IMG/VR virus record: IMGVR_UViG_3300033997_000243
Span: 62,001-126,000 of that record
DNA length: 64,000 nt
Direction: 5' to 3' (one strand)
Part shown: in pieces, positions 1 through 64,000 of the stretch
Numbering within the stretch: position 1 is the stretch's first letter
Layout: each line of letters starts with the position of its first letter
Made by a program: the position numbers and the translations under genes
Notes under the pieces: generated by a model
What the model was told of the DNA's origin: nothing
What the model saw: only the letters and a program-made list of their open reading frames with translations
The model's database searches: none

Positions 1-2
1 AT

Positions 3-119
3 GGGCAAATTGTTTACCGTTGGTGTCACGATTCAACTGGTTTTGAATGCAGCCAAGTTGAAAATCCGGCTTACGTAAGTAACCAACACGATCCTAAAAA
101 CATTATGATGGTGCGCTAA
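3..119 (+). CDS. 3' end of an upstream CDS (partial, ...GQIVYRWCHDSTGFECSQVENPAYVSNQHDPKNIMMVR*)
   Basis: Frame 3 is open from the window start to TAA 117-119, which overlaps the ATG of the next gene (TAATG coupling). Confidence 0.5.
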   Translation, partial: GQIVYRWCHDSTGFECSQVENPAYVSNQHDPKNIMMVR

Positions 120-1039
120 TGGAATTCAGATACAATTCAGATACTCCATTCCAATTAGGTGAATGGTTTAAAATAGAGCGTAATCATTTCTGGCATGTGT
201 ACTTAGATTCACGTATTAAAATTCGTGATGACAAAGGCGCTGTTGCTGTAGTTGATGAACGTACTTTGCGAGATCTTGTTGAAAAAAGCTTAATGCTTAA
301 TGGCGATCCTGCTTTGTTCGATTCTGTTTGGATTACACTAAACAACATTAAACCTGTTGCCATTGACTCTAAGGATATTGTTAGCGAAAGTGCAACATTG
401 AATTACAACTACCGTGTTGTTCTTCAACCTCCTGCAATTAAAAAAGCGCATCCATTAGCAATAGGTTTTCTTGAGGAAAATCTTGAACGCAGAAGAAATG
501 AATGGTGCTACCCATTAGCTGACATTGAGCGTAAGGCCGTAAATCAAGCTTTAGATTACACAGGATTTAAGAAGAAGATCAACTTAAATCATTTTATTCT
601 GTGTAAATCTGATGTAGTACCTACTTGCTTCAGTCGTCAAACCGATGCCTCTATAAAAGCGCGTCAGTTGCTTGTTCTGAACTTCAATCAACTTCAAGGC
701 TTACGTTCAGGTGCAATAACTTCAGGATTCCTTGCTCAAGTTATCACGCACGAGCTTGCTCACTTTTTAATGTATGATGGCATTGTACGTCAATCTCAGA
801 TGGAGCGTTACAAACAAGCTTTGGTTGCAAGACGTTTGCATCCAGATCAATTTAATCATGCAGGATATACTTATCCTTGGTATGAAGAAGCTTGGGCTAC
901 ATTGTGTGAGTATATGGTTCACGGTAAATCTGAACGTGGTTTAAGCTGCACAGATGGTTGGGAACTTGCAAAACAATACTTCGATAACAACTTTTTAATT
1001 AACGGAAATCCAACTGGTGATCGCTTAATTAAAATTTAA
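119..1039 (+). CDS. Putative zinc metallopeptidase (HExxH, gluzincin-like)
   Basis: VITHELAHFLM followed by WYEEAWA (candidate third ligand E). Confidence 0.65.
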   Translation: MEFRYNSDTPFQLGEWFKIERNHFWHVYLDSRIKIRDDKGAVAVVDERTLRDLVEKSLMLNGDPALFDSVWITLNNIKPVAIDSKDIVSESATLNYNYRVVLQPPAIKKAHPLAIGFLEENLERRRNEWCYPLADIERKAVNQALDYTGFKKKINLNHFILCKSDVVPTCFSRQTDASIKARQLLVLNFNQLQGLRSGAITSGFLAQVITHELAHFLMYDGIVRQSQMERYKQALVARRLHPDQFNHAGYTYPWYEEAWATLCEYMVHGKSERGLSCTDGWELAKQYFDNNFLINGNPTGDRLIKI

Positions 1040-1048
1040 GGAAAACAT

Positions 1049-1447
1049 ATGAAAATCAAAGTATTCGTTTCGCAAAGTTCGTACTCTTTGGCCAGACTTA
1101 AAGCATCTGACTCTAAATTCAGACAGTTGGCTGACGACAGATTTACTTCGTCACAAATCAAAAAACTTATGACCAAAGGAACGAAACTTCTTATGGTTGT
1201 TACAGGTGCTTACACACGTAAGGCTGATAACAAAGTAACTCCACAACTAAACAAATATACTCTTGTCATCAAAGAAGTTGAAATAGCTGGCAACGGAAAA
1301 TTAAAAAGAGTGTTGATTGCTCCAGAAGGTAAACATTCAAAAGATGAAATTAAACCTTTATCTGCGGCTGCTTTGGCAAAACTGTTGAACGGCGAAAAGG
1401 CTACTCTTAAATCTAAGAAAGGCACCAAAAGTGCTTCTCTTAAATAA
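1049..1447 (+). CDS. Lys-rich hypothetical protein with shared N-terminal leader (putative internal head protein)
   Basis: SD AAGGA; starts MKIKVFVSQSS; highly basic. Confidence 0.75.
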   Translation: MKIKVFVSQSSYSLARLKASDSKFRQLADDRFTSSQIKKLMTKGTKLLMVVTGAYTRKADNKVTPQLNKYTLVIKEVEIAGNGKLKRVLIAPEGKHSKDEIKPLSAAALAKLLNGEKATLKSKKGTKSASLK

Positions 1448-1465
1448 ATTCAATAGGAAAATCTT

Positions 1466-2293
1466 ATGAAAATTCAAGTTATGTTGTCTGAGAGCGCAGA
1501 TTTAACTGCTGCCCAAGAAAAGAAAATTGTTGTTGGCGGTACTTTTACTTTATATACAATAGTATCAACTAAAAAGACTCCACCAAGACCGAGCATTGGC
1601 TTTATTCCGAAAGAAACTATAGAGCGCTACAAAAAGATGCCTCCTGTTATAACAAAGGCGGCCACTAACTATCGTATAACCGAAGTGAATAGCACTAAAT
1701 CTGGATCAGTTAAATCCATAGTTGCTGTTGCAGAGCGTGACAATTCTCTTACACGTAAGCATCCCGGCAATTTATCAACTTTAACATTAACTAAAGCTAA
1801 ACTTTTGAGTTTAATCGGAAACAAAATAACAAAAGAAGATGTTGGAAGTCAGAGTATAACACTTACTACAAATTCTAAAGATACAACAGCATTCTTTAAC
1901 AAAACTGAGGCAAAAGACAAACAACGCATAAAAGCCTTAGATGAACAAATAGCTAAACTTCAAAAACAACGTGAAGAATTAGCTGGAGTTCAGAAAAAGC
2001 GTAACGATGCTATACACGATGCGGAATCCGCTAAGAAACGTGCTGAACTTAAAGCACAAGGCTATAGTTATTTAGTTGTTATTGAAGGTAAAGAAACAAA
2101 GAAAAAAACTTTAAGTGAAGCCCGTTCAGTCAGACCAAAGATCGGTGAAACCGCTTCGATTTTTGCTGTATTAGCAGGTAAACGCTCAAAGATTCTTACG
2201 TGGTCAGCTAAAGATCCTGTAACCAAAAGAGTCCTTAAAGGATATAATTGGTTCTTTACTTCAGCTGCTGCACAGAAAAAGTTTGATGTATGA
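1466..2293 (+). CDS. Lys-rich hypothetical protein with shared leader; central coiled coil
   Basis: SD AGGA; starts MKIQVMLSESA. Confidence 0.75.
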   Translation: MKIQVMLSESADLTAAQEKKIVVGGTFTLYTIVSTKKTPPRPSIGFIPKETIERYKKMPPVITKAATNYRITEVNSTKSGSVKSIVAVAERDNSLTRKHPGNLSTLTLTKAKLLSLIGNKITKEDVGSQSITLTTNSKDTTAFFNKTEAKDKQRIKALDEQIAKLQKQREELAGVQKKRNDAIHDAESAKKRAELKAQGYSYLVVIEGKETKKKTLSEARSVRPKIGETASIFAVLAGKRSKILTWSAKDPVTKRVLKGYNWFFTSAAAQKKFDV

Positions 2294-2330
2294 ACTTAAT
2301 GCGTTCGATTCCTACTATTAAGGCGGCCCT

Positions 2331-2933
2331 ATGAAAATCAAAGTATTTATTAGCTCTTCAAATAACAAACCTAAAAAAATTGGAGGCTCCAATTGGTTTG
2401 ATGAACTTTCAGACGAAGCTAAAAAAGAATATATTGAAGAACATCCAAATAGTCAGTACGCTAAACATCATATGCGTATGGCAAAACATAAGGAACGTAA
2501 ATCAAGGACTGGCCAATTCGCATCCGGCTTAGATCCTAGATTTGCAGAAGCATCTAAAGGTTTAGATCCTAATCTATTAAAAGAAGTATCTAAACTGGAT
2601 GACGATTTGCAGCAAAGTTTCGCCAAAAGATTTTCTGGCGCTATGGAAGAGTTTGGTTTGGATGCTGATAGTGAAGAAACAACTGCTTCACTGGAAAGTC
2701 ACAAAAATAGAGCGTTGAAAGCAAAGAAAGATGCAGAAAACGCAACTAATCCTATCGCCAAAAAGAAAGCTTTAGCTACTTTTGAGCGTGAACGAGATAA
2801 CTACAAAGAGTTAAAGCTTGCTCACCAGAAAGCTTTGGATGTTTTAAAGACTCCTGGTAAGTTGGATAAATTTAAGAATCAGCTTGGTAGACAGCTTTTA
2901 AGTAAGCTAAGTAAAGTTCAAGCGGAAGAGTAA
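2331..2933 (+). CDS. Basic hypothetical protein with shared leader
   Basis: Starts MKIKVFISSSN; WFDELSDEAKKEYIEEHPNSQYAK resembles a motif recalled from jumbo-phage virion proteins. Confidence 0.75.
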   Translation: MKIKVFISSSNNKPKKIGGSNWFDELSDEAKKEYIEEHPNSQYAKHHMRMAKHKERKSRTGQFASGLDPRFAEASKGLDPNLLKEVSKLDDDLQQSFAKRFSGAMEEFGLDADSEETTASLESHKNRALKAKKDAENATNPIAKKKALATFERERDNYKELKLAHQKALDVLKTPGKLDKFKNQLGRQLLSKLSKVQAEE

Positions 2934-2935
2934 GA

Positions 2936-3094
2936 ATGAAAAAACTCATGGTGGCTAATCTTGCTAAGAAAATTCCTGAAGATCAGCGCAATAAACGTCA
3001 ACAAAAATTAGTTGATGAAATTCCTGAGATTCATGCACGCCTTAAACAAAAAACTGGCCCCTTTGCCTTTATGCGTAAATCGAAGTTTAATTAA
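2936..3094 (+). CDS. Small basic ORF, 52 aa (MKKLMVANLAKK...RKSKFN), absent from the ORF track
   Basis: Translated by hand; fills the gap between 2933 and the terminator at about 3093. Confidence 0.6.
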   Translation: MKKLMVANLAKKIPEDQRNKRQQKLVDEIPEIHARLKQKTGPFAFMRKSKFN

Positions 3095-3113
3095 GGGCTT
3101 CGGCCCTTTTCTT
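3093..3113 (+). terminator. Intrinsic terminator with C(UUCG)G tetraloop
   Basis: AAGGGC-TTCG-GCCCTT followed by TTCTTT. Confidence 0.8.
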
Positions 3114-3124
3114 TAGGTGAGCTT

Positions 3125-3457
3125 ATGAAAATTCTTGTGAGTCTTTGTACAAGTGTAGACAGTATTCAAAAAGAAAATGGTAAACTTGTATACAAGGGAA
3201 TGACTTTCATTGATTTTGATAAACCCATTGAAATAAAGGATAAGCGCTACAAACGTGCGGTATTAGCACGTAAAGGAAATAATTTTAAACTAATAAAGTA
3301 TGGCCATGTTGACTATGAAGATTTCACTACTCACAAAGATCCTGAACGTAGAGAAAATTTTCGCAAAAGATTTCGTGGCATCTTAAAGTCTAATGGTAAG
3401 CCAGCTTATAAAGATAAATGGCAAGCTGCGTATTGGGCATACAACGATCTTTGGTAG
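3125..3457 (+). CDS. Basic protein with leader; DUF5754-like family (recalled from large DNA viruses)
   Basis: MKILVSLCTS leader; YGHVDYEDFTTHKDPERRENFRKRF...AAYWAYNDLW. Confidence 0.65.
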   Translation: MKILVSLCTSVDSIQKENGKLVYKGMTFIDFDKPIEIKDKRYKRAVLARKGNNFKLIKYGHVDYEDFTTHKDPERRENFRKRFRGILKSNGKPAYKDKWQAAYWAYNDLW

Positions 3458-3465
3458 GGAATTCT

Positions 3466-4143
3466 ATGAAGGTTAATATATTAATTTCTGAATCTGCTTC
3501 GACAACTCGTGCATTTAAAGCAAAACTTGCTGAATTAGGTTCCTTATTGTTTGAGTCAGATAATAAATTGATCAGGGAACTAAAGGTAACTAAACCTTTT
3601 GTTAAGACCATTGATGGATTAGCTTATGCTATCCGACTTGCACGTAAATCACACGTTGCTCAAAATAAAGTTGAAGAGTTAGCTACTTTGCTCGGAGTCA
3701 ATCCAGCACATATAACTTCTGCTGTGGATAAAACTGGCTATTGTCTCCACTTTAGCTCTGGTGCTGCTACCAAAGCAATTGCTACATTAAAAAGAATGGC
3801 TAAAGCCAAATCAGTTGGAGCACCTGCTAAAAAATCTAAGACCGCAGACTTCGGTTGGAATGTAGCAATCCAACAAATGACTCGTCAGAAAGAGAATATT
3901 GTTCAAGATAAAGGTCTTGAAGTTGCAGCTAAATGTAAACTGGCTTTTGCTGACCGCATTGATAAGCTTGTTGCTAAAAATACTAAAACACATGATGTCA
4001 GAAGTTTTAGTATGGAAGTTGTTGACTATCCACAAATGACAAGCACTGTCGGCACAGACGAAGTTTATATAACTGTCAAACTAAAGCTGGATCAAAAATC
4101 TCGACCTTCTCAGGGTCGTCCAGTGAAAAAAGAATTCAAGTAA
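3466..4143 (+). CDS. Basic hypothetical protein with shared leader
   Basis: Start moved from 3418 to ATG 3466 (SD AGGGA); begins MKVNILISESA. Confidence 0.75.
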   Translation: MKVNILISESASTTRAFKAKLAELGSLLFESDNKLIRELKVTKPFVKTIDGLAYAIRLARKSHVAQNKVEELATLLGVNPAHITSAVDKTGYCLHFSSGAATKAIATLKRMAKAKSVGAPAKKSKTADFGWNVAIQQMTRQKENIVQDKGLEVAAKCKLAFADRIDKLVAKNTKTHDVRSFSMEVVDYPQMTSTVGTDEVYITVKLKLDQKSRPSQGRPVKKEFK

Positions 4144-4173
4144 TTGGTCGCTCTAAAAAGAATTCAAGTAATT
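4127..4173 (+). repeat. 19-bp direct repeat AAAAAGAATTCAAGTAATT x2
   Basis: Copies at 4127-4145 and 4155-4173; the first spans the stop codon of the upstream gene. Confidence 0.85.
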
Positions 4174-4200
4174 AAATATTTTAGTTAAAGGAAATCAAAA

Positions 4201-5421
4201 ATGAAAATTCGTGTATTCACATCAACCTCAGCGCGTAAGCGTGATATTGTAGTAAATCAAGTTGGCACCAGTTTTGAAGTGTCTGTTGACGATAAAGTTC
4301 TGGTTAAGTTTACTGGCAAAGCAACACCTGATACTATTACAGAAAAATTGCAAAAGAAAGAATTCAATGGCGCAGAAATCAAACGTGTGTTTGCTCAGAT
4401 TGCTAAGCTTGGTAAAGCTGATTCCCGTGAAGTTAAGGTTAAACCTTCAGCTGCTGATTCAAAAACAAAGAAACAGCTTTTCTCTGATGCAACTGTACGT
4501 TTGGTGGCAAAAGAATTTCCAGAAGCTATAGCTACTTTAGCTCAACTGAATAAAACAGATCGTGCTAAAGCCTATGCCAGATCGCATCATGGCCTTGGTA
4601 TGGGTGTTCGGAATTTTATGCGTTCTAAGACCACAGAAAAAGCAGTGAGAAATCCTGTCACTGCCGACGATATTTGGTCAGAAGTTTTAGATCGTGCAAT
4701 CGAATTGAAACTTTATAAAGATACGGATGCTGATGTTTACCAGTTAGCAAAAATAACTGGTAATGCTGTAAAAGAGTTGGATATGGTTTTGTACAAAGAC
4801 GCAGATTCAGTGAAGAAATTAGGAGCCTCTATTGCACGTAGCTTGAAAAAAGCTTTCGGTGATGGCATGACTATTAAAGCTCGTGTACGTGAGCACTTTA
4901 GTCCGTCACCTAATGTACCTGCACACAGATACAATCACTTTGCTGTTTCCTTACCTATCAATATGATTACTGTAGGCGGCAACAATAAACTAAATATTTA
5001 TGTCGGTACTGGCATTGTAATGATCGAAGAGGATGGGCCGAAATCTACTAAGGTTACTAACCATAAACTGGTGAAAGGAACTAACGCAGAAGTTTTGGAG
5101 GCTATTACCAAGAATCTTAAGATCAAAACCAATACTGTTGAAAAACCTGCGTCAACAGGAAAATTCAATGAAGCAAGTCAATATGTTGTTGATAAATTCG
5201 GCAAAGATCTTAAGGCAAAAGGTATTGACTTAATACCTACACCTGGTGGCATTAGTTTTTATCATCCACGTCGCGGAACCGTTAAAGCACGTTTCGGAAT
5301 CAAAAATGGTAAGATGATGCACATGACTAAGTATAAGGCCAGTTTTGGTGAAACTTTTGACATGAGTAAACCAATTAGTAAAGCTGTTATCAGCAAAATT
5401 GTCGCTCCCTTACTTAAATAA
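4201..5421 (+). CDS. Basic hypothetical protein with shared leader
   Basis: SD AAGGA; starts MKIRVFTSTSA. Confidence 0.8.
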   Translation: MKIRVFTSTSARKRDIVVNQVGTSFEVSVDDKVLVKFTGKATPDTITEKLQKKEFNGAEIKRVFAQIAKLGKADSREVKVKPSAADSKTKKQLFSDATVRLVAKEFPEAIATLAQLNKTDRAKAYARSHHGLGMGVRNFMRSKTTEKAVRNPVTADDIWSEVLDRAIELKLYKDTDADVYQLAKITGNAVKELDMVLYKDADSVKKLGASIARSLKKAFGDGMTIKARVREHFSPSPNVPAHRYNHFAVSLPINMITVGGNNKLNIYVGTGIVMIEEDGPKSTKVTNHKLVKGTNAEVLEAITKNLKIKTNTVEKPASTGKFNEASQYVVDKFGKDLKAKGIDLIPTPGGISFYHPRRGTVKARFGIKNGKMMHMTKYKASFGETFDMSKPISKAVISKIVAPLLK

Positions 5422-5434
5422 TTTTTCCATAGGA

Positions 5435-5603
5435 TAAGGAGGTGATCCATATCTCGTGGTAACTACACCACGTTAAAGAAGGTAGTAGAGCAACCGCTCC
5501 GCTGCATAGAGTCAGTGATTTGATCAACTTTAACTGGAGATCATTATGAAGGCACTTCTTATCTAAACTTTATTTCAAGAGCATTCTTTTGGGTGCTCTT
5601 TCT
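5435..5603 (+). ncRNA. Candidate structured small RNA or leader element (16S 3'-end complement, pseudoknot, mini-ORF, terminal hairpin)
   Basis: TAAGGAGGTGATCCA 5435-5449; stem CGTGGT/ACCACG whose loop ACTAC is complementary to GTAGT 5482-5486; hairpin AAGAGCATTC-TTTT-GGGTGCTCTT 5577-5600. Confidence 0.45.
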
Positions 5604-5629
5604 AATAAGGTTTCCACTAAGGAACAAAT

Positions 5630-6286
5630 ATGAAAATTCGTGTATTCATTTCAGAATCAAGTCAAGAAGATGAAGAGTTTCAAAGAATTTGCGCGTTGTA
5701 CCTTGAGCGTCAATCCGTAGTACGTGCTTTAGGTGAAATCGACCGTGTGGTAAACGCCACAACTCAGGACGCAAACGAAATAGAAAGTGATAAAAGCTTT
5801 AATACTCGTAAACGAAATCTTCAGGAAGAGGTTGCAAAGTTTGATCTTGAAATCTCAAATCTCAAACGCAGAATTTTATACGGTACTTCTCCGTGGAAAA
5901 GTAAAGATAGCGAGTGGGTTAAAGAATTTATAGCAAAATGTTCTACCTCACTTATTGCCAATCCTTCACTAATACAAGCGAATAATGAAACCCAGTATAT
6001 AGAAGTAGCTTCAAAACTTCGCAGAGAGTTACTTGATAGTGTTAGAATGATCGCAAACTTTAAAAGCGAAAATATAGCTAATCTGTTATACGCTTGCGCT
6101 AAGTTTTATTTGGATATGTCAAACAGCGGTCAAAGTTCTTTATCTCAAGTTACGTATTCGGCTGCTGTAACCGAATTGCATAAAGTTCTTGAGTTATATG
6201 AACCTATTCTTATTCGTATATACAAACACGGCATTCGTAAAGATTACATGAAAGTGTTTGCTCAGGTTTTCAAGAATTTTGGTTAA
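5630..6286 (+). CDS. Helical hypothetical protein with shared leader
   Basis: SD AAGGA; starts MKIRVFISESS. Confidence 0.8.
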   Translation: MKIRVFISESSQEDEEFQRICALYLERQSVVRALGEIDRVVNATTQDANEIESDKSFNTRKRNLQEEVAKFDLEISNLKRRILYGTSPWKSKDSEWVKEFIAKCSTSLIANPSLIQANNETQYIEVASKLRRELLDSVRMIANFKSENIANLLYACAKFYLDMSNSGQSSLSQVTYSAAVTELHKVLELYEPILIRIYKHGIRKDYMKVFAQVFKNFG

Positions 6287-6296
6287 GGAATTTATT

Positions 6297-7115
6297 ATGC
6301 CTAATGCTGTGGTTAAATCTTATGCGGAAAAGACGGGCAAATCTGTAAAAGAAGTTGAGGCTCTTTGGGATCAGGCTAAGCAAATAGCAGGTAAAAAGTT
6401 TAAGGAAAATACCGAAAAGTTTTACCGTTACACAATGGGCATTTTTAAACGTAGCTTAGGTATATCCTCGGTTCAAACTATTGTGTCTGTAAGCACAACA
6501 ACTGGCGCACTTATAAGTCGTTCTGGTTGTTCTTGTGATGAAACAAAAGATGAAGGCCGCTTTAAAATTTGGTGGCAAGGCCCAGTCTATTCTTCAAAAA
6601 TTCTGTATGCCGCTGATAGTATTCCAGATTTGTTTGCTATGGTGGATTCTACTAGATTGCGCCAAAAACATTATCCTGAAGGAACTTACAGAATTATTGA
6701 TGACGCTGCTGACGGAAAAAGTGTTTATGGTCTACATCGTTTCGGTGGGAATGGTAGTCCAATAAAAGAACTTTGGATTCCATTGGATTTTAATCATAAA
6801 GAATTATCCAAAGTAGATTCAAGAACCACAGCTTTTCTCGCCAACTACTTAAAAGCAAATCTTTCTACACTTGAGTCAAGCTTATCAACTCACGAATTTC
6901 TTTCTCGTATGGAGCAATACGCCACTTATTATTTTAATGCAAAAGAAAGATTTGAAAGTTTATCCCCAGTTCCTGCATTTGAATCTAGCATGGATGGCCA
7001 AGCTTTATTGTCTGTTTTTCAAGATACAAATAATGCTGATCGTATTCGCTGGAAATATCCTGACAGTGCAAAGCGTGGAACCTATCCAAAAATTGAAAGT
7101 CTTGTTTTTAATTAA
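6297..7115 (+). CDS. Hypothetical virion/prohead-core-like protein
   Basis: Start moved to ATG 6297 (SD AAGGA); N-terminal module MPNAVVKSYAEKTGKSVKEVEALWDQAK...FYRYTMGIFKR resembles a small myophage protein family; internal QTIVSVST leader-like motif. Confidence 0.7.
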   Translation: MPNAVVKSYAEKTGKSVKEVEALWDQAKQIAGKKFKENTEKFYRYTMGIFKRSLGISSVQTIVSVSTTTGALISRSGCSCDETKDEGRFKIWWQGPVYSSKILYAADSIPDLFAMVDSTRLRQKHYPEGTYRIIDDAADGKSVYGLHRFGGNGSPIKELWIPLDFNHKELSKVDSRTTAFLANYLKANLSTLESSLSTHEFLSRMEQYATYYFNAKERFESLSPVPAFESSMDGQALLSVFQDTNNADRIRWKYPDSAKRGTYPKIESLVFN

Positions 7116-7117
7116 TC

Positions 7118-7153
7118 AAAAGCCAGTTGAACCAAGTGTTCGCTGGCTTTTTT
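7118..7153 (+). terminator. Intrinsic terminator
   Basis: AAAAGCCAG...CTGGCTTTTTT. Confidence 0.8.
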
Positions 7154-7182
7154 CATTTCCCTCATTGTTTTCCACTTAAATC

Positions 7183-7193
7183 TATAATTTAGT
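7183..7193 (+). promoter_or_regulatory. Candidate late promoter TATAATTTAGT
   Basis: Identical 11-mer at 29925-29935; core TAATTTA also occurs upstream of the scaffold and sheath genes. Confidence 0.45.
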
Positions 7194-7230
7194 TAGGTAA
7201 GACAAATTAACCGTGTACAAAGGAACTCGT

Positions 7231-8931
7231 ATGAAAAAGCCGATTAAAGCCAAGGTTACGCCTGTGCATGATAAAAATGCAGCCAAGCCAAAAGCTAAGA
7301 AACCAGTTGTAATTCCGAATAGCATTAAGTATGCTGCGGAAAAATCGAAATCTCGTGTTGTGTTTGCTGTTCCAGGCCGTTACATTTTAAAAAATCGTCG
7401 TGCAACCTTCGCTATTGTGCGGATTGCAGATGACGTTAAAATGAGTCCAAGCGTAGCCACTAAAGTTTTCAAGGTTACTGCAAGTGATATGGATCTTACA
7501 CAAGAACAAATCTTTGCACTTGAGCCAATTGAAATGGATTCTTTGAGTGCTGCACCTGGTGCGAAAGTTTCTGGTCTTGACTCAAAGATGGGCAAGAAAA
7601 CACATGCACCAAATACCTTATCAAAAGGTTGGTGGGTTTTCCGTAAAGGTAATGACGGTAAAGTTGCAAAAGCTTTTGCTGGTGGCCGCATCAGTGGTCG
7701 TCGTATCTTATCTTTAATCGATCCTTCTCAAGCACCTAAGCCAAAAACTGAAGTGATTGACGAAACCAAAAAAGCTCCGGCCAAGAAAACTGGTGCTGAA
7801 TTAAAAGCAGCTGGTCAAATCAAAGCTTTGCAGACTGAGTTCAAAAAACTTGGTGGCGAACTTACTGCTGGCAAAGAACGCTTAACCACTTTACAACGTG
7901 CAACATCTAAAATTGCTTTGAAAGAAAAGCTGAAGAAAATAATTGCCCGTCGTAAAGAAATTTCTGCTGAGATTAAAGCTTTGAAATCTGGTGAACCTGC
8001 ACCAAAAATTAATCCTTCAGCTAAGGCTCCTGCCGTTAAGAAACCTGCTGCTACAGGAAAGATCACTAAGTCTGATATTAGTGCGTTACCTAAACGCCAA
8101 CAAACAGCTTATATGAATCTGAAGGAAAAAGGCACGGCTATTGTTCAGGCTATTAAAGCACTGAGAGAAAAGTTGACTAAGTTGAAAACAAAACCAGCTA
8201 AAGCCAAAGTAGAAGCTGAGATTGCTAAGCAAACAAAACTTCGTGATAAGGTTGTAAAAGCTTTAGCTGACTTCCATGAAAAAATTCGTAATGGAAGTGC
8301 AGGTCAGGTAGTTCCTGCTCATAAACAAAAACCTTCAAAATCACCTGAAGCTGGTAAAGCAGTTCCTCCTGCTAAAAAACCAAAGGCTGAGCCAGCATCT
8401 AAAGCTCCGGCAGCTAAGCCAAAAGCTACGGTTCCAAATGCTGAAGTAAAACAGGCCAAACAAGAAGTTAAAAAGTTGGATCAAGAAATTGATCGTGACG
8501 TTCAAACAATAGATCGTTTGAAAGACATGCTTGAAAAAACAAAAGACGTTAATCGTCGTAAAAAACTTCAGGCCAGCATTGATGGTCTTAACAAGCGTAT
8601 TGATTTAAAAGCTCGTAAGCAAAGTGGTGCGAATAGCGTACTGCAATCAAAAAGCAGTGAGCAAATTTACTTCCCTACTTACTCAGCTGCCGTTCAACAT
8701 GCCGTCGATGGTTTAGCTTCAAAAGGATTAGCCTACGAAGCTGCCGATTTTGAACGCATCGTCACACATGGAACAGCAAAACCTGCTGCTGGTAAAACAA
8801 CTCGCTTTGTGTTGCCAATTAAATCTAAAGGCGGCTTGATCAGTAAGAGCGCTAAAGGTTTAACTGTTGCTGTTTATCATGCAGATGATCGCACTCAAAA
8901 TCCATTTGAATTAACTCACTACGTTTCTTGA
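7231..8931 (+). CDS. Large Lys/Ala/Pro-rich (histone H1-like composition) putative DNA-condensing head protein; paralog of 8964
   Basis: SD AAGGA before ATG 7231; PAKK/PAAK repeats, coiled coils; N-terminal ~150 aa align with 8964. Confidence 0.7.
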   Translation: MKKPIKAKVTPVHDKNAAKPKAKKPVVIPNSIKYAAEKSKSRVVFAVPGRYILKNRRATFAIVRIADDVKMSPSVATKVFKVTASDMDLTQEQIFALEPIEMDSLSAAPGAKVSGLDSKMGKKTHAPNTLSKGWWVFRKGNDGKVAKAFAGGRISGRRILSLIDPSQAPKPKTEVIDETKKAPAKKTGAELKAAGQIKALQTEFKKLGGELTAGKERLTTLQRATSKIALKEKLKKIIARRKEISAEIKALKSGEPAPKINPSAKAPAVKKPAATGKITKSDISALPKRQQTAYMNLKEKGTAIVQAIKALREKLTKLKTKPAKAKVEAEIAKQTKLRDKVVKALADFHEKIRNGSAGQVVPAHKQKPSKSPEAGKAVPPAKKPKAEPASKAPAAKPKATVPNAEVKQAKQEVKKLDQEIDRDVQTIDRLKDMLEKTKDVNRRKKLQASIDGLNKRIDLKARKQSGANSVLQSKSSEQIYFPTYSAAVQHAVDGLASKGLAYEAADFERIVTHGTAKPAAGKTTRFVLPIKSKGGLISKSAKGLTVAVYHADDRTQNPFELTHYVS

Positions 8932-8934
8932 TAA

Positions 8935-8952
8935 AATGGGCTTCGGCCCATT
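8935..8952 (+). terminator. UUCG-tetraloop hairpin (probable terminator)
   Basis: AATGGGC-TTCG-GCCCATT; weak U tract. Confidence 0.55.
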
Positions 8953-8963
8953 AAGGAAAAACA

Positions 8964-10007
8964 ATGATTATCTCGTTGAGCGTTTCGGCAAAGAAGCCAG
9001 CCGTGCCGAACAGTGTTCAGTATGTTTTGGAACAAGCTAAAGGCCGTTTAGTTTTTGCGGAATCAGGACGTTATGTTTTCAAAACAAGACAAGGCGATTT
9101 TGCTTTAGCCCGTTTCAAAGACGAAACTAAATTTTCACCATCTATGAATGTGAAAATGTTTAGCAATAAAATGGTTTCTAAATCGGAAGATTTCAATGTA
9201 AGTACAGAAGCTTACTCTGAACCTGAAGATGAATTGCAAGCAGAAGCGGCAGCTAAAGCACCTGGTGCAAAAAATAATGCAGCCTCTACAAAGATGGGCG
9301 TTAAAAAACGTGCTCCTGGAATGATGGCTCCAGGTTGGTGGCTTTTCCATAAAGACGGCGGTAAGGTTACTCGTCAGTATGTTGGCCCACGTTTAAGCGG
9401 AAGAAAATTACTTTCTCTTGTTAAGTCTGAGAGCCAATCTAATAATGGTAAGCCTGATACAAAAGAAACCAAACATGATATTGGAGACAATACTCCGGTT
9501 AAAGTATCTAAAGTAAGTGAACTTTATGTTCCAACAAAAGATCCTGTTAATGACGCAATCAAAGTATGGAAAGCCTTGGACAAAAAACTTGAGTCCGAAG
9601 GTATTCCAACAAAAGAAACTTTAGCTGCTGTTGATGCTGCTATAGCTAAAATGCAAAAGATGTACGATGTTTTAACTTCACCTGAAAACAAAAGCAAACA
9701 TTTAGGTGACAGTATTGAACTTAACTACTACCTGAAAGACCTGAAATCTATAAGATCTGAAATGGCTAAAAAACCAAAATTAGATGAAGCAAATAAAAAA
9801 ACGCTTGCTTTATTTATGAAGGCTAAAGATGATGGTCACGGAAACATTCAAGTAAATTTTGGTGAAGAAGCAAAAGCAAAAGCAGCTAAAACTTTAATGT
9901 CAAGCTTAGGTATTTTAGCTTACACTACAGGAATGAATAGAAGATACGTCAATATTGGCAAACCTGGACATAAAAAGCTTAGAGCAATTATGAAGCAATT
10001 GTCTTAA
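8964..10007 (+). CDS. Basic hypothetical protein with leader; paralog of 7231
   Basis: Starts MIISLSVSA; shares PNS..Y.....K.R.VFA..GRY and APGAK..KMG..GWW.F.K..GKV blocks with 7231. Confidence 0.8.
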   Translation: MIISLSVSAKKPAVPNSVQYVLEQAKGRLVFAESGRYVFKTRQGDFALARFKDETKFSPSMNVKMFSNKMVSKSEDFNVSTEAYSEPEDELQAEAAAKAPGAKNNAASTKMGVKKRAPGMMAPGWWLFHKDGGKVTRQYVGPRLSGRKLLSLVKSESQSNNGKPDTKETKHDIGDNTPVKVSKVSELYVPTKDPVNDAIKVWKALDKKLESEGIPTKETLAAVDAAIAKMQKMYDVLTSPENKSKHLGDSIELNYYLKDLKSIRSEMAKKPKLDEANKKTLALFMKAKDDGHGNIQVNFGEEAKAKAAKTLMSSLGILAYTTGMNRRYVNIGKPGHKKLRAIMKQLS

Positions 10008-10012
10008 ACCAA

Positions 10013-10056
10013 CGAAAATCGACTTAAATTTATTTTCTATTTTTTGTCGATTTTCG
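10013..10056 (+). terminator. Inverted repeat / probable terminator
   Basis: CGAAAATCGAC / GTCGATTTTCG 11-bp stem with a 22-nt AT-rich loop. Confidence 0.55.
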
Positions 10057-10078
10057 TGCTGTTCTTAGTTGTAAAACT

Positions 10079-10085
10079 TAATTTA
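10079..10085 (+). promoter_or_regulatory. Candidate late promoter core TAATTTA
   Basis: Upstream of the scaffold-capsid operon. Confidence 0.35.
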
Positions 10086-10135
10086 ATGGTATACGGAATG
10101 ACACTCTGTATATGAACTTTAACAGGAGCCACACG

Positions 10136-12469
10136 ATGATCAAGACAAAAATGAAAGCCTCAAAACAGGCTATCATAGTTCATGGCGCAAGTGAGGCAGA
10201 GGCTATCGCTAAATATACAGCTGTTGCTTCTGGAGAAAGCCTTCAAGCTTTCACAGACGGTACAAATGAGTTTTATACTCATGCGTCAGCAACATCTTTA
10301 TATAATCCAGACACAGGAGATTTTGATCTTGATGCTTTGGACAATGGTGAATTTTCTGCTGAAGCCAGCGCTCGTACTGGAGCCGTAGATGTTTTCTACG
10401 GCGTATGTTCTGATGGTTGCGGTGAGCATGTTGTTGCTGACTGCCCTGTCACTTTCTGTCCTTCATGTTCAAGCGCTATGCCTGAAGAAGATGAAGGAGT
10501 CGATTTATCAGATGATGAAGATCTGGTATCGATGGAAGATGAAGAACCGGAAGAAGAAACTGAAGAAGAAATGGATGATGTTGAATACGAAGATTTAGAA
10601 GCTGAAGCTTCTGAAGGCATGATTGTAGTTTCAGGTGATAACTTAGATGAAGCACTTGAAAACTTCCGTGCCGTAGCTTCAAATCAAAGTCAACGTGTTA
10701 TTACTTCAGGCCATTCGGTTTTTGTAACTCATGCCAGTGATTCATTTGATTATGATCCATTAACCGGATCGCCAGACATCGAAGAAGCTGAAGCCTCTGA
10801 AATTACTATGCAGAGTGAAAGTTCTGACGGTAGCGACAACGTAGAAGCTGAACATTATATTTGTTCAGATGTTGACGGTTGTGGCGCACACGTAATCAGT
10901 ACCTCAAGTTCTGTATTGAACTGTCCTCGTTGTGCCAGCGGTTTGTTAGATCCGGCTGATTTCCATTCACACTCAGAAGATGATTCTGAAGATGAAGAAC
11001 TGGAAGCACTGTCGGCTGAAATCGAAGAACTGGAAAACGAATTAGGTATCTCAAGCGAAAGCGCTGACGAAGAGTTAGATGCTGAAATCGCTGCGTTACT
11101 TGCTGAATCAGGTGACGAAGAAGAAACCGAAGAAGAGGAAGAAATGGAGGAAGTTAATTATGACGACCTCGAAGCAGATCTTGCCTCTGATTTAGAATTC
11201 GAAGAAGAACTGGAATCTGAAAGTTCTGACAGCGATCTGGATGAAGATTTAGATCCAGATGCTGAAGAAGATTTATCAAGCGATGACATTCTTGAATCAG
11301 AATCTTATGATGAAAACGACGAGTTTGAATCTGTAAGTGCTGACGAAGATGAAGAGTATGATTTAGATGCTCTTGATCAAGAAATGTCTGCTTTAGATTC
11401 AGACGATATGGAATCAGAAAGTTCTGATGACATTGAATTGGATTCCGACATTGCCGCACTTCTGGCCGAATCAGAAGATGAAGAAATGGAAGATGACGAA
11501 ACTGAAGAAGAGTCCATTGAAATGGATGAATCTGAAGAAGAATCTGAAGAAGAAATCGAAGATACTGAATTAGATGACGAAGGTGACTACGGTGACATCG
11601 AAGGTCTGGATTTAGAATCAGAAAGTTCTGAATCTCCTGTAATGGAATTCGACGTCGATTTGTTATCTGCAATTTCTGCAACGGAAGATTTATCTGTTGA
11701 TAAATTCCATGTTGCTCACTGCGGTAAAATTGAAGGTCAATCAACTTGGACAGCATTCTATGGAAAACTTCCTGTAGCTATGGCGTCTGAGTCAAGTGTC
11801 GCTGATAAAGCTGCACTGAAAGATATTTTTGAAAGCGCTAAATTCGGTTCCGCTATCATGGCTCATGCGAAAGCTGAAGGCATTGAAAGTGCATTAGCTG
11901 AATTTAACTTTGAACGTATCAGTCCAGACCTTGATGTTGATGCTGTTGTGTCTAACGAAATCATTAAACGCAGCGAAAGCCGTGTTCGTGAAGTCGAGAC
12001 ACAAATGCAATCATACTCTGCAAATGTTCAAGCTGAAATAAATGCAGATATGGAACATCGTATGGATCGTTTAATGTCAGCATTAGCTACTTCGGCTTTA
12101 GGCATTAACCGTCATGTTTTTGCAAATGTAAGAAACCCAGTTGCTGATGCTCTGATTAGTGCATTATCTTCTGCTGGAGTTCGTAACGCTGACTCATTGG
12201 TTTCAGATGCTTTTGCTCAACACGGTGATCGTTACAGCGAAATCCTTTTAGGTCAAGCTCGTGAACTTCTGGAAAAATCAGAAGATACTCAAGACGAAAT
12301 TACACAACTTGTAGTTTCTGCTTCTGTGAATCGCGGTGGCTTAACAAGTGAAAGTAATACAGTGGAAGATCGTTTGTCTAACTTAACCACGGTTAAGCCT
12401 CAAACTCTTCAATCTGAATCTGCTCACAAACCACAAACAAATCGTTACCTGAGTCTTTTAGATTCGTAA
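10136..12469 (+). CDS. Prohead scaffold/core protein, extremely acidic, with two Cys4 zinc-ribbon modules
   Basis: Directly upstream of the decoration and capsid genes; long D/E tracts; CSDGCG...CPSC and CSDVDGCG...CPRC; SD CAGGAG before ATG 10136. Confidence 0.75.
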   Translation: MIKTKMKASKQAIIVHGASEAEAIAKYTAVASGESLQAFTDGTNEFYTHASATSLYNPDTGDFDLDALDNGEFSAEASARTGAVDVFYGVCSDGCGEHVVADCPVTFCPSCSSAMPEEDEGVDLSDDEDLVSMEDEEPEEETEEEMDDVEYEDLEAEASEGMIVVSGDNLDEALENFRAVASNQSQRVITSGHSVFVTHASDSFDYDPLTGSPDIEEAEASEITMQSESSDGSDNVEAEHYICSDVDGCGAHVISTSSSVLNCPRCASGLLDPADFHSHSEDDSEDEELEALSAEIEELENELGISSESADEELDAEIAALLAESGDEEETEEEEEMEEVNYDDLEADLASDLEFEEELESESSDSDLDEDLDPDAEEDLSSDDILESESYDENDEFESVSADEDEEYDLDALDQEMSALDSDDMESESSDDIELDSDIAALLAESEDEEMEDDETEEESIEMDESEEESEEEIEDTELDDEGDYGDIEGLDLESESSESPVMEFDVDLLSAISATEDLSVDKFHVAHCGKIEGQSTWTAFYGKLPVAMASESSVADKAALKDIFESAKFGSAIMAHAKAEGIESALAEFNFERISPDLDVDAVVSNEIIKRSESRVREVETQMQSYSANVQAEINADMEHRMDRLMSALATSALGINRHVFANVRNPVADALISALSSAGVRNADSLVSDAFAQHGDRYSEILLGQARELLEKSEDTQDEITQLVVSASVNRGGLTSESNTVEDRLSNLTTVKPQTLQSESAHKPQTNRYLSLLDS

Positions 12470-12503
12470 CGGCTTTGAAATTTTTCAGTTCTGGAGATAA
12501 ACC

Positions 12504-13205
12504 ATGCTTAACTATGCAAATACTCGTTTCTTCAAGACCGTTGACCGCGTTCTGGCCGACGGCGTTGGTATCAAAGAAGAAGGTTTCACTTTAGCTTTAG
12601 TTCAGGAAGAAGGTGAGTTACGTGCTCGTCTTTCAACTGGCGTTTCTGGTGAAATTTTTGGTGGCTTCGCTTGTTCAACAAACCTGCCAACAACTTTCTC
12701 AACTAAAGTTGTTGAAATTGCTGAACTGGATGATTTGACTGTTCAGTTAGATCGTACTCCACAATCTGCACAGATTCTGGTTAAAGTTGCTGGCGTTAAA
12801 TTAACTGTTGAAACTGGCACAGCTGCACCAACTGCTGATACTTCAGTTGTTCTGACTCCAGCCAACACTTTACTGTTCCACGGTAATGCTGCTGGCGAAT
12901 CAGTATTAATTCAGTATCATTATGAACTGTTAGCTTCTGAAGCAGTTGCTGAAACTGGCGATTACTTCGGTGGTGTAGGTAACAGTCCGGCTTCTGTTAT
13001 GGGTGTAGTTGGTGCTGTAATCGAAGGCACAATCTCTACAAACTTGTTCTTTGCTTCTGACGACTGGACTGGTGTTATCCATCCGAAGATGGGCGCTGGC
13101 GGTATGTTACGTGCTTCAGGTAATGGTACAGAATTAACGAATGTTAAAGTTGTACAAGTGCCGAACGCTGGTTCACCTTTCCTGACAGTTGAAGTTGGTA
13201 ACTAA
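12504..13205 (+). CDS. Head decoration/cement-like structural protein
   Basis: Lies between scaffold and capsid gene; highly-expressed codon usage; beta-rich; SD GGAG. Confidence 0.6.
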   Translation: MLNYANTRFFKTVDRVLADGVGIKEEGFTLALVQEEGELRARLSTGVSGEIFGGFACSTNLPTTFSTKVVEIAELDDLTVQLDRTPQSAQILVKVAGVKLTVETGTAAPTADTSVVLTPANTLLFHGNAAGESVLIQYHYELLASEAVAETGDYFGGVGNSPASVMGVVGAVIEGTISTNLFFASDDWTGVIHPKMGAGGMLRASGNGTELTNVKVVQVPNAGSPFLTVEVGN

Positions 13206-13252
13206 TAGTTACTGATTAAAACTTGAATCAAATTTTTGTGGAGAAATACAGT

Positions 13253-14347
13253 ATGAAAACCAATTTACAAGTCGGCGCTTCTTATCAACTGAAGAACGGC
13301 GCACCTTTGCACGATCTTCGTTTTGCCGGACAAGGTATGGCTGCACTTTCATCTAACGGTGAAATTAACGCATCAAGCAATGCAGATCTGTTAAAACAAA
13401 TTGGCCAACTTTTACAATCAGTATCAAGCGGTACTGTTGTTCAAGCTGCAACGCCTGATTCTTTCCTGTCATTATCTGCCGAGCAGAAACGTGATATTTT
13501 AGTTGCCGCAAAAGCATGTCCTAATAAGTGGGCTGCTTTAGGTGCTCACATTGCTGCTGACGTTCGTGAACAAGCAAGTCGTCAAGGTTTTTCACGCAAT
13601 CTGTGTGTGATCAATAACCTGAAGCAAGGTGAAACTCAAAAAGTTCCAATGCCTCGCCATCAAGCTAAAGCCGTTTTAGCTACTGGCCCAACTTCAATTT
13701 CTTACCAAATGATGCGTGATAAATATTTCACGCCACCAGAGTTTGAATTGAAAGCTGCTGTTCGCGTGAACAAACTGGATTTGGGTCAAGCGACTCACGA
13801 TCTGTTAGACCACGCTTACAACGATGCTGTTGAAGGTATGATCACTGCTGCTGACCGCGTGTGGAAACGTGCTGCTGATGCAACTGTAGGTAAAGCAAAT
13901 ACTTTAGCTGCTTTCGCTGGTGCATTTACTCCTGCCGTTATCGCTCGTGCTTCAACACAAATTCGTGATTGGAACTTACCAGTAAGTCGCGCTGTTATCG
14001 CAAACAGTTTTTGGGAAGATATTCAATCTGAAGGTGCCTGGGCCAATACACTGACTCCAGTATCTCAGTACGAATTAGTTATGACTGGCCGTGTTGCAAC
14101 TATCTTCGGTCTGGAATTAACTACTGACGGTTTCCGTCCTGAAAACCAACGTGTTCTGTCTCGCGGTGAAGCGTACATTGTTGCTGATAATGAATATCAC
14201 GCAACTTTAGGTTCTCGCGGTGGCATTGAATCTACTCCGACCGATGGTGCAAACCAAGGCGATACAACTAAGGGCTGGTTACTGTCAGAGGTTATGTCTC
14301 TGATAATTCCAAATACTCGCTCTGTAGTTAAAATGCAAAAGCTGTAA
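13253..14347 (+). CDS. Major capsid protein (HK97 fold)
   Basis: Start moved to ATG 13253 (SD GGAG); SRQGFSRNL..L.QG...P, ATGPT...FTPPEF, AADRVWK and TG.V.TIFG.EL.TDGFR motifs recalled from PaBG/Y3-type jumbo MCPs; position. Confidence 0.85.
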   Translation: MKTNLQVGASYQLKNGAPLHDLRFAGQGMAALSSNGEINASSNADLLKQIGQLLQSVSSGTVVQAATPDSFLSLSAEQKRDILVAAKACPNKWAALGAHIAADVREQASRQGFSRNLCVINNLKQGETQKVPMPRHQAKAVLATGPTSISYQMMRDKYFTPPEFELKAAVRVNKLDLGQATHDLLDHAYNDAVEGMITAADRVWKRAADATVGKANTLAAFAGAFTPAVIARASTQIRDWNLPVSRAVIANSFWEDIQSEGAWANTLTPVSQYELVMTGRVATIFGLELTTDGFRPENQRVLSRGEAYIVADNEYHATLGSRGGIESTPTDGANQGDTTKGWLLSEVMSLIIPNTRSVVKMQKL

Positions 14348-14350
14348 GAA

Positions 14351-14515
14351 ATTAGGTTACAAGCTAACTTTGAATGTTCGCCATGTGGCAATTGCTCTCC
14401 AGCCATTCAATTAGCCTAATCTTCGATTGAGGGTGCAGGTGTTAGCTGATTTGCTAGGCCATAGAAAACCTCTCACTTTTCTATGAAGTAGCTTAGTAAA
14501 GTAATCGTGACGCAC
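14351..14515 (+). ncRNA. Candidate structured RNA in the capsid mRNA 3' region
   Basis: Stems TTGAATG/CATTCAA, GCTAA/TTAGC, ATTAG/CTAAT, CATAGAAAA/TTTTCTATG; possible pseudoknot TGAGGG/CTCTCA. Confidence 0.4.
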
Positions 14516-14518
14516 AGG

Positions 14519-14552
14519 AACCCGTATCGAGGCAACTTGGTACGGGTTTTCT
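14519..14552 (+). terminator. Strong intrinsic terminator (GNRA loop)
   Basis: AACCCGTATCGAG-GCAA-CTTGGTACGGGTT followed by TTCT. Confidence 0.85.
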
Positions 14553-14573
14553 CATTTCTAAGGTGGATTCACA

Positions 14574-15260
14574 ATGACTGGTTACGTACAAATTGCAGAT
14601 GAAGATCTTGATGGTTATAGCGGAACATTAGTTGGTGTATCTGCTTTCGCCCAAAAACTAATTCAAATTTTTAAATTCGAGCATGTTCCATTAGTTTTAG
14701 ATGACGATTGGAAAGGTGCGTTGAAAAAAGTTCATGGCATTGCCAACAACATAGAATCAAAACTTCCTGATCCCTATTGTTATTTAAAAATAACTAATCT
14801 TGGGTTAAGAGAAGGCGCACACAACGCAAAAGGTATTGCGAGATTTGGCTCTGGTTACAATATAAGTGGGGAAGAAACAGGAGATCTTAGTAATTCTCTT
14901 GTTGAAAAGAACTATCACTTTTGGGCCGATGTTCAAATTGAGCTATGTGTGGGCTTTAGAGAATTTCAAAAGTTTTTTGCTTTTTGCGAAAAACTAAGTA
15001 TCGCCATTAAGTCTGGTGGTTTTTCTTGCTTTCCGGTTGTCAATGGAAACAAATGGTCAGTAACTATAGATCAGTCTGCGTCATCTATTCCAATTCAATC
15101 TGCGACAAAAGATGATCCTTCTAACCCAAACTGGTTTATTTTAAATCACGCACTTACAATTTGGACACAATTTGGCGTTAGCGTTGAAGTTCCTAAACTT
15201 AATAACGAAGGTATTGTAACAACAAATATAAGGGCGGAACGTCAACATGGCAGGAATTAA
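14574..15260 (+). CDS. Putative neck/tail-completion protein
   Basis: Position between capsid and sheath genes; no diagnostic motif. Confidence 0.45.
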   Translation: MTGYVQIADEDLDGYSGTLVGVSAFAQKLIQIFKFEHVPLVLDDDWKGALKKVHGIANNIESKLPDPYCYLKITNLGLREGAHNAKGIARFGSGYNISGEETGDLSNSLVEKNYHFWADVQIELCVGFREFQKFFAFCEKLSIAIKSGGFSCFPVVNGNKWSVTIDQSASSIPIQSATKDDPSNPNWFILNHALTIWTQFGVSVEVPKLNNEGIVTTNIRAERQHGRN

Positions 15261-15630
15261 TAGATACAGACAAGTTGGTCGTACACTAACAACTTCCGTT
15301 GTTGTTACTTCAACAACGGCTAAGACTCGTGAAACTAAAATTTCAGGAGACACAAGTGTTCACTTAGGAGAAGCAGATCGTTTGCAAGAAGTTGAGTTGG
15401 CTGTTTCTGAGACTCAAGAATATGAACTTCCAATAAACTCTATAAATAAAGTTCTGATAATCACATCGGCACATCGTTTCCGTTTAATGTTTAGAAGTTC
15501 TGTTGTAGACGATTATGTTTTGCTTTCTGTGTGCGATAAACAATTTATCCTGAACGGAAATTTTATAGGGCAGTTAAAATTGGTTGGTGATTACACTGAA
15601 CCTACGGCCTGTAAAATTGTATTCGCTTAG
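15247..15630 (+). CDS. Hypothetical structural protein
   Basis: Coupled ORF in the structural operon. Confidence 0.6.
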   Translation: MAGINRYRQVGRTLTTSVVVTSTTAKTRETKISGDTSVHLGEADRLQEVELAVSETQEYELPINSINKVLIITSAHRFRLMFRSSVVDDYVLLSVCDKQFILNGNFIGQLKLVGDYTEPTACKIVFA

Positions 15631-15651
15631 GCTATAGTTGCAAATAGTAGA

Positions 15652-15658
15652 TAATTTA
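15652..15658 (+). promoter_or_regulatory. Candidate late promoter core TAATTTA
   Basis: Intergenic, upstream of the sheath gene. Confidence 0.35.
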
Positions 15659-15691
15659 TAATAGATCCCAAAAAACTTAGGAGTCACCCGT

Positions 15692-17317
15692 ATGTCTTTA
15701 GCGCCTAACAATCCGAGTGCGGGCGTCTATACTTCCGAGAACGTGATACCAGAACAAATCGCTTCAACAAGCGTTAGTACCGGTGTCATTGTAACGGCTG
15801 CTGATCGCGGTCGTGTAGGACAAAGAATCTTTGTCGGAAATAAAGGCGACCTGCGTACAAAGTTCGGAAAAAATAATCCAAAGCTTACAAAAGCTTTGAA
15901 TTGTGCTGAACACTTTTTAGAAGAAAGTAACGCACTTTACGTTACTCGTGTTGCCCGTGATTCAAAGTATGCTGGCATTTTAATTCGCACAGTATCAAAC
16001 TTTGCTACCACAATTAAACTTTCTGCTGGTATTTCAGATCCAACCAGTGTTGGATTGGGTGAAGCTGACATCATGTTGGTTTATGCTGATAACCAAGGAA
16101 AGTGGGGCGATGATCTTTACGTAGTAATGTACCCTGATGTAGATGATGTTGATGGACATCAGTTCATTTTTGAAATTTACGAAGGAACTACTTCTACTGT
16201 TCCGGCTGAGAGATTCTCATGTACTACATTCTATAAAAAGAATGACAGTGGTTCTCAGTTGTTTGTCGAGGATGTTATTAATAACAGAAGTAAATTGGTT
16301 AAAGTAAAATTCAACCATGAGCATTTTGTTTTTGCATCCAATGATTCTCCACTGTTAGTAAACGCAATAATTGGCGGCCCATTTGATCCAGTTTCTGGAC
16401 AAAACAACGGACAATTATTTGGTGGCGATAACGGTTTGCCAATTACTAACGGTGATTTAATTAACGGCTGGAATTTATATGAAGATCATGAAAAAGTTGC
16501 TGTAGATATTCTGATGTCTGCTGGCTACACAGATCTTCCTATTCTGCATACAATCAACGACATTGCTGCTCGTCGTTTAGATTGTATTGCTGTTTTAGAT
16601 GCGCCTGAGATATTAACTGACGCTTCTGACTTAGTTAACTTCAGACGTAACACTTTAAATCTGAATAGCAGTAGTGCCGCACTTTATACTCCTTACCTGA
16701 AAATGTTGGACACAGATAATTCACGTTCTTATTTCGTTCCACCTTCAGGTAAAGTTGGTGCTGTTTACGCAAAAACAGATAGTATTGCACGTAGTTGGTT
16801 TGCTCCTGCTGGTTTGAATCGCGCTATTCTTTCTGGCGTTGAAGAACTTGGTAGTGTGTTCAAGCAAGCTGATCGTAACATGCTTACTCAAAACCAAATC
16901 AACTTTATTATTGAGAAGCAAGGTTACGGAAATGTAATTTGGTTAGCTGATACACTTTATGCGAGTGGCGGCCCATTACAAGACATTGGTGTTCGTCGTT
17001 TACTTGCGATCTTACACCGTATTGTTCGTCGCGCTCAACTTCAATCTGTTTTCCAACCTAACGATGATTTCTTACGTCGTAAAATTCGTGACGATATGAT
17101 TGCATTACTTGCACCTATTCGTCGTGATCGTGGTTTGGATTGGTACGAAGTTGTTTGCAGTCGTGTTAATAACCCGAACGATCAAATTGCAAACGGCGAT
17201 TTAGTTTGTGATGTGTATTTAGATCCTACACGTTACACTAAACGTATCCACTTGAATGCAATCGTGCCGAAGAAAGGCGCTATTTCGTTCTCTGAAACTT
17301 TCTTGGATGCTGCCTAA
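15692..17317 (+). CDS. Contractile tail sheath protein
   Basis: N-terminal PSAGVYTSE; PPSG.V.AVYAKTD...WFAPAG.NR; NQINFI; IGVRRLL; C-terminal GDLVCDVYLDP. Confidence 0.95.
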   Translation: MSLAPNNPSAGVYTSENVIPEQIASTSVSTGVIVTAADRGRVGQRIFVGNKGDLRTKFGKNNPKLTKALNCAEHFLEESNALYVTRVARDSKYAGILIRTVSNFATTIKLSAGISDPTSVGLGEADIMLVYADNQGKWGDDLYVVMYPDVDDVDGHQFIFEIYEGTTSTVPAERFSCTTFYKKNDSGSQLFVEDVINNRSKLVKVKFNHEHFVFASNDSPLLVNAIIGGPFDPVSGQNNGQLFGGDNGLPITNGDLINGWNLYEDHEKVAVDILMSAGYTDLPILHTINDIAARRLDCIAVLDAPEILTDASDLVNFRRNTLNLNSSSAALYTPYLKMLDTDNSRSYFVPPSGKVGAVYAKTDSIARSWFAPAGLNRAILSGVEELGSVFKQADRNMLTQNQINFIIEKQGYGNVIWLADTLYASGGPLQDIGVRRLLAILHRIVRRAQLQSVFQPNDDFLRRKIRDDMIALLAPIRRDRGLDWYEVVCSRVNNPNDQIANGDLVCDVYLDPTRYTKRIHLNAIVPKKGAISFSETFLDAA

Positions 17318-17342
17318 GATTTTTTAGTTAAAGGAACCAATT

Positions 17343-17894
17343 ATGTCAAAAGTAACTTTGGATGAATTCACTAGCGTAGGCGATCCTTTATTGTCTGACG
17401 CTTTTGAAATCATCATTCCAAACTTGCCTACGGGCTTGAATAGTCAAGGTGGTCGTTTTTTCCGACTGCAATGTAAAACATTTACAAAGCCTGGTGCAAC
17501 ACTGGAAGAAGTTTTGCAAGAAGCTTATGGCCATACGTTGCGCTATGCAGGTCGTAAAACTTTCTCTGGTTCAATCAGCTCAGAGTTTGTTGAAAACAGC
17601 CAGATGCGTATGTACACTGTGTTGGAAGATTGGGTGAACGTAACTCGTTCTACAGAATTCCAGTTAGGTCTGTTCAAGCGCGAATATTCTGTTACCGCAA
17701 CAATTAATATCTTTGACCAAAAAGGTGCGATTACTTATGCAGGTGAACTGCGTGGTTTCTTCCCTAAAGGTCTGCAAGATATTAGCTTTGATGGTACTGC
17801 TGCCGCTGTTCCGGTAAACTGTGATTTTTCTTACGATCACTTTTATCGCACTATTCCTGCTCCGGTTGAACCTTCAGGTGTTCCAGCCTCTTAA
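17343..17894 (+). CDS. Tail tube protein (T4 gp19-like)
   Basis: Directly after the sheath gene; DPL....FEI.IP, YAGRKTFSG, FP.GL.DISFD...V.CDFSYD. Confidence 0.85.
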   Translation: MSKVTLDEFTSVGDPLLSDAFEIIIPNLPTGLNSQGGRFFRLQCKTFTKPGATLEEVLQEAYGHTLRYAGRKTFSGSISSEFVENSQMRMYTVLEDWVNVTRSTEFQLGLFKREYSVTATINIFDQKGAITYAGELRGFFPKGLQDISFDGTAAAVPVNCDFSYDHFYRTIPAPVEPSGVPAS

Positions 17895-17902
17895 TAAACC
17901 GT

Positions 17903-17928
17903 TGGGGCTTCGTATTGAAGCCCCATTT
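17903..17928 (+). terminator. Intrinsic terminator after tail tube gene
   Basis: TGGGGCTTC-GTATT-GAAGCCCCA TTT. Confidence 0.75.
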
Positions 17929-17946
17929 ACGTTTGGGCCACACATT

Positions 17947-18276
17947 ATGAAAATTTTAGTGAGTTTGTCTGTTGGTTATGAGGACATAGGAAGCACGAAA
18001 CCTGTCTTAAGACTTCACCGTCCTAAAAGACGCTTTGGGCCTCGTAGAAAACTTCCGAAACCTTTTAAACGCTTGGACATTCTAAAACGCAAGTTAAGTA
18101 ACATCAGAGCGCAAATAAAACAACGCTTGAATGCAACAACTTTCCGCTTAGGTGATCCTAAAAAACTATCTAAAAAGAAATCTGAAACAATTTCGCTTTA
18201 TCTACAGTACAAAAGATTGAAGCAACAGATTGAGAAGATGGAACAGATTCAAAAAACAAAGCCTCGGCTTATGTGA
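17947..18276 (+). CDS. Very basic (R/K-rich) small protein with shared leader
   Basis: Start moved from 17821 to ATG 17947; begins MKILVSLSVG. Confidence 0.7.
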   Translation: MKILVSLSVGYEDIGSTKPVLRLHRPKRRFGPRRKLPKPFKRLDILKRKLSNIRAQIKQRLNATTFRLGDPKKLSKKKSETISLYLQYKRLKQQIEKMEQIQKTKPRLM

Positions 18277-18282
18277 GGTCAT

Positions 18283-18963
18283 ATGCTTATTGTAGTCTCC
18301 GCTACAAATAAAAGAAGTGTCAAAGATTTTGACTGGTATAAATTCAAAGGTAAAAGATCCGTTGACATACCTAAGTCAAATCCTGAAGCCGACATTTCAG
18401 AAAACGATATATTCGGAGTTAGAAAAGTTGGTGAAAACTATCAACTGATCTTCAAAGAATATCCTGAAATCCTTTTCCGCCTCAGCGAAAAAATTGCCTT
18501 ACTTGTTCTCAAGCGTTCAATTGGTTGGACTGGTACTGTCTCCAAGATAAAAGTATTTGCTGGTAGTCTTGGTGGTGCTGAACCTAAACCTGCGAACACT
18601 TTGCTAGACAATAAACCTTTTGTTCCACCAAAGGAACCGAAAAGCGTAAAGGCTAAATTTATTGCACCCGAAGAAAATGCTGCACTTACTAAAAAGCTTA
18701 AGTCCTTAGATATTGACGGAATGAAGAGTATTAAGTTCCTTCAGGCACAAGAATTGATTCCTGGAGAAATAGTGTATTACTATGAAATCCGAAATGTTTA
18801 CAATCAATATTTGAAAAACAATGGCTTTAGAGTAGCACCTAAAAACTGGGGTGACGAAATAGAAGCTTTAATTGAAAGTATGGAACCTGATTTAGATATT
18901 GAGTGTAATACTGTTCGTTATCTTGGCGAAGTAAAACACATAATGTCTGTTGCAGAGGAGTAA
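18283..18963 (+). CDS. Hypothetical protein with leader-like start; N-terminal domain paralogous to an internal domain of 34345
   Basis: MLIVVSAT; DFDWYKF...DIFGVRKVG...LIFKEYPEILFRLSEK. Confidence 0.75.
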   Translation: MLIVVSATNKRSVKDFDWYKFKGKRSVDIPKSNPEADISENDIFGVRKVGENYQLIFKEYPEILFRLSEKIALLVLKRSIGWTGTVSKIKVFAGSLGGAEPKPANTLLDNKPFVPPKEPKSVKAKFIAPEENAALTKKLKSLDIDGMKSIKFLQAQELIPGEIVYYYEIRNVYNQYLKNNGFRVAPKNWGDEIEALIESMEPDLDIECNTVRYLGEVKHIMSVAEE

Positions 18964-18967
18964 TAGC

Positions 18968-19366
18968 ATGTTGGTATTTCTACCAGGAACTCATGTTGGT
19001 ATGCGAAATGGAAAGTTTCATCTTTCCGCGAATATAGTAATGAGCAATTTGGATGGAGCGAAGTTGCCTCGTGATCTTGCTCAGAAACTTTATAAAATTG
19101 CTAAGCACTCCAATATAGAATCATGGAGAAAAGAAGCAGCTTACATGCTTTGCTGTCTATCCGGCAATTTTAACAATAGCGTTAAGCAAACTTTCTTTGC
19201 CAATCGTGATGATATTCGAGAAGTAGTTGATCTGCGCTTTACATCTACACTCGAAAGAAAGGCAAACAATAAAGCAAACAGGTTTCGTAATCAAAGATTG
19301 TCGGATTTGTTTGAACAATATGCACATGAAATGGTAAACACTTTCTTTCCATTTGAGGTCGATTAA
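18968..19366 (+). CDS. Hypothetical protein
   Basis: SD GAGGAG before ATG 18968. Confidence 0.65.
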   Translation: MLVFLPGTHVGMRNGKFHLSANIVMSNLDGAKLPRDLAQKLYKIAKHSNIESWRKEAAYMLCCLSGNFNNSVKQTFFANRDDIREVVDLRFTSTLERKANNKANRFRNQRLSDLFEQYAHEMVNTFFPFEVD

Positions 19367-19368
19367 TT

Positions 19369-19902
19369 ATGGGCATATTGAAGATCGATGATTTAGCCGA
19401 TCTTCACAGTGGAGATAGAGAACCGTTTCAATCGTGGAAATGGTCGTTAGTTTCTTTTCCAGAAATTGGCGGATTTACGTTACCTCCTTCTTACTGTGAG
19501 GAAATCGGTTTACCGTTTCCAGCATTTGCTACCAAACAAAAAGAAATCGCTGGAACTACCGTTACATTTCCTGGAAATACCAGCATTGATAGTTTTGAAA
19601 TGATTATGTATGAGGACAGTGTTTTAAGTAGCATAGCCTACATACAAGATTGGCAGTCACTGGTGCAAAATCCGAGGACAGGTGGCTACAGAACACCGTC
19701 ACATTATTGGAAAGATTTTGCGGTAGAACTTTATAACAATAAAAATGAAGTAGCTGCTACTTCAACGATAAGAAATGTCTGGCCTATAAGTTTAGGGAAT
19801 CCACAACTTAATCAGGAAACTGGAAGGCTAAGGGTGAACGTACAATTTGTCTGTACTGCTCAGATTTTCCTTCCTTCCAAAAGAATAAACTTTTCAGGAT
19901 AA
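19369..19902 (+). CDS. Second tail-tube-like protein (gp19/gp54-like baseplate tube initiator)
   Basis: YCEEI.LPF, FPG.T....F...YED, W.......G.Y, L.N.WP..LG...L. Confidence 0.7.
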   Translation: MGILKIDDLADLHSGDREPFQSWKWSLVSFPEIGGFTLPPSYCEEIGLPFPAFATKQKEIAGTTVTFPGNTSIDSFEMIMYEDSVLSSIAYIQDWQSLVQNPRTGGYRTPSHYWKDFAVELYNNKNEVAATSTIRNVWPISLGNPQLNQETGRLRVNVQFVCTAQIFLPSKRINFSG

Positions 19903-19907
19903 TAACT

Positions 19908-20798
19908 ATGTATAGTCAACAGCAACCACTAGAAATTCCATTCAACAAACTTCCAAGCTTGGGACTGAACTACGAAAGCTCTACTCAAATTGCACAGTTA
20001 GTTCCATTTGACTTTAATTCCCTGATGAAAGTTAGTGAAGCTATAGAAACCGATGATTACTTACCTTTCATTCTTGCCGTGCAAGATCATTGCGGCATAC
20101 AGAATTTAGAGGTAGTAGACTTTTATTTTATTGTAGCACTGTTACGCATCATAACTCTGACAGATATGCCAATTCAAATGAATTGGATGTGCAGAGAAAA
20201 TCATCTACGAGTTCAGATAACTGGCGATTCAGAAATTTCTCAAGCTGCCGTTCAATTTCTTATTGAGCAGCATTTCAATTTTGATAGTGAAAGCAACACA
20301 TGGTTGTTGTACTCAGTAACTGAATCTCAATACAAAACTTTTAATGCTGAGATAACGGCTAATTATTCAGAGGTTGCTAAAGGATCTTGGTTTACCTGTA
20401 AAACCGAGAATTCCCAAGATCTAACTGTAGATCATTTAATGGAATTCGTTAAGCACTATCCAAGTGATATGCAGCTTGAACAAGGTTATCAAACTCCAAA
20501 AGCCATTGATATAGCAGATTACAATGCTATGGGTAAAAATCCTGCGCTGAAAAAACTAAGACCTGTCTTAATGTGGATGGATGAAAGTTTTGGCTCCACA
20601 CTACAAGACCGTTTGAAGTTTATGCAGACAAAGCCAAATAATATAGTGATGCCTATTGTTCAGCAAGCACTTAAATATGATGCTGATTATCGTGCCGGAA
20701 TTTCAAAAATTATAACTTGTCCTCCATGTTCGTGTTGCGGTGCTCGAACTGAACCTTATTCACTTAACATAACTCCAAAAATGTTCTTTGTTGGATAA
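19908..20798 (+). CDS. Baseplate hub assembly chaperone (T4 gp26/gp51-like)
   Basis: LPS.G..Y; L.VVDFYFIVALLR; W.C; C-terminal CSCCG. Confidence 0.6.
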   Translation: MYSQQQPLEIPFNKLPSLGLNYESSTQIAQLVPFDFNSLMKVSEAIETDDYLPFILAVQDHCGIQNLEVVDFYFIVALLRIITLTDMPIQMNWMCRENHLRVQITGDSEISQAAVQFLIEQHFNFDSESNTWLLYSVTESQYKTFNAEITANYSEVAKGSWFTCKTENSQDLTVDHLMEFVKHYPSDMQLEQGYQTPKAIDIADYNAMGKNPALKKLRPVLMWMDESFGSTLQDRLKFMQTKPNNIVMPIVQQALKYDADYRAGISKIITCPPCSCCGARTEPYSLNITPKMFFVG

Positions 20799-20801
20799 CT
20801 T

Positions 20802-21746
20802 ATGTATAGTAGCATTGGTGGTTTACCTAGCGAATACCGCTGGTACGACATAAAAGCTTTGAATGTTCGTCAAATTCTTCTGAGCGATATGTCAGCTATT
20901 GAAAGAAGTAAATCGCAATCTCGTATGCAAGATACAGTCAGTTTATTGAGTGAGTTTACTGATTGGTCTGAATCTGATATTTGGAATCTTACTTGCGGTG
21001 ATGCAATTTATATTCTAGCTTATTTAAGAAAAACCTGTTACACCGAAAGTCATTTAACTATGACTTGGGATTGTCATTCTTCTGCCGTCAAAAATGCAAG
21101 AGGAACAATTTTTCGTGAGTATAGCGATAAAGATGATCGCTGGCTTTTACGAAATAAAATGAAAAGATCTACGTGTGGAACTAAGAACACGAATTTAGTC
21201 TATGGTAATAAATACAAGTATGTTCCTATAATTCCAAAATGGAATAACCTTGTCATACCCTCAGACTGTCATGTTCCGACGCTACACGATCTTCATTTGA
21301 TTGAAGAATATTCTGACTCTAACGAACAAGATTGGCTTAAATACAGAAAATTTAAAGATGTTATTGCTTGCCTAGATGGAAGTACATTTGAGCAAAAACT
21401 TGAATTGTTCTCTGTTAAATATTCTGCAAAATTCGTCAAGGAAGTAAATAAATTCTATTCCGATTCTTATCATGGCGTAGAATTACGATATGAACTTGAT
21501 TGCGCTGAGTGCGGAAACAGACCTCAAATGGTTAAACGTCTTGGGCCTCACGATGTGTTGCCTAACATTACTGAAAAATCTGTAATGAACATGCAATTTA
21601 ATATCATGCAAGCCATGAACATTCAGGTAATTGAAGATACCCCAATCAAAAAACTCTTGTATTGGCACAGTGTTTATCAAAAGAATGCGGCAGAACGTAA
21701 ACAAAAAGAATTGGCTAACAAGGCCAAGAGGCGCTCTAGTCGTTGA
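20802..21746 (+). CDS. Baseplate hub/tail assembly chaperone, paralog of 19908
   Basis: LPS.Y.WY; LTCGDAIYILAYLR; W.C; CAECG. Confidence 0.6.
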   Translation: MYSSIGGLPSEYRWYDIKALNVRQILLSDMSAIERSKSQSRMQDTVSLLSEFTDWSESDIWNLTCGDAIYILAYLRKTCYTESHLTMTWDCHSSAVKNARGTIFREYSDKDDRWLLRNKMKRSTCGTKNTNLVYGNKYKYVPIIPKWNNLVIPSDCHVPTLHDLHLIEEYSDSNEQDWLKYRKFKDVIACLDGSTFEQKLELFSVKYSAKFVKEVNKFYSDSYHGVELRYELDCAECGNRPQMVKRLGPHDVLPNITEKSVMNMQFNIMQAMNIQVIEDTPIKKLLYWHSVYQKNAAERKQKELANKAKRRSSR

Positions 21747-21757
21747 GGTATTTCGCA

Positions 21758-24082
21758 ATGGAAGAAAAAACCGAATTGACCATTATCGATCTACTGGATA
21801 ATTATGTTCCAGACGATACTGTGGTTACGCCAGATAACAACGACGACACAAATATAACCGCTGAAGATTTTGCTCCTGATCAAATTGTTGATGTGCAGAC
21901 AACAGAAAATTCAAGTAGTGTTGAAGATACTGTTCAAGATATATCAGAAGATGAATCAGGAAACACTGTAATAAACAATACTTCTATTACAGAAGTCAGT
22001 AACACCACAAATGAATATACCACACAGTCAGATGATACTCAGTTAAGTGAAGGTATTTCTGATCTTGGAGAAGTCACTCAAGATCTTGTCGGTGTTACTG
22101 TTGAAGGAAATGAACAACAGCAAGATTTGCTTGGTAGCATAGATGCTACGTTAAGAAATCAATTTGAAGCCGATGAAAAGCAACGAAGAAAAGATGCTAT
22201 TATAAATGAAACTACTCCGTTTGATTTTTTAATAGGATCGGATTCAAGCTTGAGTGGTCGTGCTGGACAAAACGGTGGAATGCTTGGAGATCTAGCGGCT
22301 GCCGCTGCTGCCGCTGCTGCCGCACGAGGCGGTAACAACAAAGACGAAAAAGCAAAGAATAAAAAATGGAAAGACCAGACAACAAGTGAAAAAATAAGAA
22401 GTGGTGCGCGTACTGGAATAAAAGCAACTGGACTTGCAGCTATTGCGGCTTTAGTCGGAGCAACTGCTTACGATAAACTTGGAGGTAAACTTCCAGAGTG
22501 GGTTCCATTTACTGGTGAAGATTCAGAAGGTAATAGCGATAGCCCTATTGCAGATGCTGCGGCCACTGCTGGTTTAGTAGGTGCGACTTATCTTGGCGGT
22601 AAAAAAGTTTATCAAGCTTACACGGCACCAAAAGATGTTGTGGAAACTGCTGATACTGCGGAAGCAGATAAACCGAAAGAAGTTGATTCTGATTCCGATA
22701 AAAAGAATTCTGTTTCAAATGATACAGATAAATCACCGGATAAAAAATTCGGATTGAAGAATTTCAATAAAGCTGGTTTAGCTGGTGCTGCTGTTACTAC
22801 CGCAATGACAGTTTCTGAGATAGTTAATATTCGTAATGACGAAACACTTACTCAAGAACAAAAAAATGTAGCGACCGCTGATCTTGTAGGATCTACTGTT
22901 GCTTCTGGTGGTGCAGCTTGGGCAGGTGGCGCTGTTGGTGCAAAACTTGGAGCAAGTGCTGGTTTATTAACTGGGCCAGCTGCACCAATTATGGTTCCTC
23001 TTCTTGGTGTGCTTGGTGGTATTGCAGGCAGTATGGGAGCTATTGAACTCGCTGAGAATTCTGGCCTCGTTGAATTTGGCCAAAATCTTGCAGTCGATGT
23101 TTACGAAACTTCCTCAAATTTAACTGACTCTGCCGATCAGCTTTATAAAGATACGGTCGCTAGTGTTGATGCTACTGTTAAATCAGGTAAAGAACTTTTA
23201 GCTGGTGCAGGAAATGCAATAACAAATTTTGCAAACAGTTTGTTTACTTCAAATGAAACAACAGCCAATGCTATTGTAGATAATACGCTAAGCACCAAAA
23301 TGAAAGTTTTGGAGAGCACTTCCGATTTCTCTATGGAAACTTATTCTGCATTTGATGTGAATTCTACTGAGCAAAATTCAATAGGAATGTTAGCGAAGTC
23401 TATTGGATTACTTCCGGCCTCTTTAAGTCCGATTATAAATCTTTCTACTGAAGGATTAGTTGGATTATTCTCTACTTTCGGCATTTCACTGACAGACAGC
23501 ATAGATAGTTTGAAAGAAGAAATTTCTGAAATAGGTGATGCTCTTTGGGACAACATCGTTGGAATTTTTGAAGGTGATAGTGATACTGAACGCGCTTTAA
23601 AAGACGCTCAGAAAAAGTTTGATAGCAACACAAAACAAGAGTCTGGTATATTCAGCAACTTTTTTGGTTTTGGTAACGATAGTAAAACAGTTGTAGTTAA
23701 TAACACTGCTCCTGTTGCTCCTGTCGGCCGACTTAAACCAAAACAAACTTACACTGCAACTCCATTAGATCCTAATCTAAATATTGATTCGGATTATGGA
23801 ACAGCGGTTAATGTTACAGAAGCTGGCATGGTTGTTAATCCAGATCCTGCTCCAGTAATAAACAACTTTGTTGAAGAACGTCCCGTAGAAAAATCTGGTT
23901 ACGGAAATTCCAGCAAGCGTGAACAGAAACGTCCAGAAAAAGCCAGCATTAAAACAGTTAGCCGAAAAGATTTTGGTGGCAAAACTCAAAGCGGTACTGG
24001 CAGCGGTGTTCCTTCGTTAGCAAATACTCCTGTTCATATGGAAGATGCAACACTCAATTTAGTGAACCTTGGAATTTTATAA
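21758..24082 (+). CDS. Tape measure protein
   Basis: Position between chaperones and baseplate genes; Gly/Ala-rich hydrophobic segments (AGGAVGAKLGA..G..TGP); poly-Ala; SD GAGG before ATG 21758. Confidence 0.7.
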   Translation: MEEKTELTIIDLLDNYVPDDTVVTPDNNDDTNITAEDFAPDQIVDVQTTENSSSVEDTVQDISEDESGNTVINNTSITEVSNTTNEYTTQSDDTQLSEGISDLGEVTQDLVGVTVEGNEQQQDLLGSIDATLRNQFEADEKQRRKDAIINETTPFDFLIGSDSSLSGRAGQNGGMLGDLAAAAAAAAAARGGNNKDEKAKNKKWKDQTTSEKIRSGARTGIKATGLAAIAALVGATAYDKLGGKLPEWVPFTGEDSEGNSDSPIADAAATAGLVGATYLGGKKVYQAYTAPKDVVETADTAEADKPKEVDSDSDKKNSVSNDTDKSPDKKFGLKNFNKAGLAGAAVTTAMTVSEIVNIRNDETLTQEQKNVATADLVGSTVASGGAAWAGGAVGAKLGASAGLLTGPAAPIMVPLLGVLGGIAGSMGAIELAENSGLVEFGQNLAVDVYETSSNLTDSADQLYKDTVASVDATVKSGKELLAGAGNAITNFANSLFTSNETTANAIVDNTLSTKMKVLESTSDFSMETYSAFDVNSTEQNSIGMLAKSIGLLPASLSPIINLSTEGLVGLFSTFGISLTDSIDSLKEEISEIGDALWDNIVGIFEGDSDTERALKDAQKKFDSNTKQESGIFSNFFGFGNDSKTVVVNNTAPVAPVGRLKPKQTYTATPLDPNLNIDSDYGTAVNVTEAGMVVNPDPAPVINNFVEERPVEKSGYGNSSKREQKRPEKASIKTVSRKDFGGKTQSGTGSGVPSLANTPVHMEDATLNLVNLGIL

Positions 24083-24865
24083 ATGGCAAACTATTTACAG
24101 AGAGGCGGTACTCTTCCTGGAGTTCAAGGAATTGTACACAATAATCCGGCTGTACGTAAAGGGATTGAAGTTGATCCAATTTACAGAACAGTCATTAGAA
24201 ATCGCAGTGGAACCCTAAACTTTTCCGGTTATGTTCCTACTGATTTTCAAATAGCTATGGCTAGTGGTTGGCAACCTTTATTCTCTGGATCTATGGCGGA
24301 TCTTGCAGGTCAAACTGGTTTAATAAAACAAAGCAGTGCTGATTTATTTTCTGGCGCTGCCAGTTTATTAGGTGCGAGTTCACGAGTTAAAGCAGCTACT
24401 GCCCAAGCTTGGACAGAACCAGCTTATCTGCAAATAAGTCTACCTATTGAAATACACGCATATCAAGATACTAAAGAAGAAGTTATTAACCAACTTATTC
24501 GCATGAGTAAATTTGTTACACCTAACGAAAAGGGAAATTTTGATGGCACTGTTAAATTCGGTGCGCTTCAACCTCCTGGTCCGGCTGCTGGTGTTGCCAT
24601 TCTTGATAGTGTTGCCGATGGTACAAACTTTTCTATTGACGATGAATTTGAAATCATTTGTCAAGTTGGTAAATTTTTTCGCATGACCCCTTGTATAGTA
24701 ACAAACGTAGTTGCTGCACTTGATGGTCAAATGGAAGATGAATCCGGTAATCCTTTAGGTGTTGATTTCAATTTAGAGCTAACAAGTTATTTCGCGGTTA
24801 CTCAGCAAGATATAGAAAAATGGTTTGCTGGCGGCTTTGGTAATGACTTCAGTGAAAGAACTTAA
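24083..24865 (+). CDS. Baseplate tail-tube cap/initiator-like protein (gp48/54-like)
   Basis: After TMP; W..P.YL.ISLP....A, L.PPGP, .GKFF.M..C.VT.V. Confidence 0.55.
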   Translation: MANYLQRGGTLPGVQGIVHNNPAVRKGIEVDPIYRTVIRNRSGTLNFSGYVPTDFQIAMASGWQPLFSGSMADLAGQTGLIKQSSADLFSGAASLLGASSRVKAATAQAWTEPAYLQISLPIEIHAYQDTKEEVINQLIRMSKFVTPNEKGNFDGTVKFGALQPPGPAAGVAILDSVADGTNFSIDDEFEIICQVGKFFRMTPCIVTNVVAALDGQMEDESGNPLGVDFNLELTSYFAVTQQDIEKWFAGGFGNDFSERT

Positions 24866-24873
24866 GGTGCATC

Positions 24874-25191
24874 ATGAGTAAAGCCAAAACTGTTGTGGTC
24901 GATGAATATGGGCCAGATCCATTAGCCTTGACCTTGCTTGATGAAATATGCGCTATTGATCTGGCCTTTAGTGTAGAGATTGACGCTACATATTTAAGTA
25001 ATCCGCAACTGTTAGCCTACGATACTTTAGGTGATGTTGAATTATATTTCGTCATACTTAATTACAATGGCCTTTGTGATAGCTTTCAGGTTACGAGAGG
25101 AATGACTTTAAATATTCCAGATCCTAATCAAGTGAAAGAAATTTTAAGTCGCGTAGAAAAACGTCAGACTGCCACTAGGATGTCAATATGA
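24874..25191 (+). CDS. Baseplate wedge LysM-like protein (gp53-like)
   Basis: P.LLAY..LG...LY.VIL.YNG......GM.L.IP. Confidence 0.7.
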   Translation: MSKAKTVVVDEYGPDPLALTLLDEICAIDLAFSVEIDATYLSNPQLLAYDTLGDVELYFVILNYNGLCDSFQVTRGMTLNIPDPNQVKEILSRVEKRQTATRMSI

Positions 25192-27107
25192 TTGCTTTAA
25201 GCGTTGCTGGAACCGAGATCCAATTAAAAATAAATGGTAGAGAGTTGCCTCCTGCTAATAACTTTTTCCAATCTTTTATTCTTAATGGTGGCTTTGGTTA
25301 TAATACACCAGCCATAGAATTTAAGTTTGAAGATAGAAATCGTATATTATCTGGCCCTCTTGCTTTAGTTGATGGATCTAAGATTACACTAACCTATAGT
25401 TTTTCAGATAAGCCAAAACTAGAACTTAACTTTACTACAGTAAGCTGCAAAGAAGAAGAAATTGCAGGTGCAGGTGTTCGTTATGATATAGTTGCTGTTC
25501 TTGGCGAACCTTCTTATGTTTTTGGCGCACAACAGCAAGCTCAAAAAGGCACAAGCATCGATGCTGTTACCCAAATTCTTCAAGCACATGGCATTACGGT
25601 TGATAGCGATGTAACTTCTGACGACTCCATGACTTGGTTAAATGTCGGTAAAAGTCGTGCTCAATTTGTTCAAGATATTTTAGCCAGATCTTTTAAAGAT
25701 ACTGAAAGTGTTATTGCTGGTTTGCATGACATAGATAACACTTTTATCATTCGTGAGTTGTTTTCCACTATTCAACAAGACCCTGAGTACACAATATTAT
25801 TAGGTGATATGCCAGAAAAGAAAGAAGCCAATACTTTCTTTGCGCTTGAATACAAACCATTTAAACATTCTGGCTTAACAAATTTAATGTTTAACTATGG
25901 TCATGTACGAACTCAAGCTCGTGCTGATGGAAAGATTGATACATACGAATCTGTAAATCCTCCAGTAATACAAGATGGTTTACCTATAAACCAAGAAGTG
26001 CGTAACAGCTTTGCTTACAGTAGTTCGGTTAGCGCAAAATATTATGACAGTGGTATTGGCAAGAATTTAAGTGGCTCAAACGCGCACGAAAAATATTATG
26101 AGGCCAAAACGCAGAATATGCGTTATCTAAGTTTGTTCAACAGCGGTATTCGCGTTAACATTCCCAAAATGGCTAACATTCCATTATTTTCTGTGGTTGA
26201 AGTGAAAGCTTTCAATCAATTTCAAGAGCTTGATGTTCAGGAAACCGTTCAAGGCATTTATATTGTTGGAGGTAAAACGGCTGCATGTGTAGGAAATAAC
26301 TACAGAGAGTTTTACACTCTTTATCGCTGTTTTGTTACTCAAAGCGGAAACACCCCACTACTAGGATCTAAGAATCAAAGATCTGACAGCAAAAAACCAA
26401 AAATGGAAAAAGCTGACAGCGTTGTTGATTATAATGATCCAATAAAAGAACAGGCCATAAGCCAACAAGCAAGCACTACACTGGCTGGCGGTGATACGCA
26501 AACTCCAATTCAAGCTGCTGATGCTGCACAACAAAATATTAAAACTGGATTTGACGGCTTCATTGATAAAGCTACCGGAAGCATAGATGCTCTTGAAAAT
26601 TCTTTTGCGTCTGAAAGTGATCGTTTCGGATTCGGAGCTTTGTCTGCAAAATACGGAGCAGGAAAAGATCAACTGTTGAATTTACTCAGTGAGTTCAGCA
26701 TGGCAAAATCTATTTTAGAAAACTGTGGCGAGTTAAATCCACTTGAATCTCTGGTAATAGATTTTATTAAACTTAATCTTGATGATCTAGTTAATGCGGT
26801 TATTGATCGTATTGGAAGAATTGAAGGATTGAGTGCCAGACTTCTTAATGAAATAAATGCCTTGCTTGCTCTTGGAGATCTAAATGGTGGTTATTTAAAA
26901 GCACCTCAATTAAATGTTAGTTGCCGAGCTTTTGCTCAAGACCACTTGAATGCGGCTTTACGTGGTTTATATCCTGACCAATGTATAGACAATTTCAACA
27001 TGAATAGATTGCGCTTTCCCTTCAATAAATTGAACAGATTGAAAAGATTACTTCTTTCTTTTTTACGCGATCTTCTTTGCGCTTTAGGTGAGAATGCCAC
27101 AGAATGA
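25188..27107 (+). CDS. Baseplate hub protein (gp27/VgrG-like) with helical C-terminal extension
   Basis: Position between LysM and spike genes; P..EFKFED, D.M.W.N. Confidence 0.65.
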   Translation: MIALSVAGTEIQLKINGRELPPANNFFQSFILNGGFGYNTPAIEFKFEDRNRILSGPLALVDGSKITLTYSFSDKPKLELNFTTVSCKEEEIAGAGVRYDIVAVLGEPSYVFGAQQQAQKGTSIDAVTQILQAHGITVDSDVTSDDSMTWLNVGKSRAQFVQDILARSFKDTESVIAGLHDIDNTFIIRELFSTIQQDPEYTILLGDMPEKKEANTFFALEYKPFKHSGLTNLMFNYGHVRTQARADGKIDTYESVNPPVIQDGLPINQEVRNSFAYSSSVSAKYYDSGIGKNLSGSNAHEKYYEAKTQNMRYLSLFNSGIRVNIPKMANIPLFSVVEVKAFNQFQELDVQETVQGIYIVGGKTAACVGNNYREFYTLYRCFVTQSGNTPLLGSKNQRSDSKKPKMEKADSVVDYNDPIKEQAISQQASTTLAGGDTQTPIQAADAAQQNIKTGFDGFIDKATGSIDALENSFASESDRFGFGALSAKYGAGKDQLLNLLSEFSMAKSILENCGELNPLESLVIDFIKLNLDDLVNAVIDRIGRIEGLSARLLNEINALLALGDLNGGYLKAPQLNVSCRAFAQDHLNAALRGLYPDQCIDNFNMNRLRFPFNKLNRLKRLLLSFLRDLLCALGENATE

Positions 27108-27907
27108 AACCAACAATTAATTTGCTCCGTGAGTTGGAACGTAAAGGACTTGATCCTAAAATTCCTTATAATGCAATCGTCGTTGACAATAATGATCCTG
27201 ATAGACTTTTTAGAATACGCGCACGTATTCCAATTTTACAGGACGCAATAAAGGATGATGAACTTCCTTGGTTAATACCTGAAGATAATATTCATCCTCG
27301 CGGTCTAATGGGCGGTGTGTTGGGACATACAGCTTGTGTTTGGGGAACTCCAGTTCGTGGTTCTTGGGTTTCCGTTAGTTATAAACATGATGGAGATCCG
27401 CACTTAGGATCTTATTCAACAAGAGTTCCCTTTAACAGCACTACATTGGCCGAAGAATTTGAAGTTAATTATCCTGATCGTCTAGGTTACGTGCTTCCAA
27501 GCGGCCACTATTTTGTAATAGATGAAAGAACCAGAGAAACTTTTGTAAATTTTCCTGGTGATCACCATGTTACTGTTTTTGGAGATCTTCGCCAAACAGT
27601 TATAGGTAATCATCAGCTGCATGTAGCAAAAGATGTAAATGCGATTCCTCAGTATTTAAAAGATAACGTAAGTTCAATTCTTGATAGCCTTGGTAAGCAA
27701 CAAAAAGGTCGTGTTCCGTTTGCTGGTTTCCGTAAAAAAGACAGCGGTAATATGCACGTTATCGTCGAAGGTGATTTCACACAAGACATAAAGGGCGATC
27801 ATGAAATGAAAATAGGTGGAAAGCAAGTAATCCAAGTTAAAGGAAGCGTCGATTACACTACAAGCTCTACCTATAAAATCAATGGTACTCGAATCGATTT
27901 AGCGTAA
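27104..27907 (+). CDS. Baseplate puncturing spike (gp5/Gp138/VgrG OB-fold and beta-helix)
   Basis: IVVDNNDPDRL.RIRARIP..Q....LPW; P.RGS.V.V; C-terminal repeats ending INGTRIDLA. Confidence 0.85.
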   Translation: MKPTINLLRELERKGLDPKIPYNAIVVDNNDPDRLFRIRARIPILQDAIKDDELPWLIPEDNIHPRGLMGGVLGHTACVWGTPVRGSWVSVSYKHDGDPHLGSYSTRVPFNSTTLAEEFEVNYPDRLGYVLPSGHYFVIDERTRETFVNFPGDHHVTVFGDLRQTVIGNHQLHVAKDVNAIPQYLKDNVSSILDSLGKQQKGRVPFAGFRKKDSGNMHVIVEGDFTQDIKGDHEMKIGGKQVIQVKGSVDYTTSSTYKINGTRIDLA

Positions 27908-27918
27908 GGAATGTTAAA

Positions 27919-28737
27919 ATGTCAGAAGTTGAAATCAAAATTTATGACACCACGAATACTCCTGAAGGTAAGCACATAGGTATTCCTTATGTAAAAGAAA
28001 ACACTGCTGAATACTTCAGGCAAAGTGTGCTTGTTCCGGCTTTAACACAACACGAAACAATATTAATCGATTTTATTAACCCTGAAACCAAAGAAGAACT
28101 TTCTATCGCAGCTTCTTGGCTAGAGGAAGCGTTTGCTGGCCTTATTAAATACGGATATTTAACTCTGGACGAATTCAAAAGAAGAGTACGTTTTAAACCA
28201 GCCAGTAACCAACGCTTCTATAATCTTAAAGTAAACCAGTACGTATCACAAGCAGTTTACTGTAGTGATATTTATGTTGCTCCACTTGAAGGACATTCCA
28301 TTTTGCAAGAACAACATTCACAATCTGATTCAATAGATTTAAACAACTCTTCTCGAATTTTTGGGAAATTTAATGTAGTTGCGTCAGAAAGATCTGATGT
28401 AAATACAAAACGCTATGCTTTCGTTTATGAAACGGATCTTGAGCCGCACCAACAAATTTTGTGCTTAGAGCTTGAATTATATTTTCCATCAAGTTTGCAG
28501 TTTGTGGTAGATGGTGCAATCAAGTATGAACCTTTGTTAAACAGTTTGTCTGCACTACATTTGCTGGATCAACCTGAATTCATGGAATACGTAAAATCTT
28601 ATAATCTATTCAGCTGTGACCGAGACGAAATAGAAGAACAATTAGAAGAATTATCCAATTGTACTTTTTTACGCAGACTAAAACGTAAGGGTGAGGTTAC
28701 AACTTTTGATCCTTATGTTTATCGTGGCGGCTGTTAA
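27919..28737 (+). CDS. STAS-like (DUF4325-like) domain protein
   Basis: P.G..........AE.FR...L.PAL......IDF.....SWLEEAFAGLI..G. Confidence 0.6.
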   Translation: MSEVEIKIYDTTNTPEGKHIGIPYVKENTAEYFRQSVLVPALTQHETILIDFINPETKEELSIAASWLEEAFAGLIKYGYLTLDEFKRRVRFKPASNQRFYNLKVNQYVSQAVYCSDIYVAPLEGHSILQEQHSQSDSIDLNNSSRIFGKFNVVASERSDVNTKRYAFVYETDLEPHQQILCLELELYFPSSLQFVVDGAIKYEPLLNSLSALHLLDQPEFMEYVKSYNLFSCDRDEIEEQLEELSNCTFLRRLKRKGEVTTFDPYVYRGGC

Positions 28738-29124
28738 ATGAAACTTGATTTAAAGAAAAATCGTAAAAGGATTATTCCTATGGGTGAATACGTAAAAATC
28801 GGTGTAATCACTTTTGTTGAGTACGATTTGCCTGAACTGGAAAGACTTGTTGATGCTGCGCTCAGAAAAGAGCATCTTATGTGGGGAGCAGGACACATAG
28901 TAATATGTAAAAAAGACCCTAGCATTGAGCATGTTACTCGTCAATTCAGATCCACAAAATTTGCTGGTATGTCATGGAAAGATAAACAATCAGACATATT
29001 ACCTGAAGTAACGTATTTACTTGTGGTAGGGAAAACAGGCGAACATCGTAAAAAGTTTGATGAATTATCTTTGAGCGCAGCCAAAACATTTAATTTACGT
29101 AGAAGGAAATACATCGCAATATAA
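28738..29124 (+). CDS. Hypothetical protein
   Basis: Abutting ORF, 128 aa. Confidence 0.6.
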   Translation: MKLDLKKNRKRIIPMGEYVKIGVITFVEYDLPELERLVDAALRKEHLMWGAGHIVICKKDPSIEHVTRQFRSTKFAGMSWKDKQSDILPEVTYLLVVGKTGEHRKKFDELSLSAAKTFNLRRRKYIAI

Positions 29125-29158
29125 TTTAAGCTTATCTAATACAAGTAGGTGACTTATC

Positions 29159-29512
29159 ATGGAAACCAGAACTCAACTTGGTTCATGTCATTTATTGTTG
29201 CTTGTAGATAAGTCCTTACATGATTGTGTGAGATTCCGAGGATTATCTTTACTGCAATACGCTAAAACATTTTCAGGATATTCTAAAGGAATCAATTTAA
29301 GCGCATACGGTAACAAACTTGGTGTTGTTGAGTTTGACTGTGATGGTGAGTACGCTAATAATATCATTAGCGAATATGAAATGGATGATTTAACAGCTAA
29401 TGGATTTTGCTTTGAAGAACTTTTAGAAAAGTTTGAGCTTACTAAAGCTGATACTAATCTTGTGAAAGCCAAATTTAAAGAAATTTGTCCTGTTCAATCT
29501 GCGGTAATTTAA
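29159..29512 (+). CDS. Hypothetical protein
   Basis: SD AGGTG; 117 aa. Confidence 0.6.
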   Translation: METRTQLGSCHLLLLVDKSLHDCVRFRGLSLLQYAKTFSGYSKGINLSAYGNKLGVVEFDCDGEYANNIISEYEMDDLTANGFCFEELLEKFELTKADTNLVKAKFKEICPVQSAVI

Positions 29513-29513
29513 A

Positions 29514-29876
29514 GTGAGCTATGCAGTATCGCCACTTACATTTGGTTTGGTTCTTAAGAAAGTTTATCCAGAGTTAAAATTGTGTTTGTTGGAAATACCT
29601 GATGTACTTTTTTGCGAACGTGCTTACAAGGCATTAGAGTTAGAAAGTATCATACTGCCAATCTTAATGCGAAACTTAGGGTACGGCAGTAAGATAATGC
29701 GTAGTATAACTGAGTATGCGGATCAGCACAGTTTTATAATTGTGTTGAATCCATCCACAGCCTTCGGAAGCAATCTTAAAAGACTTACACAATTTTATAC
29801 AAGATTTGGATTTCAACCTGTAGATCCTAAACTGATAAAGGCATCGTATAAAATGTACAGACTGCCTAAACAATAA
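29514..29876 (+). CDS. GNAT-fold acetyltransferase-like protein
   Basis: LESI......RNLGYGSKIM......D......L.P...FG....RL..FY.RFGF (motif A RxxGxG plus FY...GF). Confidence 0.7.
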   Translation: MSYAVSPLTFGLVLKKVYPELKLCLLEIPDVLFCERAYKALELESIILPILMRNLGYGSKIMRSITEYADQHSFIIVLNPSTAFGSNLKRLTQFYTRFGFQPVDPKLIKASYKMYRLPKQ

Positions 29877-29878
29877 CC

Positions 29879-29906
29879 CAAAGGCAGCTTAATTGCTGCT
29901 CTTTGC
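29879..29906 (+). terminator. Probable terminator hairpin
   Basis: CAAAG-GCAGC-TTAATT-GCTGC-T-CTTTG. Confidence 0.5.
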
Positions 29907-29924
29907 ATTTATGGGCTGTATTTT

Positions 29925-29935
29925 TATAATTTAGT
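29925..29935 (+). promoter_or_regulatory. Candidate late promoter TATAATTTAGT
   Basis: Identical to 7183-7193; upstream of a highly-expressed-type basic gene. Confidence 0.45.
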
Positions 29936-29984
29936 AGAGTAAGTTAATCAACTTCAAAACAGCATCTTATTCAAGGAATTTGCT

Positions 29985-30860
29985 ATGAAAATCGAAAGTT
30001 TGGTAAGTCTGAATGCAGGTAACACTTATTTAGCTGCTGATGGTTTGGCTAATCTGCCAAACATTTTGGCTGTACGTAAAGACATTGAATCTTATTTACG
30101 TAACATGAAGCCAATCTCTACCATCAAAAAATCGCGTGATGGTTTTTCCGTGAGTGTTGTTGCTCCGGTTAAAATGCGTAAAGAGGCAGTAACCTTAAGT
30201 GCTGTTATCAAGCCGCATACAGCTGACGGTAAAGTTAAGATCGAAGGCGAAGCTGGTAAGTTCACATTAAACTTTTTGTGTGAAGATAAAGCCACTGCTG
30301 AAAAAGCTGTTGCCGCTTTTGGCAAATCAAGTGTTGTTCCTGCACCAATGGGATATTACACTGTTCCGAAACGTAGCAAAGCCATGCAGTATAGTGCGGC
30401 TCGCGCTAAAGCCAAAGAACCAAATTACATGAAGAAACGGGCAATCGCAGTTTCTTTGCGTAGCAAAATGACTGAGACAGCAACTCAAATTCTTCCTATT
30501 TATGCTAACGGCGTTTTGTCTGCCGCGCTGGAAAAGAAAATGAAAGCTGCTGCTTCTGCACTTAACAGTCACATCAAAAAAGTTCCTGCGACTAAAGAAG
30601 CTGCTGGAAAAGTTGCGGATAAAAATCGCGCAGCCAAAGCAAAAGAATATGGCCTTCTGGCGAAAGAAGTTGTCAAGATGCTGACAGAAGCCGGTATCAA
30701 AACTTCTAACATCGTGTTAGGTAAATCTATTTCAGGCCAGACGTTGTATGTTAAATTGCCAAGTGGCAAAGTAATGACTGTAGGCTTGAGCACTATGACT
30801 AACTTCAACACAGCTAAAAAAGCTGCTGCTGAAGCTTACACAGAAGATGAACTGGAATAA
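29985..30860 (+). CDS. Lys/Ala-rich putative internal head/DNA-binding protein with leader variant
   Basis: SD AAGGA; starts MKIESLVSLNA; own promoter and terminator; strong codon bias. Confidence 0.75.
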   Translation: MKIESLVSLNAGNTYLAADGLANLPNILAVRKDIESYLRNMKPISTIKKSRDGFSVSVVAPVKMRKEAVTLSAVIKPHTADGKVKIEGEAGKFTLNFLCEDKATAEKAVAAFGKSSVVPAPMGYYTVPKRSKAMQYSAARAKAKEPNYMKKRAIAVSLRSKMTETATQILPIYANGVLSAALEKKMKAAASALNSHIKKVPATKEAAGKVADKNRAAKAKEYGLLAKEVVKMLTEAGIKTSNIVLGKSISGQTLYVKLPSGKVMTVGLSTMTNFNTAKKAAAEAYTEDELE

Positions 30861-30871
30861 GTTGTAAATGT

Positions 30872-30895
30872 GGGGCTGCATTAATCTGTGGCCCC
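30872..30895 (+). terminator. Probable terminator hairpin
   Basis: GGGGCTGCA-TTAATC-TGTGGCCCC. Confidence 0.55.
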
Positions 30896-30913
30896 AAATC
30901 CGTTTTTGGAGAC

Positions 30914-31339
30914 ATGATGAATATTCTAATACCATTAAAACGCTTTCTTTCCATTAGTAGTGTTGAACCTCGTTCGCTTGATATTTCATCTTTACTTACA
31001 CGCGCTGTTCTCTTAATTAAAGATCGCAGACTCTTAGCCAGTGAACGTGACTCACGAGTTAAAGCGCTTGCACTTTGCGTCATTGAAATGCAAAATATTA
31101 ATGACGCAAAAACAAAGCTTGTTGTGCTGGAAACAGAATCTGGCGATAACATAAGAGCAATCATTGTTCTTGGTACTCAAATTCTTTATGATCCTGCTGA
31201 GAAATTCAGACGTACTCAAATTTACGATCAAAATTCTAGCATTATTTATCGTGCAGGGAAAACAGATATAAAGGCTGAGTATTTTACTTACGTTTCCTAT
31301 ACTCACAAAGCTATTATGTCACGAATTGAGAAGGCTTGA
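30914..31339 (+). CDS. Hypothetical protein (leader-like FLSISS)
   Basis: SD GGAG; 141 aa. Confidence 0.65.
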   Translation: MMNILIPLKRFLSISSVEPRSLDISSLLTRAVLLIKDRRLLASERDSRVKALALCVIEMQNINDAKTKLVVLETESGDNIRAIIVLGTQILYDPAEKFRRTQIYDQNSSIIYRAGKTDIKAEYFTYVSYTHKAIMSRIEKA

Positions 31340-32328
31340 TTATGTCATTACGTTCCATATACGGCGCTGAATTCGATAAATTAGATCAGCAACTTTCCAA
31401 AAACCGTAATCAATATTCACCTGAGATTCTGCAAGCACTGAAAAAAGTTTGCAAAGGAATAACAGGCGATTCTCTTGAAATGGTGGATGAAGAATATCCG
31501 GCTGATGCTCAAAAGTTTGAGCAAGGCGTCGAATGGTTACGTAGGAATTTATTATCTGCAACACAAATTTTATTGTTTATAGGTGAACCTAAATTCCCTG
31601 AAATATGTGTTGTTGATACTTGGTCAGCTGATAAAAATTTCCCTCATTTATATCCTTTCGCTTTTGATGCGCGTAATAAAACCAGAGTTGATGAACTTTA
31701 TGATTCTCAGCGTAAACAAATAAGTTATGAGTCTGTTGATAGGAAAACTCAAGAAACTTATGTTTTCACTCAAAGAGTTTTATCAGAAATTGACTACACA
31801 ACTCTTCGCAGTTATTTGTGCAATCCTGAATTCATTTGTCATCATTACGTAGATCAGTATGTAAATGAAATTAAATATACCGACAGTCAAAATGTTGTGC
31901 GTAGAGCAATAGCACACTGCTGCGGTAAACACGTAGACTTTCCACAGTGGGCAGGATATTGGGGATTGAGTAACGCCAGAGAAATTGAAAATGTCTTAGA
32001 GGCTTTGTATTTACATACAAACTTCGATAAAAATTCTGACAGATATTATGTCGGGAATTTTATTAGACAAGATAGATCCATGAATGATTGGAACATTGTT
32101 TGGATTCTTAACGAGCATGGCCAACGCATTGTAGTAAGAAACGGAAAGCCTTATGTAATGGCTTCTGATCCGAAAGCTCTGTGCAACAGCGTGAATCTTA
32201 ATTTCAAAAACTTTGGCATTTCTGCCTATGATCGTGATGCAATTTACAGAGAAACGTCACGACATCCATTAAAACCATTACTACAAGAATTTGGAGGCTA
32301 TCATGGTCGGAACTTACCTAGCTGTTAA
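31336..32328 (+). CDS. Hypothetical protein
   Basis: 330-aa coupled ORF. Confidence 0.7.
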   Translation: MIMSLRSIYGAEFDKLDQQLSKNRNQYSPEILQALKKVCKGITGDSLEMVDEEYPADAQKFEQGVEWLRRNLLSATQILLFIGEPKFPEICVVDTWSADKNFPHLYPFAFDARNKTRVDELYDSQRKQISYESVDRKTQETYVFTQRVLSEIDYTTLRSYLCNPEFICHHYVDQYVNEIKYTDSQNVVRRAIAHCCGKHVDFPQWAGYWGLSNAREIENVLEALYLHTNFDKNSDRYYVGNFIRQDRSMNDWNIVWILNEHGQRIVVRNGKPYVMASDPKALCNSVNLNFKNFGISAYDRDAIYRETSRHPLKPLLQEFGGYHGRNLPSC

Positions 32329-32758
32329 ACCTGATGCTTTTGCTGTCACAGATATTCAAAAGATTCAACGTGCAATTAAATTTGCAAATCCGATTCCCAA
32401 AGAAAAATTGCATTGTACACTTATGTACAGCAAAGAAAAACAGGGTACAGATTATGTACCTAGTCCGAATGTTCGATATTCGGCTGAAGTAGTTGGTTGC
32501 GATGTTATGGGTGATGTAGGTTCTCCTTGGAGAGCTATAGTTTTAAAGCTTCATTGCCCTGCCTTAGAAAGACGGTTTAACTATGCTAAAACGAAAGGGC
32601 TTGAACATAGCTATCCAGATTTTAAACCACACATTTCACTTGCTTACGGTGACGATGTTGAAGGTTATCTGATTGACCTGAAAAAATATTTGGAGAATAG
32701 TAAGCAAATTACTTTAATCCTCACTAATGAATACAGCGAAGAATTAGTAGACGATTAA
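32303..32758 (+). CDS. acb1: Anti-CBASS nuclease Acb1-like 2H phosphodiesterase (T4 gp57B family)
   Basis: G.Y.A.K, NPIPKEKLHCTLMYS, VL.L....L..RF.YA...G..H.Y.DF.PHISLAY, ...L..EY.E.L..D; two HxT/S motifs; colinear with T4 57B as recalled; SD GGAGG before ATG 32303. Confidence 0.85.
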   Translation: MVGTYLAVKPDAFAVTDIQKIQRAIKFANPIPKEKLHCTLMYSKEKQGTDYVPSPNVRYSAEVVGCDVMGDVGSPWRAIVLKLHCPALERRFNYAKTKGLEHSYPDFKPHISLAYGDDVEGYLIDLKKYLENSKQITLILTNEYSEELVDD

Positions 32759-32759
32759 T

Positions 32760-33407
32760 ATGACAAGAAAAAATGATACATTGCGGCTTAAACGGGCCGC
32801 AACTTATTATCTTGTGGATAAGCTGTATTCTGTCTATGACGAAGTTGGATTAAAATCTGACAATAAATATAGCAAATTAAGAGCCGACATACTTGGCTTA
32901 ACTGTTAGAGGGCAAACAGTTATTGTTGAGGTTAAAAGTTGTTGGGCCGATTTTACTAGCGATACAAAATGGGAATCTTACTTACCATTCGCAAATAAGA
33001 TGTATTTTGCTATATCTATTGAATTGTTTGAAAGCAAACATGGAGCTTATATCAAGCAGCGATTAAAAGCGCATGGTGTAGGTTTAATGGTTGTTACTGA
33101 TGGCGGTAATGTCATTATCAAGCAAAATGCAAAACACAGAAAAGTAGATGGAAGCTTAAAGCGTTGGGTCATTACCAAAATGGCTTGGCGTGGCGGATTC
33201 TGCAAAGCCACTGCTGATAGATCAATGCGTTTTAATCTGCGATCTGTTCAGACTCCACATAGAGAAGTTAATCTTCTTGAATTTCTCACCATGCCAAAAA
33301 GCGAACGCACGATTTATTTTGCAGCTAATCCAAGGTGTGGATTCAAGAAATACATTAACTATCCTTTGCTAGATGCTAAGTTTATTACGGGTGGGATATG
33401 CGAATAG
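32760..33407 (+). CDS. MmcB-family PD-(D/E)XK nuclease / DNA repair protein
   Basis: RADILGL...G..VIVEVKS..ADF.SD.KWE.YLPF...YFA. Confidence 0.8.
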   Translation: MTRKNDTLRLKRAATYYLVDKLYSVYDEVGLKSDNKYSKLRADILGLTVRGQTVIVEVKSCWADFTSDTKWESYLPFANKMYFAISIELFESKHGAYIKQRLKAHGVGLMVVTDGGNVIIKQNAKHRKVDGSLKRWVITKMAWRGGFCKATADRSMRFNLRSVQTPHREVNLLEFLTMPKSERTIYFAANPRCGFKKYINYPLLDAKFITGGICE

Positions 33408-33790
33408 ATCTTGACGCTAATAAGTTTCTATCCGATTGGACAAGAAACAAAACAAATTTAAGTATTATTGCTGTGAAATTTCTTGACGAAGTTAAACCCA
33501 ATTCTGTTCTCAAAGGTTTAAAATCTAAAGCACTGAGATTTGTGCCTGTTCTTCCAAATAAAAATGCACAAATAGAAAAACTTGTCAAGAAGTCAGCTAC
33601 AGTTTTTGCTACACAAGGTAAGCCAAAACCTTTAGGTGAGATATTTAATACGCTCGATGCTGTTTCAGAAAAATTTCCAAAAGAGAGCGTATTTGAGGTA
33701 ATGGTTTTTATTCAAGGCTTCGACGATTCCACGGATGCCGAAACTTACGAGTACGTGTTTACTCTAATGATTAAAAAGGTTGAGAAATGA
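33398..33790 (+). CDS. Hypothetical protein
   Basis: Coupled ORF, 130 aa. Confidence 0.6.
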   Translation: MRIDLDANKFLSDWTRNKTNLSIIAVKFLDEVKPNSVLKGLKSKALRFVPVLPNKNAQIEKLVKKSATVFATQGKPKPLGEIFNTLDAVSEKFPKESVFEVMVFIQGFDDSTDAETYEYVFTLMIKKVEK

Positions 33791-34335
33791 GAATATTAAT
33801 TAGTCTATCCAGTAAGGCTATTCGTATTGAGCAGTCGTTCGGGCCTCTGCATCTTAAAGTACAACGTGCTGACAGAAATATGTATGCAGTAAGTTGGACA
33901 AATAAAATGAAAAATGCTACTGCAAACTTTGCTAAGATGGGACAAAAGAATTATCTTGTGAGTTCAGCTGGCCCTAATCTTCCAGAAACTCAATTAGATA
34001 CGAAAGATTTAAAGCAAGGTCTGCTAATGTTCTTTGGCAATTGCAGTATTTTAAAAGTTGCTGATGAACAAGTATTGGCCGCACGTAAATGGATAGGTGA
34101 AATCATTAAAGATTACGAAGGCGTACATTCTTTGAATATTCGTATTGCTGTTCGTGGTCGTGAGCAAGATAACTTGCACCTACCTGTTACATACGGGCCA
34201 GCTGGTCAAAAGAAGAAGGGTATTTTGCTTTATATTCTGCCGCTCAGCGAGAAATGTCGAGTCATGGTATTGAACGAAGATGGTTCCAAAGGAAATGTCT
34301 TAGAAATGCCTAAAGATCAAATTTGGATAGATTAA
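33787..34335 (+). CDS. Hypothetical protein with shared leader
   Basis: Starts MRILISLSS. Confidence 0.75.
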   Translation: MRILISLSSKAIRIEQSFGPLHLKVQRADRNMYAVSWTNKMKNATANFAKMGQKNYLVSSAGPNLPETQLDTKDLKQGLLMFFGNCSILKVADEQVLAARKWIGEIIKDYEGVHSLNIRIAVRGREQDNLHLPVTYGPAGQKKKGILLYILPLSEKCRVMVLNEDGSKGNVLEMPKDQIWID

Positions 34336-34344
34336 GGGATAGCC

Positions 34345-37140
34345 ATGTTTCCACACATTCAAAAGAAAATAGATCGTTTGCAGTCTTTAGGTATGGTAGC
34401 CACTTGTTCAGTTGGTTGCGGTTCTACAAATGCACTGGTTGGCGGATCTACCTGCAAAATAGAGGGTATTCCAAAACTACATCACAGAGACAATTATATG
34501 TACTGTGAAGAAACTGGTGTTTACTACACTATTGATCGCAATTACATTGGAACCAAACCTGTGATTGCCGCATTACAATTGCTGGATGTTATTGAACCTG
34601 AATTGGCCTGTGCCGAAGATGTAGTCTGCTCTGTGGGTTATTCTCGCTTTTTAGAATCTTGGGTTCAATGGTCTATGCACGGACTTTCAATTCACAGATG
34701 CCGTGAAGATGCTGCCGAATTTAGTAAAATGATTGGCGATTTCAACATTAGTATCGAATCTGAGTTTAATGTTGACAAGTTATTTGCTCAGCGGTTTTTA
34801 ACCAGCCCAAGTATGACTCGTATTCTTGAAACCGTTGCCACTCGCTTGCAGAATCCAATAGCAACAGAAAAACATACTGTTGATCCTGAGCTAAAAGAAA
34901 TTTGCGATCAAGAAGAATCTACTCCAATGGAATTAAAACTTCAGGCGTTACGTGAACGTCGCGGTGAAACTCCTGAAGAATTTGAAAACCTTATTCGTGA
35001 TAACCTGCCAACTCCTGAGCAAAATGAAGTGTTTAAGGAAATGTTTGGCGATTTAGTTTCTTTGTTTGAACAAAAATCTGCACCACAACCTGTTCAAGTT
35101 CGTACTGTTGGTGGCCCATACCATTCTGACCACGGAAAGATAAGTGGCGAACACAAACAGCATAACGTAGATTCAAACAAAAGTGTGTTCAACAATCGTC
35201 GTCAAAGCGGTGATCATATACAGCATGGTGTACCGACTGACGCAAAACCAACTATTCCAACGAAGCCTCAAATGAATCGTTCAAAAATTAGTGGTGAGCA
35301 TATTCAACAAGGCCACCCAAATCCACCTACTCTTTATGTGACAAGTAGCGATTTGCGTTCACAAAGTTCTGACACTGTTCACGATTATACTTGGATGCGT
35401 TACAGTCCACCGAATGGGCGAAGCCGTCACTTCAATAATCACCATCGTCAGCACGAAATGTCTTTGGACATGAATGAAGTGTTTGGTTATCGTGCGATTC
35501 GTGGTGGTGAATTTTATGTTGTGTTTGAAGATAATCGCAACATAAAATTCAAATTAAGTGCGAAAGAAATGGAATCGGTTTTAAAAGTTTGTAAACCATT
35601 CCGTGGTAAAGTTGAAGGTCAGGTTATTCAACGTAAAGAAGTACCAATTCCAAAACTTTCTACTGATCGTCCATTGACACCAAAAGAAAAACAGAAACTT
35701 GCTGAGTTAGAAGCCGCTAAGAAAAAAGTGGAACCTAAGTTAAAGAATTCTGTTATCACTGGTGAGGGCAAAATTGATTTAAGTCGTGTATCTCAAGAAG
35801 AAGCTTTGAGCCGTGATACAACTTATGTTGGTTTCTTTCAATCTTCTGCATTTGCTGATGACTTTGATGTGTTCATGGATGATGATAAAGAAGATTTAGA
35901 AGATGAACTGCTTGACGCAATGCGCCGTACTAAAAATGGTATTCCAGTTTCTTATGTAATGAAGGTTAAAACAAGTTTACCTTGGGTACGCTCATTATTA
36001 GGTACTTCTGGAAAAATGCGTTTACATACTCAAGTTGCACAAAGAATTCTTGCTACACAAAAGCATGAAAAATTAGAAGCTGGAATAAACATAGAGCATT
36101 TTAAAGAACGTCCAGAGCAACCAAATTCAGGAAAGTTCAAACGCAAAGAACCTTTGTATTACGGCAACAGTTTTGCCGTGCTTTCTGAAGTTAAGCAAGC
36201 TATTCTGGCCGGACACTTTACTAAAGCTTTCCGAATCACGCAGATAACAGGTAAGTCGTCGATTAATATTGACAACAAGTTAGCTGCACAAGATCCTAGC
36301 TTTGGTATTGTATCTAATGATCCATCAAACGATGATTTCATGCTGGTACTTGCTGCTCAGAATGACAACCCGCTTTATCAACACGAAGCTGAAGAGATAC
36401 AAGGTCGGTTAGCCAGAGTTTATGGGCCAGCACTTAAATCTATTGTGAAGCATACTAAAACTTCACAAAATGGATCTGGTGTGTTGTTTGTTGTTATTAA
36501 ACTGAATCTTGCTCGTCGTCCTGATGTTGATATTGCGCGTAGCCGTAAGCTTCATAAACTTGTACAAAACATTCTTGAAAATAAACAAGGTGTTGCCAAG
36601 AAAAGTCTGGCTGAATCTGAGTTGTTAAAACTCAGTGAGCAAATGAGTGCCTTACGTAAGAATGCGGCTGCTGATGCAAGTATCTTAAAGGATAAGTTTG
36701 AAACACAACGCACTACCTTAAAGAACAGTATCATCCGTGCTAAAACTATTGCAAACCAACGTACAGTAAATCCAGCAGGTTCTGCTCGTGCTGCAAAAGA
36801 TTTAGTGCGTCATCAAACAGCTTTACAAAGTTTAGATCAGGAATATGAATTTGAACTGACTAATCTTGAGCGCAAAACAGAAGAAGCTGTTGCTAAAATT
36901 CAAAACAAAATCGATGCCATGACATCTGCTAAAGATTTCCGTTATAGCAGCGAATTAGTTTTGAATGTTCCTATCTATGCGATTAAAACAGGAACCGGCA
37001 CTTTTGTTTCGGTTGAAGCTGTTGACTATAGCATTCCAGATGGAACGATTGGTGTGCGTACTGTTCGTGGTAAAGATCGTACTATTACTCAAGTAAAAGA
37101 ACTTTACACATTTAACGGCCATTCTAAGGTTTTCCCTTAG
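34345..37140 (+). CDS. Large multidomain hypothetical (probable virion) protein, 931 aa
   Basis: His-rich repeats; domain shared with 18283 directly after RSQSS; C-terminal coiled coil. Confidence 0.8.
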   Translation: MFPHIQKKIDRLQSLGMVATCSVGCGSTNALVGGSTCKIEGIPKLHHRDNYMYCEETGVYYTIDRNYIGTKPVIAALQLLDVIEPELACAEDVVCSVGYSRFLESWVQWSMHGLSIHRCREDAAEFSKMIGDFNISIESEFNVDKLFAQRFLTSPSMTRILETVATRLQNPIATEKHTVDPELKEICDQEESTPMELKLQALRERRGETPEEFENLIRDNLPTPEQNEVFKEMFGDLVSLFEQKSAPQPVQVRTVGGPYHSDHGKISGEHKQHNVDSNKSVFNNRRQSGDHIQHGVPTDAKPTIPTKPQMNRSKISGEHIQQGHPNPPTLYVTSSDLRSQSSDTVHDYTWMRYSPPNGRSRHFNNHHRQHEMSLDMNEVFGYRAIRGGEFYVVFEDNRNIKFKLSAKEMESVLKVCKPFRGKVEGQVIQRKEVPIPKLSTDRPLTPKEKQKLAELEAAKKKVEPKLKNSVITGEGKIDLSRVSQEEALSRDTTYVGFFQSSAFADDFDVFMDDDKEDLEDELLDAMRRTKNGIPVSYVMKVKTSLPWVRSLLGTSGKMRLHTQVAQRILATQKHEKLEAGINIEHFKERPEQPNSGKFKRKEPLYYGNSFAVLSEVKQAILAGHFTKAFRITQITGKSSINIDNKLAAQDPSFGIVSNDPSNDDFMLVLAAQNDNPLYQHEAEEIQGRLARVYGPALKSIVKHTKTSQNGSGVLFVVIKLNLARRPDVDIARSRKLHKLVQNILENKQGVAKKSLAESELLKLSEQMSALRKNAAADASILKDKFETQRTTLKNSIIRAKTIANQRTVNPAGSARAAKDLVRHQTALQSLDQEYEFELTNLERKTEEAVAKIQNKIDAMTSAKDFRYSSELVLNVPIYAIKTGTGTFVSVEAVDYSIPDGTIGVRTVRGKDRTITQVKELYTFNGHSKVFP

Positions 37141-37148
37141 AAAAAGAA

Positions 37149-37174
37149 GGGGCAGGGAAACTTGCCCCAATTTT
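37149..37174 (+). terminator. Intrinsic terminator (GAAA loop)
   Basis: GGGGCAGG-GAAA-CTTGCCCC then AATTTT. Confidence 0.75.
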
Positions 37175-37189
37175 CGACCGGAGTTTTAT

Positions 37190-37966
37190 ATGCCAGAAAC
37201 TGCACTGCTTCAAATGTTCTTCGATAAAATAAATAATAACAGCATGACTCTACCTACTCTTCCAGATATTGCAATTAAAGTAATGGAAGTTACGGATAGA
37301 CAAGAAGTAAACGCGCAGTTGCTTGTTAGTGTGTTGATGCGAGATAGTGCATTATCTTTGCGACTTATTCGATTAGCAAACAGCGCTCATTTTAATAGAA
37401 GAGTTCCTGTGGAAACTGTACATCAAGCAGTTGTTCGCATAGGATTTACTCAAGTAAAAGCTTTGGTTGTTGCTATGGCTATGGAACAACTTTTTATTTC
37501 GGCTGATCCTTATATATCTAAAATACTGAAAAGTGTTTGGGATGACAGTGTGCGTATTACAGCATACGCGATAGCGCTATCTCAGGTTAGAAAGAATACC
37601 AAAATATTTGAACCTCTTATGTTGTTAGGGGTTACAAGTAGAATAGGGATGTTAGCCATTTTATGTGAAATGGAAAAATCTTTTAATCGTTCAATGTTCA
37701 AAGATTTAGATTTATCTAATCTACAGGTAATTGAAAAATCAGTTACTCTTAAGATTTTTGAAACATGGGATTTTCCAGAAGAATTGCGTACAGCCGTGAC
37801 GAACTATTTTCAAGGTAATGAAGTCGGAATAGCTGAGTACGTAATATTTTCCAGCTTGTATGGAGGCAAACCCAGTGCCGATTATACAAGCCAGCGTTAC
37901 GTGGCTCCAGATAAATTGCCTGAACTTGAAAAAATAGCTGCGGAAGTTAAAGCTATATTTGCTTAA
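37190..37966 (+). CDS. HDOD-domain protein (degenerate HD motif)
   Basis: LPTLPDIA.KV.........L...L.RD.AL..RL.RLANSA.F.....V.TV.QAV.RIG. Confidence 0.9.
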   Translation: MPETALLQMFFDKINNNSMTLPTLPDIAIKVMEVTDRQEVNAQLLVSVLMRDSALSLRLIRLANSAHFNRRVPVETVHQAVVRIGFTQVKALVVAMAMEQLFISADPYISKILKSVWDDSVRITAYAIALSQVRKNTKIFEPLMLLGVTSRIGMLAILCEMEKSFNRSMFKDLDLSNLQVIEKSVTLKIFETWDFPEELRTAVTNYFQGNEVGIAEYVIFSSLYGGKPSADYTSQRYVAPDKLPELEKIAAEVKAIFA

Positions 37967-37974
37967 GGAATTTT

Positions 37975-39642
37975 ATGATTATTTCAATTTCTGCTGTGAG
38001 TAAAAACTCTACAGAATCATTCATCAAACTTGTAGCCAGTTCAATAATGGTGTGTTTGATTGAAGAACCTTTGGGCGCTAAAGTTAAATCTAAGATCCGT
38101 AAGTGGAATTCAGACGCCGAAGAATTTTTGAAAAGATTTCGTATTCCAAGATCAACTTTCAATCCTATAGTAAATGGCTGCTTAAACGACAATGCCGATA
38201 TGGATTGGGATCTTGATGCTTTAATTCGTGTTCTGAAAGAACGTGAAAAAGCTGGTATGCTTACAAAAGAGTTGGATCTTACCAAAGACCATATTGATCT
38301 TTTGAAGTATATGATGGGTATTGTACTTCGTGGGAGTGACGCAAGTTTAAAAAATCTTACTCGTCATATTAGTAAACTTGGTGATCCTGATCTAACAGCT
38401 GTTTTCCTTCACGAAGATGCTGAGCAAAGTAACCAACAAGATTTAGTTGCAGAACTTAATAAATTCTGCCGTAAAATCTTCGGTAAGCCTGAAGCCGACT
38501 TAACTGTCGAAGATAAAAATTCGTTACGTGACAAAAAACCTGAACAGTATAAAGTTTTCCTGAAATTAATGCGGGACATTAACGAAGGGACAAAGCAAGC
38601 AACATTAAGCTTTGTCCGACAAAGTGGTGAAAAGCTTGTTAAGGCTACAGAGTTAGTTCGCTATCTAAAGCAGAACAAAATTCGCAGCAAAGTGCCTGAA
38701 GGATTCAATGGTTACGTTGATGAAAACGGTGCTTATTACAACACGAACAAAGTAAAACTTGATGGTGCTATAACAGGCCGCTTAGAAGCAAATCCTAAGT
38801 ACGATCCTGAATTGGATAACACTTACGTTTTCCTTCACTATCCACTGTTTGGTACTGGGCAGCCTCAACGTATTTACACAGTTGAGTATCGCAAAGAGAA
38901 GGCGGGTAAAAAGTTTAACACTGTTGATGCACTAATAAAAGATCTTCCGGCTGCCCGTAAAAAATGGTTGCATGAATTAAAGACAGGTCATTATGAAGAT
39001 GCTGACACTGTATCTGCTTTAATTCTTGAACTTATTTACGAAACCTCTGCTCGTATTGGTACTGCTGGTCAAAGTGGTCAAGGCATTAGCACGTTGGTAT
39101 GTAAAAACTATACTTCTCGTGGAACCGGATATTTCACATTGAATTATTTGGGCAAGAGTGGCGTTAAACAAATTCATAAAATACATACTAATAAGCCTGA
39201 AGGCAAAATGATGAAGGGGTTATTAGATAGTTTGGTTGAAGGTAAAAAGCCAAATGATTTAATAATGACTGCTCAATTCGGTCGTGCTGTTAAGCATGTG
39301 AATGGTACTTACGTAAATAAATATTTGCGTTCGTTAGGTGTAGATCAAAGCATTACACTTCACAAATTCCGACATGCCCGTGGAACCATTGTTGCAGGTG
39401 CTGTTCTTGATAAAGCTCCGGCTTTCCGTGGTAAATCTGAAGCCGAAATAAATAAATGGTTTATTGAGGCCATGAAAAAAGTTGGTGAAGAATTAGGTCA
39501 TGTTAACGGTGAAAAAGTAACTGCTACTACTGCAATTCAAAACTATATTGATCCAAACTTAATTAAAGAATGGTTCGAGAAAGTTGGTGCTCGTCCGAAC
39601 AGCACTATTCAAAAAGCAATCAACAAAGTAGCTAAGGATTAA
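37975..39642 (+). CDS. DNA topoisomerase IB-like tyrosine transesterase with N-terminal extension and leader
   Basis: ETSARIG (R), G.STL, YLGKSG (K), HKFRH (R), LGH (H), NYIDP (Tyr); starts MIISISAVS. Confidence 0.8.
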   Translation: MIISISAVSKNSTESFIKLVASSIMVCLIEEPLGAKVKSKIRKWNSDAEEFLKRFRIPRSTFNPIVNGCLNDNADMDWDLDALIRVLKEREKAGMLTKELDLTKDHIDLLKYMMGIVLRGSDASLKNLTRHISKLGDPDLTAVFLHEDAEQSNQQDLVAELNKFCRKIFGKPEADLTVEDKNSLRDKKPEQYKVFLKLMRDINEGTKQATLSFVRQSGEKLVKATELVRYLKQNKIRSKVPEGFNGYVDENGAYYNTNKVKLDGAITGRLEANPKYDPELDNTYVFLHYPLFGTGQPQRIYTVEYRKEKAGKKFNTVDALIKDLPAARKKWLHELKTGHYEDADTVSALILELIYETSARIGTAGQSGQGISTLVCKNYTSRGTGYFTLNYLGKSGVKQIHKIHTNKPEGKMMKGLLDSLVEGKKPNDLIMTAQFGRAVKHVNGTYVNKYLRSLGVDQSITLHKFRHARGTIVAGAVLDKAPAFRGKSEAEINKWFIEAMKKVGEELGHVNGEKVTATTAIQNYIDPNLIKEWFEKVGARPNSTIQKAINKVAKD

Positions 39643-39718
39643 CTACATAACATACAGGCTTTGGTAGAGGGACATACTGTAAGCTAATTGGACTTACTTT
39701 ATGATATTGAAAGGGAAT

Positions 39719-40201
39719 ATGTCCCCTACCAATGCAAACTCTATTGTATTGAAAAACACTTTAACTATTTCAGTCGCTACTGATCAGCCTATTCCTATTG
39801 TTTGGGGCGAGGTTGAAGGTCTACCAAATGCAAAACTTTTTACTCATGTTAAAGGTCGTGCTGAAGTAATTTCAAAGATGTCAGGTCGTGTTAAAATCGG
39901 CTTTAAGTTAAATTGTACGTTAACCGGATCTAACGGATCTCCTACAAATCGAGCCGATACAGTTGTTGCTTTTTTATCTATTAACGATATATCAGTTGAT
40001 AGATCTGTCTCTTACGGCTCTTTATATGAGGTAGGTGGAGGATTGACCTCTATTACTGCTGATATTGATAACTTAAGCATTAAACCTAATGATGTCATTA
40101 AACTTTATCTATACAGGTTAGCTAATAATGGAACAATAGTTATGCGTCCGAGCGAAGCATCTATCTCTATTGAACTTACCACGGTGAATCCAAATGGTTA
40201 A
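39719..40201 (+). CDS. Small beta-sandwich structural protein (C1q/BclA-like?)
   Basis: IPIVW...SGRVKIGFKL...IKPNDVIKLYL pattern; SD AAGGG before ATG 39719. Confidence 0.45.
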   Translation: MSPTNANSIVLKNTLTISVATDQPIPIVWGEVEGLPNAKLFTHVKGRAEVISKMSGRVKIGFKLNCTLTGSNGSPTNRADTVVAFLSINDISVDRSVSYGSLYEVGGGLTSITADIDNLSIKPNDVIKLYLYRLANNGTIVMRPSEASISIELTTVNPNG

Positions 40202-40844
40202 AATGACATTCAAGGTGAAAATAAATCCAAACTTAGCGGGAGCCAACTTAGATGGGAGGCCACCGCTTCCAAGTTACGTCGAAGCAATATCTTGGTACTA
40301 TCCTTCATTAAAAGTTTATTCTTATGGCGATGAATACTCAGATATTGTTTGGCCAAATTCTTACGAAAAAGTTTCTAAACCTGCACTTGATAACATAAGA
40401 CTTCAATATGCAAAATATCTGTACATTGAAAGAAGTTTTGAGCAAGCAAATAAAGTGCAGGAAGCCGCAACTGGTTATCATACTGTATCAAAAACAACAA
40501 CTCAAATTCAAACTGATGTATATCGTATGAAGTATGATGATGCACTTGCATACGTCACTTCTTACGAAGCAGCTGAAAATAAAGATAATGTTGAAGTTCC
40601 TCAGCTTCTAGTAAATGAAAGTCAATTGGTAGGTCAAAATCCCTACGAATTAGCATTAGGTATCATAAAGAATTTTAACGGATCTGATTTAAGTTTAAGA
40701 TCTTATTTCGGAACCATTGAAGGAATACGTAGGTTGTTAAAAAAGCGTATTCTTGAAGTAGATTCTTTATCTGCATTGGAAAGTATGCCTTGGGTAACAT
40801 GGCCTAATTATGTCCCATCTACTGAAGTGGATTTGGAAGCTTAG
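40194..40844 (+). CDS. Tail fibre assembly-like protein
   Basis: Y..KY..A..Y......P.LL..E....G.....LA..I.......IEG.RR..KK.I pattern typical of phage fibre chaperones. Confidence 0.5.
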   Translation: MVKMTFKVKINPNLAGANLDGRPPLPSYVEAISWYYPSLKVYSYGDEYSDIVWPNSYEKVSKPALDNIRLQYAKYLYIERSFEQANKVQEAATGYHTVSKTTTQIQTDVYRMKYDDALAYVTSYEAAENKDNVEVPQLLVNESQLVGQNPYELALGIIKNFNGSDLSLRSYFGTIEGIRRLLKKRILEVDSLSALESMPWVTWPNYVPSTEVDLEA

Positions 40845-40846
40845 TC

Positions 40847-41341
40847 ATGAAAATTTTAATCAGTTTGTCTGGCGAGAAATTTTATCGTGGAATAAATGGT
40901 AAATTTTCTACTGACTACCAAAACAAAAGCCATATAATTTGGGTCACATTAAATGCCAAATATGCTTTGCAGTATGGCGATCATTTAATGGAATATGACA
41001 TAAACTTAGGCCAAGGATTTAATTTTGGCTTTCGTACACTTGATGCTCAAGTGACCTTTAGTGAAATCATTTCCAGAATAAAGCAAGGTATCCTAGATTC
41101 CTATAAAAAATTTAACCTTGTATCAAAAGATAAAGCGCTGACACTGTACAATGAGTTAAATTCATTAAATCATGGTGGCCATAAAAAAGTTTGGGAGTGG
41201 TATCAGACTGAGCCAAAACTTGCTGAATTGTTATTGAAGTCTGGATACACTCATATAGATGCACTTGAAGGAAAATACAACGACATAAGAACTGTTGGTA
41301 TTCTTAAAAAGAGCATTATAAAGGGAAACAAATCATTATGA
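40847..41341 (+). CDS. ADP-ribosyltransferase-fold (ART-PolyVal-like) protein with shared leader
   Basis: MKILISLSG leader; FYRG, W.T.N..YA.QYG.....Y.I, L.K.GY..I. Confidence 0.55.
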   Translation: MKILISLSGEKFYRGINGKFSTDYQNKSHIIWVTLNAKYALQYGDHLMEYDINLGQGFNFGFRTLDAQVTFSEIISRIKQGILDSYKKFNLVSKDKALTLYNELNSLNHGGHKKVWEWYQTEPKLAELLLKSGYTHIDALEGKYNDIRTVGILKKSIIKGNKSL

Positions 41342-41601
41342 AAAAGAAGCAACTTTTGCTATCGGAATCCGCTAATGCAAAACAAATAGCTGCACTAACT
41401 ACAACAGCTCCTGAAACACTGCAACTTATAAATGATGCGATTAAGGCAAGTGATAAAAAATTACGCGCTCTTAAGAGTCGAGGCACACAAGCCAGTGAAA
41501 TAATGGCTCATGAAATTGTTGGAAGGATTGATGCACTTAAGATAGTCAAAGAATCTTTGTTGGGTAACAGTGTAGATCTTAAGATGCTTACAAAACAATA
41601 A
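41338..41601 (+). CDS. Small helical protein with leader variant
   Basis: Starts MKKKQLLLSESA. Confidence 0.7.
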   Translation: MKKKQLLLSESANAKQIAALTTTAPETLQLINDAIKASDKKLRALKSRGTQASEIMAHEIVGRIDALKIVKESLLGNSVDLKMLTKQ

Positions 41602-41615
41602 GGCTGGAGTATAAG

Positions 41616-42053
41616 ATGGCTCGAATACAATACGGTATTAGTGATTCTTTTAACGGGTTTCGTGCCAGAAATTTCGTTCTGGACATGCCAAGTTCAACAA
41701 AAGGCATGTTTGAATCTTATGCAAGATCTGTTGCTGAATTCTACTATGATGACGAAATGCTTAAGGTTGAACAACAGGCTAAAAAAGAAGTAATTCGTCG
41801 ATACAGATTGGATGATGAAAGCATATTACTTCAAGACATCGATGACACTATCGCTGGATTGATAGCCGGATTGAATGTAAGTAAAACAAATATGCAAGTT
41901 GCTTTAGCGAGCATTAAAGCAAAAATTGGTGAATACAATCACTTTAATTATATAGGTGTTGAATATCTTGTAGATCGTGGTCTATTCACTAAAAACGGTG
42001 ACGGTTACAAATTTCAATACAGATACAAAACAGCATTCATTGAGTTTATCTGA
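41616..42053 (+). CDS. Hypothetical protein, paralog of 42068
   Basis: SD GGAG; aligns with the next ORF. Confidence 0.7.
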   Translation: MARIQYGISDSFNGFRARNFVLDMPSSTKGMFESYARSVAEFYYDDEMLKVEQQAKKEVIRRYRLDDESILLQDIDDTIAGLIAGLNVSKTNMQVALASIKAKIGEYNHFNYIGVEYLVDRGLFTKNGDGYKFQYRYKTAFIEFI

Positions 42054-42067
42054 GCAGAGGAACAAAC

Positions 42068-42523
42068 ATGGCTATAACAACTGCTCGTGATGTAGTTAAC
42101 GAAAACAATGGAAAGGCACAGCGATACGATGCAATTGAACTTTCCGAAAGCGATAAGCCTAGATTGCAGAGATTTATCGATGCTGAGGCTAAACGCTGGT
42201 ACACGGATTTCAGAACAGATGAATTAGGAAGAATTAACAGAGAACTTAGAGATAAGTTTGGACTGCCTGGTGATGAAGGGCTGCGTCTTTCAATATCAAA
42301 TAGAATAGAATCACTTAATATAAATCAAACGGCAGCAAACCAGAACAACGTAATAGCCTTATCTGATTTACGTGAATATTTACGAAATGTCATTGATGGC
42401 GAGGAAGATGATCCACGTTACGCGAGAATTCGAGATTTAATCGATAACGGTAAAATAACTAAACGTAATAAAAGATTCTTCCTTGAAGGTGAGGGCAAAC
42501 GCATGACGTTTGTATTCATATGA
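42068..42523 (+). CDS. Hypothetical protein, paralog of 41616
   Basis: SD GAGG; internal ELSESD. Confidence 0.7.
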   Translation: MAITTARDVVNENNGKAQRYDAIELSESDKPRLQRFIDAEAKRWYTDFRTDELGRINRELRDKFGLPGDEGLRLSISNRIESLNINQTAANQNNVIALSDLREYLRNVIDGEEDDPRYARIRDLIDNGKITKRNKRFFLEGEGKRMTFVFI

Positions 42524-42840
42524 AAATAAATTTTAAAAATGTCCCATCAGTTGCCATTGATTCTAGGTTTCAAAAAGTATTTAATGCTTATAACAAAGAA
42601 ACTCGTGAATACATGCACTATCTACATAGCGTTGCCGAGAATCCAAGTCTACAGCACGAAAGACCTGCTATAAATACCAACAGGCTTCACAGAATAAGTG
42701 AACTTATTAAGGCAGAACTTAGTAAACGTATTAACATGGATGGTCTTGATTTTTACGAAAACTACGTATGCCGTTTTGATGGAAACAAAAACGCTTTTGT
42801 TCAACCAATTTATAGAATTGTTTTTAAGGACATGAAATGA
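42520..42840 (+). CDS. Hypothetical protein
   Basis: ATGA coupling on both sides. Confidence 0.65.
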   Translation: MKINFKNVPSVAIDSRFQKVFNAYNKETREYMHYLHSVAENPSLQHERPAINTNRLHRISELIKAELSKRINMDGLDFYENYVCRFDGNKNAFVQPIYRIVFKDMK

Positions 42841-43229
42841 AAGTTAAAGTATTTGTAGCTAAGGCCACCAATCTGAGAAATAAACCGTTAAGTGAATACT
42901 CACAGCGCGAAGAGTTACGGAAATTTTGGCCGTTGCGTGATGCTATTGTTGTAGGGAACATGCAGGAAAAGCAACTGATAAATATGATTCGAGATCTTAT
43001 TGACTGGTACTACGATGCTAAAGATGAACGTGACGAAAATTTAGCATTAGCTTGTGTTGAGTTAATGCGTACTCGTGGAGTAACCAGACGCTTACCTCAA
43101 ATTGCGGCAGTAAATGCAGAATTCAACAATTCACCTACTTACAAACATTGGTCAAAGATAACACTGGCAGCCAGTATAGCCGAAAATAAAATCATTTTAG
43201 CTAATCGTAAACCAGAGGACAGATTTTAA
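42837..43229 (+). CDS. Hypothetical protein with leader variant
   Basis: Starts MKVKVFVAKAT. Confidence 0.7.
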   Translation: MKVKVFVAKATNLRNKPLSEYSQREELRKFWPLRDAIVVGNMQEKQLINMIRDLIDWYYDAKDERDENLALACVELMRTRGVTRRLPQIAAVNAEFNNSPTYKHWSKITLAASIAENKIILANRKPEDRF

Positions 43230-43588
43230 TGTTCCGAGCAAAAGTTGTAGATAAGTCTGTTGTATTTTTCTGTGTAGGTTGTAATCTTGAACATGCTGTC
43301 AACATAGATGTTACGAAGAATCCTAAATGGGTATTCAATTTTAATCTGAATACACCTACTCTTAAACCTTCGGTGGATATTAAATCATGTAATCCAGATT
43401 TAAGTCCTGAACTTGAAGAAGAATACGACAGAATTTCTGTATTACCTAATGGAAGAAATTTGGTTTTGAATGATCCACGGTTTAGAACAGTGTGTCATTC
43501 TTTTATTGAAAATGGAAAGATTCGATATTTACCTGATTGTACTCACAGTTACGCAGGTCAAACAGTCGAACTTCCAGCTAAGTATTAG
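43229..43588 (+). CDS. DUF6527-like Cys/His metal-binding protein
   Basis: FFC.GC...H.V.......W.FN.N...PTL.PS...CHSFI..GKI.YL.DCTH..AGQTVELP. Confidence 0.75.
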   Translation: MFRAKVVDKSVVFFCVGCNLEHAVNIDVTKNPKWVFNFNLNTPTLKPSVDIKSCNPDLSPELEEEYDRISVLPNGRNLVLNDPRFRTVCHSFIENGKIRYLPDCTHSYAGQTVELPAKY

Positions 43589-43627
43589 ATCTGTAATCGT
43601 GCAGATCTTTATCTGGAGAAAGTAAAG

Positions 43628-44146
43628 ATGGAAATACAACTAAACTACGTTCAGCAAGCAACACTTGCGTACATAAATGCCTGCCGTGAAAGTTCGATGA
43701 AAATTTCGGAAGCCATTCATGTAAAAGCGAATGAAGATGGTTCTTATTCACCTATTGAATTTAACGCCTCTGATGTAGCCGCGTTTCGAGTTATTGGATT
43801 ACGCGCCCCACAAAGAGCCGGAATGTCAATTTTTCAGGAATGGTTCTGTTATGAAGAATCTAAGAAATTGGAGCTTGAAAATAGTTCTGAACGAATTTTG
43901 TGGATAACGACTCAGGATAACGACTTTTCTTTACCTAGTTTTGTCGATTACTACAAAGTCAGACAGCCAGCAGAATATGGACGTTTGTGTCAGTCGTTAA
44001 AGAAAGCAGAGTTTAAAAAGTATCGTTGGATAATTATCGATCAACATACTTGGATTTGTGGACATGATATACATTTGGAAAAATTAATTTCAGCTGTGTA
44101 TGATGGAAATAACACAAAGCAATTCTTTTTAACATTCTCAAGTTGA
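43628..44146 (+). CDS. Hypothetical protein
   Basis: SD GGAG; last gene of the + arm. Confidence 0.65.
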   Translation: MEIQLNYVQQATLAYINACRESSMKISEAIHVKANEDGSYSPIEFNASDVAAFRVIGLRAPQRAGMSIFQEWFCYEESKKLELENSSERILWITTQDNDFSLPSFVDYYKVRQPAEYGRLCQSLKKAEFKKYRWIIIDQHTWICGHDIHLEKLISAVYDGNNTKQFFLTFSS

Positions 44147-44149
44147 TTG

Positions 44150-44174
44150 AAGGGGCTTCGGCCCCTTTTCTTTT
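44150..44174 (+). terminator. Intrinsic terminator ending the + strand arm (UUCG loop)
   Basis: AAGGGGC-TTCG-GCCCCTT TTCTTTT. Confidence 0.9.
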
Positions 44175-44199
44175 ACCTAAAGTTTATCAGTTTTTGGCA

Positions 44200-44235
44200 A
44201 ATAAAAAAGGGAACCCCGAAAGAGGTTCCCTTTTG
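44200..44235 (-). terminator. Intrinsic terminator of the groES-groEL operon
   Basis: Minus strand AAAAGGGAACCTC-TTTC-GGGGTTCCCTTTTTT. Confidence 0.85.
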
Positions 44236-44240
44236 CGATC

Positions 44241-46164
<1,924 letters not shown>

Positions 46165-46174
46165 GTTTCCTCTC

Positions 46175-46729
46175 TTATGTGTGAATTGCTAAGAATTTTC
46201 TTAAGTTGCTTGCGCGATTTCCTAAGAAATTAAATGTCGGAATGTCAAACTTTCTAGCAAGGTGAACTGCCGTTGCTGTTCCGCCTGACACTACTCCGTG
46301 GGTTTCCGGTGCAGAAAACAAAACGAATTTACTTCGAGTTTGTAGATCTTTACCGAGAATTTGATAAACATTTCGTATATGAAGTTCTCTGTGATCAGGA
46401 ATCATTTTATTGTACGCTGGATGTACACTTGCTGCATACGCCATTGCCTTAGATCTGATCTCAGTATCTGTAACAACAATGTTCCAATCTTCACTTCCAA
46501 AATGTTTGTTAAAACTTAAGTTGGGTAAGTATGCTTCAAAGGTACACTCTATTCCCAAACTTCTACAAAACTCAAATCCAGCTTGAGTAGCTTGATCTGG
46601 CCCAACTGCTTTTCCACTTCTACCCGTAAAGTTATCGGCAGCTAAATCAGTAGCGACTCTTTCCATAGCCAACAAAATCTTTTCGCAGGTTTCTCGTGAA
46701 CCAATTCCTGTGAAAATACGTTGACTCAT
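46175..46729 (-). CDS. SLOG/DprA-like Rossmann-fold protein
   Basis: FTGIGSRET, RSG.A.G.D, RNVYQILG.DL, SGGTATAV.LA....IP.FN. Confidence 0.75.
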   Translation of the reverse strand: MSQRIFTGIGSRETCEKILLAMERVATDLAADNFTGRSGKAVGPDQATQAGFEFCRSLGIECTFEAYLPNLSFNKHFGSEDWNIVVTDTEIRSKAMAYAASVHPAYNKMIPDHRELHIRNVYQILGKDLQTRSKFVLFSAPETHGVVSGGTATAVHLARKFDIPTFNFLGNRASNLRKFLAIHT

Positions 46730-47310
46730 TTAGCATCTGGTAAGTAATTGCAGCTTTCAAGCGAACGCTTCTTTTCGTAGTCAGGTAACTCAGTTTTGTA
46801 CAACAGAGTATCTAGTAAACGAGCTTCATTTGCATCAAAATACTCACAAAGAATTTTTGTTATTTGCGCTGCACGAGAATCAGAACTTTCACGGCCTTCA
46901 CGGATTGTATCAATTGTATAAACCACTGTAGGCTTAGAAGCGTTGATCTTACCTGTTGCCATTTGAATACGTTCGGCAACAGCATAATAAACTCCATGTT
47001 CATCTTCGTGTATTAAAGTGTGAACAACTTCAACATTTTTCACTTCGATCACATGGTTGTTATAACGAAAAACATCTAAACCAGTTTTACCTAATGGCTC
47101 ACTTGACGATCCAGAAGCAACTGGTTTAATTATTTCTGTCACGTTGTATTTAAAGCGTAATTCTTTTTGGAGAAACTCTTCAATGGACTTTGATTTGATT
47201 TTTGCAGCATAAATGCAAATATCATCAGGATCTGGATTTGTTTTATCGAACTTAGCTAACCTCAGTCGTCCAAGAGTAGAGCAAAATAGAACAACGAAAA
47301 TCGGTTTCAT
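46726..47310 (-). CDS. Hypothetical protein
   Basis: Coupled ORF, 194 aa. Confidence 0.65.
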   Translation of the reverse strand: MKPIFVVLFCSTLGRLRLAKFDKTNPDPDDICIYAAKIKSKSIEEFLQKELRFKYNVTEIIKPVASGSSSEPLGKTGLDVFRYNNHVIEVKNVEVVHTLIHEDEHGVYYAVAERIQMATGKINASKPTVVYTIDTIREGRESSDSRAAQITKILCEYFDANEARLLDTLLYKTELPDYEKKRSLESCNYLPDAK

Positions 47311-47311
47311 G

Positions 47312-47983
47312 TTATTTCCTTTTCAAACTTTCTTTCATTAAATTTCTTTCAGACTTCTTTTCTATTCCAACTACTCTTTCAGGCCGTAATAAAAGATCTG
47401 CGAAACTTTGGTTCATAGTTCTTCTTGCTCTGGATTCAAGACTATTCATTTGCATAATGGACATCATTGCCAAGTGTCCAAACATACTTACTCTTTTTCT
47501 TCTTTCATTAAGATCACGTTCATAACGCGCCTTGATTTCTATGCCTCTTTGTTTTTCTTCTTGAGCAATAAAATCAGCCGGATTTTCAATAAAGTTTGGA
47601 ATTGCAGATATTGCATCCCAAATTCGTTTGGTTGCTCGATCAGTATTACAATACTCGTCGATTACTTCAGTGTAATCTTTTGGACTTCCACCAATTTTGT
47701 ACGCGGCATAATAAACAAATAGCGTTTTACGGATATTACCTTCTGTGCTATCGTTGTGTACCAGCCATTTATCAATTCTCGGCCACATGCGAGTTTCTTC
47801 ACGCCAATGATTAATATTGTATTCTTTGAAAAGATGCCAACAATTATCGCCAGCTTTATCAATAAGCGTAAACATACGCTCTATTTCAAGAGGGAGTAGT
47901 TTACGTTTATTATTTGCCCAAGCTAGTTCAGGCAATTTTAATAAGGCTGTGCAAAATTCATTTGACAATTCTTGTACATTCAT
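47312..47983 (-). CDS. Hypothetical protein
   Basis: SD AAGGAG. Confidence 0.7.
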   Translation of the reverse strand: MNVQELSNEFCTALLKLPELAWANNKRKLLPLEIERMFTLIDKAGDNCWHLFKEYNINHWREETRMWPRIDKWLVHNDSTEGNIRKTLFVYYAAYKIGGSPKDYTEVIDEYCNTDRATKRIWDAISAIPNFIENPADFIAQEEKQRGIEIKARYERDLNERRKRVSMFGHLAMMSIMQMNSLESRARRTMNQSFADLLLRPERVVGIEKKSERNLMKESLKRK

Positions 47984-48002
47984 GTTGGCTCCTTAGTTAC
48001 CA

Positions 48003-48017
48003 ACTGATTTACAGTTT
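48003..48017 (-). promoter_or_regulatory. Repeated motif AAACTGTAAATCAGT (copy 1)
   Basis: 15/15 identical to 54237-54251; 12-nt core also at 60031-60042; just upstream of an SD. Confidence 0.55.
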
Positions 48018-48233
48018 TTTATTATCAGCCTGAATAGCCAAACACTTTTTAACTAAATAATCGTAGAGTCCATCTGGCATAACACGAGTGTATTTTTTGA
48101 ATTCAGATACCATAGTACCTTGGCGACTTTCGTTCATAAATACAGGCCGTGTGAATCTCCAATCATTTCTCCAAATGGTGTGGTCTGCCTCACAGCCATT
48201 TAAAATGTCGAACATTTTTTCAACTTTCATCAT
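48009..48233 (-). CDS. Hypothetical protein
   Basis: 74 aa, coupled to the upstream ORF. Confidence 0.6.
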   Translation of the reverse strand: MMKVEKMFDILNGCEADHTIWRNDWRFTRPVFMNESRQGTMVSEFKKYTRVMPDGLYDYLVKKCLAIQADNKKL

Positions 48234-49387
48234 TAACCTGTATACGTAATTGAGTAAATGGATTGGGATAAAGCCTTTTCAAATTCAGCTATTTCTGTTT
48301 CTGTGGTATCACGCTTATTCATTTTGATCAAGAAACTATCTTGATCTTTTGTCCAGATTTTTCCGTTCTTTCCAACATAAGTGATTTGAGTTTTGTATTC
48401 GGCACGTACACTGTCTTTGTTTGAGATCATCACAACCATGTATTCACAGCCGTTACGGTGTGTCCACACTGTCTTAGGTAAAACAACTTCAACGTCTTTA
48501 ATGTCTGAAGTTATGTCACCAAAGTCCAGATAATCAACTAACTGATCTGGCTTAAATATATTATCCCAAATTTCTTGAGATATTATATCGAAAGAGTATT
48601 CTAACTTTGATTTACCTTCAACAATTTCACTGCGATTCAAAACAAATTTGATTACTTTTTGGTGATTACTTTGTCTAGGATTTGCATAGAATGTGAGGGT
48701 AATCTCAACAGATTTAGAATCATCTAAGGTCTTAATTTCTGACCTATATAACTCAGGCATTACAGCGCGTGTGTTCAAAAAACTACGCTTTATCTCCAAC
48801 ATAGTTTCATGTAGTGTCTGTTTTATCGAGTCTAGTTCTGGCTGATCTCCGTTTGCTGAATGTGCATCCAAATAATTGTTGCAAATTTCAGAATGTATCA
48901 TTTCAAACGCAGTAAAGAAACTGATGTACTCAGGTAAAAATATATCGTAGTCGAATCCTGTGTAGATGGCTTGACCCCAAATTACTGCATGTTTGGCCGG
49001 AATATTCCGAGCAGTTTCATTCGTATACATAGAACGAATTGCATTGAATCCGATTTCAGATAATTCATTAAGATCTTCCGATGTATAAATACCTAATGCA
49101 ATTCTATCTTTGTTTGAAGTTGCTTCAGGCGAATTTGCTTTTGAAAAGAATGACGATGATTCTATACCTGCTAACGGAGGAAGTTCTGGTGCAATACGTA
49201 ATTCTGTTTGGAAATAATTTTCAATAGCCGCGTGTACGCGATCACGATTTTCCTGATAATCTATATCCAACACGTTTAGCTCTTGAAGTATTCCATTCCC
49301 TGATACATAATAAATCAGGGAATGAGGTTTTGCATTGTAATTAATGTCGGAAGTTACTTCAAATCTTTTTGGTACACAAAAATTCAT
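48233..49387 (-). CDS. Hypothetical protein with C-terminal DUF1653-like domain
   Basis: VWTHRNG.EY.V......YV...GKIW.K....F. Confidence 0.6.
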   Translation of the reverse strand: MNFCVPKRFEVTSDINYNAKPHSLIYYVSGNGILQELNVLDIDYQENRDRVHAAIENYFQTELRIAPELPPLAGIESSSFFSKANSPEATSNKDRIALGIYTSEDLNELSEIGFNAIRSMYTNETARNIPAKHAVIWGQAIYTGFDYDIFLPEYISFFTAFEMIHSEICNNYLDAHSANGDQPELDSIKQTLHETMLEIKRSFLNTRAVMPELYRSEIKTLDDSKSVEITLTFYANPRQSNHQKVIKFVLNRSEIVEGKSKLEYSFDIISQEIWDNIFKPDQLVDYLDFGDITSDIKDVEVVLPKTVWTHRNGCEYMVVMISNKDSVRAEYKTQITYVGKNGKIWTKDQDSFLIKMNKRDTTETEIAEFEKALSQSIYSITYTG

Positions 49388-50565
49388 TATGATATTCCTC
49401 TGCCTTTAAAGTTTTCTAATGGTATTCTATATTCAAAACCTGCGGCTGTTGGGTGTCCACCACCACCGAATCTTTTTGCAATTTCATTTACATCAACTGC
49501 TTTTGTAGAACGTAAACTAACATCCATTACGACAGTTTGGTTTTCAATGCGTAAGGTCACGTTGGCCGCTATATTGACACCTAAAAATTCGTAAAGTGCT
49601 TGAGCAGCATCCGATCTAAATTCACGAGGAAGAACAACACAAGGAACTTTAAAATAATAGCCGCTTGTCTCCACCGTCGCATGTGAAACAAAAGTAAACT
49701 CAAAATGCTTTCTAATCTCACTTTGAATAATCAACTTGCGTTGCATCAACAAGATTTTACCTTGTTTAATAATTGAATTCCAATCTCTGGTTGTTTCAAA
49801 GTCTTTAAAAACAGTATCAAGAGTTTGACGCTTTTCATTCAATCTTGTTGTGGTTAAGCTGTTTTGAATTTGAAGCATCATGTAGGCTACAACTTCATCT
49901 GTTCCCTCAACATCTTTTTTCCAAAGATCTCTACTGTTTACATAACGAAGAAATTCATACTCTTTACGTATTCCTTCTTCTGGAAATACATTTTGTGCCA
50001 ACATATCCATGTTTAGATTATGCTTTCCGCTTTGCATACGAGATAACTGTTCTATAGCGAATGCTGTCAATACTGCACCACAATAATCAGTAGATACCAA
50101 CCCATAGATAAGATCTTTCTCTATCCAACTACGTGCTATTTCTACACGATCTTTGTGGTGATCTATAATACAAATTTTATCGCCACGATTGACCACTTGC
50201 TGAATTTGATCATCTGACCAAGAAAAGTCTACCAATATATAAAGAGTATTGCCAGCGTACTTTCCAGGTAGGGCATCTTTGTAGTTTGCTGAAAGTGGGA
50301 TAACATCACGAATTGCACTTACTGCTCTGTTCCAATTTGTAGAACCCTTGACCTTTCTATTTTGAAACATAGAATCAGCTGTTTTCATTTCAAAGAATTC
50401 ATTGAAATTTATATTGCTGTCTTTTCGGTGCGCTATTGCTGTGAACAGAAATTTAGTCATTAAATAGCCTGACGAATAGCCGTCCAAGCATTGATCGCCA
50501 TGATATAAAATTCTTATGTGCTGGACACCATGAAACATATTGAGATCTAAGCTTTGTGTAATCAT
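49387..50565 (-). CDS. DHH-family phosphoesterase with DHHA1 domain
   Basis: LYHGDQCLDG, LVDFS, IIDHH, DLWK, SLRS, FGGGGHPTAAGF. Confidence 0.9.
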   Translation of the reverse strand: MITQSLDLNMFHGVQHIRILYHGDQCLDGYSSGYLMTKFLFTAIAHRKDSNINFNEFFEMKTADSMFQNRKVKGSTNWNRAVSAIRDVIPLSANYKDALPGKYAGNTLYILVDFSWSDDQIQQVVNRGDKICIIDHHKDRVEIARSWIEKDLIYGLVSTDYCGAVLTAFAIEQLSRMQSGKHNLNMDMLAQNVFPEEGIRKEYEFLRYVNSRDLWKKDVEGTDEVVAYMMLQIQNSLTTTRLNEKRQTLDTVFKDFETTRDWNSIIKQGKILLMQRKLIIQSEIRKHFEFTFVSHATVETSGYYFKVPCVVLPREFRSDAAQALYEFLGVNIAANVTLRIENQTVVMDVSLRSTKAVDVNEIAKRFGGGGHPTAAGFEYRIPLENFKGRGIS

Positions 50566-50566
50566 T

Positions 50567-51079
50567 TTAATTACCTTTGTAGAGCGAGAAAAACTTTGAT
50601 AAATTTACATGATACTTCGGATCTGTCTGCAAAAGCCTCAACTGATCTAGTGTAGGATCGCCTTTACTAACTAAGTTATATTTTACATAAAACTTTAATA
50701 GATTTTTACATTCAGCTTGTTGTATGGATTCAAAAGCTATTTTATTTAGTGTTGGGCGTCGAATATTTAACTGCTCATGAAATAACTTGGCTACCTCTGT
50801 GTCGGCTTTTGGGTATAAATAATTCTTATGTCTGAGAAAGGTATCAAATATCTCCTCTCCATTCTCTACAATAACTAGATTATCCTGAAGTAGATCTAAG
50901 TATTTATGAGACGAACCTTTATCTATTAGCTGCGATCTGATCATTTTGTGGTAACAAATCATCCATAGTTCAAACTCTTCCATGATTTGACCTATGTTAT
51001 GCACAACATTTTTAATTTCCGCTCTATTTTGACGCCAAGCTCGAAACTTTTCTTTCCACAAGTTTATTCTTTCAAACAT
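50567..51079 (-). CDS. Hypothetical protein
   Basis: SD AGGA; 170 aa. Confidence 0.6.
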   Translation of the reverse strand: MFERINLWKEKFRAWRQNRAEIKNVVHNIGQIMEEFELWMICYHKMIRSQLIDKGSSHKYLDLLQDNLVIVENGEEIFDTFLRHKNYLYPKADTEVAKLFHEQLNIRRPTLNKIAFESIQQAECKNLLKFYVKYNLVSKGDPTLDQLRLLQTDPKYHVNLSKFFSLYKGN

Positions 51080-51160
51080 TATAATCTTCCTAGTTCATCA
51101 AGAATTAAACACATTATGCACATGCCAGTAAAATGTTGGTGAGTATAAGTTGTTTTATTT

Positions 51161-51832
51161 TTACCCTTTGGTTTCGCCACGTAAAGCAGCGCTAATAGCA
51201 GAGTTAAAATCCAAAGTAGTTTGAGTGGCGAAAACATTGTTAACCTCTTGAATAAGTCTTGCTGGAAATGTTTGAGAATATTTGCTAGTTACTTCACCTA
51301 GTATACTCAAACATTCTTCAATATGTTGCTCGTTGATTCCGTATCTACCGTGCGGCTGTACAAAATGAGCTAAAAGATTTGCGTAAGGCTTGTTTTTATA
51401 CCAAGCATGATTTGGATGGTTGCGATAACATCTTCCGTCATCATCCAATATTACAAAACGCTTTACATTATTTTCAACAATGTAATTGAGTATTTCCAAA
51501 GACCGTTCGCCTCCGAAAATATTTCCATATAATTCAAAACCTACAAATTTGTTATAGGATTCTGTGTCTTTGCTATTATTTCTGCATACCCAACTTGATA
51601 TGTTTATAACACGAATATTGTAATCTAATATCATCCTTTTCAGCAATTTTAATTTGTGCGCTGATACACAATCATCTGTTTCATATCCATTAGGCATCCA
51701 ATGTAAGGTATCTGGATTGTTCCAACGATTTTCTCTTATTGCATTACTGTCGTTAGAGAATGTATACCAAACATCATAAATACCGTTAAGAACTCCATCC
51801 ATATCCAGAAACAAATAAGCAGGATCTTTCAT
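51161..51832 (-). CDS. HAD-superfamily protein (Swiss-Army-Knife RNA repair-like HAD)
   Basis: LFLDMDGVLN, ISSW, FVILDDD, .G......E....L. Confidence 0.8.
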   Translation of the reverse strand: MKDPAYLFLDMDGVLNGIYDVWYTFSNDSNAIRENRWNNPDTLHWMPNGYETDDCVSAHKLKLLKRMILDYNIRVINISSWVCRNNSKDTESYNKFVGFELYGNIFGGERSLEILNYIVENNVKRFVILDDDGRCYRNHPNHAWYKNKPYANLLAHFVQPHGRYGINEQHIEECLSILGEVTSKYSQTFPARLIQEVNNVFATQTTLDFNSAISAALRGETKG

Positions 51833-51876
51833 TTGACTACCTTAAATGAAAATAGAGCGGAAAATCCGCCCTATTC

Positions 51877-52263
51877 TTAGTTTGCCAGTGGAAGTCCACC
51901 ACCTACATCCGAAAATTCTTTCGTCTTTTCTATTACTGCTAAGGCTGCTTCTTTCAAAGCTTTCTTGTGTTGAGTTTGAGTCTGAACTTGTTTGATTTCA
52001 ATCATTTCTTTAGTTAGTGTTGATTGAATTTCATCGTAGGCCGCACTTAAGTCTGCAAGAGTAACACCATAGTGACGCGCTATCAATACAGGATCTAACT
52101 TTGCTCCACCTACAATACCGATAAAGTTGTTGTCACCAATTCTTTGGATTCTTACTGATACATGATCGATCACTGTCTGACGAAACAATACAACGGTTTC
52201 TCTTTCAACAACAGTTTCAAATATTGTTACTGGCTTCGCAAACAAACTTTTTAGAAAATTCAT
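51877..52263 (-). CDS. Hypothetical protein
   Basis: SD AGGT; 128 aa. Confidence 0.65.
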   Translation of the reverse strand: MNFLKSLFAKPVTIFETVVERETVVLFRQTVIDHVSVRIQRIGDNNFIGIVGGAKLDPVLIARHYGVTLADLSAAYDEIQSTLTKEMIEIKQVQTQTQHKKALKEAALAVIEKTKEFSDVGGGLPLAN

Positions 52264-52267
52264 ATTA

Positions 52268-53380
52268 TTACCTTTTAATCCAATGCCAAACAGGTTCTAC
52301 AAAGATACCTGCAACATCACTCTTACTTCCCACACGTTTAGCCATTCTATAGCCAAAATGTTTTCCTTCCTTTGCACCTATTTTTCGCATGTAGTTATTC
52401 AACGGATCACACAATTTATTAACAGTGTGATTAGAATATACATCGCTTATATTAATGCAAAGATGCCCACCTACACGTAAACTATCGTAAGCTTTTTGTG
52501 CAAGTGGTAATAAAAATTTCTTTATCCAAACATCACAATCTTTATACCGGATAAAACTTTGATCGTCATCACGACTGTAACGCTCAATATTGAAATAGGG
52601 CGTACTTGTGAAAGCTATGTCGTAATGATTTTGTTTTAATGCAGCGCGTTCAAATCCACTATAATGAATCTTCGCTATTTTATCGCTGCTTTTGTATCTG
52701 CGTATTTGTTGGTTGTAGCCTTCATGTAGATGAATGTTTGGATCGTAACCTGTGTATTCAACTGCACTACTTGCTAAGAATCCTTCAAGTCGATCACCCC
52801 AACCGCTACACATATCTAAAACTGCACCGCCTTGAGCAAATTTATCATACAATGCTTTTGCTGCACTTGGTCTAAACTGACTTGCAATATATTTACGCAT
52901 TGCAATGCACGAACCTAATACCTTTGAATCTACGTGGGCATTTTTTAAACTGAATACTGCACGTAACATGCTTTCACGGAATTTAGGTGTGTGCCAAACT
53001 CTCATAGGGCTTGGACTATTAATGCTGTCGCAAAACATTCTTGATCTATGGTGAAAATGATTGGATGCTGCATTCCCAACATTGCTGCTGTTTACGTAAC
53101 GACTTGCCAACGGAAATAATTCTGATGGATACCGTGTTACAACATCACCATTTTTCAACAAAGATCTTGAATTCAATTCCAACAATTTTTCATGAGCAAT
53201 ATCTGCTTCTTCTAGTGTAGGTGCTTTAAGAGGAAGCTCGATATTGTATTCGTCAATCAAATTGCTTAAAAACTTTACACTGGCCTCGACTCCATATTTT
53301 TCATGAAGTCGAGCCAGATTTTTGTGACTTATGTAAAGTTCGTTATCACGTATTTCAAAAAGCGCCATTACACAAATCAC
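52268..53380 (-). CDS. SAM-dependent DNA amino-methyltransferase (N4C/N6A type)
   Basis: QFRPSAAKALY, VLDMCSGWGDRL (motif I), G.DPN, FTSTPYF..E.Y (motif IV variant). Confidence 0.85.
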   Translation of the reverse strand: MICVMALFEIRDNELYISHKNLARLHEKYGVEASVKFLSNLIDEYNIELPLKAPTLEEADIAHEKLLELNSRSLLKNGDVVTRYPSELFPLASRYVNSSNVGNAASNHFHHRSRMFCDSINSPSPMRVWHTPKFRESMLRAVFSLKNAHVDSKVLGSCIAMRKYIASQFRPSAAKALYDKFAQGGAVLDMCSGWGDRLEGFLASSAVEYTGYDPNIHLHEGYNQQIRRYKSSDKIAKIHYSGFERAALKQNHYDIAFTSTPYFNIERYSRDDDQSFIRYKDCDVWIKKFLLPLAQKAYDSLRVGGHLCINISDVYSNHTVNKLCDPLNNYMRKIGAKEGKHFGYRMAKRVGSKSDVAGIFVEPVWHWIKR

Positions 53381-53386
53381 CTTTAA

Positions 53387-53716
53387 TCAAATGTATTCAC
53401 ATACGCTGTATATCATTTCAGTATAACCACCGTTCTGTGGGGTACTTTGCTTCAAAGTACCTTGAGAAAAGCGCTCTCTCAGTGTTGCTAACAATGTCAT
53501 GTTAGAACTTTCAACATTGTTTATTTTGAACCAGTGGAAATACTCTCGCGTTGTTCCCTGATCTACGCGCCAACTATAATATACACCATCTACAACAACA
53601 TACCAAAGTCTCATAGTAGGTGACACAGTGTATACTACAACACGATTGTTAATATCATAACGACACGTTAATTCAGGTAAAGCTTCTTTATCGTAGCGCT
53701 GAGAATGAACTGACAT
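53387..53716 (-). CDS. Hypothetical protein
   Basis: SD GAGGT. Confidence 0.6.
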   Translation of the reverse strand: MSVHSQRYDKEALPELTCRYDINNRVVVYTVSPTMRLWYVVVDGVYYSWRVDQGTTREYFHWFKINNVESSNMTLLATLRERFSQGTLKQSTPQNGGYTEMIYSVCEYI

Positions 53717-53727
53717 AACTACCTCTT

Positions 53728-53749
53728 GGTTAAGCCTAATTGCTTAACC
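53728..53749 (-). terminator. Hairpin / possible terminator
   Basis: GGTTAAGC-loop-GCTTAACC 8-bp perfect stem. Confidence 0.45.
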
Positions 53750-53754
53750 TTAAA

Positions 53755-53907
53755 TTAGTTAGCATAGCATTTCTTGAACAAGAACCCTAAATGCCGTTCC
53801 AACTCACCATATTTCTTTTCAAGAAAAAGTTGATGTGCTTGTGATCCATGTTGAACCCATATTTCACCATGTACCGGATGATCGTATTTTAATACATTGC
53901 GTGGCAT
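53755..53907 (-). CDS. Small His-rich ORF, 50 aa (MPRNVLKYDHPVHGEIWVQHGSQAHQLFLEKKYGELERHLGFLFKKCYAN), absent from the ORF track
   Basis: Translated by hand; GGGG SD-like; fills the gap. Confidence 0.55.
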   Translation of the reverse strand: MPRNVLKYDHPVHGEIWVQHGSQAHQLFLEKKYGELERHLGFLFKKCYAN

Positions 53908-53919
53908 AATTACCCCAAT

Positions 53920-54225
53920 TTAATTTACACATGAAGGCAATGGTGCAGGACTTACATACGTGAACTCTATTGCAGCTCCATGAGCGCCACGTACAAAATC
54001 AAGTTTTCCATTTTCAAATCTTTTCAGCCGATAATGAATGACCAGTGTAGAATTTATGCAATATCGTGCAATCTCTACAACTTCATCTTTAGGAATTTCT
54101 GGCTTCACTTCAACAGTTTTAACAGGTGCCTCTTTGTGAATATCCTCCACCATGAAAGGAATTCTGAACATCAAAATTGCTACTGTTACAGCAACAACTA
54201 ATGTGATTGTTTTACCTTTAGTCAT
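53920..54225 (-). CDS. Small protein with N-terminal membrane anchor
   Basis: ITLVVAVTVAILMF hydrophobic stretch. Confidence 0.65.
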   Translation of the reverse strand: MTKGKTITLVVAVTVAILMFRIPFMVEDIHKEAPVKTVEVKPEIPKDEVVEIARYCINSTLVIHYRLKRFENGKLDFVRGAHGAAIEFTYVSPAPLPSCVN

Positions 54226-54236
54226 AACCTACCCTT

Positions 54237-54251
54237 ACTGATTTACAGTTT
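54237..54251 (-). promoter_or_regulatory. Repeated motif AAACTGTAAATCAGT (copy 2)
   Basis: Intergenic, directly before the SD of the 54225 gene. Confidence 0.55.
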
Positions 54252-54252
54252 A

Positions 54253-54864
54253 CTATTTTCTACGATTTCTCTTACGCGCTGCTTTGGCGGCCTTGCGCTT
54301 TTCCTTACTGGCTTTCACTCCACCAATTTTAGTAGGTTTACTATTCCATGATGGACGTTTGCTTTCTTTATGGTAAAAGGCAGCTTCATCGTACTGATAT
54401 TTGACTTTTATTGTGCCTTCAATTGGAGAATCATTAAGCTTGACTGAATTACCTTCTACCGTGAATTGAACTGGCTCATTATTCAATAAAACTTGAATTC
54501 CGTCTTGTACGTATAATCCATCATCCACAAAATCTTTTTCCAGCACACGTACACTGGACGAAGTATTATTCCAAGTCACTGGATTGTCTCTTACCTCCAT
54601 CCAAGGATTTCCACATTCAGTGGTGAATACCACTGTTTTGGGTTTTGCATCAGGATCGATTTTATCCACAATGCTTGGGCAGTAGATTAAATTTGCTCCG
54701 TTCCCTATACGTTGTTTAATAGCTCTGAAGGAAGATGATCCAACTGAATCAATTACAACCGCGTCTTTGGAATCTACGAGACTCTCAGAAGAACAAAATT
54801 CAAAGTATTCAACAGCTCTCTTTAAAGCTTCTGGATCTACCGCTTCTATTTCTTTTTGAGGCAT
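54253..54864 (-). CDS. Hypothetical protein with basic C-terminal tail
   Basis: Ends KEKRKAAKAARKRNRRK. Confidence 0.7.
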   Translation of the reverse strand: MPQKEIEAVDPEALKRAVEYFEFCSSESLVDSKDAVVIDSVGSSSFRAIKQRIGNGANLIYCPSIVDKIDPDAKPKTVVFTTECGNPWMEVRDNPVTWNNTSSSVRVLEKDFVDDGLYVQDGIQVLLNNEPVQFTVEGNSVKLNDSPIEGTIKVKYQYDEAAFYHKESKRPSWNSKPTKIGGVKASKEKRKAAKAARKRNRRK

Positions 54865-55160
54865 TCTAAATTCCTTAAGTTTCTGTGTTTGTATACAGCA
54901 ACAATATCAAAAGGCGATTCAGGATCGATACTGCCGTAGACGCGAATAGCATTGCGTTTTTCACAATATTCCCAATCGTGCATACGATCTAAAAAGAAAA
55001 CCGTATGATGGTGTAACATACATCCTTTCATGCTTTTAAACATTTCTTCATTTAAAAGAAGTGCTACATATACTGGCTGTTGATCGACCGGATGCCATTC
55101 ACGAGTGTTATAAGGATTCTTAGTCCTAACGATAGTACCCTTTAATGCTTGTGTAGTCAT
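54846..55160 (-). CDS. Hypothetical protein
   Basis: Start at 55160 by ATGA coupling. Confidence 0.6.
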   Translation of the reverse strand: MTTQALKGTIVRTKNPYNTREWHPVDQQPVYVALLLNEEMFKSMKGCMLHHHTVFFLDRMHDWEYCEKRNAIRVYGSIDPESPFDIVAVYKHRNLRNLECLKKK

Positions 55161-55453
55161 GTTTTTGCACCAACTCTTGTGTTTATCCAAGTGCAGTACA
55201 GTTGCATGACTTCATCCATAACAATAGCAATCGGTTGCAGCAAATCTTTTTCCGAAAACTGAAGTTCAAAACATTGACCGGATTCATCAACACGTAAATA
55301 ATAACTTATGTTGAAAACAATATCACGATCTTGGTTTGGTCTTGGAAGCGAAGCATGTGGCTCCACTCCGGCCACAGCTAAATGCCCTAAACGATTTTTA
55401 AATGCAGCCAATATATCTAACACACTTAACTTGTTCATATTTTTCCTTAACAC
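55157..55453 (-). CDS. Hypothetical protein
   Basis: Coupled ORF. Confidence 0.55.
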   Translation of the reverse strand: MLRKNMNKLSVLDILAAFKNRLGHLAVAGVEPHASLPRPNQDRDIVFNISYYLRVDESGQCFELQFSEKDLLQPIAIVMDEVMQLYCTWINTRVGAKT

Positions 55454-56361
55454 TCAGCCAGATCTTTAAATAAATCTTCGACAACTCCGCAAGGTTCACA
55501 TACTAACCAATCGGCATCCAACTCTTTGACATCAATTTGGTGATCTACAAAATTTAACCAGTATTCGTTGAAATCAATTTCCTTCAGTGTTCCTTTGGTG
55601 CATTCATAATCACCTACTTTGGTGATCCACATTATGAATAAAAGCATCATTTGAGTTTTTACGTATTCACGTAATTCAGATTTACGTTTGGTCAATCTTA
55701 TTTCACGATCTGCCCAAGCTAAAGACATATCTGAAAGGATTTTTACATCTGACCACAAAGCTGTTAATAAATCAGCTCCTTTAAGTTCAGCATTTTTTGC
55801 TTGATTGACCCAAAATATTTCATTATTTTCGACCGTAAAATCAAACGGATGCTCTATGATCTTTGGCTTATCGGCTTCAGCTTGGCTATATCGCATAAAG
55901 GTGCGGGGCATATTCAAGTAAACTTGTTTTCCGCTAAAGTGTTGCTTTTCAAGACTGCGCTTTTGTTTTATATCCAGTGCATGGCGTACACGCATTTCAT
56001 TGCATCCGTATGATGGACGCTCCCAAATATTTATTCCATGTTCTTTTTGCCAAGCAACAACTTCTTTCGCATCAACAATAATTCTTAAATCATCTAGTGT
56101 GTATGCACCCAACAATTTACTACGTACAGTCATTTGATGTTTCGATACATCTTCTTTTTCAATGTACTGTAGTCTTTGCAGTTCATAAACCACTTCTGGA
56201 TCTAAAGTAATCTTGTAAAGAGCGTTATATCGATGGTGGTTATATTCCTCAATATTGGCAACGTAACCACGAATTCGACCTGCTGGATTTTCAGAAGCAA
56301 CTTCTACCAGCGTATACAATGGAATAGGATTGAACGGCTTAGATCTTAAATAAATTCTCAT
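55447..56361 (-). CDS. Hypothetical protein
   Basis: 304 aa; SD AAGGA. Confidence 0.7.
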   Translation of the reverse strand: MRIYLRSKPFNPIPLYTLVEVASENPAGRIRGYVANIEEYNHHRYNALYKITLDPEVVYELQRLQYIEKEDVSKHQMTVRSKLLGAYTLDDLRIIVDAKEVVAWQKEHGINIWERPSYGCNEMRVRHALDIKQKRSLEKQHFSGKQVYLNMPRTFMRYSQAEADKPKIIEHPFDFTVENNEIFWVNQAKNAELKGADLLTALWSDVKILSDMSLAWADREIRLTKRKSELREYVKTQMMLLFIMWITKVGDYECTKGTLKEIDFNEYWLNFVDHQIDVKELDADWLVCEPCGVVEDLFKDLAEC

Positions 56362-56840
56362 TTGATTTCCTTAAAATCTGACAACATCTGACTAAAGAAG
56401 TTTTGAATGCGAGAACTGAATTCAGTTGCTTCTGCTTCTGAATAGCAAGGTGTAGCAAAGATAATGTCAGAAAGATTATCAATTGTTTTTAAAAATTCTG
56501 GTGGAATACGCAGAGCAATAAATATTTCATTACTATCAGGTCGCTTTAATTTGTGCGTCCATTCGTAGTCAGAATATTCATACACAGCATTTAAAATATC
56601 TAACAACAATTTGTCTGTTCTACGTGCTTGTTCTTGAGCGGCCAACATTTGTTTTTCATTTGCTTCTTCTTGGCCAGACTCTAACAAAGTTAGTTCATGT
56701 GCAGTTCGCATAGCAAGACCGCTACCATAACTTTCGTCAATGTCTTTCATAAAAGTTGGCTTTATTCTTACATAGTAAGATTCGCCTGAAAAATAAACAG
56801 CGCACATTTGAATATTCATTGTCTGAAGTGTTCCTTGCAT
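56358..56840 (-). CDS. Hypothetical protein
   Basis: Coupled ORF. Confidence 0.6.
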   Translation of the reverse strand: MQGTLQTMNIQMCAVYFSGESYYVRIKPTFMKDIDESYGSGLAMRTAHELTLLESGQEEANEKQMLAAQEQARRTDKLLLDILNAVYEYSDYEWTHKLKRPDSNEIFIALRIPPEFLKTIDNLSDIIFATPCYSEAEATEFSSRIQNFFSQMLSDFKEIK

Positions 56841-57484
56841 TTGTTTTTGGTTATTTCATACGGATAATAAGAATCGAGAATCATTGCTGGCTTTTCGCAA
56901 TACGCACACGTTATTATTTTGTGCTTGGCCGCATATATTTTGTTTATCAATCTGGTTTTACCCAATACCGATGTTTCTACAAATACTTCATCATCCAACG
57001 CCATTTTAGTAGAGAAAGATGTTTTTGGCGCGTAAACTGAATTCGAGGCTAAAAGATTAAGTCCGTGCTTTAATCTGTTGACAGCAAAGTTATCCATAGG
57101 ACTGTCGAATGCACCTATAAACAAAGCTATTTGTCTGTCAGTTTCTCCGGTTGTCCAATGACTTGCATAATCAAACATTCGATAGATGTTTCCGGCCACT
57201 AGAGGAAGTTCGACAGGATCTCCACTTCGCTCTAAAAACGCATTGATTGTCCCAGTAGATTCAAACAATGGCATGAAGTACATAAAGCCAGTTCGATCTA
57301 CGTGAGGCGCTACATTAGGATGCCAACCGTATAATTCAACACCTTTTTTATTTTGAGTACCTACAACTGGATCGGTAAATCTTTGTTTTGTGTTCAACAC
57401 TGCTTTGGTGGCAGCAATATGTCTGTGATTTAACACTGATTCGCTTACAGGGAAGTTCCCGACTATTTTTAATATTTCTTTCAA
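56816..57484 (-). CDS. Putative 2OG-Fe(II) dioxygenase/cupin with C-terminal Cys/His finger
   Basis: PHVD (HxD), G..Y.MF...SH (distal His), downstream R in TDRQIALF; C-terminal CAYC...C..H. Confidence 0.5.
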   Translation of the reverse strand: MKEILKIVGNFPVSESVLNHRHIAATKAVLNTKQRFTDPVVGTQNKKGVELYGWHPNVAPHVDRTGFMYFMPLFESTGTINAFLERSGDPVELPLVAGNIYRMFDYASHWTTGETDRQIALFIGAFDSPMDNFAVNRLKHGLNLLASNSVYAPKTSFSTKMALDDEVFVETSVLGKTRLINKIYAAKHKIITCAYCEKPAMILDSYYPYEITKNKCKEHFRQ

Positions 57485-57502
57485 AGTAAGCTCCCTATAA
57501 AT

Positions 57503-57676
57503 TTATTTCTTAAACTGAACTTTATCTATTGGTTGAATAAACTCAATTCCTGATATTTTATCAATGAAGCAAACTTTATCAGCTGTTAGATTTGTTACTG
57601 TGCATGTTCCAGTTCGAGTTTTCTTCTTTTTATCTTTATATGTGTACGAGTAGACGGTGCCAACTTTTAGCCTCAC
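57503..57676 (-). CDS. Small SH3-like protein, 57 aa, absent from the ORF track; paralog of 57699
   Basis: SD GAGGAG, GTG start; MRLKVGTVYSYTYKDKKKKTRTGTCTVTNLTADKVCFIDKISGIEFIQPIDKVQFKK. Confidence 0.8.
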   Translation of the reverse strand: MRLKVGTVYSYTYKDKKKKTRTGTCTVTNLTADKVCFIDKISGIEFIQPIDKVQFKK

Positions 57677-57698
57677 TTTGATTCTCCTCGATAAACAA

Positions 57699-57899
57699 TT
57701 AATCCACTACTGCCGTAAAAGTTACTTCATCTGCTCTGCGTATAAACTCTATGTCAGAAATGCAATCGATAAACTTTACGTTGACTGGAGTTATATCAAC
57801 AATAACACAAACGCCAGTACGTACTCCATTTCCACGTTTTTCTTTAAATGAATATTGGGCTTTAAGACCTACACGCGGATTCAGTTTTTTCTTGTTCAT
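57699..57899 (-). CDS. Small SH3-like protein, paralog of 57503
   Basis: RVG....Y..K.K....RTG.C.....V.FID.IS.IEFI. Confidence 0.75.
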   Translation of the reverse strand: MNKKKLNPRVGLKAQYSFKEKRGNGVRTGVCVIVDITPVNVKFIDCISDIEFIRRADEVTFTAVVD

Positions 57900-58294
57900 T
57901 TTATACTCTGCCTTATTCTATAAAGCGCGTTTTGTATTTTAGATTGACCTTGCATTCCAATCCAATAAGAATGAATATTAGGCATGACCTTAAATTCTTC
58001 ATCAAATCTACTTATATTGTTCAACAAATCTTCCAAAGTATAAACATCCAAAACTTTCCATATATGTTCTGGACTCAAGTTGTCATCTAAAAACTGAAAT
58101 ACTTTGTTGTCTTTATGTTTATCAAATTTTTGTATAGCCAGATCCGCTTTCTGCACTACACTTACAGTACGTGCAAGATAATAACCTTGACGTACCAAGC
58201 TTTGGACTATAAAGCGATCAACTGCTTGCTGCTCTGTAAAGCTAAATACATTCATTTGATTCTCCAAACAAAGACTTTTGTTTAGCCAATTCAT
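57896..58294 (-). CDS. Hypothetical protein
   Basis: Coupled ORF. Confidence 0.6.
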   Translation of the reverse strand: MNWLNKSLCLENQMNVFSFTEQQAVDRFIVQSLVRQGYYLARTVSVVQKADLAIQKFDKHKDNKVFQFLDDNLSPEHIWKVLDVYTLEDLLNNISRFDEEFKVMPNIHSYWIGMQGQSKIQNALYRIRQSIK

Positions 58295-58808
58295 TTAATT
58301 CTTTTTCAATCAAAAATGTAGCGTCAAGTAATTGATCGACTTGATTAATAATCCTTTTAAGGATTTTACACAGCTTTGCTTCGCCACCGACTTCATGTGA
58401 GTGTATGCGTATTTTAAACTTGCACGAAGAAATTTCAAAAATTGATATTAAGTTACCAGAAGGTGATTTGTCACGTTTCCAGTAAATAGCACCACTGAAC
58501 GGAGTATCTTCATCATTCAAGTGTGTATGGTACGTAGAGTAACTATTGGAATGAACAGCCCTAATATAACGGTCGATACAAACGATTGCTGTTTCGCATT
58601 TTTCTCGAAACTTGCTGGCAGCTTTGTGCCCATATTCACCATAGCTATGAATACCAACAACTGTGCTACCCCAAGCAATAGTAAACTTTCCATAAAAATG
58701 AATTGGAACTTCGTATTCTGGAGTCTGCTTTACTCGCGTTTCCCAAGAAATAGAATTCAAACTTGGTGACGGTTGGAGAAATGTACGACCGCTATATTCT
58801 TTGCTCAT
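58242..58808 (-). CDS. Hypothetical protein
   Basis: SD AAGGG; 188 aa. Confidence 0.65.
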   Translation of the reverse strand: MSKEYSGRTFLQPSPSLNSISWETRVKQTPEYEVPIHFYGKFTIAWGSTVVGIHSYGEYGHKAASKFREKCETAIVCIDRYIRAVHSNSYSTYHTHLNDEDTPFSGAIYWKRDKSPSGNLISIFEISSCKFKIRIHSHEVGGEAKLCKILKRIINQVDQLLDATFLIEKELNELAKQKSLFGESNECI

Positions 58809-58817
58809 GATTTTCCC

Positions 58818-59693
58818 TTAAAAGTTTTTGATTATTACCTCTACTGTTCCATTGTCTTTTGTATCGGCTGCTCGATTCAATGAGTAGAGTTCACCCTTAC
58901 CCGTAAAAGAAGGATAAGAATAATTGTATTGTTTCATCCACTTTGCCAGTGGTTTGTTTTTATGCCCACGATGTTTTGTTACGTTACTGAGTACCCAACG
59001 TATTCCAATTTTGTTCAGGTAATCAAGTAAGTCACGCAACTTTTGATCGTCTGCTGCTGTCCATTCGCCAACATATACATTTGCACCACTGGCTAAATAC
59101 GGCGGATCAAAATAAAACACATGCGATTTATCTGCTTTAGCCAGTGCGTGTTTCACATACTGCAAGTAAGTTTTGTTGTGTAACTTAACTCGTTGCAAGC
59201 GAGTCCAAAATTGCTGAATCCAAAAATCACGACTTTTAGATTTCTGTGGACTACGAAAACCAAAAGGTAAGTTGAATTCACCTTCTTCGTTAAAACGAAT
59301 CAAACTGCTGAAACTGTGCTTGCTTAAAACCCACAAATCAAACCAATTGGGAGACTTATTAAACTTATTGCGAAAGCGATAGTAAGCGTCCTCGTATTCT
59401 CGCGTGTTACCAAGTTTGTGTTTGCGTATTGTAGCATCCAACTGCTTAACAATTTCTTGCCAAGTTGGTCTGGATTTTAAATGGCACAGTACACCATACA
59501 CATTCGGATCTAATTCGTTAATGTGTACTGTTTTAGCTATAGGCATATTCAAACCTACAGTACCACTTCCACCAAACACATCATGTAATACTTTTACCGG
59601 AGAACAATTTTGTTGTAGGGCCGCCAACAACTTGTACTTGCTTCCTTGATAACTTAATGGCGATCTTACTAATAAATGACTATCCATTATCAA
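58818..59693 (-). CDS. dam: Dam/D12-class N6-adenine DNA methyltransferase
   Basis: RSPLSYQGSK..LL, DVFGGSG.V (motif I), INELD, FNLPFG, FYFDPPY (motif IV), LSN. Confidence 0.9.
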   Translation of the reverse strand: MIMDSHLLVRSPLSYQGSKYKLLAALQQNCSPVKVLHDVFGGSGTVGLNMPIAKTVHINELDPNVYGVLCHLKSRPTWQEIVKQLDATIRKHKLGNTREYEDAYYRFRNKFNKSPNWFDLWVLSKHSFSSLIRFNEEGEFNLPFGFRSPQKSKSRDFWIQQFWTRLQRVKLHNKTYLQYVKHALAKADKSHVFYFDPPYLASGANVYVGEWTAADDQKLRDLLDYLNKIGIRWVLSNVTKHRGHKNKPLAKWMKQYNYSYPSFTGKGELYSLNRAADTKDNGTVEVIIKNF

Positions 59694-59971
59694 ACCTTTC
59701 TGTATGCTGTGACTGATTGTACTGCTTCAAACTTTTCTTTGGTGTAACCTATGCCTTTACACAAATCACATTCAACGTGACGTATTTGAATTTTTTCTAC
59801 AAAGCCACTATCCGGTAAATTTGATGGATACGCATCATATTTTTCTTGCCGCTTTCCACTACCCGCGCATTTTGGGCATTTATGTAGACCTTCATGTGCT
59901 GCACAAGCATCGGCAGTGTCAAATACTTTACCGTCAGCGGCCTCGAACTTGGGAACCGTTATTTTACGCAT
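59690..59971 (-). CDS. Small protein with DnaJ-type zinc finger repeats
   Basis: CPKCAGSG and CDLCKGIG. Confidence 0.75.
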   Translation of the reverse strand: MRKITVPKFEAADGKVFDTADACAAHEGLHKCPKCAGSGKRQEKYDAYPSNLPDSGFVEKIQIRHVECDLCKGIGYTKEKFEAVQSVTAYRKV

Positions 59972-60030
59972 GTTACCTCCAGTTTTAAAACTATGACTGG
60001 AAATGAAAAATCCTCCAGCTTATGCCAGAG

Positions 60031-60042
60031 GATTTACAGTTT
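60031..60042 (-). promoter_or_regulatory. Repeated motif core AAACTGTAAATC (copy 3), overlapping a hairpin
   Basis: Intergenic upstream of 59971; overlaps the AAATCCTC/GAGGATTT stem. Confidence 0.5.
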
Positions 60043-60046
60043 TGTA

Positions 60047-61198
60047 CTATTCAGCGATATATTGAGTCGGTAAACCTAATGTCACACATGAGGCCATTGC
60101 GTTAAAGCAAGCTCTATTTATTTCATTGTTATGATCCACGAAATTCTTTTCATGAAAAATACCTAAAGTCGTATGGCCACGTACTGCAAATTTACTGATC
60201 GGTTCTGTTGTATAAACAACAGTGACTCCATTCACTACTTCAGTCTTATTTTCATAGTGGTCAAACACGCGAATAAAAATATTACCTTCTCCACCTAAAG
60301 TAATTAACTTTGCTATTTCATAGTTGGGAAATTTTCTCACCGAATCTATAAAAGCATTGGCTTTAACAATATGAGACTTACGCTTAACATCCTGTATATC
60401 TGAAATTATTTTCAGTGGCTTCATTGTTTTGTTGCCTGTGAGTGATCTTAAATAAATAAGGTAGGCAACTGAATCTAAAATATCACCTTTTTCCAGGTGA
60501 GCAATTAATGACTCACGACATTGATCTGCGTTAACAAAGAAACGTCCTTTTCCAAGTTCTTCCTTATTAACGTGTTCTGGAACAACAGACCAACCTTCGG
60601 ACAATCCATATTGTTCTTGCGACTGAAAAAGTTTACTGGCTAATTCTTTGAAGAAAATTGTAAGAACTTCTGTTGTTGATTTGTGCAGACCTTCAGGAAA
60701 CTTCAACGCTTCTCGGCTGGAACCAAAAAATTGGTTAGCATTTTCTTCGTGTCGGGTTTCGGCCTTAATATTGATCAGTGTATTGCGAAAAGACTCACCT
60801 AAGTTATCTATCTCAATTTTAACACCGAATCTTTTAAACAAAGCTTCTGTCACAAAAATCAAACTTTGTCCAAAGTTGTGGTAAATATCGTCCTCGCTTT
60901 TATTCTGAATTGCAACAAGGAAAACATATTGATCCTCACAACGGAGTGTAGGATATTGCACAGTGTTATCCAGAATATTCGCTTGCATACACAAATGAGA
61001 AAGTCTGGTATACAATTGAGCTATTTCAAGTATGTAACGATTGTTGGAATTAAATGCTTTATTCGTAGTATCTATGTGTTCCGACTCTATTACACCTGAA
61101 GTATCTGACAAATATTTCAAATTTTCTACATGCTGATTAACAGCACAAACTGCCGCCACGTATTTCACATACATCTTGTTCCATAAATTCAGATTCAT
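60047..61198 (-). CDS. Hypothetical protein with possible MazG-like helical domain
   Basis: KL......YG...GW...C..SL..HL.KGD.LD...Y..YL resembles a recurrent phage domain. Confidence 0.6.
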   Translation of the reverse strand: MNLNLWNKMYVKYVAAVCAVNQHVENLKYLSDTSGVIESEHIDTTNKAFNSNNRYILEIAQLYTRLSHLCMQANILDNTVQYPTLRCEDQYVFLVAIQNKSEDDIYHNFGQSLIFVTEALFKRFGVKIEIDNLGESFRNTLINIKAETRHEENANQFFGSSREALKFPEGLHKSTTEVLTIFFKELASKLFQSQEQYGLSEGWSVVPEHVNKEELGKGRFFVNADQCRESLIAHLEKGDILDSVAYLIYLRSLTGNKTMKPLKIISDIQDVKRKSHIVKANAFIDSVRKFPNYEIAKLITLGGEGNIFIRVFDHYENKTEVVNGVTVVYTTEPISKFAVRGHTTLGIFHEKNFVDHNNEINRACFNAMASCVTLGLPTQYIAE

Positions 61199-61205
61199 AT
61201 TTACC

Positions 61206-61433
61206 TCACAGTAAATTAATTTTAATTGAAAGCCAATTCAAGTGCTCATAAAGATTAAATGTATCTAATAAAAACAAGACTGCTGAAATAGTGCTGATGA
61301 CCACACAAAAAGTAAAACGCAATAAATTCGATCTAACGTCCTCCAGATTCAATAAATCTTCATAAAGATTTTGAGCCATCACAAACCAAAATACGAATAA
61401 ACTAAGGTAGATCAATGGCAGTATCATTTTCAA
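61206..61433 (-). CDS. Small two-TM membrane protein
   Basis: Two hydrophobic segments. Confidence 0.6.
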   Translation of the reverse strand: MKMILPLIYLSLFVFWFVMAQNLYEDLLNLEDVRSNLLRFTFCVVISTISAVLFLLDTFNLYEHLNWLSIKINLL

Positions 61434-62077
61434 ATCCCCTCGTGTTCAATAAACCAGCTCAACACTTCACGGCCTTGATCTGTGTACATTTGTGCGGTTG
61501 ACCAAAACTTCTGCTGCTGGTAGAACAATTCGTCATCCGTAAAATCTGCATGTCCATGAATTTCGACAGAAAGTTTGCGTAGAATTTCTAAACGCTTAAT
61601 CTTATCGTCTGTCATGGCATACATCAAATCCGCATCACGTAGCGCAGCTTCAAAAATTGTTGTTGGCGTGTTTTCCAGTAAAAAAGGATATTGAGTTATC
61701 TTGATAAGACGTTTAATCTCTACCAAAATGTAACCATGATATTTATTTGTCAGTAAATCATCCACACCATTTAACGCATTTTGAATGTTAACAACATCAC
61801 TTTCTTTACCTACTGTGTGATCGTAATCGTGCATCAAACAGGCAAGAGCGAAAGTCTTATTGGGTTTGACTCCATTTGTAATAAGCAACCACTGAGCTAT
61901 AATGAATACTTGCTCCATGTGATCGTTGCTATGGTAATTTTTAGCGTCACCACTTGTATTGGTATTCTGAATTATTTCCCACTGAGTTTTCAAACCGAAA
62001 TTTTCTATAACACCCGCACTATACGCCCAATTAAACGCTGCTGTACGAATATTTAAAAATTGACCCACTGAATTCAT
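61430..62077 (-). CDS. HD-domain phosphohydrolase with class-I cyclic-nucleotide PDE-like signature
   Basis: YHSNDH, ACLMHDYDHTVG, LRDADL; SD AAGGA before ATG 62077. Confidence 0.75.
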   Translation of the reverse strand: MNSVGQFLNIRTAAFNWAYSAGVIENFGLKTQWEIIQNTNTSGDAKNYHSNDHMEQVFIIAQWLLITNGVKPNKTFALACLMHDYDHTVGKESDVVNIQNALNGVDDLLTNKYHGYILVEIKRLIKITQYPFLLENTPTTIFEAALRDADLMYAMTDDKIKRLEILRKLSVEIHGHADFTDDELFYQQQKFWSTAQMYTDQGREVLSWFIEHEGI

Positions 62078-62087
62078 TTTTCTTTCC

Positions 62088-62837
62088 TTAGATGAAACAA
62101 TCATCAGATCTACTAAACAACTTAGTACCATTTAATGTTTCCACAAATACATAGTTTCTGAAAGTATGCTTGCAGACTGGATGTAATTCTTTTTGTAGCT
62201 CAACATTGAAAACACCTGACCAGTATTTCAATAGCTTAACAGGATCAGCTTCATTTGTCTTTACTGCGTCTGCTAACTTTAATCGAATCGCAGCTTTTAA
62301 ACAATATTCTTCAAATGATTTACATGCTTGATTCAAGTCAAGATTGTAATGCTCACCAAAAAAGAATTCTTGTTCTTTCTGCACCAAAGAATCAAAATTA
62401 GTTAGATCTCCAAAACCAAACACTTTGATGTATACATCTTTTAATTGTTCGTATGAATTCCAACGCAACGTGATTGTCTGTACAAATTCTGGAACTTCAG
62501 TTTGAAATTCTACGAATTCTGATGTGTTTGGCATTCGTTTCATTATAATGCTAATAGATATATCTGGATTAGATTGCATTAATAAAACGCTGTGCTTGAA
62601 TATGTTTTCTACACGATCAAAACCTAATTCAGAATACACCAATGAAATATGGCCATGATCTTCAGTATCATTACCGCTGTTATACTCAAGCACCGATACA
62701 CCGTTATAAGAGTTTATTAAGCGAATAAGTGGAGTTAATGTTGGAGAAATTAAATTGTTAGCCAGATAACGATCCGTTATCTGTTTTCTTTTGAAAAGCA
62801 AATCTTCACTTACTCGTAGATAGTCGCAGTGAATCAT
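62088..62837 (-). CDS. Hypothetical protein
   Basis: SD AAGGAG before ATG 62837. Confidence 0.65.
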   Translation of the reverse strand: MIHCDYLRVSEDLLFKRKQITDRYLANNLISPTLTPLIRLINSYNGVSVLEYNSGNDTEDHGHISLVYSELGFDRVENIFKHSVLLMQSNPDISISIIMKRMPNTSEFVEFQTEVPEFVQTITLRWNSYEQLKDVYIKVFGFGDLTNFDSLVQKEQEFFFGEHYNLDLNQACKSFEEYCLKAAIRLKLADAVKTNEADPVKLLKYWSGVFNVELQKELHPVCKHTFRNYVFVETLNGTKLFSRSDDCFI

Positions 62838-62838
62838 A

Positions 62839-63381
62839 TTAAACTCCTTTGGAAACTTTGTTCCAGCGAATTCCTTGGCGTATAATAAAATCTTGCAAAG
62901 CCGAAGAATTTTCATTATTCAAGGACATACGTTTTAAAATATCAATATGCTTCATTACAGAGGCTTCTATAACCACCTGAACATTCGCAAATTCATTTTG
63001 CATATCAATATAAGGCGGCCATGTTAAATTGGTAACAATATGTGAAACATTTGGATCTTGAAAACCTAATATTTGTTCGGCATCTGTTAAGTTGTCACTA
63101 ATCTGTTTCGCGCATTTACGAAGTTCATAAGAAATACGTCCAGCCGAAGTTAATTCTGGCAGATAGGTATTATCAAAATACTTTTCACGCGCATTCTCAA
63201 AATCTTGCAGATTAAAATCCTGAGTTAAAACAAGTGCAAGGTTTAGTAAGTTTGTTGTCCAACGGGCAAAATATCTGTAAGACTTTACCGTTGCCTCTAT
63301 TTCAGAAAACTCTTGTTTTGGGGTGTTGGCCTTGTTTTCCGTTTGGGCTGGAACGCGACCTGATTCACTAGCTGAATTCAC
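62839..63381 (-). CDS. Hypothetical protein
   Basis: 180 aa, abutting ORFs. Confidence 0.6.
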   Translation of the reverse strand: MNSASESGRVPAQTENKANTPKQEFSEIEATVKSYRYFARWTTNLLNLALVLTQDFNLQDFENAREKYFDNTYLPELTSAGRISYELRKCAKQISDNLTDAEQILGFQDPNVSHIVTNLTWPPYIDMQNEFANVQVVIEASVMKHIDILKRMSLNNENSSALQDFIIRQGIRWNKVSKGV

Positions 63382-63382
63382 T

Positions 63383-63979
63383 TTAGTTATCCTGTAAATA
63401 TTTTGATTTGAAGTCCTCTGGATAAATTCCAGAACCGCATAATATCCGCGCTTTAGCTATATTATTAAATATAAGCGCTTTGTTTGGAAATTCTGAAAGC
63501 AAGCTGCATAAATTTTCAGAATGGCGTAGAAGTATTTCTTGTATAAGATAATAAAACTCACTCATTTTTTCAGTGGATAGTGAAGAACATACTTCATGTA
63601 TTAAACTTTCTATATTAACGTCAATGTCGTTGTGTTCTTCACGTTCTGATCTTAATCCACCTACATCAAATAGTACACTTTGCATAACACTGGCCGTATT
63701 TGCCAAACTTTTTAATATTGGAAAATGACCATACAATGCAATTGGGTTCAGACCTTCGATTTCCTCGGCAGCAACCGAACAAATTTTATGAATGTTTTCT
63801 AAATACAACTCAGTTAATTTCTTAAAGCGTTTTTTGGACGATGTATCTGGATCGTCTTTCTCAAGTAAAATACTTTGATATAGCAGATGACACGTTATTG
63901 ACCAGTTTCCGAATTCGTTGAGAACATGAAGGACTTTTTGAATTTGAAGCATCTTCACGAACATTGTTTCTTTTTTCAT
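63383..63979 (-). CDS. Hypothetical protein
   Basis: SD GAGGTGAG. Confidence 0.7.
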   Translation of the reverse strand: MKKETMFVKMLQIQKVLHVLNEFGNWSITCHLLYQSILLEKDDPDTSSKKRFKKLTELYLENIHKICSVAAEEIEGLNPIALYGHFPILKSLANTASVMQSVLFDVGGLRSEREEHNDIDVNIESLIHEVCSSLSTEKMSEFYYLIQEILLRHSENLCSLLSEFPNKALIFNNIAKARILCGSGIYPEDFKSKYLQDN

Positions 63980-64000
63980 TACTCACCTCATTTATACTGT

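What the first reader, a model, noticed from the sequence alone, without database searches (positions are those of the whole stretch)
10136..11000. Scaffold built from a duplicated [globular + zinc ribbon + acidic linker] unit
Seen: unit 1 AIIVHGASEAEAIAKYTAVAS...FYTHASATSLYNPDTG + CSDGCGEH...CPSC, and unit 2 MIVVSGDNLDEALENFRAVAS...FVTHASDSFDYDPLTG + CSDVDGCGAH...CPRC. The acidic region also repeats (EIAALLAESGDEE / DIAALLAESEDEE). Well-studied scaffolds (T4 gp22, P22 gp8, HK97 delta domain) are helical without metal sites. Inference: the repeated beta/zinc units could be the receptors that bind the beta-strand leader by strand addition.
Basis: partly seen in the sequence, partly recalled or inferred. 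Interest (0 to 1): 0.6.

Follow-up and report, generated by a model that had tools for sequence, protein, structure and literature searches.

The report
Zinc-ribbon modules on jumbo-phage scaffold protein
A gene just upstream of the capsid gene of a 320-kb phage encodes a very acidic, probable head-scaffolding protein whose front end carries two copies of a previously undescribed small domain ending in a four-cysteine zinc ribbon; the domain is conserved across a whole lineage of jumbo phages, where databases label the protein "ATPase" without support.

Summary
ORF 10136-12469 (+) has two tandem ~110-residue units (35% identical, E 8e-18). Each is a beta-alpha-beta-beta subdomain, a flexible loop and a Cys4 zinc ribbon. 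Next come a 240-residue stretch that is 49% Asp+Glu with no Lys/Arg, then a conserved helical C-terminal domain. All eight cysteines are conserved in homologues. A profile of the unit finds only this family (122 clusters among 1.84 billion representatives, mostly two units per protein). No solved structure resembles it.

The phage is a PaBG/Lu11-type jumbo myophage. Gene order is head-maturation protease, a cluster of genes starting MKIKVF(V/I)SES, this gene, a virion protein, the major capsid protein, then tail sheath. The leader's second half matches a motif, hydrophobic-x-S-E-S-S, that occurs repeatedly in the acidic region (11-fold over shuffles across the family). A variant sits at a conserved capsid-protein position that roughly fits the ~20% mass loss reported for PaBG.

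Best reading: a protease-processed scaffolding or core protein with novel zinc modules. The "ATPase" label has no support.

The parts
10136..12469 (+). Gene for the probable prohead scaffolding/core protein. It is 777 aa from ATG 10136; the ORF listing reads it from ATG 10112 as 785 aa (P0001).
   Evidence: ORF. AGGAG lies 8 nt before ATG 10136. The database copy is 777 aa. It matches phrog_20988 at E 2.8e-72 and is an orthologue of PaBG gp082 in the same gene order.
10157..10495 (+). Unit 1 (P0001 residues 16-128): a beta-alpha-beta-beta subdomain, a loop and a zinc ribbon.
   Evidence: BLASTP self-match; local HMM envelope 16-128; AlphaFold2 pLDDT above 90 outside the loop.
10352..10369 (+). 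Loop motif F-S-A-E-A-S in unit 1, lying within the low-confidence stretch of the unit.
   Evidence: The 10-residue pLDDT block that holds most of the motif averages 57. A hydrophobic-x-[SA]-x-[SA]-[SA] motif occurs upstream of the first Cys in 121 of 232 units, against 129 of 590 control windows.
10406..10468 (+). Zinc ribbon 1: C99-x3-C103 ... C116-P-x-C119.
   Evidence: The four cysteines are invariant in 15 and in 49 homologues. Weak matches to zinc-ribbon families and to RPB12/RpoP.
10496..10606 (+). Acidic linker 1 (residues 129-165), 62% Asp+Glu and predicted disordered.
   Evidence: Composition; pLDDT below 50.
10607..10960 (+). Unit 2 (P0001 residues 166-283), with the same architecture as unit 1.
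10808..10825 (+). Loop motif M-Q-S-E-S-S in unit 2, lying in a low-confidence loop.
   Evidence: The pLDDT block averages 64; motif listed.
10862..10933 (+). Zinc ribbon 2: C251-x5-C257 ... C271-P-x-C274.
   Evidence: C251, C271 and C274 are invariant and C257 is at least 90% conserved.
10961..11671 (+). Polyacidic, probably disordered region (residues 284-520): 49% Asp+Glu and no Lys/Arg. It carries L/M-E-S-E-S-S/Y motifs at 11210-11227, 11291-11308, 11408-11425 and 11612-11629, and the EIAALLAES repeat at 11084-11122 and 11447-11485.
   Evidence: The motif occurs 10 times in this protein against 0.076 per 100 aa genome-wide. Across 117 family members it occurs 103 times against 9.0 +/- 2.6 in composition-preserving shuffles.
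11672..12466 (+). Conserved C-terminal domain (residues 521-785). It has a small beta-sheet with helices, a 58-residue helix (about residues 609-666), helical hairpins, an L-Q-S-E-S-A motif (12407-12424) and then a short conserved tail.
   Evidence: AlphaFold2 mean pLDDT 84.5. Only generic long-helix or coiled-coil matches were found, best Z 6.6. Alignment of 51 homologues.
1..119 (+). Context: the 3' end of the head-maturation protease gene. The whole gene is genome 61292-62119 (L005:5292-6119).
   Evidence: phrog_18299 'head maturation protease', E 6.7e-88. tblastn with the neighbours of the scaffold homologues in L002 and L003 finds it. ORF listed.
1049..6286 (+). Context: a cluster of 6-7 genes whose products begin MK[IV]x[VI][FML][IVLT]S[ESQT]S, the 'leader'. 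Starts are at 1049, 1466, 2331, 3125 (looser match), 3466, 4201 and 5630.
   Evidence: The same leader sits on 7-8 genes directly upstream of the scaffold homologue in a 261-kb relative.
12504..13205 (+). Context: a virion structural protein, the homologue of PaBG gp81.
   Evidence: phrog_16710, E 1.2e-50. PaBG gp81 is present in virions.
13253..14347 (+). Context: the major capsid protein. A conserved [SA]-x-[SA]-S-G motif lies at residues 55-60 counted from M at 13253 (LLQSVSSG).
   Evidence: phrog_2522, E 1.9e-82. The S-G pair is invariant across four phages. The PaBG capsid protein loses about 20% of its mass on maturation.

Best explanation
The gene encodes the prohead scaffolding (core) protein of a PaBG/Lu11-lineage jumbo myophage. 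It has three parts.

1. Two tandem copies of a lineage-specific module of about 110 residues. Each is a beta-alpha-beta-beta subdomain, a flexible loop and a Cys4 zinc ribbon that most likely holds one Zn2+ as a structural clamp.
2. A 240-residue polyanionic disordered spacer carrying repeated L-E-S-E-S-S motifs.
3. A conserved helical C-terminal domain with a long helix. This domain probably oligomerises and contacts the capsid protein.

Proposed mechanism (inferred, not shown):
- The C-terminal domain co-assembles with the capsid protein.
- The zinc modules act as small folded docking knobs for other prohead components. Candidates are cargo proteins, portal or protease; the partner is unknown.
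- After assembly, the head-maturation protease encoded about 10 kb upstream cuts at hydrophobic-x-S/A-x-S/A-S motifs. These occur in the scaffold's spacer, possibly in the loop inside each unit, before its C-terminal tail, after the about 10-residue leaders of about a dozen neighbouring proteins, and after about residue 59 of the capsid protein.
- The scaffold is thereby chopped into small acidic pieces that leave or are displaced by DNA. This is the logic of T4 gp21/gp22/internal proteins.

Shown here: the duplication, cysteine conservation, confident fold models, restriction of the unit to this family, gene order, motif enrichment, and the presence of the protease gene.
Inferred: zinc binding, the scaffold role, cleavage at the motif, and any binding partner.
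For: - Duplication: E 8e-18. It is ancient, with first and second units split on one branch at 94/99 support.
- Cysteines are invariant.
- Each unit is modelled with pLDDT above 90, with low confidence in the linker and the loop.
- Sub-threshold but consistent zinc-ribbon matches: Zn_ribbon_19 in 8 of 26 units, plus RPB12/RpoP.
- The unit profile finds 122 cluster representatives among 1.84 billion, nearly all 550-860 aa with two or more units. In its own genome it hits only this ORF.
- Gene order protease, leader genes, this gene, virion protein, capsid protein, sheath. The scaffold-to-sheath part of this order is kept in PaBG, and the protease and leader genes also lie nearby in two metagenomic relatives.
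- Composition is 49% Asp+Glu with no Lys/Arg over 240 residues.
- The C-terminal model is helical with a 58-residue helix.
- Motif counts: 10 in this protein against 0.076 per 100 aa genome-wide, and 103 against 9.0 +/- 2.6 in shuffles across 117 homologues. A related motif sits at an invariant capsid-protein position.
- PaBG virions contain gp80, gp81 and gp83 but gp082 was not detected, and the capsid protein is about 20% lighter after maturation (PMC7412058).
Against: - No sequence or fold similarity to any known scaffolding protein was found: no Pfam family and only generic coiled-coil matches.
- At 777 aa the protein is unusually long for a scaffold.
- The PaBG proteome covered only 14 Coomassie-stained bands, so absence of gp082 is weak evidence.
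- The cleavage motif is inferred from sequence alone, and the scissile bond is unknown.
- Within the units the loop motif is only about 2.4-fold enriched over Ser/Ala-rich control windows. It could simply be structural.
- The strict S-E-S motif is absent from 76 of 117 homologues, which use Ala/Thr variants or none.
- Zinc binding is not measured.
Confidence: 0.6

Rival explanations
1. Each zinc-ribbon unit is the receptor for the N-terminal MKIKVF(V/I)SES leader of the neighbouring cargo proteins. The leader strand adds to the edge of the unit's beta-sheet, so the scaffold loads cargo into the prohead. This is compatible with the scaffold reading and is a more specific claim about the units' partner.
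For: - The leaders are real and strikingly conserved. MKIKVFVSES is near-identical between phages whose scaffolds are only about 37% identical. This conservation extends beyond what a cleavage site alone needs.
- Leader genes cluster next to the scaffold gene in the window and in a 261-kb relative.
- Each unit has a small 3-4-stranded sheet.
- Unit copy number varies from one to four, as expected for a multivalent adaptor.
- From my own knowledge, not tested here: T4 capsid-targeting sequences and the recruitment of minor proteins by the P22 scaffold are precedents.
Against: - There is no positive evidence of contact, and the single complex job returned no verdict.
- The leader's second half equals the motif repeated in the scaffold's own spacer. 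A shared protease site explains the resemblance without any docking.
- Proteases bind substrates as extended strands, so a strand-like leader is expected anyway (general knowledge).
Confidence: 0.2
2. The protein is not a scaffold. It is a packaged acidic internal head protein, an ejected protein or a DNA mimic, whose polyanionic region acts inside the capsid or in the host. The zinc modules would serve that other role.
For: - The region is extremely acidic, like known DNA-mimic proteins.
- It lies among genes for probable packaged proteins. One leader protein matches a 'minor head protein and DNA pilot' family, and a relative's neighbour carries a DarA_C domain.
Against: - It was not detected among PaBG virion bands although its neighbours were.
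- It lacks the N-terminal leader that the neighbouring cargo proteins carry.
- Its position next to the capsid protein is conserved, and its long-helix C-terminal domain fits a scaffold.
- The annotated PaBG region and the called genes flanking the homologues in two relatives show no other scaffold candidate.
Confidence: 0.12
3. It is an ATPase, as annotated in RefSeq and in PHROGs (phrog_20988).
For: Only the inherited annotation.
Against: - There is no Pfam ATPase domain.
- A Walker-A-like string occurs in only 8 of 120 homologues, with varying sequence, and not in this protein.
- The models show no P-loop fold match.
Confidence: 0.01

Closest known systems
PaBG gp082 / phrog_20988 ('ATPase') of the PaBG-Lu11-NCTB, Erwinia Y3/Alexandra and Dickeya JA/AD1 jumbo phages
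   Same: It is a true orthologue family: phrog E 2.8e-72, with tblastn matches at 27-32% identity over 59-70% of the query. It has the same three-part architecture with two units, as seen in the translated PaBG protein, and the same position upstream of the gp81-like and capsid genes.
   Different: The window's protein is longer (777 against 643 aa) because its acidic spacer is longer. The family's 'ATPase' name is not supported by any test here.
T4 prohead core system: gp22 scaffolding core protein, gp21 protease, and internal proteins with about 10-residue capsid-targeting sequences (from my own knowledge)
   Same: The logic is the same. An acidic core protein is encoded upstream of the capsid gene. 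One protease motif is shared by scaffold, capsid protein and cargo leaders. The leaders are about 10 residues, begin with MK and are presumably removed. The scaffold is presumably cut into small acidic peptides.
   Different: No detectable homology: Pfam S77 and Portal_T4 profiles find nothing in this genome, and the scaffold has no Pfam hit. The protein is about three times longer than gp22. The candidate motif has small residues (S/A-x-S/A-S) rather than T4's L/I-x-E. T4 gp22 has no zinc-binding or globular module.
P22 gp8 scaffolding protein (from my own knowledge)
   Same: A modular scaffold in which a C-terminal helical element binds the coat protein and upstream regions recruit minor proteins. 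This is the precedent for the units acting as recruiting modules.
   Different: gp8 is all-helical and metal-free, and it is recycled rather than cleaved. No similarity was detected here.
Herpesvirus assembly protein and assemblin (from my own knowledge)
   Same: A C-terminal tail of the scaffold binds the capsid protein and is cut off at a site with small residues (Ala-Ser). Here a conserved tail follows an L-Q-S-E-S-A type motif.
   Different: This is an analogy only. The protease here (phrog_18299) shows no sequence match to any solved structure, and its fold was not modelled.
Cys4 zinc ribbons such as RNA polymerase subunit RPB12/RpoP and Pfam Zn_ribbon_19 / Zn_ribbon_8
   Same: Two cysteine knuckles (C-x3-5-C-G and C-P-x-C) on beta-hairpins. 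Weak hits: RPB12 at E 0.46; 8cro_P at TM 0.52 normalised to the target with 29% identity; Zn_ribbon_19 in 8 of 26 units.
   Different: All matches are below family thresholds. The ribbon is fused to a beta-alpha-beta-beta subdomain, and the whole unit has no structural match (best Z 2.7; only family members in the viral library).

Membership tests
phrog_20988 / PaBG gp082 family | Significant full-length profile match and conserved gene position | tested here: met
   E 2.8e-72. 76 phage records match. The order scaffold homologue, gp81-like, capsid protein, sheath is kept in PaBG, L002 and L003.
Zinc ribbon (Cys4) | Four conserved cysteines in two knuckles separated by a beta-hairpin | tested here: met
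   Cysteines are invariant. Short strands are predicted around both knuckles with pLDDT above 90.
Zinc ribbon (Cys4) | Match to a curated zinc-ribbon family above its threshold | tested here: not met
   Only sub-threshold hits, best E 0.0026 for Zn_ribbon_19. The profile search of solved structures gave E 0.46.
Zinc ribbon (Cys4) | Bound zinc ion | not testable with these tools
   Needs metal analysis of purified protein.
Phage scaffolding / prohead core protein (functional class) | Encoded in the head module next to the capsid gene, with the maturation protease nearby | tested here: met
Phage scaffolding / prohead core protein (functional class) | Extended helical, oligomerising region | tested here: met
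   A 58-residue helix with helical hairpins, mean pLDDT 84.5. Oligomerisation itself was not tested.
Phage scaffolding / prohead core protein (functional class) | Present in proheads, absent or fragmented in mature virions | tested here: inconclusive
   The PaBG orthologue is not among the 14 stained virion bands. No prohead data exist.
Phage scaffolding / prohead core protein (functional class) | Homology to a described scaffold family | tested here: not met
   No Pfam hit for the whole protein or the C-terminal domain. No solved-structure relative by sequence.
P-loop ATPase (database annotation) | Conserved Walker A motif and an ATPase domain | tested here: not met
   No Pfam ATPase domain. 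Walker-A-like strings occur in 8 of 120 homologues, with varying sequence, and none in this protein.

The most novel reading that the evidence does not exclude
The tandem zinc-ribbon modules are the long-sought receptors on a scaffold for capsid-targeting leaders. Each module would capture the MKIKVFVSES strand of one of about a dozen cargo proteins. The same protease motif in the leader and in the loop inside each module would then release both. The result would be a multivalent, zinc-stabilised, protease-resettable cargo-loading device in jumbo-phage heads.
Probability: 0.15. Interest if true: 0.8.

Novelty: new variant of a known kind. Interest (0 to 1): 0.55.

Why it matters
- How giant phage heads are scaffolded and how internal cargo is targeted is poorly understood. 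Even for T4, the receptor for the capsid-targeting sequence is not defined (my own knowledge).
- This lineage offers a tractable system with cultured members on Pseudomonas, Erwinia and Dickeya. It has a probable scaffold with discrete, foldable, metal-stabilised modules, a highly conserved 10-residue leader on many neighbouring proteins, and one candidate protease motif that links scaffold, cargo and capsid protein.
- The work corrects a propagated "ATPase" annotation and defines a domain that is not in Pfam.
- If the leader and its partner were confirmed, they could be used to package foreign proteins into jumbo-phage capsids.

Tried and rejected
- Complex prediction. I ran one job with the two units (alignment A3) and the first 40 residues of the leader protein at 5630. 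Scores were 0.01-0.02 and the tool's verdict was "no answer". This is not evidence either way.
- Fold searches of the N-terminal model:
  - Foldseek against the PDB gave nothing with E below 2.
  - The exhaustive VIA search gave a best Z of 2.7, including rows for dodecin-like beta-alpha-beta-beta proteins at Z 2.3-2.5, which are insignificant.
  - The ESM Atlas gave only weak zinc-ribbon or Trm112-like rows, TM 0.2-0.3. A feature search was below 0.8.
- Fold searches of the C-terminal model found only generic long helices.
- Pfam on the whole protein, on 26 separate units and on 51 C-terminal domains gave nothing above threshold.
- A word-based search with the C-terminal domain alone, for short stand-alone relatives, found none.
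- Pfam Peptidase_S77, Peptidase_S78 and Portal_T4 profiles found nothing in the phage's own genome. The protease was found instead through the PaBG supplement, tblastn and PHROGs. It has no relative by sequence among solved structures.
- The PaBG region 1-46 kb holds no annotated protease.
- Literature searches found no description of this protein as a scaffold and no zinc-binding phage scaffold.
- The window's 347-aa protein is not homologous to PaBG gp83.
- The 200-aa antisense ORF at 11154-11756 was rejected as a by-product of the GAA-rich coding strand.
Full report
**Numbering.** Residue numbers are those of P0001, the 785-aa reading from ATG 10112. Subtract 8 for the likely true start at ATG 10136.

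**What is in the sequence**

The finding lies in one long ORF on the + strand, listed as 10112-12469. The likely start is ATG 10136. AGGAG sits 8 nt upstream, homologues begin MIK..., and the database copy of this protein is 777 aa.

The internal duplication is real. Residues 16-123 align with residues 166-278 at 35% identity over 113 columns, E 8e-18. Each copy ends in C-x3-5-C-G-x-H ... C-P-x-C. The acidic repeat EIAALLAES(G/E)DEE occurs at residues 325-337 and 446-458. At the DNA level the region is GAA-rich low complexity, not a recent tandem duplication.

**Whose gene it is**

The window is part of a 319,518-bp virus record with terminal repeats.

The neighbouring genes, in order:

| Window position | Product | Evidence |
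|---|---|---|
| ends at 119 | head-maturation protease | phrog_18299, E 6.7e-88; |
| 119-1039 | SprT-like protein with an HExxH motif | |
| 1049-6286 | six or seven small genes whose products start MK[IV]x[VI][FML][IVLT]S[ESQT]S | |
| 7213-10007 | two paralogous proteins | |
| 10136-12469 | this gene | |
| 12504-13205 | virion structural protein | phrog_16710; |
| 13253-14347 | major capsid protein | phrog_2522; |
| 15692-17317 | tail sheath | |
| 17343-17894 | tail tube | |

The protein matches phrog_20988, labelled "ATPase" (E 2.8e-72). It also matches 76 jumbo-phage records at 27-32% identity: PaBG, NCTB, Lu11, Erwinia, Dickeya, Xanthomonas and others. PaBG gp082 sits in the same order before gp81 and the capsid protein gp80, and it shows the same two units when translated.

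**Conservation of the units**

- In 15 homologues C99, C103, C116, C119, C251, C271 and C274 are invariant, and C257 is at least 90% conserved. In 49 homologues the first four are again invariant.
- A profile built from 26 units was run against 1.84 billion cluster representatives. It found 122 proteins at E <= 0.001, nearly all 550-860 aa with two matched stretches, some with three to five.
- By a cysteine regex, 78 of 117 full-length members have two ribbons, 16 have three, 1 has four and 22 have one. The last class is partly an undercount of variants.
- Within the phage's own genome the unit profile hits only this ORF.
- A maximum-likelihood tree puts all first units and all second units on either side of one branch (94/99 support). 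The duplication therefore predates the sampled lineages.

**Structure of the units**

AlphaFold2 on residues 9-292 with 49 homologues gave mean pLDDT 81.7, and each unit scored above 90. In model numbering (P0001 residue minus 8), unit 1 has a strand at 11-17, a helix at 20-31, strands at 36-40 and 45-49, and a short strand at 66-68. A low-confidence loop follows, then the ribbon hairpins. Unit 2 repeats this pattern. The 40-residue linker between them is disordered, and pTM is 0.47, so no fixed mutual arrangement is predicted.

No library shows the same fold:

| Search | Result |
|---|---|
| Foldseek, PDB | best E 2.8 |
| Exhaustive VIA, PDB representatives | best Z 2.7 |
| Viral structure library (BFVD) | only PaBG and one other family member |
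| ESM Atlas by shape | weak zinc-ribbon / Trm112-like rows |
| ESM Atlas by features | below 0.8 |

The ribbon part gives consistent but sub-threshold zinc-ribbon signals: RPB12 at E 0.46, 8cro_P at TM 0.52 normalised to the target, and Zn_ribbon_19 in 8 of 26 units. I read the unit as a lineage-specific beta-alpha-beta-beta subdomain fused to a Cys4 zinc ribbon. Zinc binding is inferred, not shown.

**The rest of the protein**

Residues 284-520 are 49% Asp+Glu with no Lys or Arg.

The C-terminal 274 residues, modelled with 51 homologues, gave mean pLDDT 84.5. The model has a small sheet with helices, a 58-residue helix and helical hairpins. Fold searches matched only generic long helices, best Z 6.6. 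No Pfam family matches. A word search found no short proteins carrying only this domain.

There is no ATPase domain. A Walker-A-like string occurs in only 8 of 120 homologues, with varying sequence, and not in this protein.

**A recurring linear motif**

The motif hydrophobic-[EQ]-[SA]-x-[SA] occurs 10 times in this protein, against 0.076 per 100 residues genome-wide. Four copies are L/M-E-S-E-S-S/Y in the acidic spacer. One is L-Q-S-E-S-A just before the C-terminal tail.

Across 117 family members, hydrophobic-[EQ]-S-[EDQ]-S occurs 103 times, against 9.0 +/- 2.6 in composition-preserving shuffles. However, 76 members lack the strict form; PaBG, for example, uses A-T-A-S and L-S-V-S-S variants.

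The leaders of the neighbouring genes end in the same motif (V-F-I-S-E-S-S). They are almost identical in a 261-kb relative whose scaffold is only about 37% identical: MKIKVFVSES[AS] on four genes, with looser forms on three or four more. Leader-like N-termini also occur just upstream of the protease gene and at a few other loci.

The capsid protein carries an invariant [SA]-x-[SA]-S-G at residues 55-60 in four phages. Removing about 59 of 364 residues is 16%. This is close to the "about 20%" mass loss reported for the PaBG capsid protein (PMC7412058).

Each unit also has such a motif (F-S-A-E-A-S, M-Q-S-E-S-S) in its low-confidence stretch. The enrichment there is modest, 121 of 232 units against 129 of 590 control windows, so I treat cleavage inside the units as a possibility only.

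**Interpretation**

Several lines point to a T4-like logic, in which a scaffolding or core protein is processed by the head protease:
- gene order;
- extreme acidity;
- the helical C-terminal domain;
- the nearby protease;
- the motif shared with the cargo leaders and the capsid protein;
- absence of gp082 from the 14 stained PaBG virion bands, while gp80, gp81 and gp83 are present.

The T4 comparison rests on my own knowledge of T4 gp21, gp22 and the internal proteins. No homology to that system was detected.

The zinc modules are the new element. Their partner is unknown.

It is attractive because the leader's first half is conserved beyond what a cleavage site needs, and because unit number varies from one to four. 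It has no positive support, and my single complex job gave no verdict. The resemblance between the leader and the scaffold spacer is explained more simply by a shared protease site. Proteases bind substrates as extended strands (general knowledge), so a strand-like leader is expected in any case.

**Novelty**

The family is already in sequence databases, uncharacterised and mislabelled. I found no paper that describes it as a scaffold, and none that describes a zinc-binding phage scaffold. I rate it a new variant of a known kind, a scaffold with metal-stabilised globular modules.

**Scores**

| Reading | Score |
|---|---|
| Composite best explanation (confidence) | 0.6 |
| Units dock the leaders (confidence) | 0.2 |
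| Packaged internal protein or DNA mimic, not a scaffold (confidence) | 0.12 |
| ATPase (confidence) | 0.01 |
| Interest | 0.55 |

**Limits**

- The large profile search was used once, because Pfam left the protein open and the claim of restriction to one family rests on absence elsewhere.

Noticed in passing
window 1049-6286 (+): starts at 1049, 1466, 2331, 3125, 3466, 4201, 5630. Also L005:3072 and L005:4766 upstream of the window, and window 18283, 41338, 132555 and 132973 (genome-relative coordinates): About a dozen proteins share an N-terminal leader, MK[IV]x[VI][FML][IVLT]S[ESQT]S[SA]. It is nearly identical (MKIKVFVSES) in a relative whose scaffold is only about 37% identical. It is probably a cleavable capsid-targeting propeptide.
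   Followed up: partly
window 1-119 (+), 3' end of genome 61292-62119 (L005:5292-6119): Head-maturation protease (phrog_18299, E 6.7e-88) with no Pfam S77 or S78 match and no sequence relative among solved structures. It carries its own conserved C-x2-C ... C-x-H motif (YTCSYCGH...CSHTR), which suggests a metal site in the protease as well.
   Followed up: partly
window 119-1039 (+): A 306-aa protein with an HELAH (HExxH) motif that matches phrog_37079. PaBG has a SprT-like gene in its corresponding upstream region. It may be a second, metal-dependent peptidase in the head module.
   Followed up: no
window 3125-3457 (+): A 110-aa leader-bearing protein matches the middle of phrog_220, 'minor head protein and DNA pilot' (E 3.7e-15). 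This fits the idea that the leader proteins are packaged or ejected cargo.
   Followed up: no
window 7213-8931 and 8964-10007 (+): Two adjacent paralogues share a 147-residue N-terminal domain (41% identity, E 2e-29) followed by Lys/Ala/Pro-rich regions. Neither has a Pfam or PHROG match. The second begins with a leader-like MIISLSVSAKK.
   Followed up: partly
L002:9365-9835, the gene directly upstream of the scaffold homologue in a 261-kb relative: A leader-bearing protein (MRVLVSIAKAKE) with a DarA_C domain, the phage P1 internal head and anti-restriction protein family. In L003 the corresponding neighbours include ferritin-like and Acb1-like genes.
   Followed up: no
window 11154-11756 (-): A 200-aa antisense ORF inside the acidic region. 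It is almost certainly an artefact of the GAA-rich coding strand.
   Followed up: no
window 13223-13252 (+): the ORF listing starts the capsid gene at TTG 13223. Alignment with three homologues favours ATG 13253 (MKTNLQ...).
   Followed up: partly
window 14517-14550 (+): A strong terminator-like hairpin (15 pairs followed by a T run) lies downstream of the capsid gene, before the next gene at 14574.
   Followed up: no
window 19908-20798 and 20802-21746 (+): Adjacent genes both match phrog_13792 (E about 1e-20). They are probably tandem paralogues in the tail/baseplate region.
   Followed up: no
window about 44,000-44,250: GC skew changes sign and the gene orientation switches from + to - at this point.
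   Followed up: no

What the first reader, a model, noticed from the sequence alone, without database searches (positions are those of the whole stretch)
10136..13500. S-E-S / S-x-S motifs repeated through the scaffold and capsid N-terminus match the leader end: predicted maturation protease site
Seen: the scaffold has about eleven SES tripeptides (QSESS, SSESA, ESESS x3, ESESY, SSESP, ASESS, RSESR, TSESN, QSESA) plus ESVSA and QSYSA. The capsid N-terminal ~75 aa has ALSSN, NASSN and FLSLSA. The same S-x-S-(A/S) ends the leaders (LSESA, ISESS, STSA) and recurs at apparent domain junctions in leaderless proteins: QSKSS before the C-terminal domain of 7231, RSQSS before the shared domain of 34345, and IVSESA in the 119 peptidase. 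Established: T4 gp21 and phiKZ gp175 cut scaffold, capsid propeptide and internal proteins at one short motif ending in Glu. Inference: this phage's head protease recognises S-x-S, a Ser-based specificity different from those cases, which would tie leader, scaffold destruction and capsid maturation into one code.
Basis: partly seen in the sequence, partly recalled or inferred. Interest (0 to 1): 0.75.

Follow-up and report, generated by a model that had tools for sequence, protein, structure and literature searches.

The report
Predicted Ser-x-Ser head-protease cleavage code
In this 320-kb jumbo phage the scaffold protein, the capsid protein's N-terminal extension and about twenty short protein leaders share one small motif (hydrophobic-x-Ser-x-Ser-Ala/Ser) that most likely marks where its T4-gp21-like head protease cuts; relatives carry Ala-x-Ala at the same places, so comparison supports the idea, but no cleavage has been measured.

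Summary
The 785-aa acidic protein upstream of the capsid gene has 11 SES, against about 2 expected. It is the only SES outlier among 383 ORFs. The same S-x-S-(A/S), with a hydrophobic residue at P5, ends about 21 N-terminal leaders genome-wide. It also lies in a low-confidence linker of the capsid protein, just before the part homologous to phage G's propeptide-less capsid protein.

The window starts inside the prohead protease gene. That protein's model matches T4 gp21 (Z 9.2) and herpesvirus assemblins.

Across 54 related jumbo phages (the PaBG/Lu11/NCTB/Erwinia/Dickeya group), the scaffold motif, the capsid site and the leader ends change together between S-x-S and A-x-A(S). In PaBG the capsid protein was reported to lose about 20% of its mass; the predicted site there gives 19%.

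- ORF 119 is a separate zincin, not the head protease.
- ALSSN and NASSN are not S-x-S sites.
- Isolated S-x-S hits outside the scaffold are at chance level.
- The capsid gene starts at 13253.

No cleavage has been measured, the scissile bond is not fixed, and only about four independent lineage switches exist.

The parts
1..119 (+). 3' end of the prohead (head-maturation) serine protease gene. The whole gene is genome 61325-62119 (ATG) or from 61292 (TTG), so it starts upstream of the window.
   Evidence: 42% identical to the HRDY3 'head maturation protease' (phrog_18299). The AF2 model has pLDDT 79. The model matches T4 gp21 5JBL at Z 9.2 and VZV assemblin at Z 6.1. Foldseek's top three PDB hits are all 5JBL. 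BFVD gives 59 hits, including many named prohead serine proteases. H131 and S188 are invariant in 26 homologues.
119..1039 (+). HExxH zincin-like protein (306 aa). It is not the prohead protease. It contains IVSESA at residues 87-92.
   Evidence: H211, E212 and H215 are invariant. There is a weak Peptidase_M48 hit. It has no similarity to the protease. Homologues occur only in the S-x-S-type clades, always directly after the protease gene. None is found in PaBG, Lu11, HRDY3, RSL1 or G001.
1049..6286 (+). Array of seven genes for basic proteins (pI 8.3-10.3) that are otherwise unrelated. Each begins with an 11-residue leader, MK(I/V)x(V/I)xxSxS(A/S). Starts are at 1049, 1466, 2331, 3125 (variant leader), 3466, 4201 and 5630.
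   Evidence: Each ATG has an RBS, and the leader Ser codons mix TCN and AGY, so the conservation is at protein level. pI values are. The close relative L014 has MKIKVFVSES(A/S) four times.
7213..8931 (+). Leaderless lysine-rich paralogue of ORF 8964. It has the internal extended motif LQSKSS (codons 8641-8658) before its C-terminal domain.
   Evidence: Cleavage here is conjecture.
8964..10007 (+). Basic protein with the second leader type, MIISLSVSA.
   Evidence: NCTB paralogues start MKIISISARS and MKIVSISAQ.
10112..12469 (+). Acidic scaffold-like protein (785 aa; the start may be the ATG at 10136). It has 13 SES or S-x-S(A/S) sites preceded by a hydrophobic P5. Complete cutting would leave pieces of about 3-120 residues.
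   Evidence: The order scaffold, decoration protein, capsid gene is conserved in all related loci that hold both genes. The PHROG name 'ATPase' has no support from Pfam. The PaBG homologue is not among the 14 major virion bands (PMC7412058 Table 1).
12504..13205 (+). Virion structural protein, likely a capsid decoration protein.
   Evidence: phrog_16710. Its PaBG homologue gp81 is a virion band. Phage G has a decoration gene in the same position, directly before its capsid gene.
13253..14347 (+). Major capsid protein (364 aa from the conserved ATG). Residues 1-75 (13253-13477) are the predicted propeptide. The mature protein would be 289 aa and 31.5 kDa, which is 80.4% of the precursor.
   Evidence: phrog_2522. 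M11 of the TTG-started ORF is invariant. The 282-aa phage G gp27 (PDB 6WKK) aligns from the residue before the predicted cut.
13469..13480 (+). Predicted maturation site S-L-S|A (F-L-S-L-S|A-E-Q), between residues 75 and 76.
   Evidence: The AF2 model has its lowest internal confidence at residues 61-75 (below 50 at 67-69), and a helix starts at residue 76. A small-x-small motif lies in this linker in most of 54 relatives. The homologous PaBG site predicts a 19% mass loss, against about 20% reported.
30917..41601 (+). Further genes in the window with N-terminal hydrophobic-S-x-S leaders: 30917 (FLSISS), 33787 (MRILISLSS), 37975 (MIISISAVS), 40847 (MKILISLSG) and 41338 (LLLSESA). There is also an internal LRSQSS in ORF 34345-37140 (codons 35353-35370).
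   Evidence: Residues 343-426 of ORF 34345, directly after LRSQSS, are homologous (E 3e-10) to residues 25-108 of a genome protein whose leader ends LLSLSA.

Best explanation
The motif hydrophobic(P5)-x-Ser(P3)-x-Ser(P1), usually followed by Ala or Ser, is the recognition site of this phage's prohead serine protease. That protease has the T4 gp21/assemblin fold, and its gene ends at window base 119. By analogy with T4, the sequence of events would be as follows. About twenty mostly basic proteins carry an 8-20-residue N-terminal leader that takes them into the prohead. After assembly the protease removes these leaders. It cuts the acidic scaffold at a dozen sites into small peptides, and removes the first 75 residues of the capsid protein at SLS|A. 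Shown here: the motif enrichment, its shared context, its positions, its co-variation in relatives, and the protease fold. Inferred: that the motif is cut, by this enzyme, and at which bond.
For: (1) SES occurs 11 times against about 2 expected. The scaffold is the sole outlier among 383 ORFs.
(2) Scaffold sites were picked only by S-x-S, yet 11 of 13 have L/F/M/I at P5 (background 17%, P = 2e-7). The leaders and the capsid site share this P5. P1' is A or S in 28 of 37 sites.
(3) The extended motif occurs 65 times in the proteome against 22 expected. Twenty of the 65 start within the first 22 residues (9.5% expected, P = 1.5e-6).
(4) Leader Ser codons mix TCN and AGY, so selection acts on the protein.
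(5) The capsid site sits in the least confident internal stretch of the AF2 model, directly before helix 76-88. Phage G's capsid protein, which has no propeptide, aligns from that point.
[quoted passage not shown] The homologous site APS|A predicts 18.8%, and ours 19.6%.
(7) Co-variation: own-clade scaffolds are SES-rich (11/1.6, 14/1.8, 5/0.5) with capsid sites FASLS|N and FASMS|N. HRDY3/Lu11-type scaffolds are rich in ATAS/AVAS/AIAS, with capsid sites IATAS, MAIAS and VIAS. Dickeya types have SES(S) and VSES; Erwinia types have SQS and HSTS. Across 54 phages, Spearman rho is 0.63 (P = 3e-7).
(8) Leaders switch reciprocally. This genome has 21 hydrophobic-S-x-S leaders and 5 A-x-A. The A-type genome G001 has 3 and 16, mostly MEM(M/Q)LALAA (Fisher P = 2e-5).
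(9) The protease's own N-terminus carries SxS-F in S-type phages and ATA-F in A-type phages at the corresponding N-terminal position.
(10) All 54 scaffolds have [SA]-x-[SA] in the last 32 residues, mostly as E/Q-[SA]-x-[SA]-[SA] about 20 residues from the end.
(11) The protease fold matches T4 gp21 (Z 9.2), then herpesvirus assemblins.
(12) Ala replacing Ser in relatives argues for small-side-chain pockets, as in a protease, rather than chemistry on the Ser hydroxyl.
Against: No cleavage product has been observed for this phage or any relative beyond the gel-level mass loss in PaBG.

The bare motif S-x-S is common (580 in the proteome), so context or accessibility must add specificity.

Only about 4 phylogenetically independent S/A switches exist. 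In 2-3 of them the scaffold goes the same way, and the other way almost never (mean 0.1 over random pairings). The sign test cannot reach significance.

The register is ambiguous. Some alignments equate S-x-S with A-x-A, and others equate it with x-A-S.

The protease has no sequence-level match to Pfam S77/S78, T4 gp21 or HK97 gp4. Its specificity cannot be read from the model.

A second peptidase-like gene (ORF 119) sits next to it.
Confidence: 0.7

Rival explanations
1. The motif is a cleavage site, but it is cut by another enzyme. Candidates are the HExxH zincin encoded at 119-1039, directly after the prohead protease gene, or a host peptidase with an Ala-x-Ala-like rule.
For: The zincin is conserved, with invariant HExxH. 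It always follows the protease gene and is found only in the clades that use S-x-S. It is not detected in the A-type phages or in RSL1. Small residues at -3 and -1 resemble the signal-peptidase rule (general knowledge).
Against: PaBG has no detectable zincin homologue, yet its capsid protein is trimmed by about 20%. A-type phages have homologous sites without the zincin. The leaders have only 4-6 hydrophobic residues interrupted by Lys, too short for Sec signal peptides. Scaffold and capsid processing inside proheads is the known task of gp21-fold proteases.
Confidence: 0.08
2. Cleavage follows the classical T4/phiKZ rule, after Glu. SES is enriched because the true site is hydrophobic-x-S-E|S, which reads as the T4-like pattern L/I-x-x-E.
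For: In 10 of the 11 scaffold SES copies a hydrophobic residue lies three positions before the Glu. The T4, phiKZ and SPN3US proteases all cut after Glu (PMC5694885). The protease shares the gp21 fold.
Against: Only about 6 of 21-23 leaders have Glu at the x position; the rest have L, T, V, I, Q, S or R. The second leader cluster (MKILVS[LTV]S[AS]) has Glu in only one of its seven leaders (MKILVNLSSES). The capsid sites of the closest relatives (FASLSND, FASLSNS, FASMSNA) have no Glu nearby. A-type relatives use ATAS or LALAA without Glu.
Confidence: 0.05
3. The motif is a non-proteolytic signal. It could be a docking or targeting element, for example a short beta-strand plus turn that binds scaffold, portal or shell. 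It could also be a Ser modification site. Under this reading the proteins are not cut there.
For: T4 capsid-targeting sequences act as targeting signals in their own right (Mullaney and Black 1996, cited in PMC10052503). The leaders alternate hydrophobic and polar residues like a beta-strand. A glycosyltransferase gene lies near the head genes in relatives.
Against: Ser is replaced by Ala at homologous sites in relatives, which excludes modification of the hydroxyl. A pure docking signal does not explain a dozen copies spread through an acidic scaffold, or a copy at the point where the PaBG capsid protein must be cut to lose 20% of its mass.
Confidence: 0.1
4. The pattern is a by-product of Ser/Glu-rich low-complexity sequence and of paralogy among leader genes, with no function as a motif.
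For: The scaffold is 13% Ser and 16% Glu. Several copies share the form ESES(S). The leader genes lie in clusters and could be recent duplicates.
Against: Block shuffles and the first-order expectation reject composition as the cause. No DNA repeats underlie the copies. Beyond the leader, the leader proteins are unrelated, and their codons differ. The motif type changes in step in scaffold, capsid protein and leaders in other phages.
Confidence: 0.03

Closest known systems
Phage T4 head maturation: gp21 protease, gp22 scaffold core, gp23/gp24 propeptides, and the capsid-targeting sequences of the internal proteins IPI-III and Alt
   Same: The protease has the same fold (Z 9.2 to 5JBL). The head genes are clustered in the same way, with protease, then scaffold, then capsid protein (for T4). 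Both have short (about 10-20 aa) N-terminal leaders on basic internal proteins, an acidic scaffold with many sites, and an N-terminal capsid propeptide. All of these carry one motif (T4 facts: PMC5694885).
   Different: T4 cuts after Glu (L/I-x-x-E). Here Glu is dispensable and the conserved positions are two small residues (Ser here, Ala in relatives) plus a hydrophobic P5. There is no sequence similarity to gp21. The protease carries an extra, invariant CxxC...CxH cluster. About 20 genes carry leaders, several times the number known in T4 (general knowledge).
phiKZ gp175, 201phi2-1 and SPN3US gp245 prohead proteases (MEROPS S80), with motifs S/A/G-x-E and A-x-E
   Same: These are jumbo phages in which many head and ejection proteins, the capsid protein and the protease itself are processed at one short motif with a small residue at P3 (PMC5694885, PMC10052503).
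   Different: In those phages P1 is always Glu and most propeptides are long (over 100 aa). Here P1 is Ser or Ala and the propeptides are mostly 8-20 aa. The capsid protein family is also different (phage G/RSL1/PaBG type).
Herpesvirus assemblin (MEROPS S21), which cuts scaffold at (V/L/I)-x-Ala|Ser
   Same: The fold is shared (VZV protease Z 6.1, HCMV 4.5, KSHV 3.3). The small P1 and Ser/Ala P1' preference is the closest known match to the motif inferred here (assemblin specificity is from general knowledge).
   Different: Assemblin cuts at two sites in its own precursor/scaffold. It does not cut the capsid protein or a set of leader-bearing cargo proteins. The similarity in specificity is an analogy and was not tested.
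Pseudomonas phage PaBG and the 'Lupandier' group (Lu11, NCTB, Dickeya JA11/AD1, Erwinia Alexandra/Yoloswag/Y3), plus Ralstonia phiRSL1
   Same: The capsid proteins are homologous (43-49% identity; RSL1 30%). The scaffold, decoration and capsid gene order is the same, and the protease is homologous. The PaBG capsid protein is known to lose about 20% of its mass, and several PaBG virion proteins are processed (PMC7412058).
   Different: I found no description of a cleavage motif, of the leaders or of the protease specificity for this group in the searchable literature. The window's phage is a distinct lineage: the best capsid match among cultured phages is 49%, while environmental contigs reach 57-73%.

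Membership tests
Prohead serine proteases of the assemblin / T4 gp21 / HK97 gp4 fold (MEROPS clan SH) | Assemblin-like fold | tested here: met
   AF2 model, pLDDT 79. VIA-align gives 5JBL_A at Z 9.2, rmsd 3.0 A, 137 of 165 residues, well above the next hits. Herpesvirus proteases 1VZV, 8J3S and 1FL1 follow. Foldseek's only credible PDB hits are 5JBL chains (prob 0.69-0.91, E 0.07-0.19). BFVD gives 59 hits at E <= 1e-3, including many named prohead serine proteases and COG3740.
Prohead serine proteases of the assemblin / T4 gp21 / HK97 gp4 fold (MEROPS clan SH) | Conserved catalytic His and Ser, in that order, about 50-60 residues apart | tested here: inconclusive
   H131 and S188 are invariant in 26 homologues. 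Their superposition on the gp21 catalytic residues could not be checked, because the tools give no residue-level structural alignment.
Prohead serine proteases of the assemblin / T4 gp21 / HK97 gp4 fold (MEROPS clan SH) | Sequence membership of Pfam Peptidase_S77 or Peptidase_S78, or similarity to gp21 or gp4 | tested here: not met
   No Pfam hit for the protein or for any of 26 homologues. hhalign against T4 gp21 and HK97 gp4 gives probability below 1%. There is no PDB sequence hit. Only PHROG 18299 'head maturation protease' matches. It is a separate sequence family within the fold.
Prohead serine proteases of the assemblin / T4 gp21 / HK97 gp4 fold (MEROPS clan SH) | Gene lies in the head-morphogenesis module | tested here: met
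   In this genome the order is protease, zincin, leader genes, scaffold, decoration protein, capsid protein. In Lu11, HRDY3, Alexandra and JA11 the gene lies 4-5 kb upstream of the capsid gene.
T4-type capsid-targeting-sequence (CTS) leaders | A short N-terminal peptide shared by otherwise unrelated proteins | tested here: met
   about 21 genes carry it, and their sequences diverge directly after the motif.
T4-type capsid-targeting-sequence (CTS) leaders | The leader ends in the same motif as the scaffold and capsid cleavage sites | tested here: met
   P5, P3, P1 and P1' are shared across 37 sites. The leader motif co-varies with the scaffold and capsid motifs in A-type genomes.
T4-type capsid-targeting-sequence (CTS) leaders | The leader is removed in the mature virion, and the proteins reside in the head | not testable with these tools
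   This needs virion proteomics. There is one indirect hint. The PaBG homologue of the leader-bearing 2022-aa helicase-like protein is 1969 aa, matching the 221-kDa virion band, and it starts with FTLNSLSA.
Glu-P1 cleavage motifs (T4 L/I-x-x-E; phiKZ S/A/G-x-E; SPN3US A-x-E) | Glu immediately before the scissile bond at all sites | tested here: not met
   Glu is absent from most leaders, from the capsid site of this phage's closest relatives, and from the A-type motifs.
HK97-fold major capsid protein of the phage G / phiRSL1 / PaBG family with an N-terminal propeptide | Homology to a solved HK97-fold capsid protein, plus an N-terminal extension beyond it | tested here: met
   phmmer to 6WKK gp27 gives E 2.8e-13 over residues 85-371 (TTG numbering). 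The phage G gene encodes only 282 aa. The AF2 model has pLDDT 82, with a flexible linker at residues 61-75.

The most novel reading that the evidence does not exclude
A whole lineage of jumbo phages (PaBG/Lu11/NCTB/Erwinia/Dickeya/RSL1-like, plus many uncultured ones) uses a gp21-fold prohead protease with an unusual specificity: small-x-small, with hydrophobic P5, Ser/Ala at P3 and P1, and A/S at P1'. This is nearer to herpesvirus assemblin or signal peptidase than to any characterised phage protease. The code is written on twenty or more cargo proteins per genome as 8-20-residue leaders. It has switched between a Ser dialect and an Ala dialect in step across protease, scaffold, capsid protein and cargo.
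Probability: 0.6. Interest if true: 0.65.

Novelty: new variant of a known kind. Interest (0 to 1): 0.58.

Why it matters
If the motif is the cleavage code, it gives a way to read the head contents of this jumbo-phage lineage from sequence. It would identify which of hundreds of unannotated proteins are packaged and processed: about 20 here, including a 2022-aa helicase-like protein. It would also predict the mature capsid N-terminus and how the scaffold is cleared.

It would be a phage prohead protease of the gp21/assemblin fold that does not need Glu at P1 and resembles the herpesvirus enzymes in preferring small residues. That bears on how specificity evolved in this ancient protease family.

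The Ser-to-Ala switch among sister lineages is a natural experiment in the co-evolution of a protease with dozens of substrates.

The short leader could also serve as a tag for loading foreign proteins into jumbo-phage heads, as the T4 targeting sequence does.

Tried and rejected
- **Complex prediction.** Complex prediction of protease residues 30-250 with capsid residues 1-110 gave no verdict (score 0.00). This counts neither for nor against binding.
- **Sequence searches for the protease.** Pfam, PDB by phmmer and hmmsearch, and hhalign against T4 gp21 and HK97 gp4 all found nothing. Only the fold searches linked it to gp21.
- **Homologue search.** The search for homologous proteins with the protease profile returned only close family members without Pfam domains.
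- **ORF 119 as the head protease.** Rejected: it has no similarity to the real protease, it is a separate HExxH family, and its SES is not conserved.
- **Recent tandem duplication of SES.** Rejected.
- **DNA-level conservation of the leaders.** Rejected, because the codons differ.
- **Independent contrasts.** The test on the capsid tree is underpowered: 4 pairs, P >= 0.25. The strong raw correlations are not corrected for phylogeny.
- **Literature.** I found no cleavage motif or N-terminal sequences for this group. The phiRSL1 paper of Yamada 2010 and Thomas 2012 on phiKZ are not held.
- **Near-identical DNA.** megablast of the region against cultured phages found no match.
- **Sequencing reads.** Read laying and the look-up of sequencing runs were not used, because reads cannot show protein cleavage.

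Full report
**What the window is.** The window is bases 62001-126000 of a 319.5-kb virus record with direct terminal repeats. Its major capsid protein (phrog_2522) is 43-49% identical to those of the jumbo phages Lu11, HRDY3, NCTB, PaBG and the Erwinia and Dickeya 'Alexandra/JA11' group. It is 30% identical to phiRSL1 and 22% to phage G. The finding covers three adjacent genes. ORF 10112-12469 encodes a 785-aa acidic protein (pI 4.05). ORF 12504-13205 is a virion structural protein (phrog_16710). The capsid gene follows. This gene order is conserved in all related loci that hold both the scaffold and the capsid gene. The capsid gene starts at the ATG at 13253, not at the upstream TTG: that Met is invariant in eight relatives.

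The acidic protein has exactly 11 SES.
- Composition predicts 2.1-2.2. None of 5000 shuffles reached 11, whether global or within 60-, 30- or 20-residue blocks.
- SSE, ESS, EES and SEE are not enriched, and SES is the commonest tripeptide in the protein.
- A first-order Markov expectation is 3.9 (P = 0.0025).
- Tandem Repeats Finder finds no DNA repeat that would explain the copies.
- Among 383 ORFs this protein is the single SES outlier (P = 1.6e-5). The rest of the proteome has 39 SES against 34 expected.

The enrichment is therefore a property of the scaffold. Isolated SES or S-x-S hits elsewhere are uninformative by themselves.

**A shared, longer motif.** I took the scaffold sites by S-x-S alone. 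Even so, 11 of 13 have L, F, M or I at P5 (background 17%, P = 2e-7). The leaders and the capsid site FLSLS|A have the same P5. Over 37 sites, P5 is hydrophobic in 34 and P1' is A or S in 28. The x position (P2) is E in 16, L in 7 and T in 5. The pattern hydrophobic-x-S-x-S-(S/A) occurs 65 times in the proteome against 22 expected. Twenty of these start within the first 22 residues of an ORF (9.5% expected, P = 1.5e-6).

About 21 genes begin with such a leader:
- seven in the array 1049-6286, plus ORF 8964;
- five more in the window, at 30917, 33787, 37975, 40847 and 41338;
- a second cluster of seven at genome 194555-198254 (MKILVS[LTV]S[AS]);
- several others, including a 2022-aa helicase-like protein.

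Each leader ATG has a ribosome-binding site. The leader Ser codons mix TCN and AGY, so conservation is at the protein level. The array proteins are basic (pI 8.3-10.3) and unrelated beyond the leader. This is the pattern of T4 internal proteins with their capsid-targeting sequences (PMC5694885).

**The capsid site.**
- S-L-S|A lies between residues 75 and 76 (codons 13469-13480). Cutting there leaves 289 aa, 80.4% of the precursor mass.
- In the AF2 model (pLDDT 82) the least confident internal stretch is residues 61-75, and a helix starts at residue 76.
- The solved phage G capsid protein gp27 (PDB 6WKK) comes from a 282-aa gene with no propeptide. It aligns from the residue just before the predicted cut.
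[quoted passage not shown] The homologous PaBG site APS|A predicts an 18.8% loss.

**The protease.** A homologue of the 'head maturation protease' of HRDY3 and Lu11 (phrog_18299; 42% identity) ends at window base 119, so the window begins inside it. It has no Pfam, PDB-sequence, gp21 or HK97 gp4 similarity. Its AF2 model (pLDDT 79) matches T4 gp21 at Z 9.2 (rmsd 3.0 A, 137 residues), followed by VZV, HCMV and KSHV assemblins. Foldseek's only credible PDB hits are the three chains of 5JBL. In BFVD it matches the PaBG, RSL1 and phage G gp19 proteins, and then dozens of named prohead serine proteases. H131, S188 and a CxxC...CxH cluster are invariant in 26 homologues. It is a conserved HExxH zincin that always follows the protease gene in the S-x-S-type clades. 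It is not detected in PaBG, Lu11, HRDY3, RSL1 or G001.

**Co-variation with relatives.** This is the strongest evidence. From 80 related viral contigs and seven cultured phages I extracted 54 distinct capsid/scaffold pairs.
- Own clade (57-73% capsid identity): scaffolds are SES-rich (11/1.6, 14/1.8, 5/0.5), and capsid linkers read FASLS|N and FASMS|N.
- HRDY3/Lu11-type phages: the top scaffold tripeptides and tetrapeptides are ATA, TAS, ATAS, AVAS and AIAS. Capsid linkers read IATAS, MATAS, MAIAS and VIAS.
- Dickeya types: SES(S) in the scaffold with VSES|H in the capsid protein.
- Erwinia types: SQS in the scaffold with HSTS|A or HSHS|G.
- The scaffold's S-x-S versus A-x-A excess correlates with the motif type in the capsid linker (Spearman 0.63, P = 3e-7).
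- In aligned scaffold C-terminal domains, S-x-S and A-x-A occupy the same columns. This happens even within the own clade (SYS versus ALA). All 54 scaffolds have [SA]-x-[SA] within their last 32 residues, mostly as E/Q-[SA]-x-[SA]-[SA] about 20 residues from the end.
- Leaders switch too. This genome has 21 hydrophobic-S-x-S leaders and 5 A-x-A. The fully fetched A-type genome G001 has 3 and 16, mostly MEM(M/Q)LALAA in a gene cluster (Fisher P = 2e-5).
- The protease's own N-terminus carries SSS-F, SES-F or SKS-F in S-type phages and ATA-F in A-type phages. This suggests auto-processing.
- The PaBG homologue of the 2022-aa protein (1969 aa) matches the 221-kDa virion band and starts FTLNSLSA.

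**Limits.**
- On a capsid tree the S-type phages form mostly one supported clade, plus a few sister-pair switches (L069 versus L065, L052 versus L038). Only four phylogenetically independent contrasts exist. In 2-3 of them the scaffold changes the same way, and the other way almost never (mean 0.1 over random pairings). The sign test cannot be significant.
- The register is unresolved. The scaffold C-terminal site, the protease N-terminus and the pair L031/L032 equate S-x-S with A-x-A, which puts the cut after the second small residue. Other columns equate S-E-S with (T/V)-A-S.
- Bare S-x-S is frequent (580 copies), so context and accessibility must contribute.
- No cleavage product has been seen.

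**Rival readings.**
- A T4-like cut after Glu (hydrophobic-x-S-E|S) fits the scaffold. It fails for most leaders, for the capsid site of the closest relatives, and for all A-type motifs.
- Modification of Ser is excluded by the Ser/Ala exchange.
- Cutting by the neighbouring zincin is unlikely for the capsid protein, because PaBG has no detectable zincin homologue yet trims its capsid protein.
- Composition or duplication artefacts are rejected.

- ALSSN and NASSN are S-S and are conserved in all clades whatever the motif type, so they are probably structural.
- IVSESA in ORF 119 lies in a variable linker and is not conserved.
- LRSQSS in ORF 34345 is better supported. The 84 residues after it are homologous (E 3e-10) to the segment that follows the leader LLSLSA of another protein.
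- LQSKSS in ORF 7213 fits the extended motif but has no further support.

**Comparison with known systems.** The system works like T4 head maturation, with a gp21-fold protease, targeting leaders, a multiply cut acidic scaffold and a capsid propeptide. It also resembles the phiKZ/SPN3US systems, where many head proteins share one motif. In all of those, P1 is Glu (PMC5694885, PMC10052503). Here the conserved positions are two small residues and a hydrophobic P5. From general knowledge this is nearer to herpesvirus assemblin (V/L/I-x-A|S), whose fold it also shares. I found no description of this motif, or of the leaders, for the PaBG/Lu11 group in the searchable literature. I class it as a new variant of a known kind. 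It is well supported by comparative inference (confidence about 0.7) and directly testable on cultured relatives.

Noticed in passing
window 119-1039: A conserved HExxH zincin-like protein is encoded directly after the prohead protease gene. It is present only in the clades that use the S-x-S dialect (own clade, NCTB, Dickeya, Erwinia). It is not detected in PaBG, Lu11, HRDY3, RSL1 or G001. Its role is unknown; it could be a second processing enzyme or a packaged enzyme.
   Followed up: partly
window 10112-10960 (scaffold residues about 20-125 and 170-280): The N-terminal third of the scaffold-like protein is an internal duplication of a domain of about 110 residues. Each copy ends in a Cys cluster that resembles a zinc ribbon (CSDGCGEH...CPVTFCPSC and CSDVDGCGAH...CPRC). 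This is conserved in NCTB, HRDY3 and others. The PHROG name 'ATPase' for this family has no support from Pfam.
   Followed up: no
genome 194555-198254, minus strand (outside the window): A second cluster of seven small genes, all starting MK(I/V)LV(S/N) and ending in S-x-S(A/S). The A-type genome G001 has an analogous cluster at 119200-130895 whose genes start MEM(M/Q)LALAA.
   Followed up: partly
genome 21489-27557 (outside the window); PaBG NC_022096 148541-154450: A 2022-aa helicase-like protein (phrog_21391) carries the motif FTSTSA at residues 9-14. Its PaBG homologue (1969 aa) fits the 221-kDa 'RuvB helicase-like' virion band and starts FTLNSLSA. The G001 homologue has LAGAL at the same place. 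A giant helicase-like protein seems to be packaged in the head.
   Followed up: partly
protein P0067: A 640-aa homologue of the prohead protease from an environmental contig carries intein domains (PF14528, PF13403, PF14890), so this protease gene appears to hold an intein.
   Followed up: no
L072:846-3506: An 896-aa ORF in a related contig matches protease residues 139-263 in its last 128 residues. This may be a fusion of the protease core to a large N-terminal protein, or an assembly or frame artefact.
   Followed up: no
protease residues 198-215 (genome about 61916-61970): A C198-x2-C201...C213-x-H215 cluster is invariant in all 26 protease homologues and looks like a zinc site inserted into the gp21-like fold. 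I am not aware of such a site in T4 gp21.
   Followed up: no
window 7213-10007: ORFs 7213 and 8964 are paralogues that share an N-terminal domain of about 150 residues (PNS(I/V)(K/Q)Y...GRY(I/V)(L/F)K...). NCTB and L013/L016 also have two copies. In each phage one copy has the MIISxS-type leader and the other may lack it.
   Followed up: no
L003, L004, L006, L008, L009 (relatives): A family-2 glycosyltransferase gene lies 2-3 genes upstream of the protease gene in HRDY3, NCTB, Lu11, Alexandra and JA11. I did not look for it in the window's genome.
   Followed up: no

What the first reader, a model, noticed from the sequence alone, without database searches (positions are those of the whole stretch)
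37190..37966. Phage-encoded HDOD signalling protein with the HD motif lost
Seen: a clear HDOD N-terminus, but the usual GLLHDIG segment reads LGVTSRIG. It sits behind its own terminator, directly before the topoisomerase. Established: HDOD proteins are bacterial signal-transduction components linked to chemotaxis, motility and c-di-GMP, and I do not recall them as typical phage genes. Inference: a host-derived, non-catalytic decoy that could rewire motility or biofilm signalling during infection.
Basis: partly seen in the sequence, partly recalled or inferred. Interest (0 to 1): 0.6.

Follow-up and report, generated by a model that had tools for sequence, protein, structure and literature searches.

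The report
Jumbo-phage HDOD protein without metal site
A complete 320-kb jumbo phage and at least six related phages carry a conserved copy of a bacterial single-domain HDOD signalling protein that has lost every metal-binding residue, so it probably acts by binding a host protein rather than by catalysis, but what it does is untested.

Summary
Window 37190-37966 (+) encodes a 258-aa single-domain HDOD protein (Pfam E 8.6e-34; model TM 0.85 to PDB 3i7a). The HD segment reads LGVTSRIG, and all six canonical metal-ligand positions are replaced.

The contig is not chimeric: it is a 319.5-kb viral record with terminal repeats. The order large protein / HDOD / type IB topoisomerase recurs in seven phage lineages with 42-50% HDOD identity.

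The nearest cellular relatives (29-39% identity) are a single-copy, roughly 280-aa standalone HDOD family of Alteromonadales-type gammaproteobacteria. That family is already degenerate (HN, YN or FN). Loss of catalysis is therefore mostly inherited; only the last His was lost in the phage clade, which then fixed its own set (D119, S/C150, R151, E182, Y/F206, F/Y207).

HDOD is rare in phages: no PHROG, no BFVD fold match, and 5 phages among 50,697 records.

Best reading, inferred: a non-enzymatic competitor of, or substitute for, the host's HDOD protein in a dosage-sensitive pathway, most plausibly motility. The precedents are PSPTO_4229 and SadB. Anti-defence and topoisomerase-partner roles are not excluded.

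The parts
37190..37966 (+). HDOD gene: 258-aa single-domain protein
   Evidence: Pfam PF08668 E 8.6e-34. PDB 3i7a by sequence, E 7.9e-34. AF2 model pLDDT 84.6, Foldseek TM 0.85 to 3i7a.
37250..37804 (+). HDOD domain proper (residues 21-205), starting with the LPTLP motif (37250-37264)
   Evidence: Pfam envelope 21-205 = profile positions 1-192 of 196. L21, P22, T23 and P25 are invariant in alignment A1.
37472..37501 (+). AMAMEQLFIS motif (residues 95-104), the signature of the 3i7a-like subfamily, shared by the phage and bacterial clades and absent from canonical HDODs
   Evidence: Invariant columns A95-S104 in A2. Shared-conservation table.
37625..37648 (+). Degenerate HD segment LGVTSRIG. 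S150 and R151 (37637-37642) replace the His and Asp.
   Evidence: Alignments to 3i7a and to canonical HDODs. Ligand table: phage clade S/C + R, bacteria H/Y/F + N, canonical H + D.
37149..37168 (+). GC-rich intergenic hairpin just upstream of the HDOD gene (weak U tail)
   Evidence: dG -16.5, z -2.7. Hairpins of different sequence stand at the same place in L003, L004, L090 and L088. Called as terminator-like only on the - strand.
37180..37183 (+). Shine-Dalgarno-like GGAG, 6 nt before the ATG
   Evidence: Read directly from the sequence.
37975..39642 (+). Type IB topoisomerase-like gene (555 aa), 8 nt downstream, always adjacent to the HDOD gene in relatives
   Evidence: Pfam Topoisom_I E 1.1e-15, phrog_23460 E 7.6e-121. 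66-70% identical in relatives. Adjacency seen.
34345..37140 (+). Upstream 931-aa protein of the conserved block (KMPT-N domain; weak Tad6-like N-terminal segment)
   Evidence: Pfam KMPT-N E 3.5e-7, Tad6 E 0.0039. The orthologue in L090 carries a recorded Tad6 hit.

Best explanation
The gene encodes a non-enzymatic, all-helical, single-domain HDOD protein. An ancestor of this jumbo-phage clade captured it from a gammaproteobacterial host lineage, and it has been kept under purifying selection since.

Its cellular parent is a single-copy, standalone, roughly 280-aa HDOD family (structural representative PDB 3i7a). That family is itself a pseudo-enzyme.

The phage version keeps the subfamily-specific polar residues: R70, R83, Q88, E99, Q100, S104, E160, E162 and the AMAMEQLFIS motif. 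It has replaced the former metal site with a fixed set of its own (D119, S/C150, R151, E182, Y/F206, F/Y207). Against the bacterial family it also lacks about five residues after the long helix 107-133 and has a shorter C-terminal region.

Inferred mechanism: once made in the infected cell, it binds the same host partner as the cellular HDOD protein and perturbs a dosage-sensitive HDOD-dependent pathway by competition or substitution. The most plausible target is flagellar motility, chemotaxis or surface behaviour.

Shown: identity, fold, loss of ligands, origin, conservation and rarity in phages. Inferred: protein binding, the pathway, and the direction of the effect.
For: Identity and fold:
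- Pfam HDOD E 8.6e-34.
- 3i7a by sequence E 7.9e-34.
- AF2 model pLDDT 84.6; TM 0.85 to 3i7a, 0.62-0.66 to SadB and 3hc1.
- Atlas neighbours are all HDOD.

No metal site:
- The six positions that are H, H, D, H, H, H in canonical HDODs are D, S/C, R, E, Y/F, F/Y in all 8 phage-clade sequences.
- The bacterial family keeps only one of them, and that His in only 55 of its 89 sequences.
- 3HC1 binds two Fe through five His and one Asp (PMC12075610).

Origin:
- More than 549 bacterial relatives. The best 80 are all roughly 280 aa and 28-39% identical, from Rheinheimera, Pseudoalteromonas, Colwellia, Thalassotalea, Shewanella and Catenovulum.
- There is one strong orthologue per genome plus weaker paralogues.
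- The phage clade is monophyletic (support 100), has a stem of 1.26-1.75, and is sister to that bacterial clade.

A real phage gene:
- Complete viral record with terminal repeats.
- Same block in L002, L003, L004, L088, L090, L096/L097 and L098.
- In the patch that differs from the 99% relative, 12 synonymous against 3 non-synonymous codon changes.

Shared subfamily-specific residues.

Precedent for non-catalytic, protein-binding, dosage-sensitive HDODs:
- PSPTO_4229 (273 aa, standalone): deletion and overexpression both reduce swimming, and R84A/R85A abolishes the effect (PMC11813219).
- SadB: an adaptor for AmrZ proteolysis, with no c-di-GMP binding and pocket mutations without effect (PMC12075610).
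- PFL_0554, PFL_5871, GsmR and Cj0248 are all linked to motility (PMC11004494).
Against: - No partner, ligand or phenotype is known for the 3i7a-like cellular family, and its bacterial gene neighbourhood is not conserved, so the pathway is extrapolated from other HDOD proteins.
- The host is unknown. That it carries the cellular orthologue is inferred only from the donor clade.
- The phage clade's own fixed pocket residues (D119, R151, E182) could mean a new ligand or a new function rather than mimicry.
- I could not obtain the PSPTO_4229 sequence. Equating its R84/R85 with R83 here rests on domain offsets only.
- The gene sits among DNA-metabolism and anti-defence genes, not among signalling genes.
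Confidence: 0.45

Rival explanations
1. Anti-defence protein. The ligand-less HD-like pocket, or the protein's surface, binds a nucleotide immune signal as a sponge, or it blocks a host defence protein, as part of a counter-defence gene block.
For: Acb1 (anti-CBASS phosphodiesterase, Pfam E 1.4e-27) lies 4.4 kb upstream in the same conserved block. The adjacent 931-aa protein has a weak Tad6-like segment (E 0.0039), with a recorded Tad6 hit in the L090 orthologue. HDOD is one of the faster-evolving genes of the block: 43-48% against 66-70% for the topoisomerase. The phage clade has its own invariant charged pocket residues D119, R151 and E182.
Against: No similarity to any known sponge or inhibitor. 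The parent is a conserved, vertically inherited, single-copy cellular protein, not a defence component. The block also holds plain DNA-metabolism genes (MmcB-like, topoisomerase). The Tad6 match in the window is below Pfam's cut-off. No binding was tested.
Confidence: 0.15
2. Accessory subunit or regulator of the phage's type IB topoisomerase or of phage DNA metabolism, made from the same transcript.
For: The HDOD stop and the topoisomerase start are 2-10 nt apart in every lineage, and both follow a conserved hairpin.
Against: The same topoisomerase family occurs without HDOD in PaBG, Lu11, phiRSL1 and others, and in Phage NCTB the two genes lie 55 kb apart. Tight spacing is general in this genome. 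HDOD evolves much faster than the topoisomerase.
Confidence: 0.1
3. A phage-internal or host-takeover regulator unrelated to the cellular orthologue's pathway. Examples are an adaptor that hands host proteins to a protease, or a factor acting on transcription or RNA turnover. Here the HDOD fold is only a reused scaffold.
For: Long stem branch, and 14 positions conserved in both clades but with different residues. SadB shows that an HDOD can serve as a proteolysis adaptor (PMC12075610).
Against: The subfamily-specific polar residues are retained, which argues for a retained interaction. Nothing points to a specific alternative target.
Confidence: 0.15
4. A still-active hydrolase that uses a non-canonical site.
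For: PDB entries of this family are titled 'putative metal-dependent phosphohydrolase'. These titles are depositors' names, not assay results.
Against: None of the six metal ligands is present. The former HD position is S/C + R.
Confidence: 0.03

Closest known systems
PDB 3i7a (Shewanella amazonensis YP_926882.1) and its roughly 280-aa standalone HDOD orthologues in Alteromonadales-type gammaproteobacteria
   Same: Same single-domain architecture and fold (TM 0.85; sequence E 7.9e-34). Same LPTLP start, AMEQLF(I/V)S motif and L-x-E-x-E motif. Same lack of most metal ligands.
   Different: Only 29-39% identical. The phage protein is about 20 residues shorter. HN/YN/FN becomes SR/CR. W at the fourth ligand position becomes Y/F. 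It is phage-encoded, in a fixed phage gene block.
PSPTO_4229 of Pseudomonas syringae DC3000 (273-aa standalone HDOD motility regulator; PMC11813219)
   Same: Same size and domain span (HDOD at 23-210 against 21-205 here). No other domain. It acts through dosage and predicted protein contacts. An invariant Arg (R83) stands at about the position of its essential R84/R85.
   Different: It is a cellular gene.
SadB of Pseudomonas aeruginosa (PDB 9qzk; PMC12075610)
   Same: A degenerate HDOD with too few His residues for metal binding. It works as a protein adaptor, binds no c-di-GMP, and its pocket mutations have no effect. Fold match TM 0.62.
   Different: SadB has an additional N-terminal YbaK-like domain that it needs for function, and is 457 aa long. 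The phage protein is HDOD only.
HDOD genes of other phages (Phage NCTB, Microcystis phage MaAM05, Dolichospermum phage Dfl-JY45, Pseudomonas phages Y10 and YMC12/01/R24)
   Same: Phage-encoded HDOD domains. NCTB's belongs to the same bacterial subfamily, and NCTB is the closest sequenced relative of this phage (sheath 45.6% identity).
   Different: Each sits in a different gene context. MaAM05 keeps all six ligands and the others keep one to four. NCTB's copy groups with Catenovulum and Algibacillus rather than with this clade, although a single origin is not rejected (p-AU 0.065).

Membership tests
HDOD domain family (Pfam PF08668) | Sequence match to the family profile above the curated cut-off | tested here: met
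   117.2 bits against a cut-off of 22.9, E 8.6e-34, profile positions 1-192 of 196.
HDOD domain family (Pfam PF08668) | All-helical HD-like fold that superposes on solved HDOD structures | tested here: met
   Model pLDDT 84.6, 14 helices. Foldseek hits: 3i7a TM 0.85, 3hc1 0.66, 3m1t 0.62, SadB 0.62; the top 12 hits are all HDOD entries.
HDOD domain family (Pfam PF08668) | Conserved N-terminal L-P-T/x-L-P motif and the N-S and W landmarks | tested here: met
   L21, P22, T23, P25, N64, S65, W117, G153 and W193 are invariant across A1.
Metal-binding (canonical) HDOD / HD superfamily phosphohydrolase (PF01966) | The H...HD...H...HH metal ligands (five His and one Asp bind two Fe in 3HC1) | tested here: not met
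   The positions read D119, S150, R151, E182, Y206, F207. No PF01966 hit.
3i7a-like standalone HDOD subfamily of gammaproteobacteria | Subfamily signature AMEQLF(I/V)S and L-x-E-x-E, invariant R70 and R83, single domain of about 280 aa | tested here: met
   All signature residues are present. Length is 258 aa against about 280. The clade is sister to, not inside, the bacterial clade.
3i7a-like standalone HDOD subfamily of gammaproteobacteria | Same cellular partner or function as the bacterial orthologues | not testable with these tools
   The function of the bacterial family is unknown, and its gene neighbourhood is not conserved.
c-di-GMP signalling component | Binding or turnover of c-di-GMP | not testable with these tools
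   No GGDEF, EAL, HD-GYP or PilZ domain. SadB's HDOD does not bind c-di-GMP (PMC12075610).
Phage anti-defence proteins (sponges, Acb/Tad families) | Homology to a known anti-defence family | tested here: not met
   Pfam gives HDOD only; PHROGs and NCBIfam give nothing. Acb1 and a Tad6-like segment occur in neighbouring genes, not in this one.

The most novel reading that the evidence does not exclude
The phage-specific HDOD clade is a new kind of counter-defence or host-takeover pseudo-enzyme. An HD-fold scaffold has had its metal site rebuilt into a charged pocket (D119, R151, E182). That pocket either sequesters a nucleotide immune or second-messenger signal, or acts as an adaptor that diverts a host regulator, within a conserved Acb1 / Tad6-like / HDOD block of jumbo phages.
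Probability: 0.12. Interest if true: 0.8.

Novelty: new variant of a known kind. Interest (0 to 1): 0.5.

Why it matters
HDOD is a widespread bacterial signalling domain whose molecular function is still largely unknown. The few studied members point to dosage-sensitive, non-catalytic control of motility and surface behaviour.

A phage clade has kept a stripped-down copy for a long time. It retains the subfamily's conserved polar residues but has no metal site. This works as a natural experiment: whatever the phage protein binds is likely to be the partner of the uncharacterised cellular family as well.

It would also add signalling-domain mimicry to the ways jumbo phages manipulate marine gammaproteobacteria. 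The donor clade gives a host clue for an uncultured 320-kb phage.

Tried and rejected
- Chimeric contig: rejected. The record is a complete virus with terminal repeats, GC is uniform, and the same block occurs in seven lineages.
- Recent host capture: rejected. No bacterial relative is above 39% identity, and the stem branch is long.
- HD loss as a phage innovation: rejected for five of the six ligands.
- PaBG_00085, the gene before the topoisomerase in phage PaBG, as a cryptic HDOD: rejected (hhalign probability 1%, no Pfam hit).
- Conserved bacterial neighbourhood as a functional clue: none found.
- Complex prediction of topoisomerase plus HDOD: no verdict (score 0.00, controls not run). This is not evidence either way.
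I therefore have no read-level or expression data, and read laying was not used.
- The search for related loci with the diverse alignment A1 failed because no block was conserved enough.
- The class-wide genome search gave no taxon labels, so it shows only that 111 of 301 sampled genomes of G001's class (G001 is a Pseudoalteromonas phenolica genome, so presumably Gammaproteobacteria) have a match at E <= 1e-20.
- The AU test of a single origin for this clade plus NCTB was inconclusive (p 0.0645). The first attempt on 105 rows did not finish.
- The large representative-protein search was not run. The family assignment was not open, and that library carries no context.
- NCBIfam has no model for this protein or for its bacterial orthologue.

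Full report
**1. What is there**

The ORF at window 37190-37966 (+) starts with ATG, six bases after a GGAG, and encodes 258 residues.
- Pfam places residues 21-205 on HDOD (PF08668): E 8.6e-34, 117 bits against a cut-off of 22.9. No other domain is found.
- PHROGs and NCBIfam have no family for it.
- By sequence, the best solved structure is 3i7a, a 281-aa protein of Shewanella amazonensis (E 7.9e-34). Other HDOD entries follow.
- An AlphaFold2 model built on alignment A2 is all-helical (pLDDT 84.6, pTM 0.80).
- The model superposes on 3i7a with TM 0.85, and on 3hc1, 3m1t and SadB (9qzk) with TM 0.62-0.66. Every significant hit is an HDOD entry.
- The ESM Atlas neighbours are HDOD clusters of Pseudomonadota only.

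**2. The HD motif**

The segment that reads GLLHDxG in canonical HDODs and GLVHNIG in 3i7a reads LGVTSRIG here (residues 146-153).

I tabulated all six positions that are H, H, D, H, H, H in canonical HDODs. According to PMC12075610, five His and one Asp bind two iron ions in 3HC1.
- Query: D119, S150, R151, E182, Y206, F207.
- All eight members of the phage clade carry the same kinds of residue: D/N, S/C, R, E, Y/F, F/Y.
- The bacterial roughly 280-aa family keeps only the His of the HD pair, in 55 of its 89 sequences; the rest have Y or F. That residue is followed by N. The other positions hold K, S/A, W and A/S.

The phage lineage lost the last His and fixed a charged set of its own.

**3. 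It is a phage gene, not host contamination**

The window lies in a 319,518-bp viral record with direct terminal repeats, rated complete, and this record holds one HDOD gene. The window carries a tail sheath, baseplate genes and a GroEL-type chaperonin. GC content is even.

The word search of 5.8 billion proteins found six relatives at 45-50% identity and 253-271 aa. IMG/VR added a 99% copy and a 43% copy, on 214-kb and 287-kb viral contigs. Every relative whose contig could be read shows the same order: a protein of about 930 aa, then HDOD, then a 555-aa type IB topoisomerase-like protein. Acb1 and an MmcB-like nuclease lie upstream wherever the contig reaches that far.

Identities between the window and these relatives:

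| Gene | Identity |
|---|---|
| HDOD | 43-48% |
| Topoisomerase | 66-70% |
| MmcB-like | 59-65% |
| Acb1 | 50-59% |
| Large upstream protein | 36-50% |

Against the 99% relative, the only differing patch in the gene (codons 205-248) has 12 synonymous and 3 non-synonymous codon changes. That is the pattern of a gene under purifying selection.

**4. Origin**

A scan of one genome per species found more than 549 bacterial relatives. The best 80 are all about 280 aa and 28-39% identical. They come from Rheinheimera, Pseudoalteromonas, Colwellia, Thalassotalea, Shewanella, Catenovulum, Psychrobium and allies.
- Three such genomes each hold one strong orthologue (E 1e-80 to 1e-111) plus weaker HDOD paralogues.
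- The bacterial part of the tree follows taxonomy.
- The bacterial gene neighbourhood is not conserved.
- The phage clade is monophyletic (SH-aLRT 100), on a stem of 1.26 (LG) or 1.75 (LG+C20) changes per site. It is sister to the whole Alteromonadales-type clade; the union has support 87 and 99 in the two trees. It is not nested in any genus.

The capture is therefore old. The donor was a gammaproteobacterium near that group, but long-branch effects limit precision. This is a host clue, not a host assignment.

**5. How common is HDOD in phages**

- No PHROG family matches.
- No BFVD structure matches at E <= 0.001.
- Three tblastn searches of 50,697 phage records, using the query, a canonical HDOD and a bacterial orthologue, find five distinct phages: Phage NCTB, Microcystis phage MaAM05, Dolichospermum phage Dfl-JY45, and Pseudomonas phages Y10 and YMC12/01/R24.
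- Their ligand sets differ: MaAM05 keeps all six, the others keep one to four.

NCTB is the closest sequenced relative of this phage (tail sheath 45.6%, topoisomerase 31.8%). Its 282-aa HDOD belongs to the same bacterial subfamily (41% to a Pseudoalteromonas orthologue, motif GMVHLIG). It sits among nucleotide-metabolism genes, 55 kb from NCTB's topoisomerase. Under the mixture model it groups with Catenovulum and Algibacillus (support 100), which suggests a second capture. The AU test does not reject a single origin (delta lnL 12.7, p 0.0645).

Phage PaBG has the MmcB-to-topoisomerase block without HDOD.

**6. Regulation and surroundings**

A GC-rich hairpin stands between the upstream gene and HDOD (37149-37168, dG -16.5, z -2.7). 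Hairpins of unrelated sequence stand at the same place in four other lineages (dG -13 to -20), all with weak U tails. The consensus scan calls the window's hairpin a terminator only on the minus strand. It is thus a conserved structural element, possibly a leaky terminator or an RNA-end stabiliser. HDOD and the topoisomerase gene, 2-10 nt apart in all lineages, are probably co-transcribed.

**7. How it most likely works**

Shown: a ligand-less HDOD scaffold of cellular origin, conserved in a phage clade.

Inferred: it acts through protein contacts. It retains polar residues that are conserved in the bacterial orthologues but not in canonical HDODs: R70, R83, Q88, E99, Q100, S104, E160 and E162. 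Fourteen other positions are conserved in both clades with different residues, and the C-terminal part is shorter.

Published work shows what such proteins can do.
- PSPTO_4229 is a 273-aa standalone HDOD with its domain at 23-210. It reduces swimming both when deleted and when overexpressed, and R84A/R85A abolishes the effect (PMC11813219).
- SadB's degenerate HDOD is an adaptor for AmrZ proteolysis and does not bind c-di-GMP (PMC12075610).
- Several other HDOD genes affect motility (PMC11004494).

A phage-made paralogue could thus compete with, or stand in for, the host protein and shift a dosage-sensitive pathway. By domain offsets, R83 here would match R84/R85 of PSPTO_4229. I could not obtain that sequence, so this remains a lead.

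**8. Rivals**

- An anti-defence role is suggested by Acb1 (E 1.4e-27) and by a weak Tad6-like segment in neighbouring genes, and by the fast evolution of HDOD. There is no homology to a known inhibitor.
- A topoisomerase-partner role is suggested only by adjacency. The complex prediction gave no verdict, and other phages have the enzyme without HDOD.
- A residual enzymatic role is unlikely given the ligand table.

**9. Limits**

The host is not identified. The large representative-protein search was not run because the family assignment was not in doubt.

**10. Verdict**

The gene is a new, phage-specific variant of a known domain family. It is of moderate interest because it offers an experimental handle on the unknown function of standalone HDOD proteins.

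Noticed in passing
window 32291-32758 (+): Clear homologue of the anti-CBASS phosphodiesterase Acb1 (Pfam PF23474 E 1.4e-27; PHROG 755, labelled 'RNA ligase'). It is conserved in the same block in all relatives whose contigs reach that far.
   Followed up: partly
window 34345-37140 (+): 931-aa protein directly upstream of HDOD, with a KMPT-N domain (E 3.5e-7, residues 348-411) and a weak Tad6-like (type I Thoeris inhibitor) segment at residues 59-110 (E 0.0039, below cut-off). The orthologue in L090 has a recorded Tad6 hit. It evolves fast (36-50% identity between lineages).
   Followed up: partly
window 37975-39642 (+): 555-aa type IB topoisomerase-like protein with an about 300-residue N-terminal extension and a C-terminal NYIDP motif. 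PHROG 23460 is labelled 'unknown function'. It is shared at 29-33% identity with jumbo phages PaBG, Lu11, NCTB, HRDY3 and phiRSL1, and with Xanthomonas, Erwinia and Achromobacter jumbo phages.
   Followed up: partly
window 32760-33407 (+): MmcB-like PD-(D/E)XK nuclease (Pfam E 1.7e-14). The MmcB-to-topoisomerase arrangement is also present in Pseudomonas phage PaBG.
   Followed up: partly
window 44241-45848 (-), and about 44 kb generally: Phage-encoded GroEL-type chaperonin (Cpn60_TCP1 E 2.8e-72). Coding strand and GC skew both flip at about 44 kb.
   Followed up: no
window 37141-37189; L003 5954-6000; L004 7947-8000; L090 5940-6000; L088 5960-6000: Intergenic GC-rich hairpins at the same position but with unrelated stem sequences and no strong U tail. 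This may be the phage's own terminator or RNA-processing style.
   Followed up: partly
window 31190-43960 against L002 (IMGVR_UViG_3300024308_000188): The 99%-identical relative differs in discrete patches: the HDOD C-terminus, parts of the 931-aa gene, and the three genes after the topoisomerase (84-94% identity). Between patches the sequences are 100% identical. This looks like mosaic recombination between co-circulating phages.
   Followed up: partly
L005 5980-6828 (Phage NCTB, LT598654.1 127011-127859): The closest sequenced relative of this phage carries its own 282-aa HDOD of the same bacterial subfamily (motif GMVHLIG), annotated only as a hypothetical protein. It sits among thymidylate synthase, Dam methylase and DHFR genes.
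   Followed up: yes
L092 2468-3352 (Microcystis phage MaAM05): A gene annotated 'ribonuclease Y' is in fact a 294-aa canonical HDOD protein that keeps all six metal ligands. The annotation is probably wrong.
   Followed up: partly
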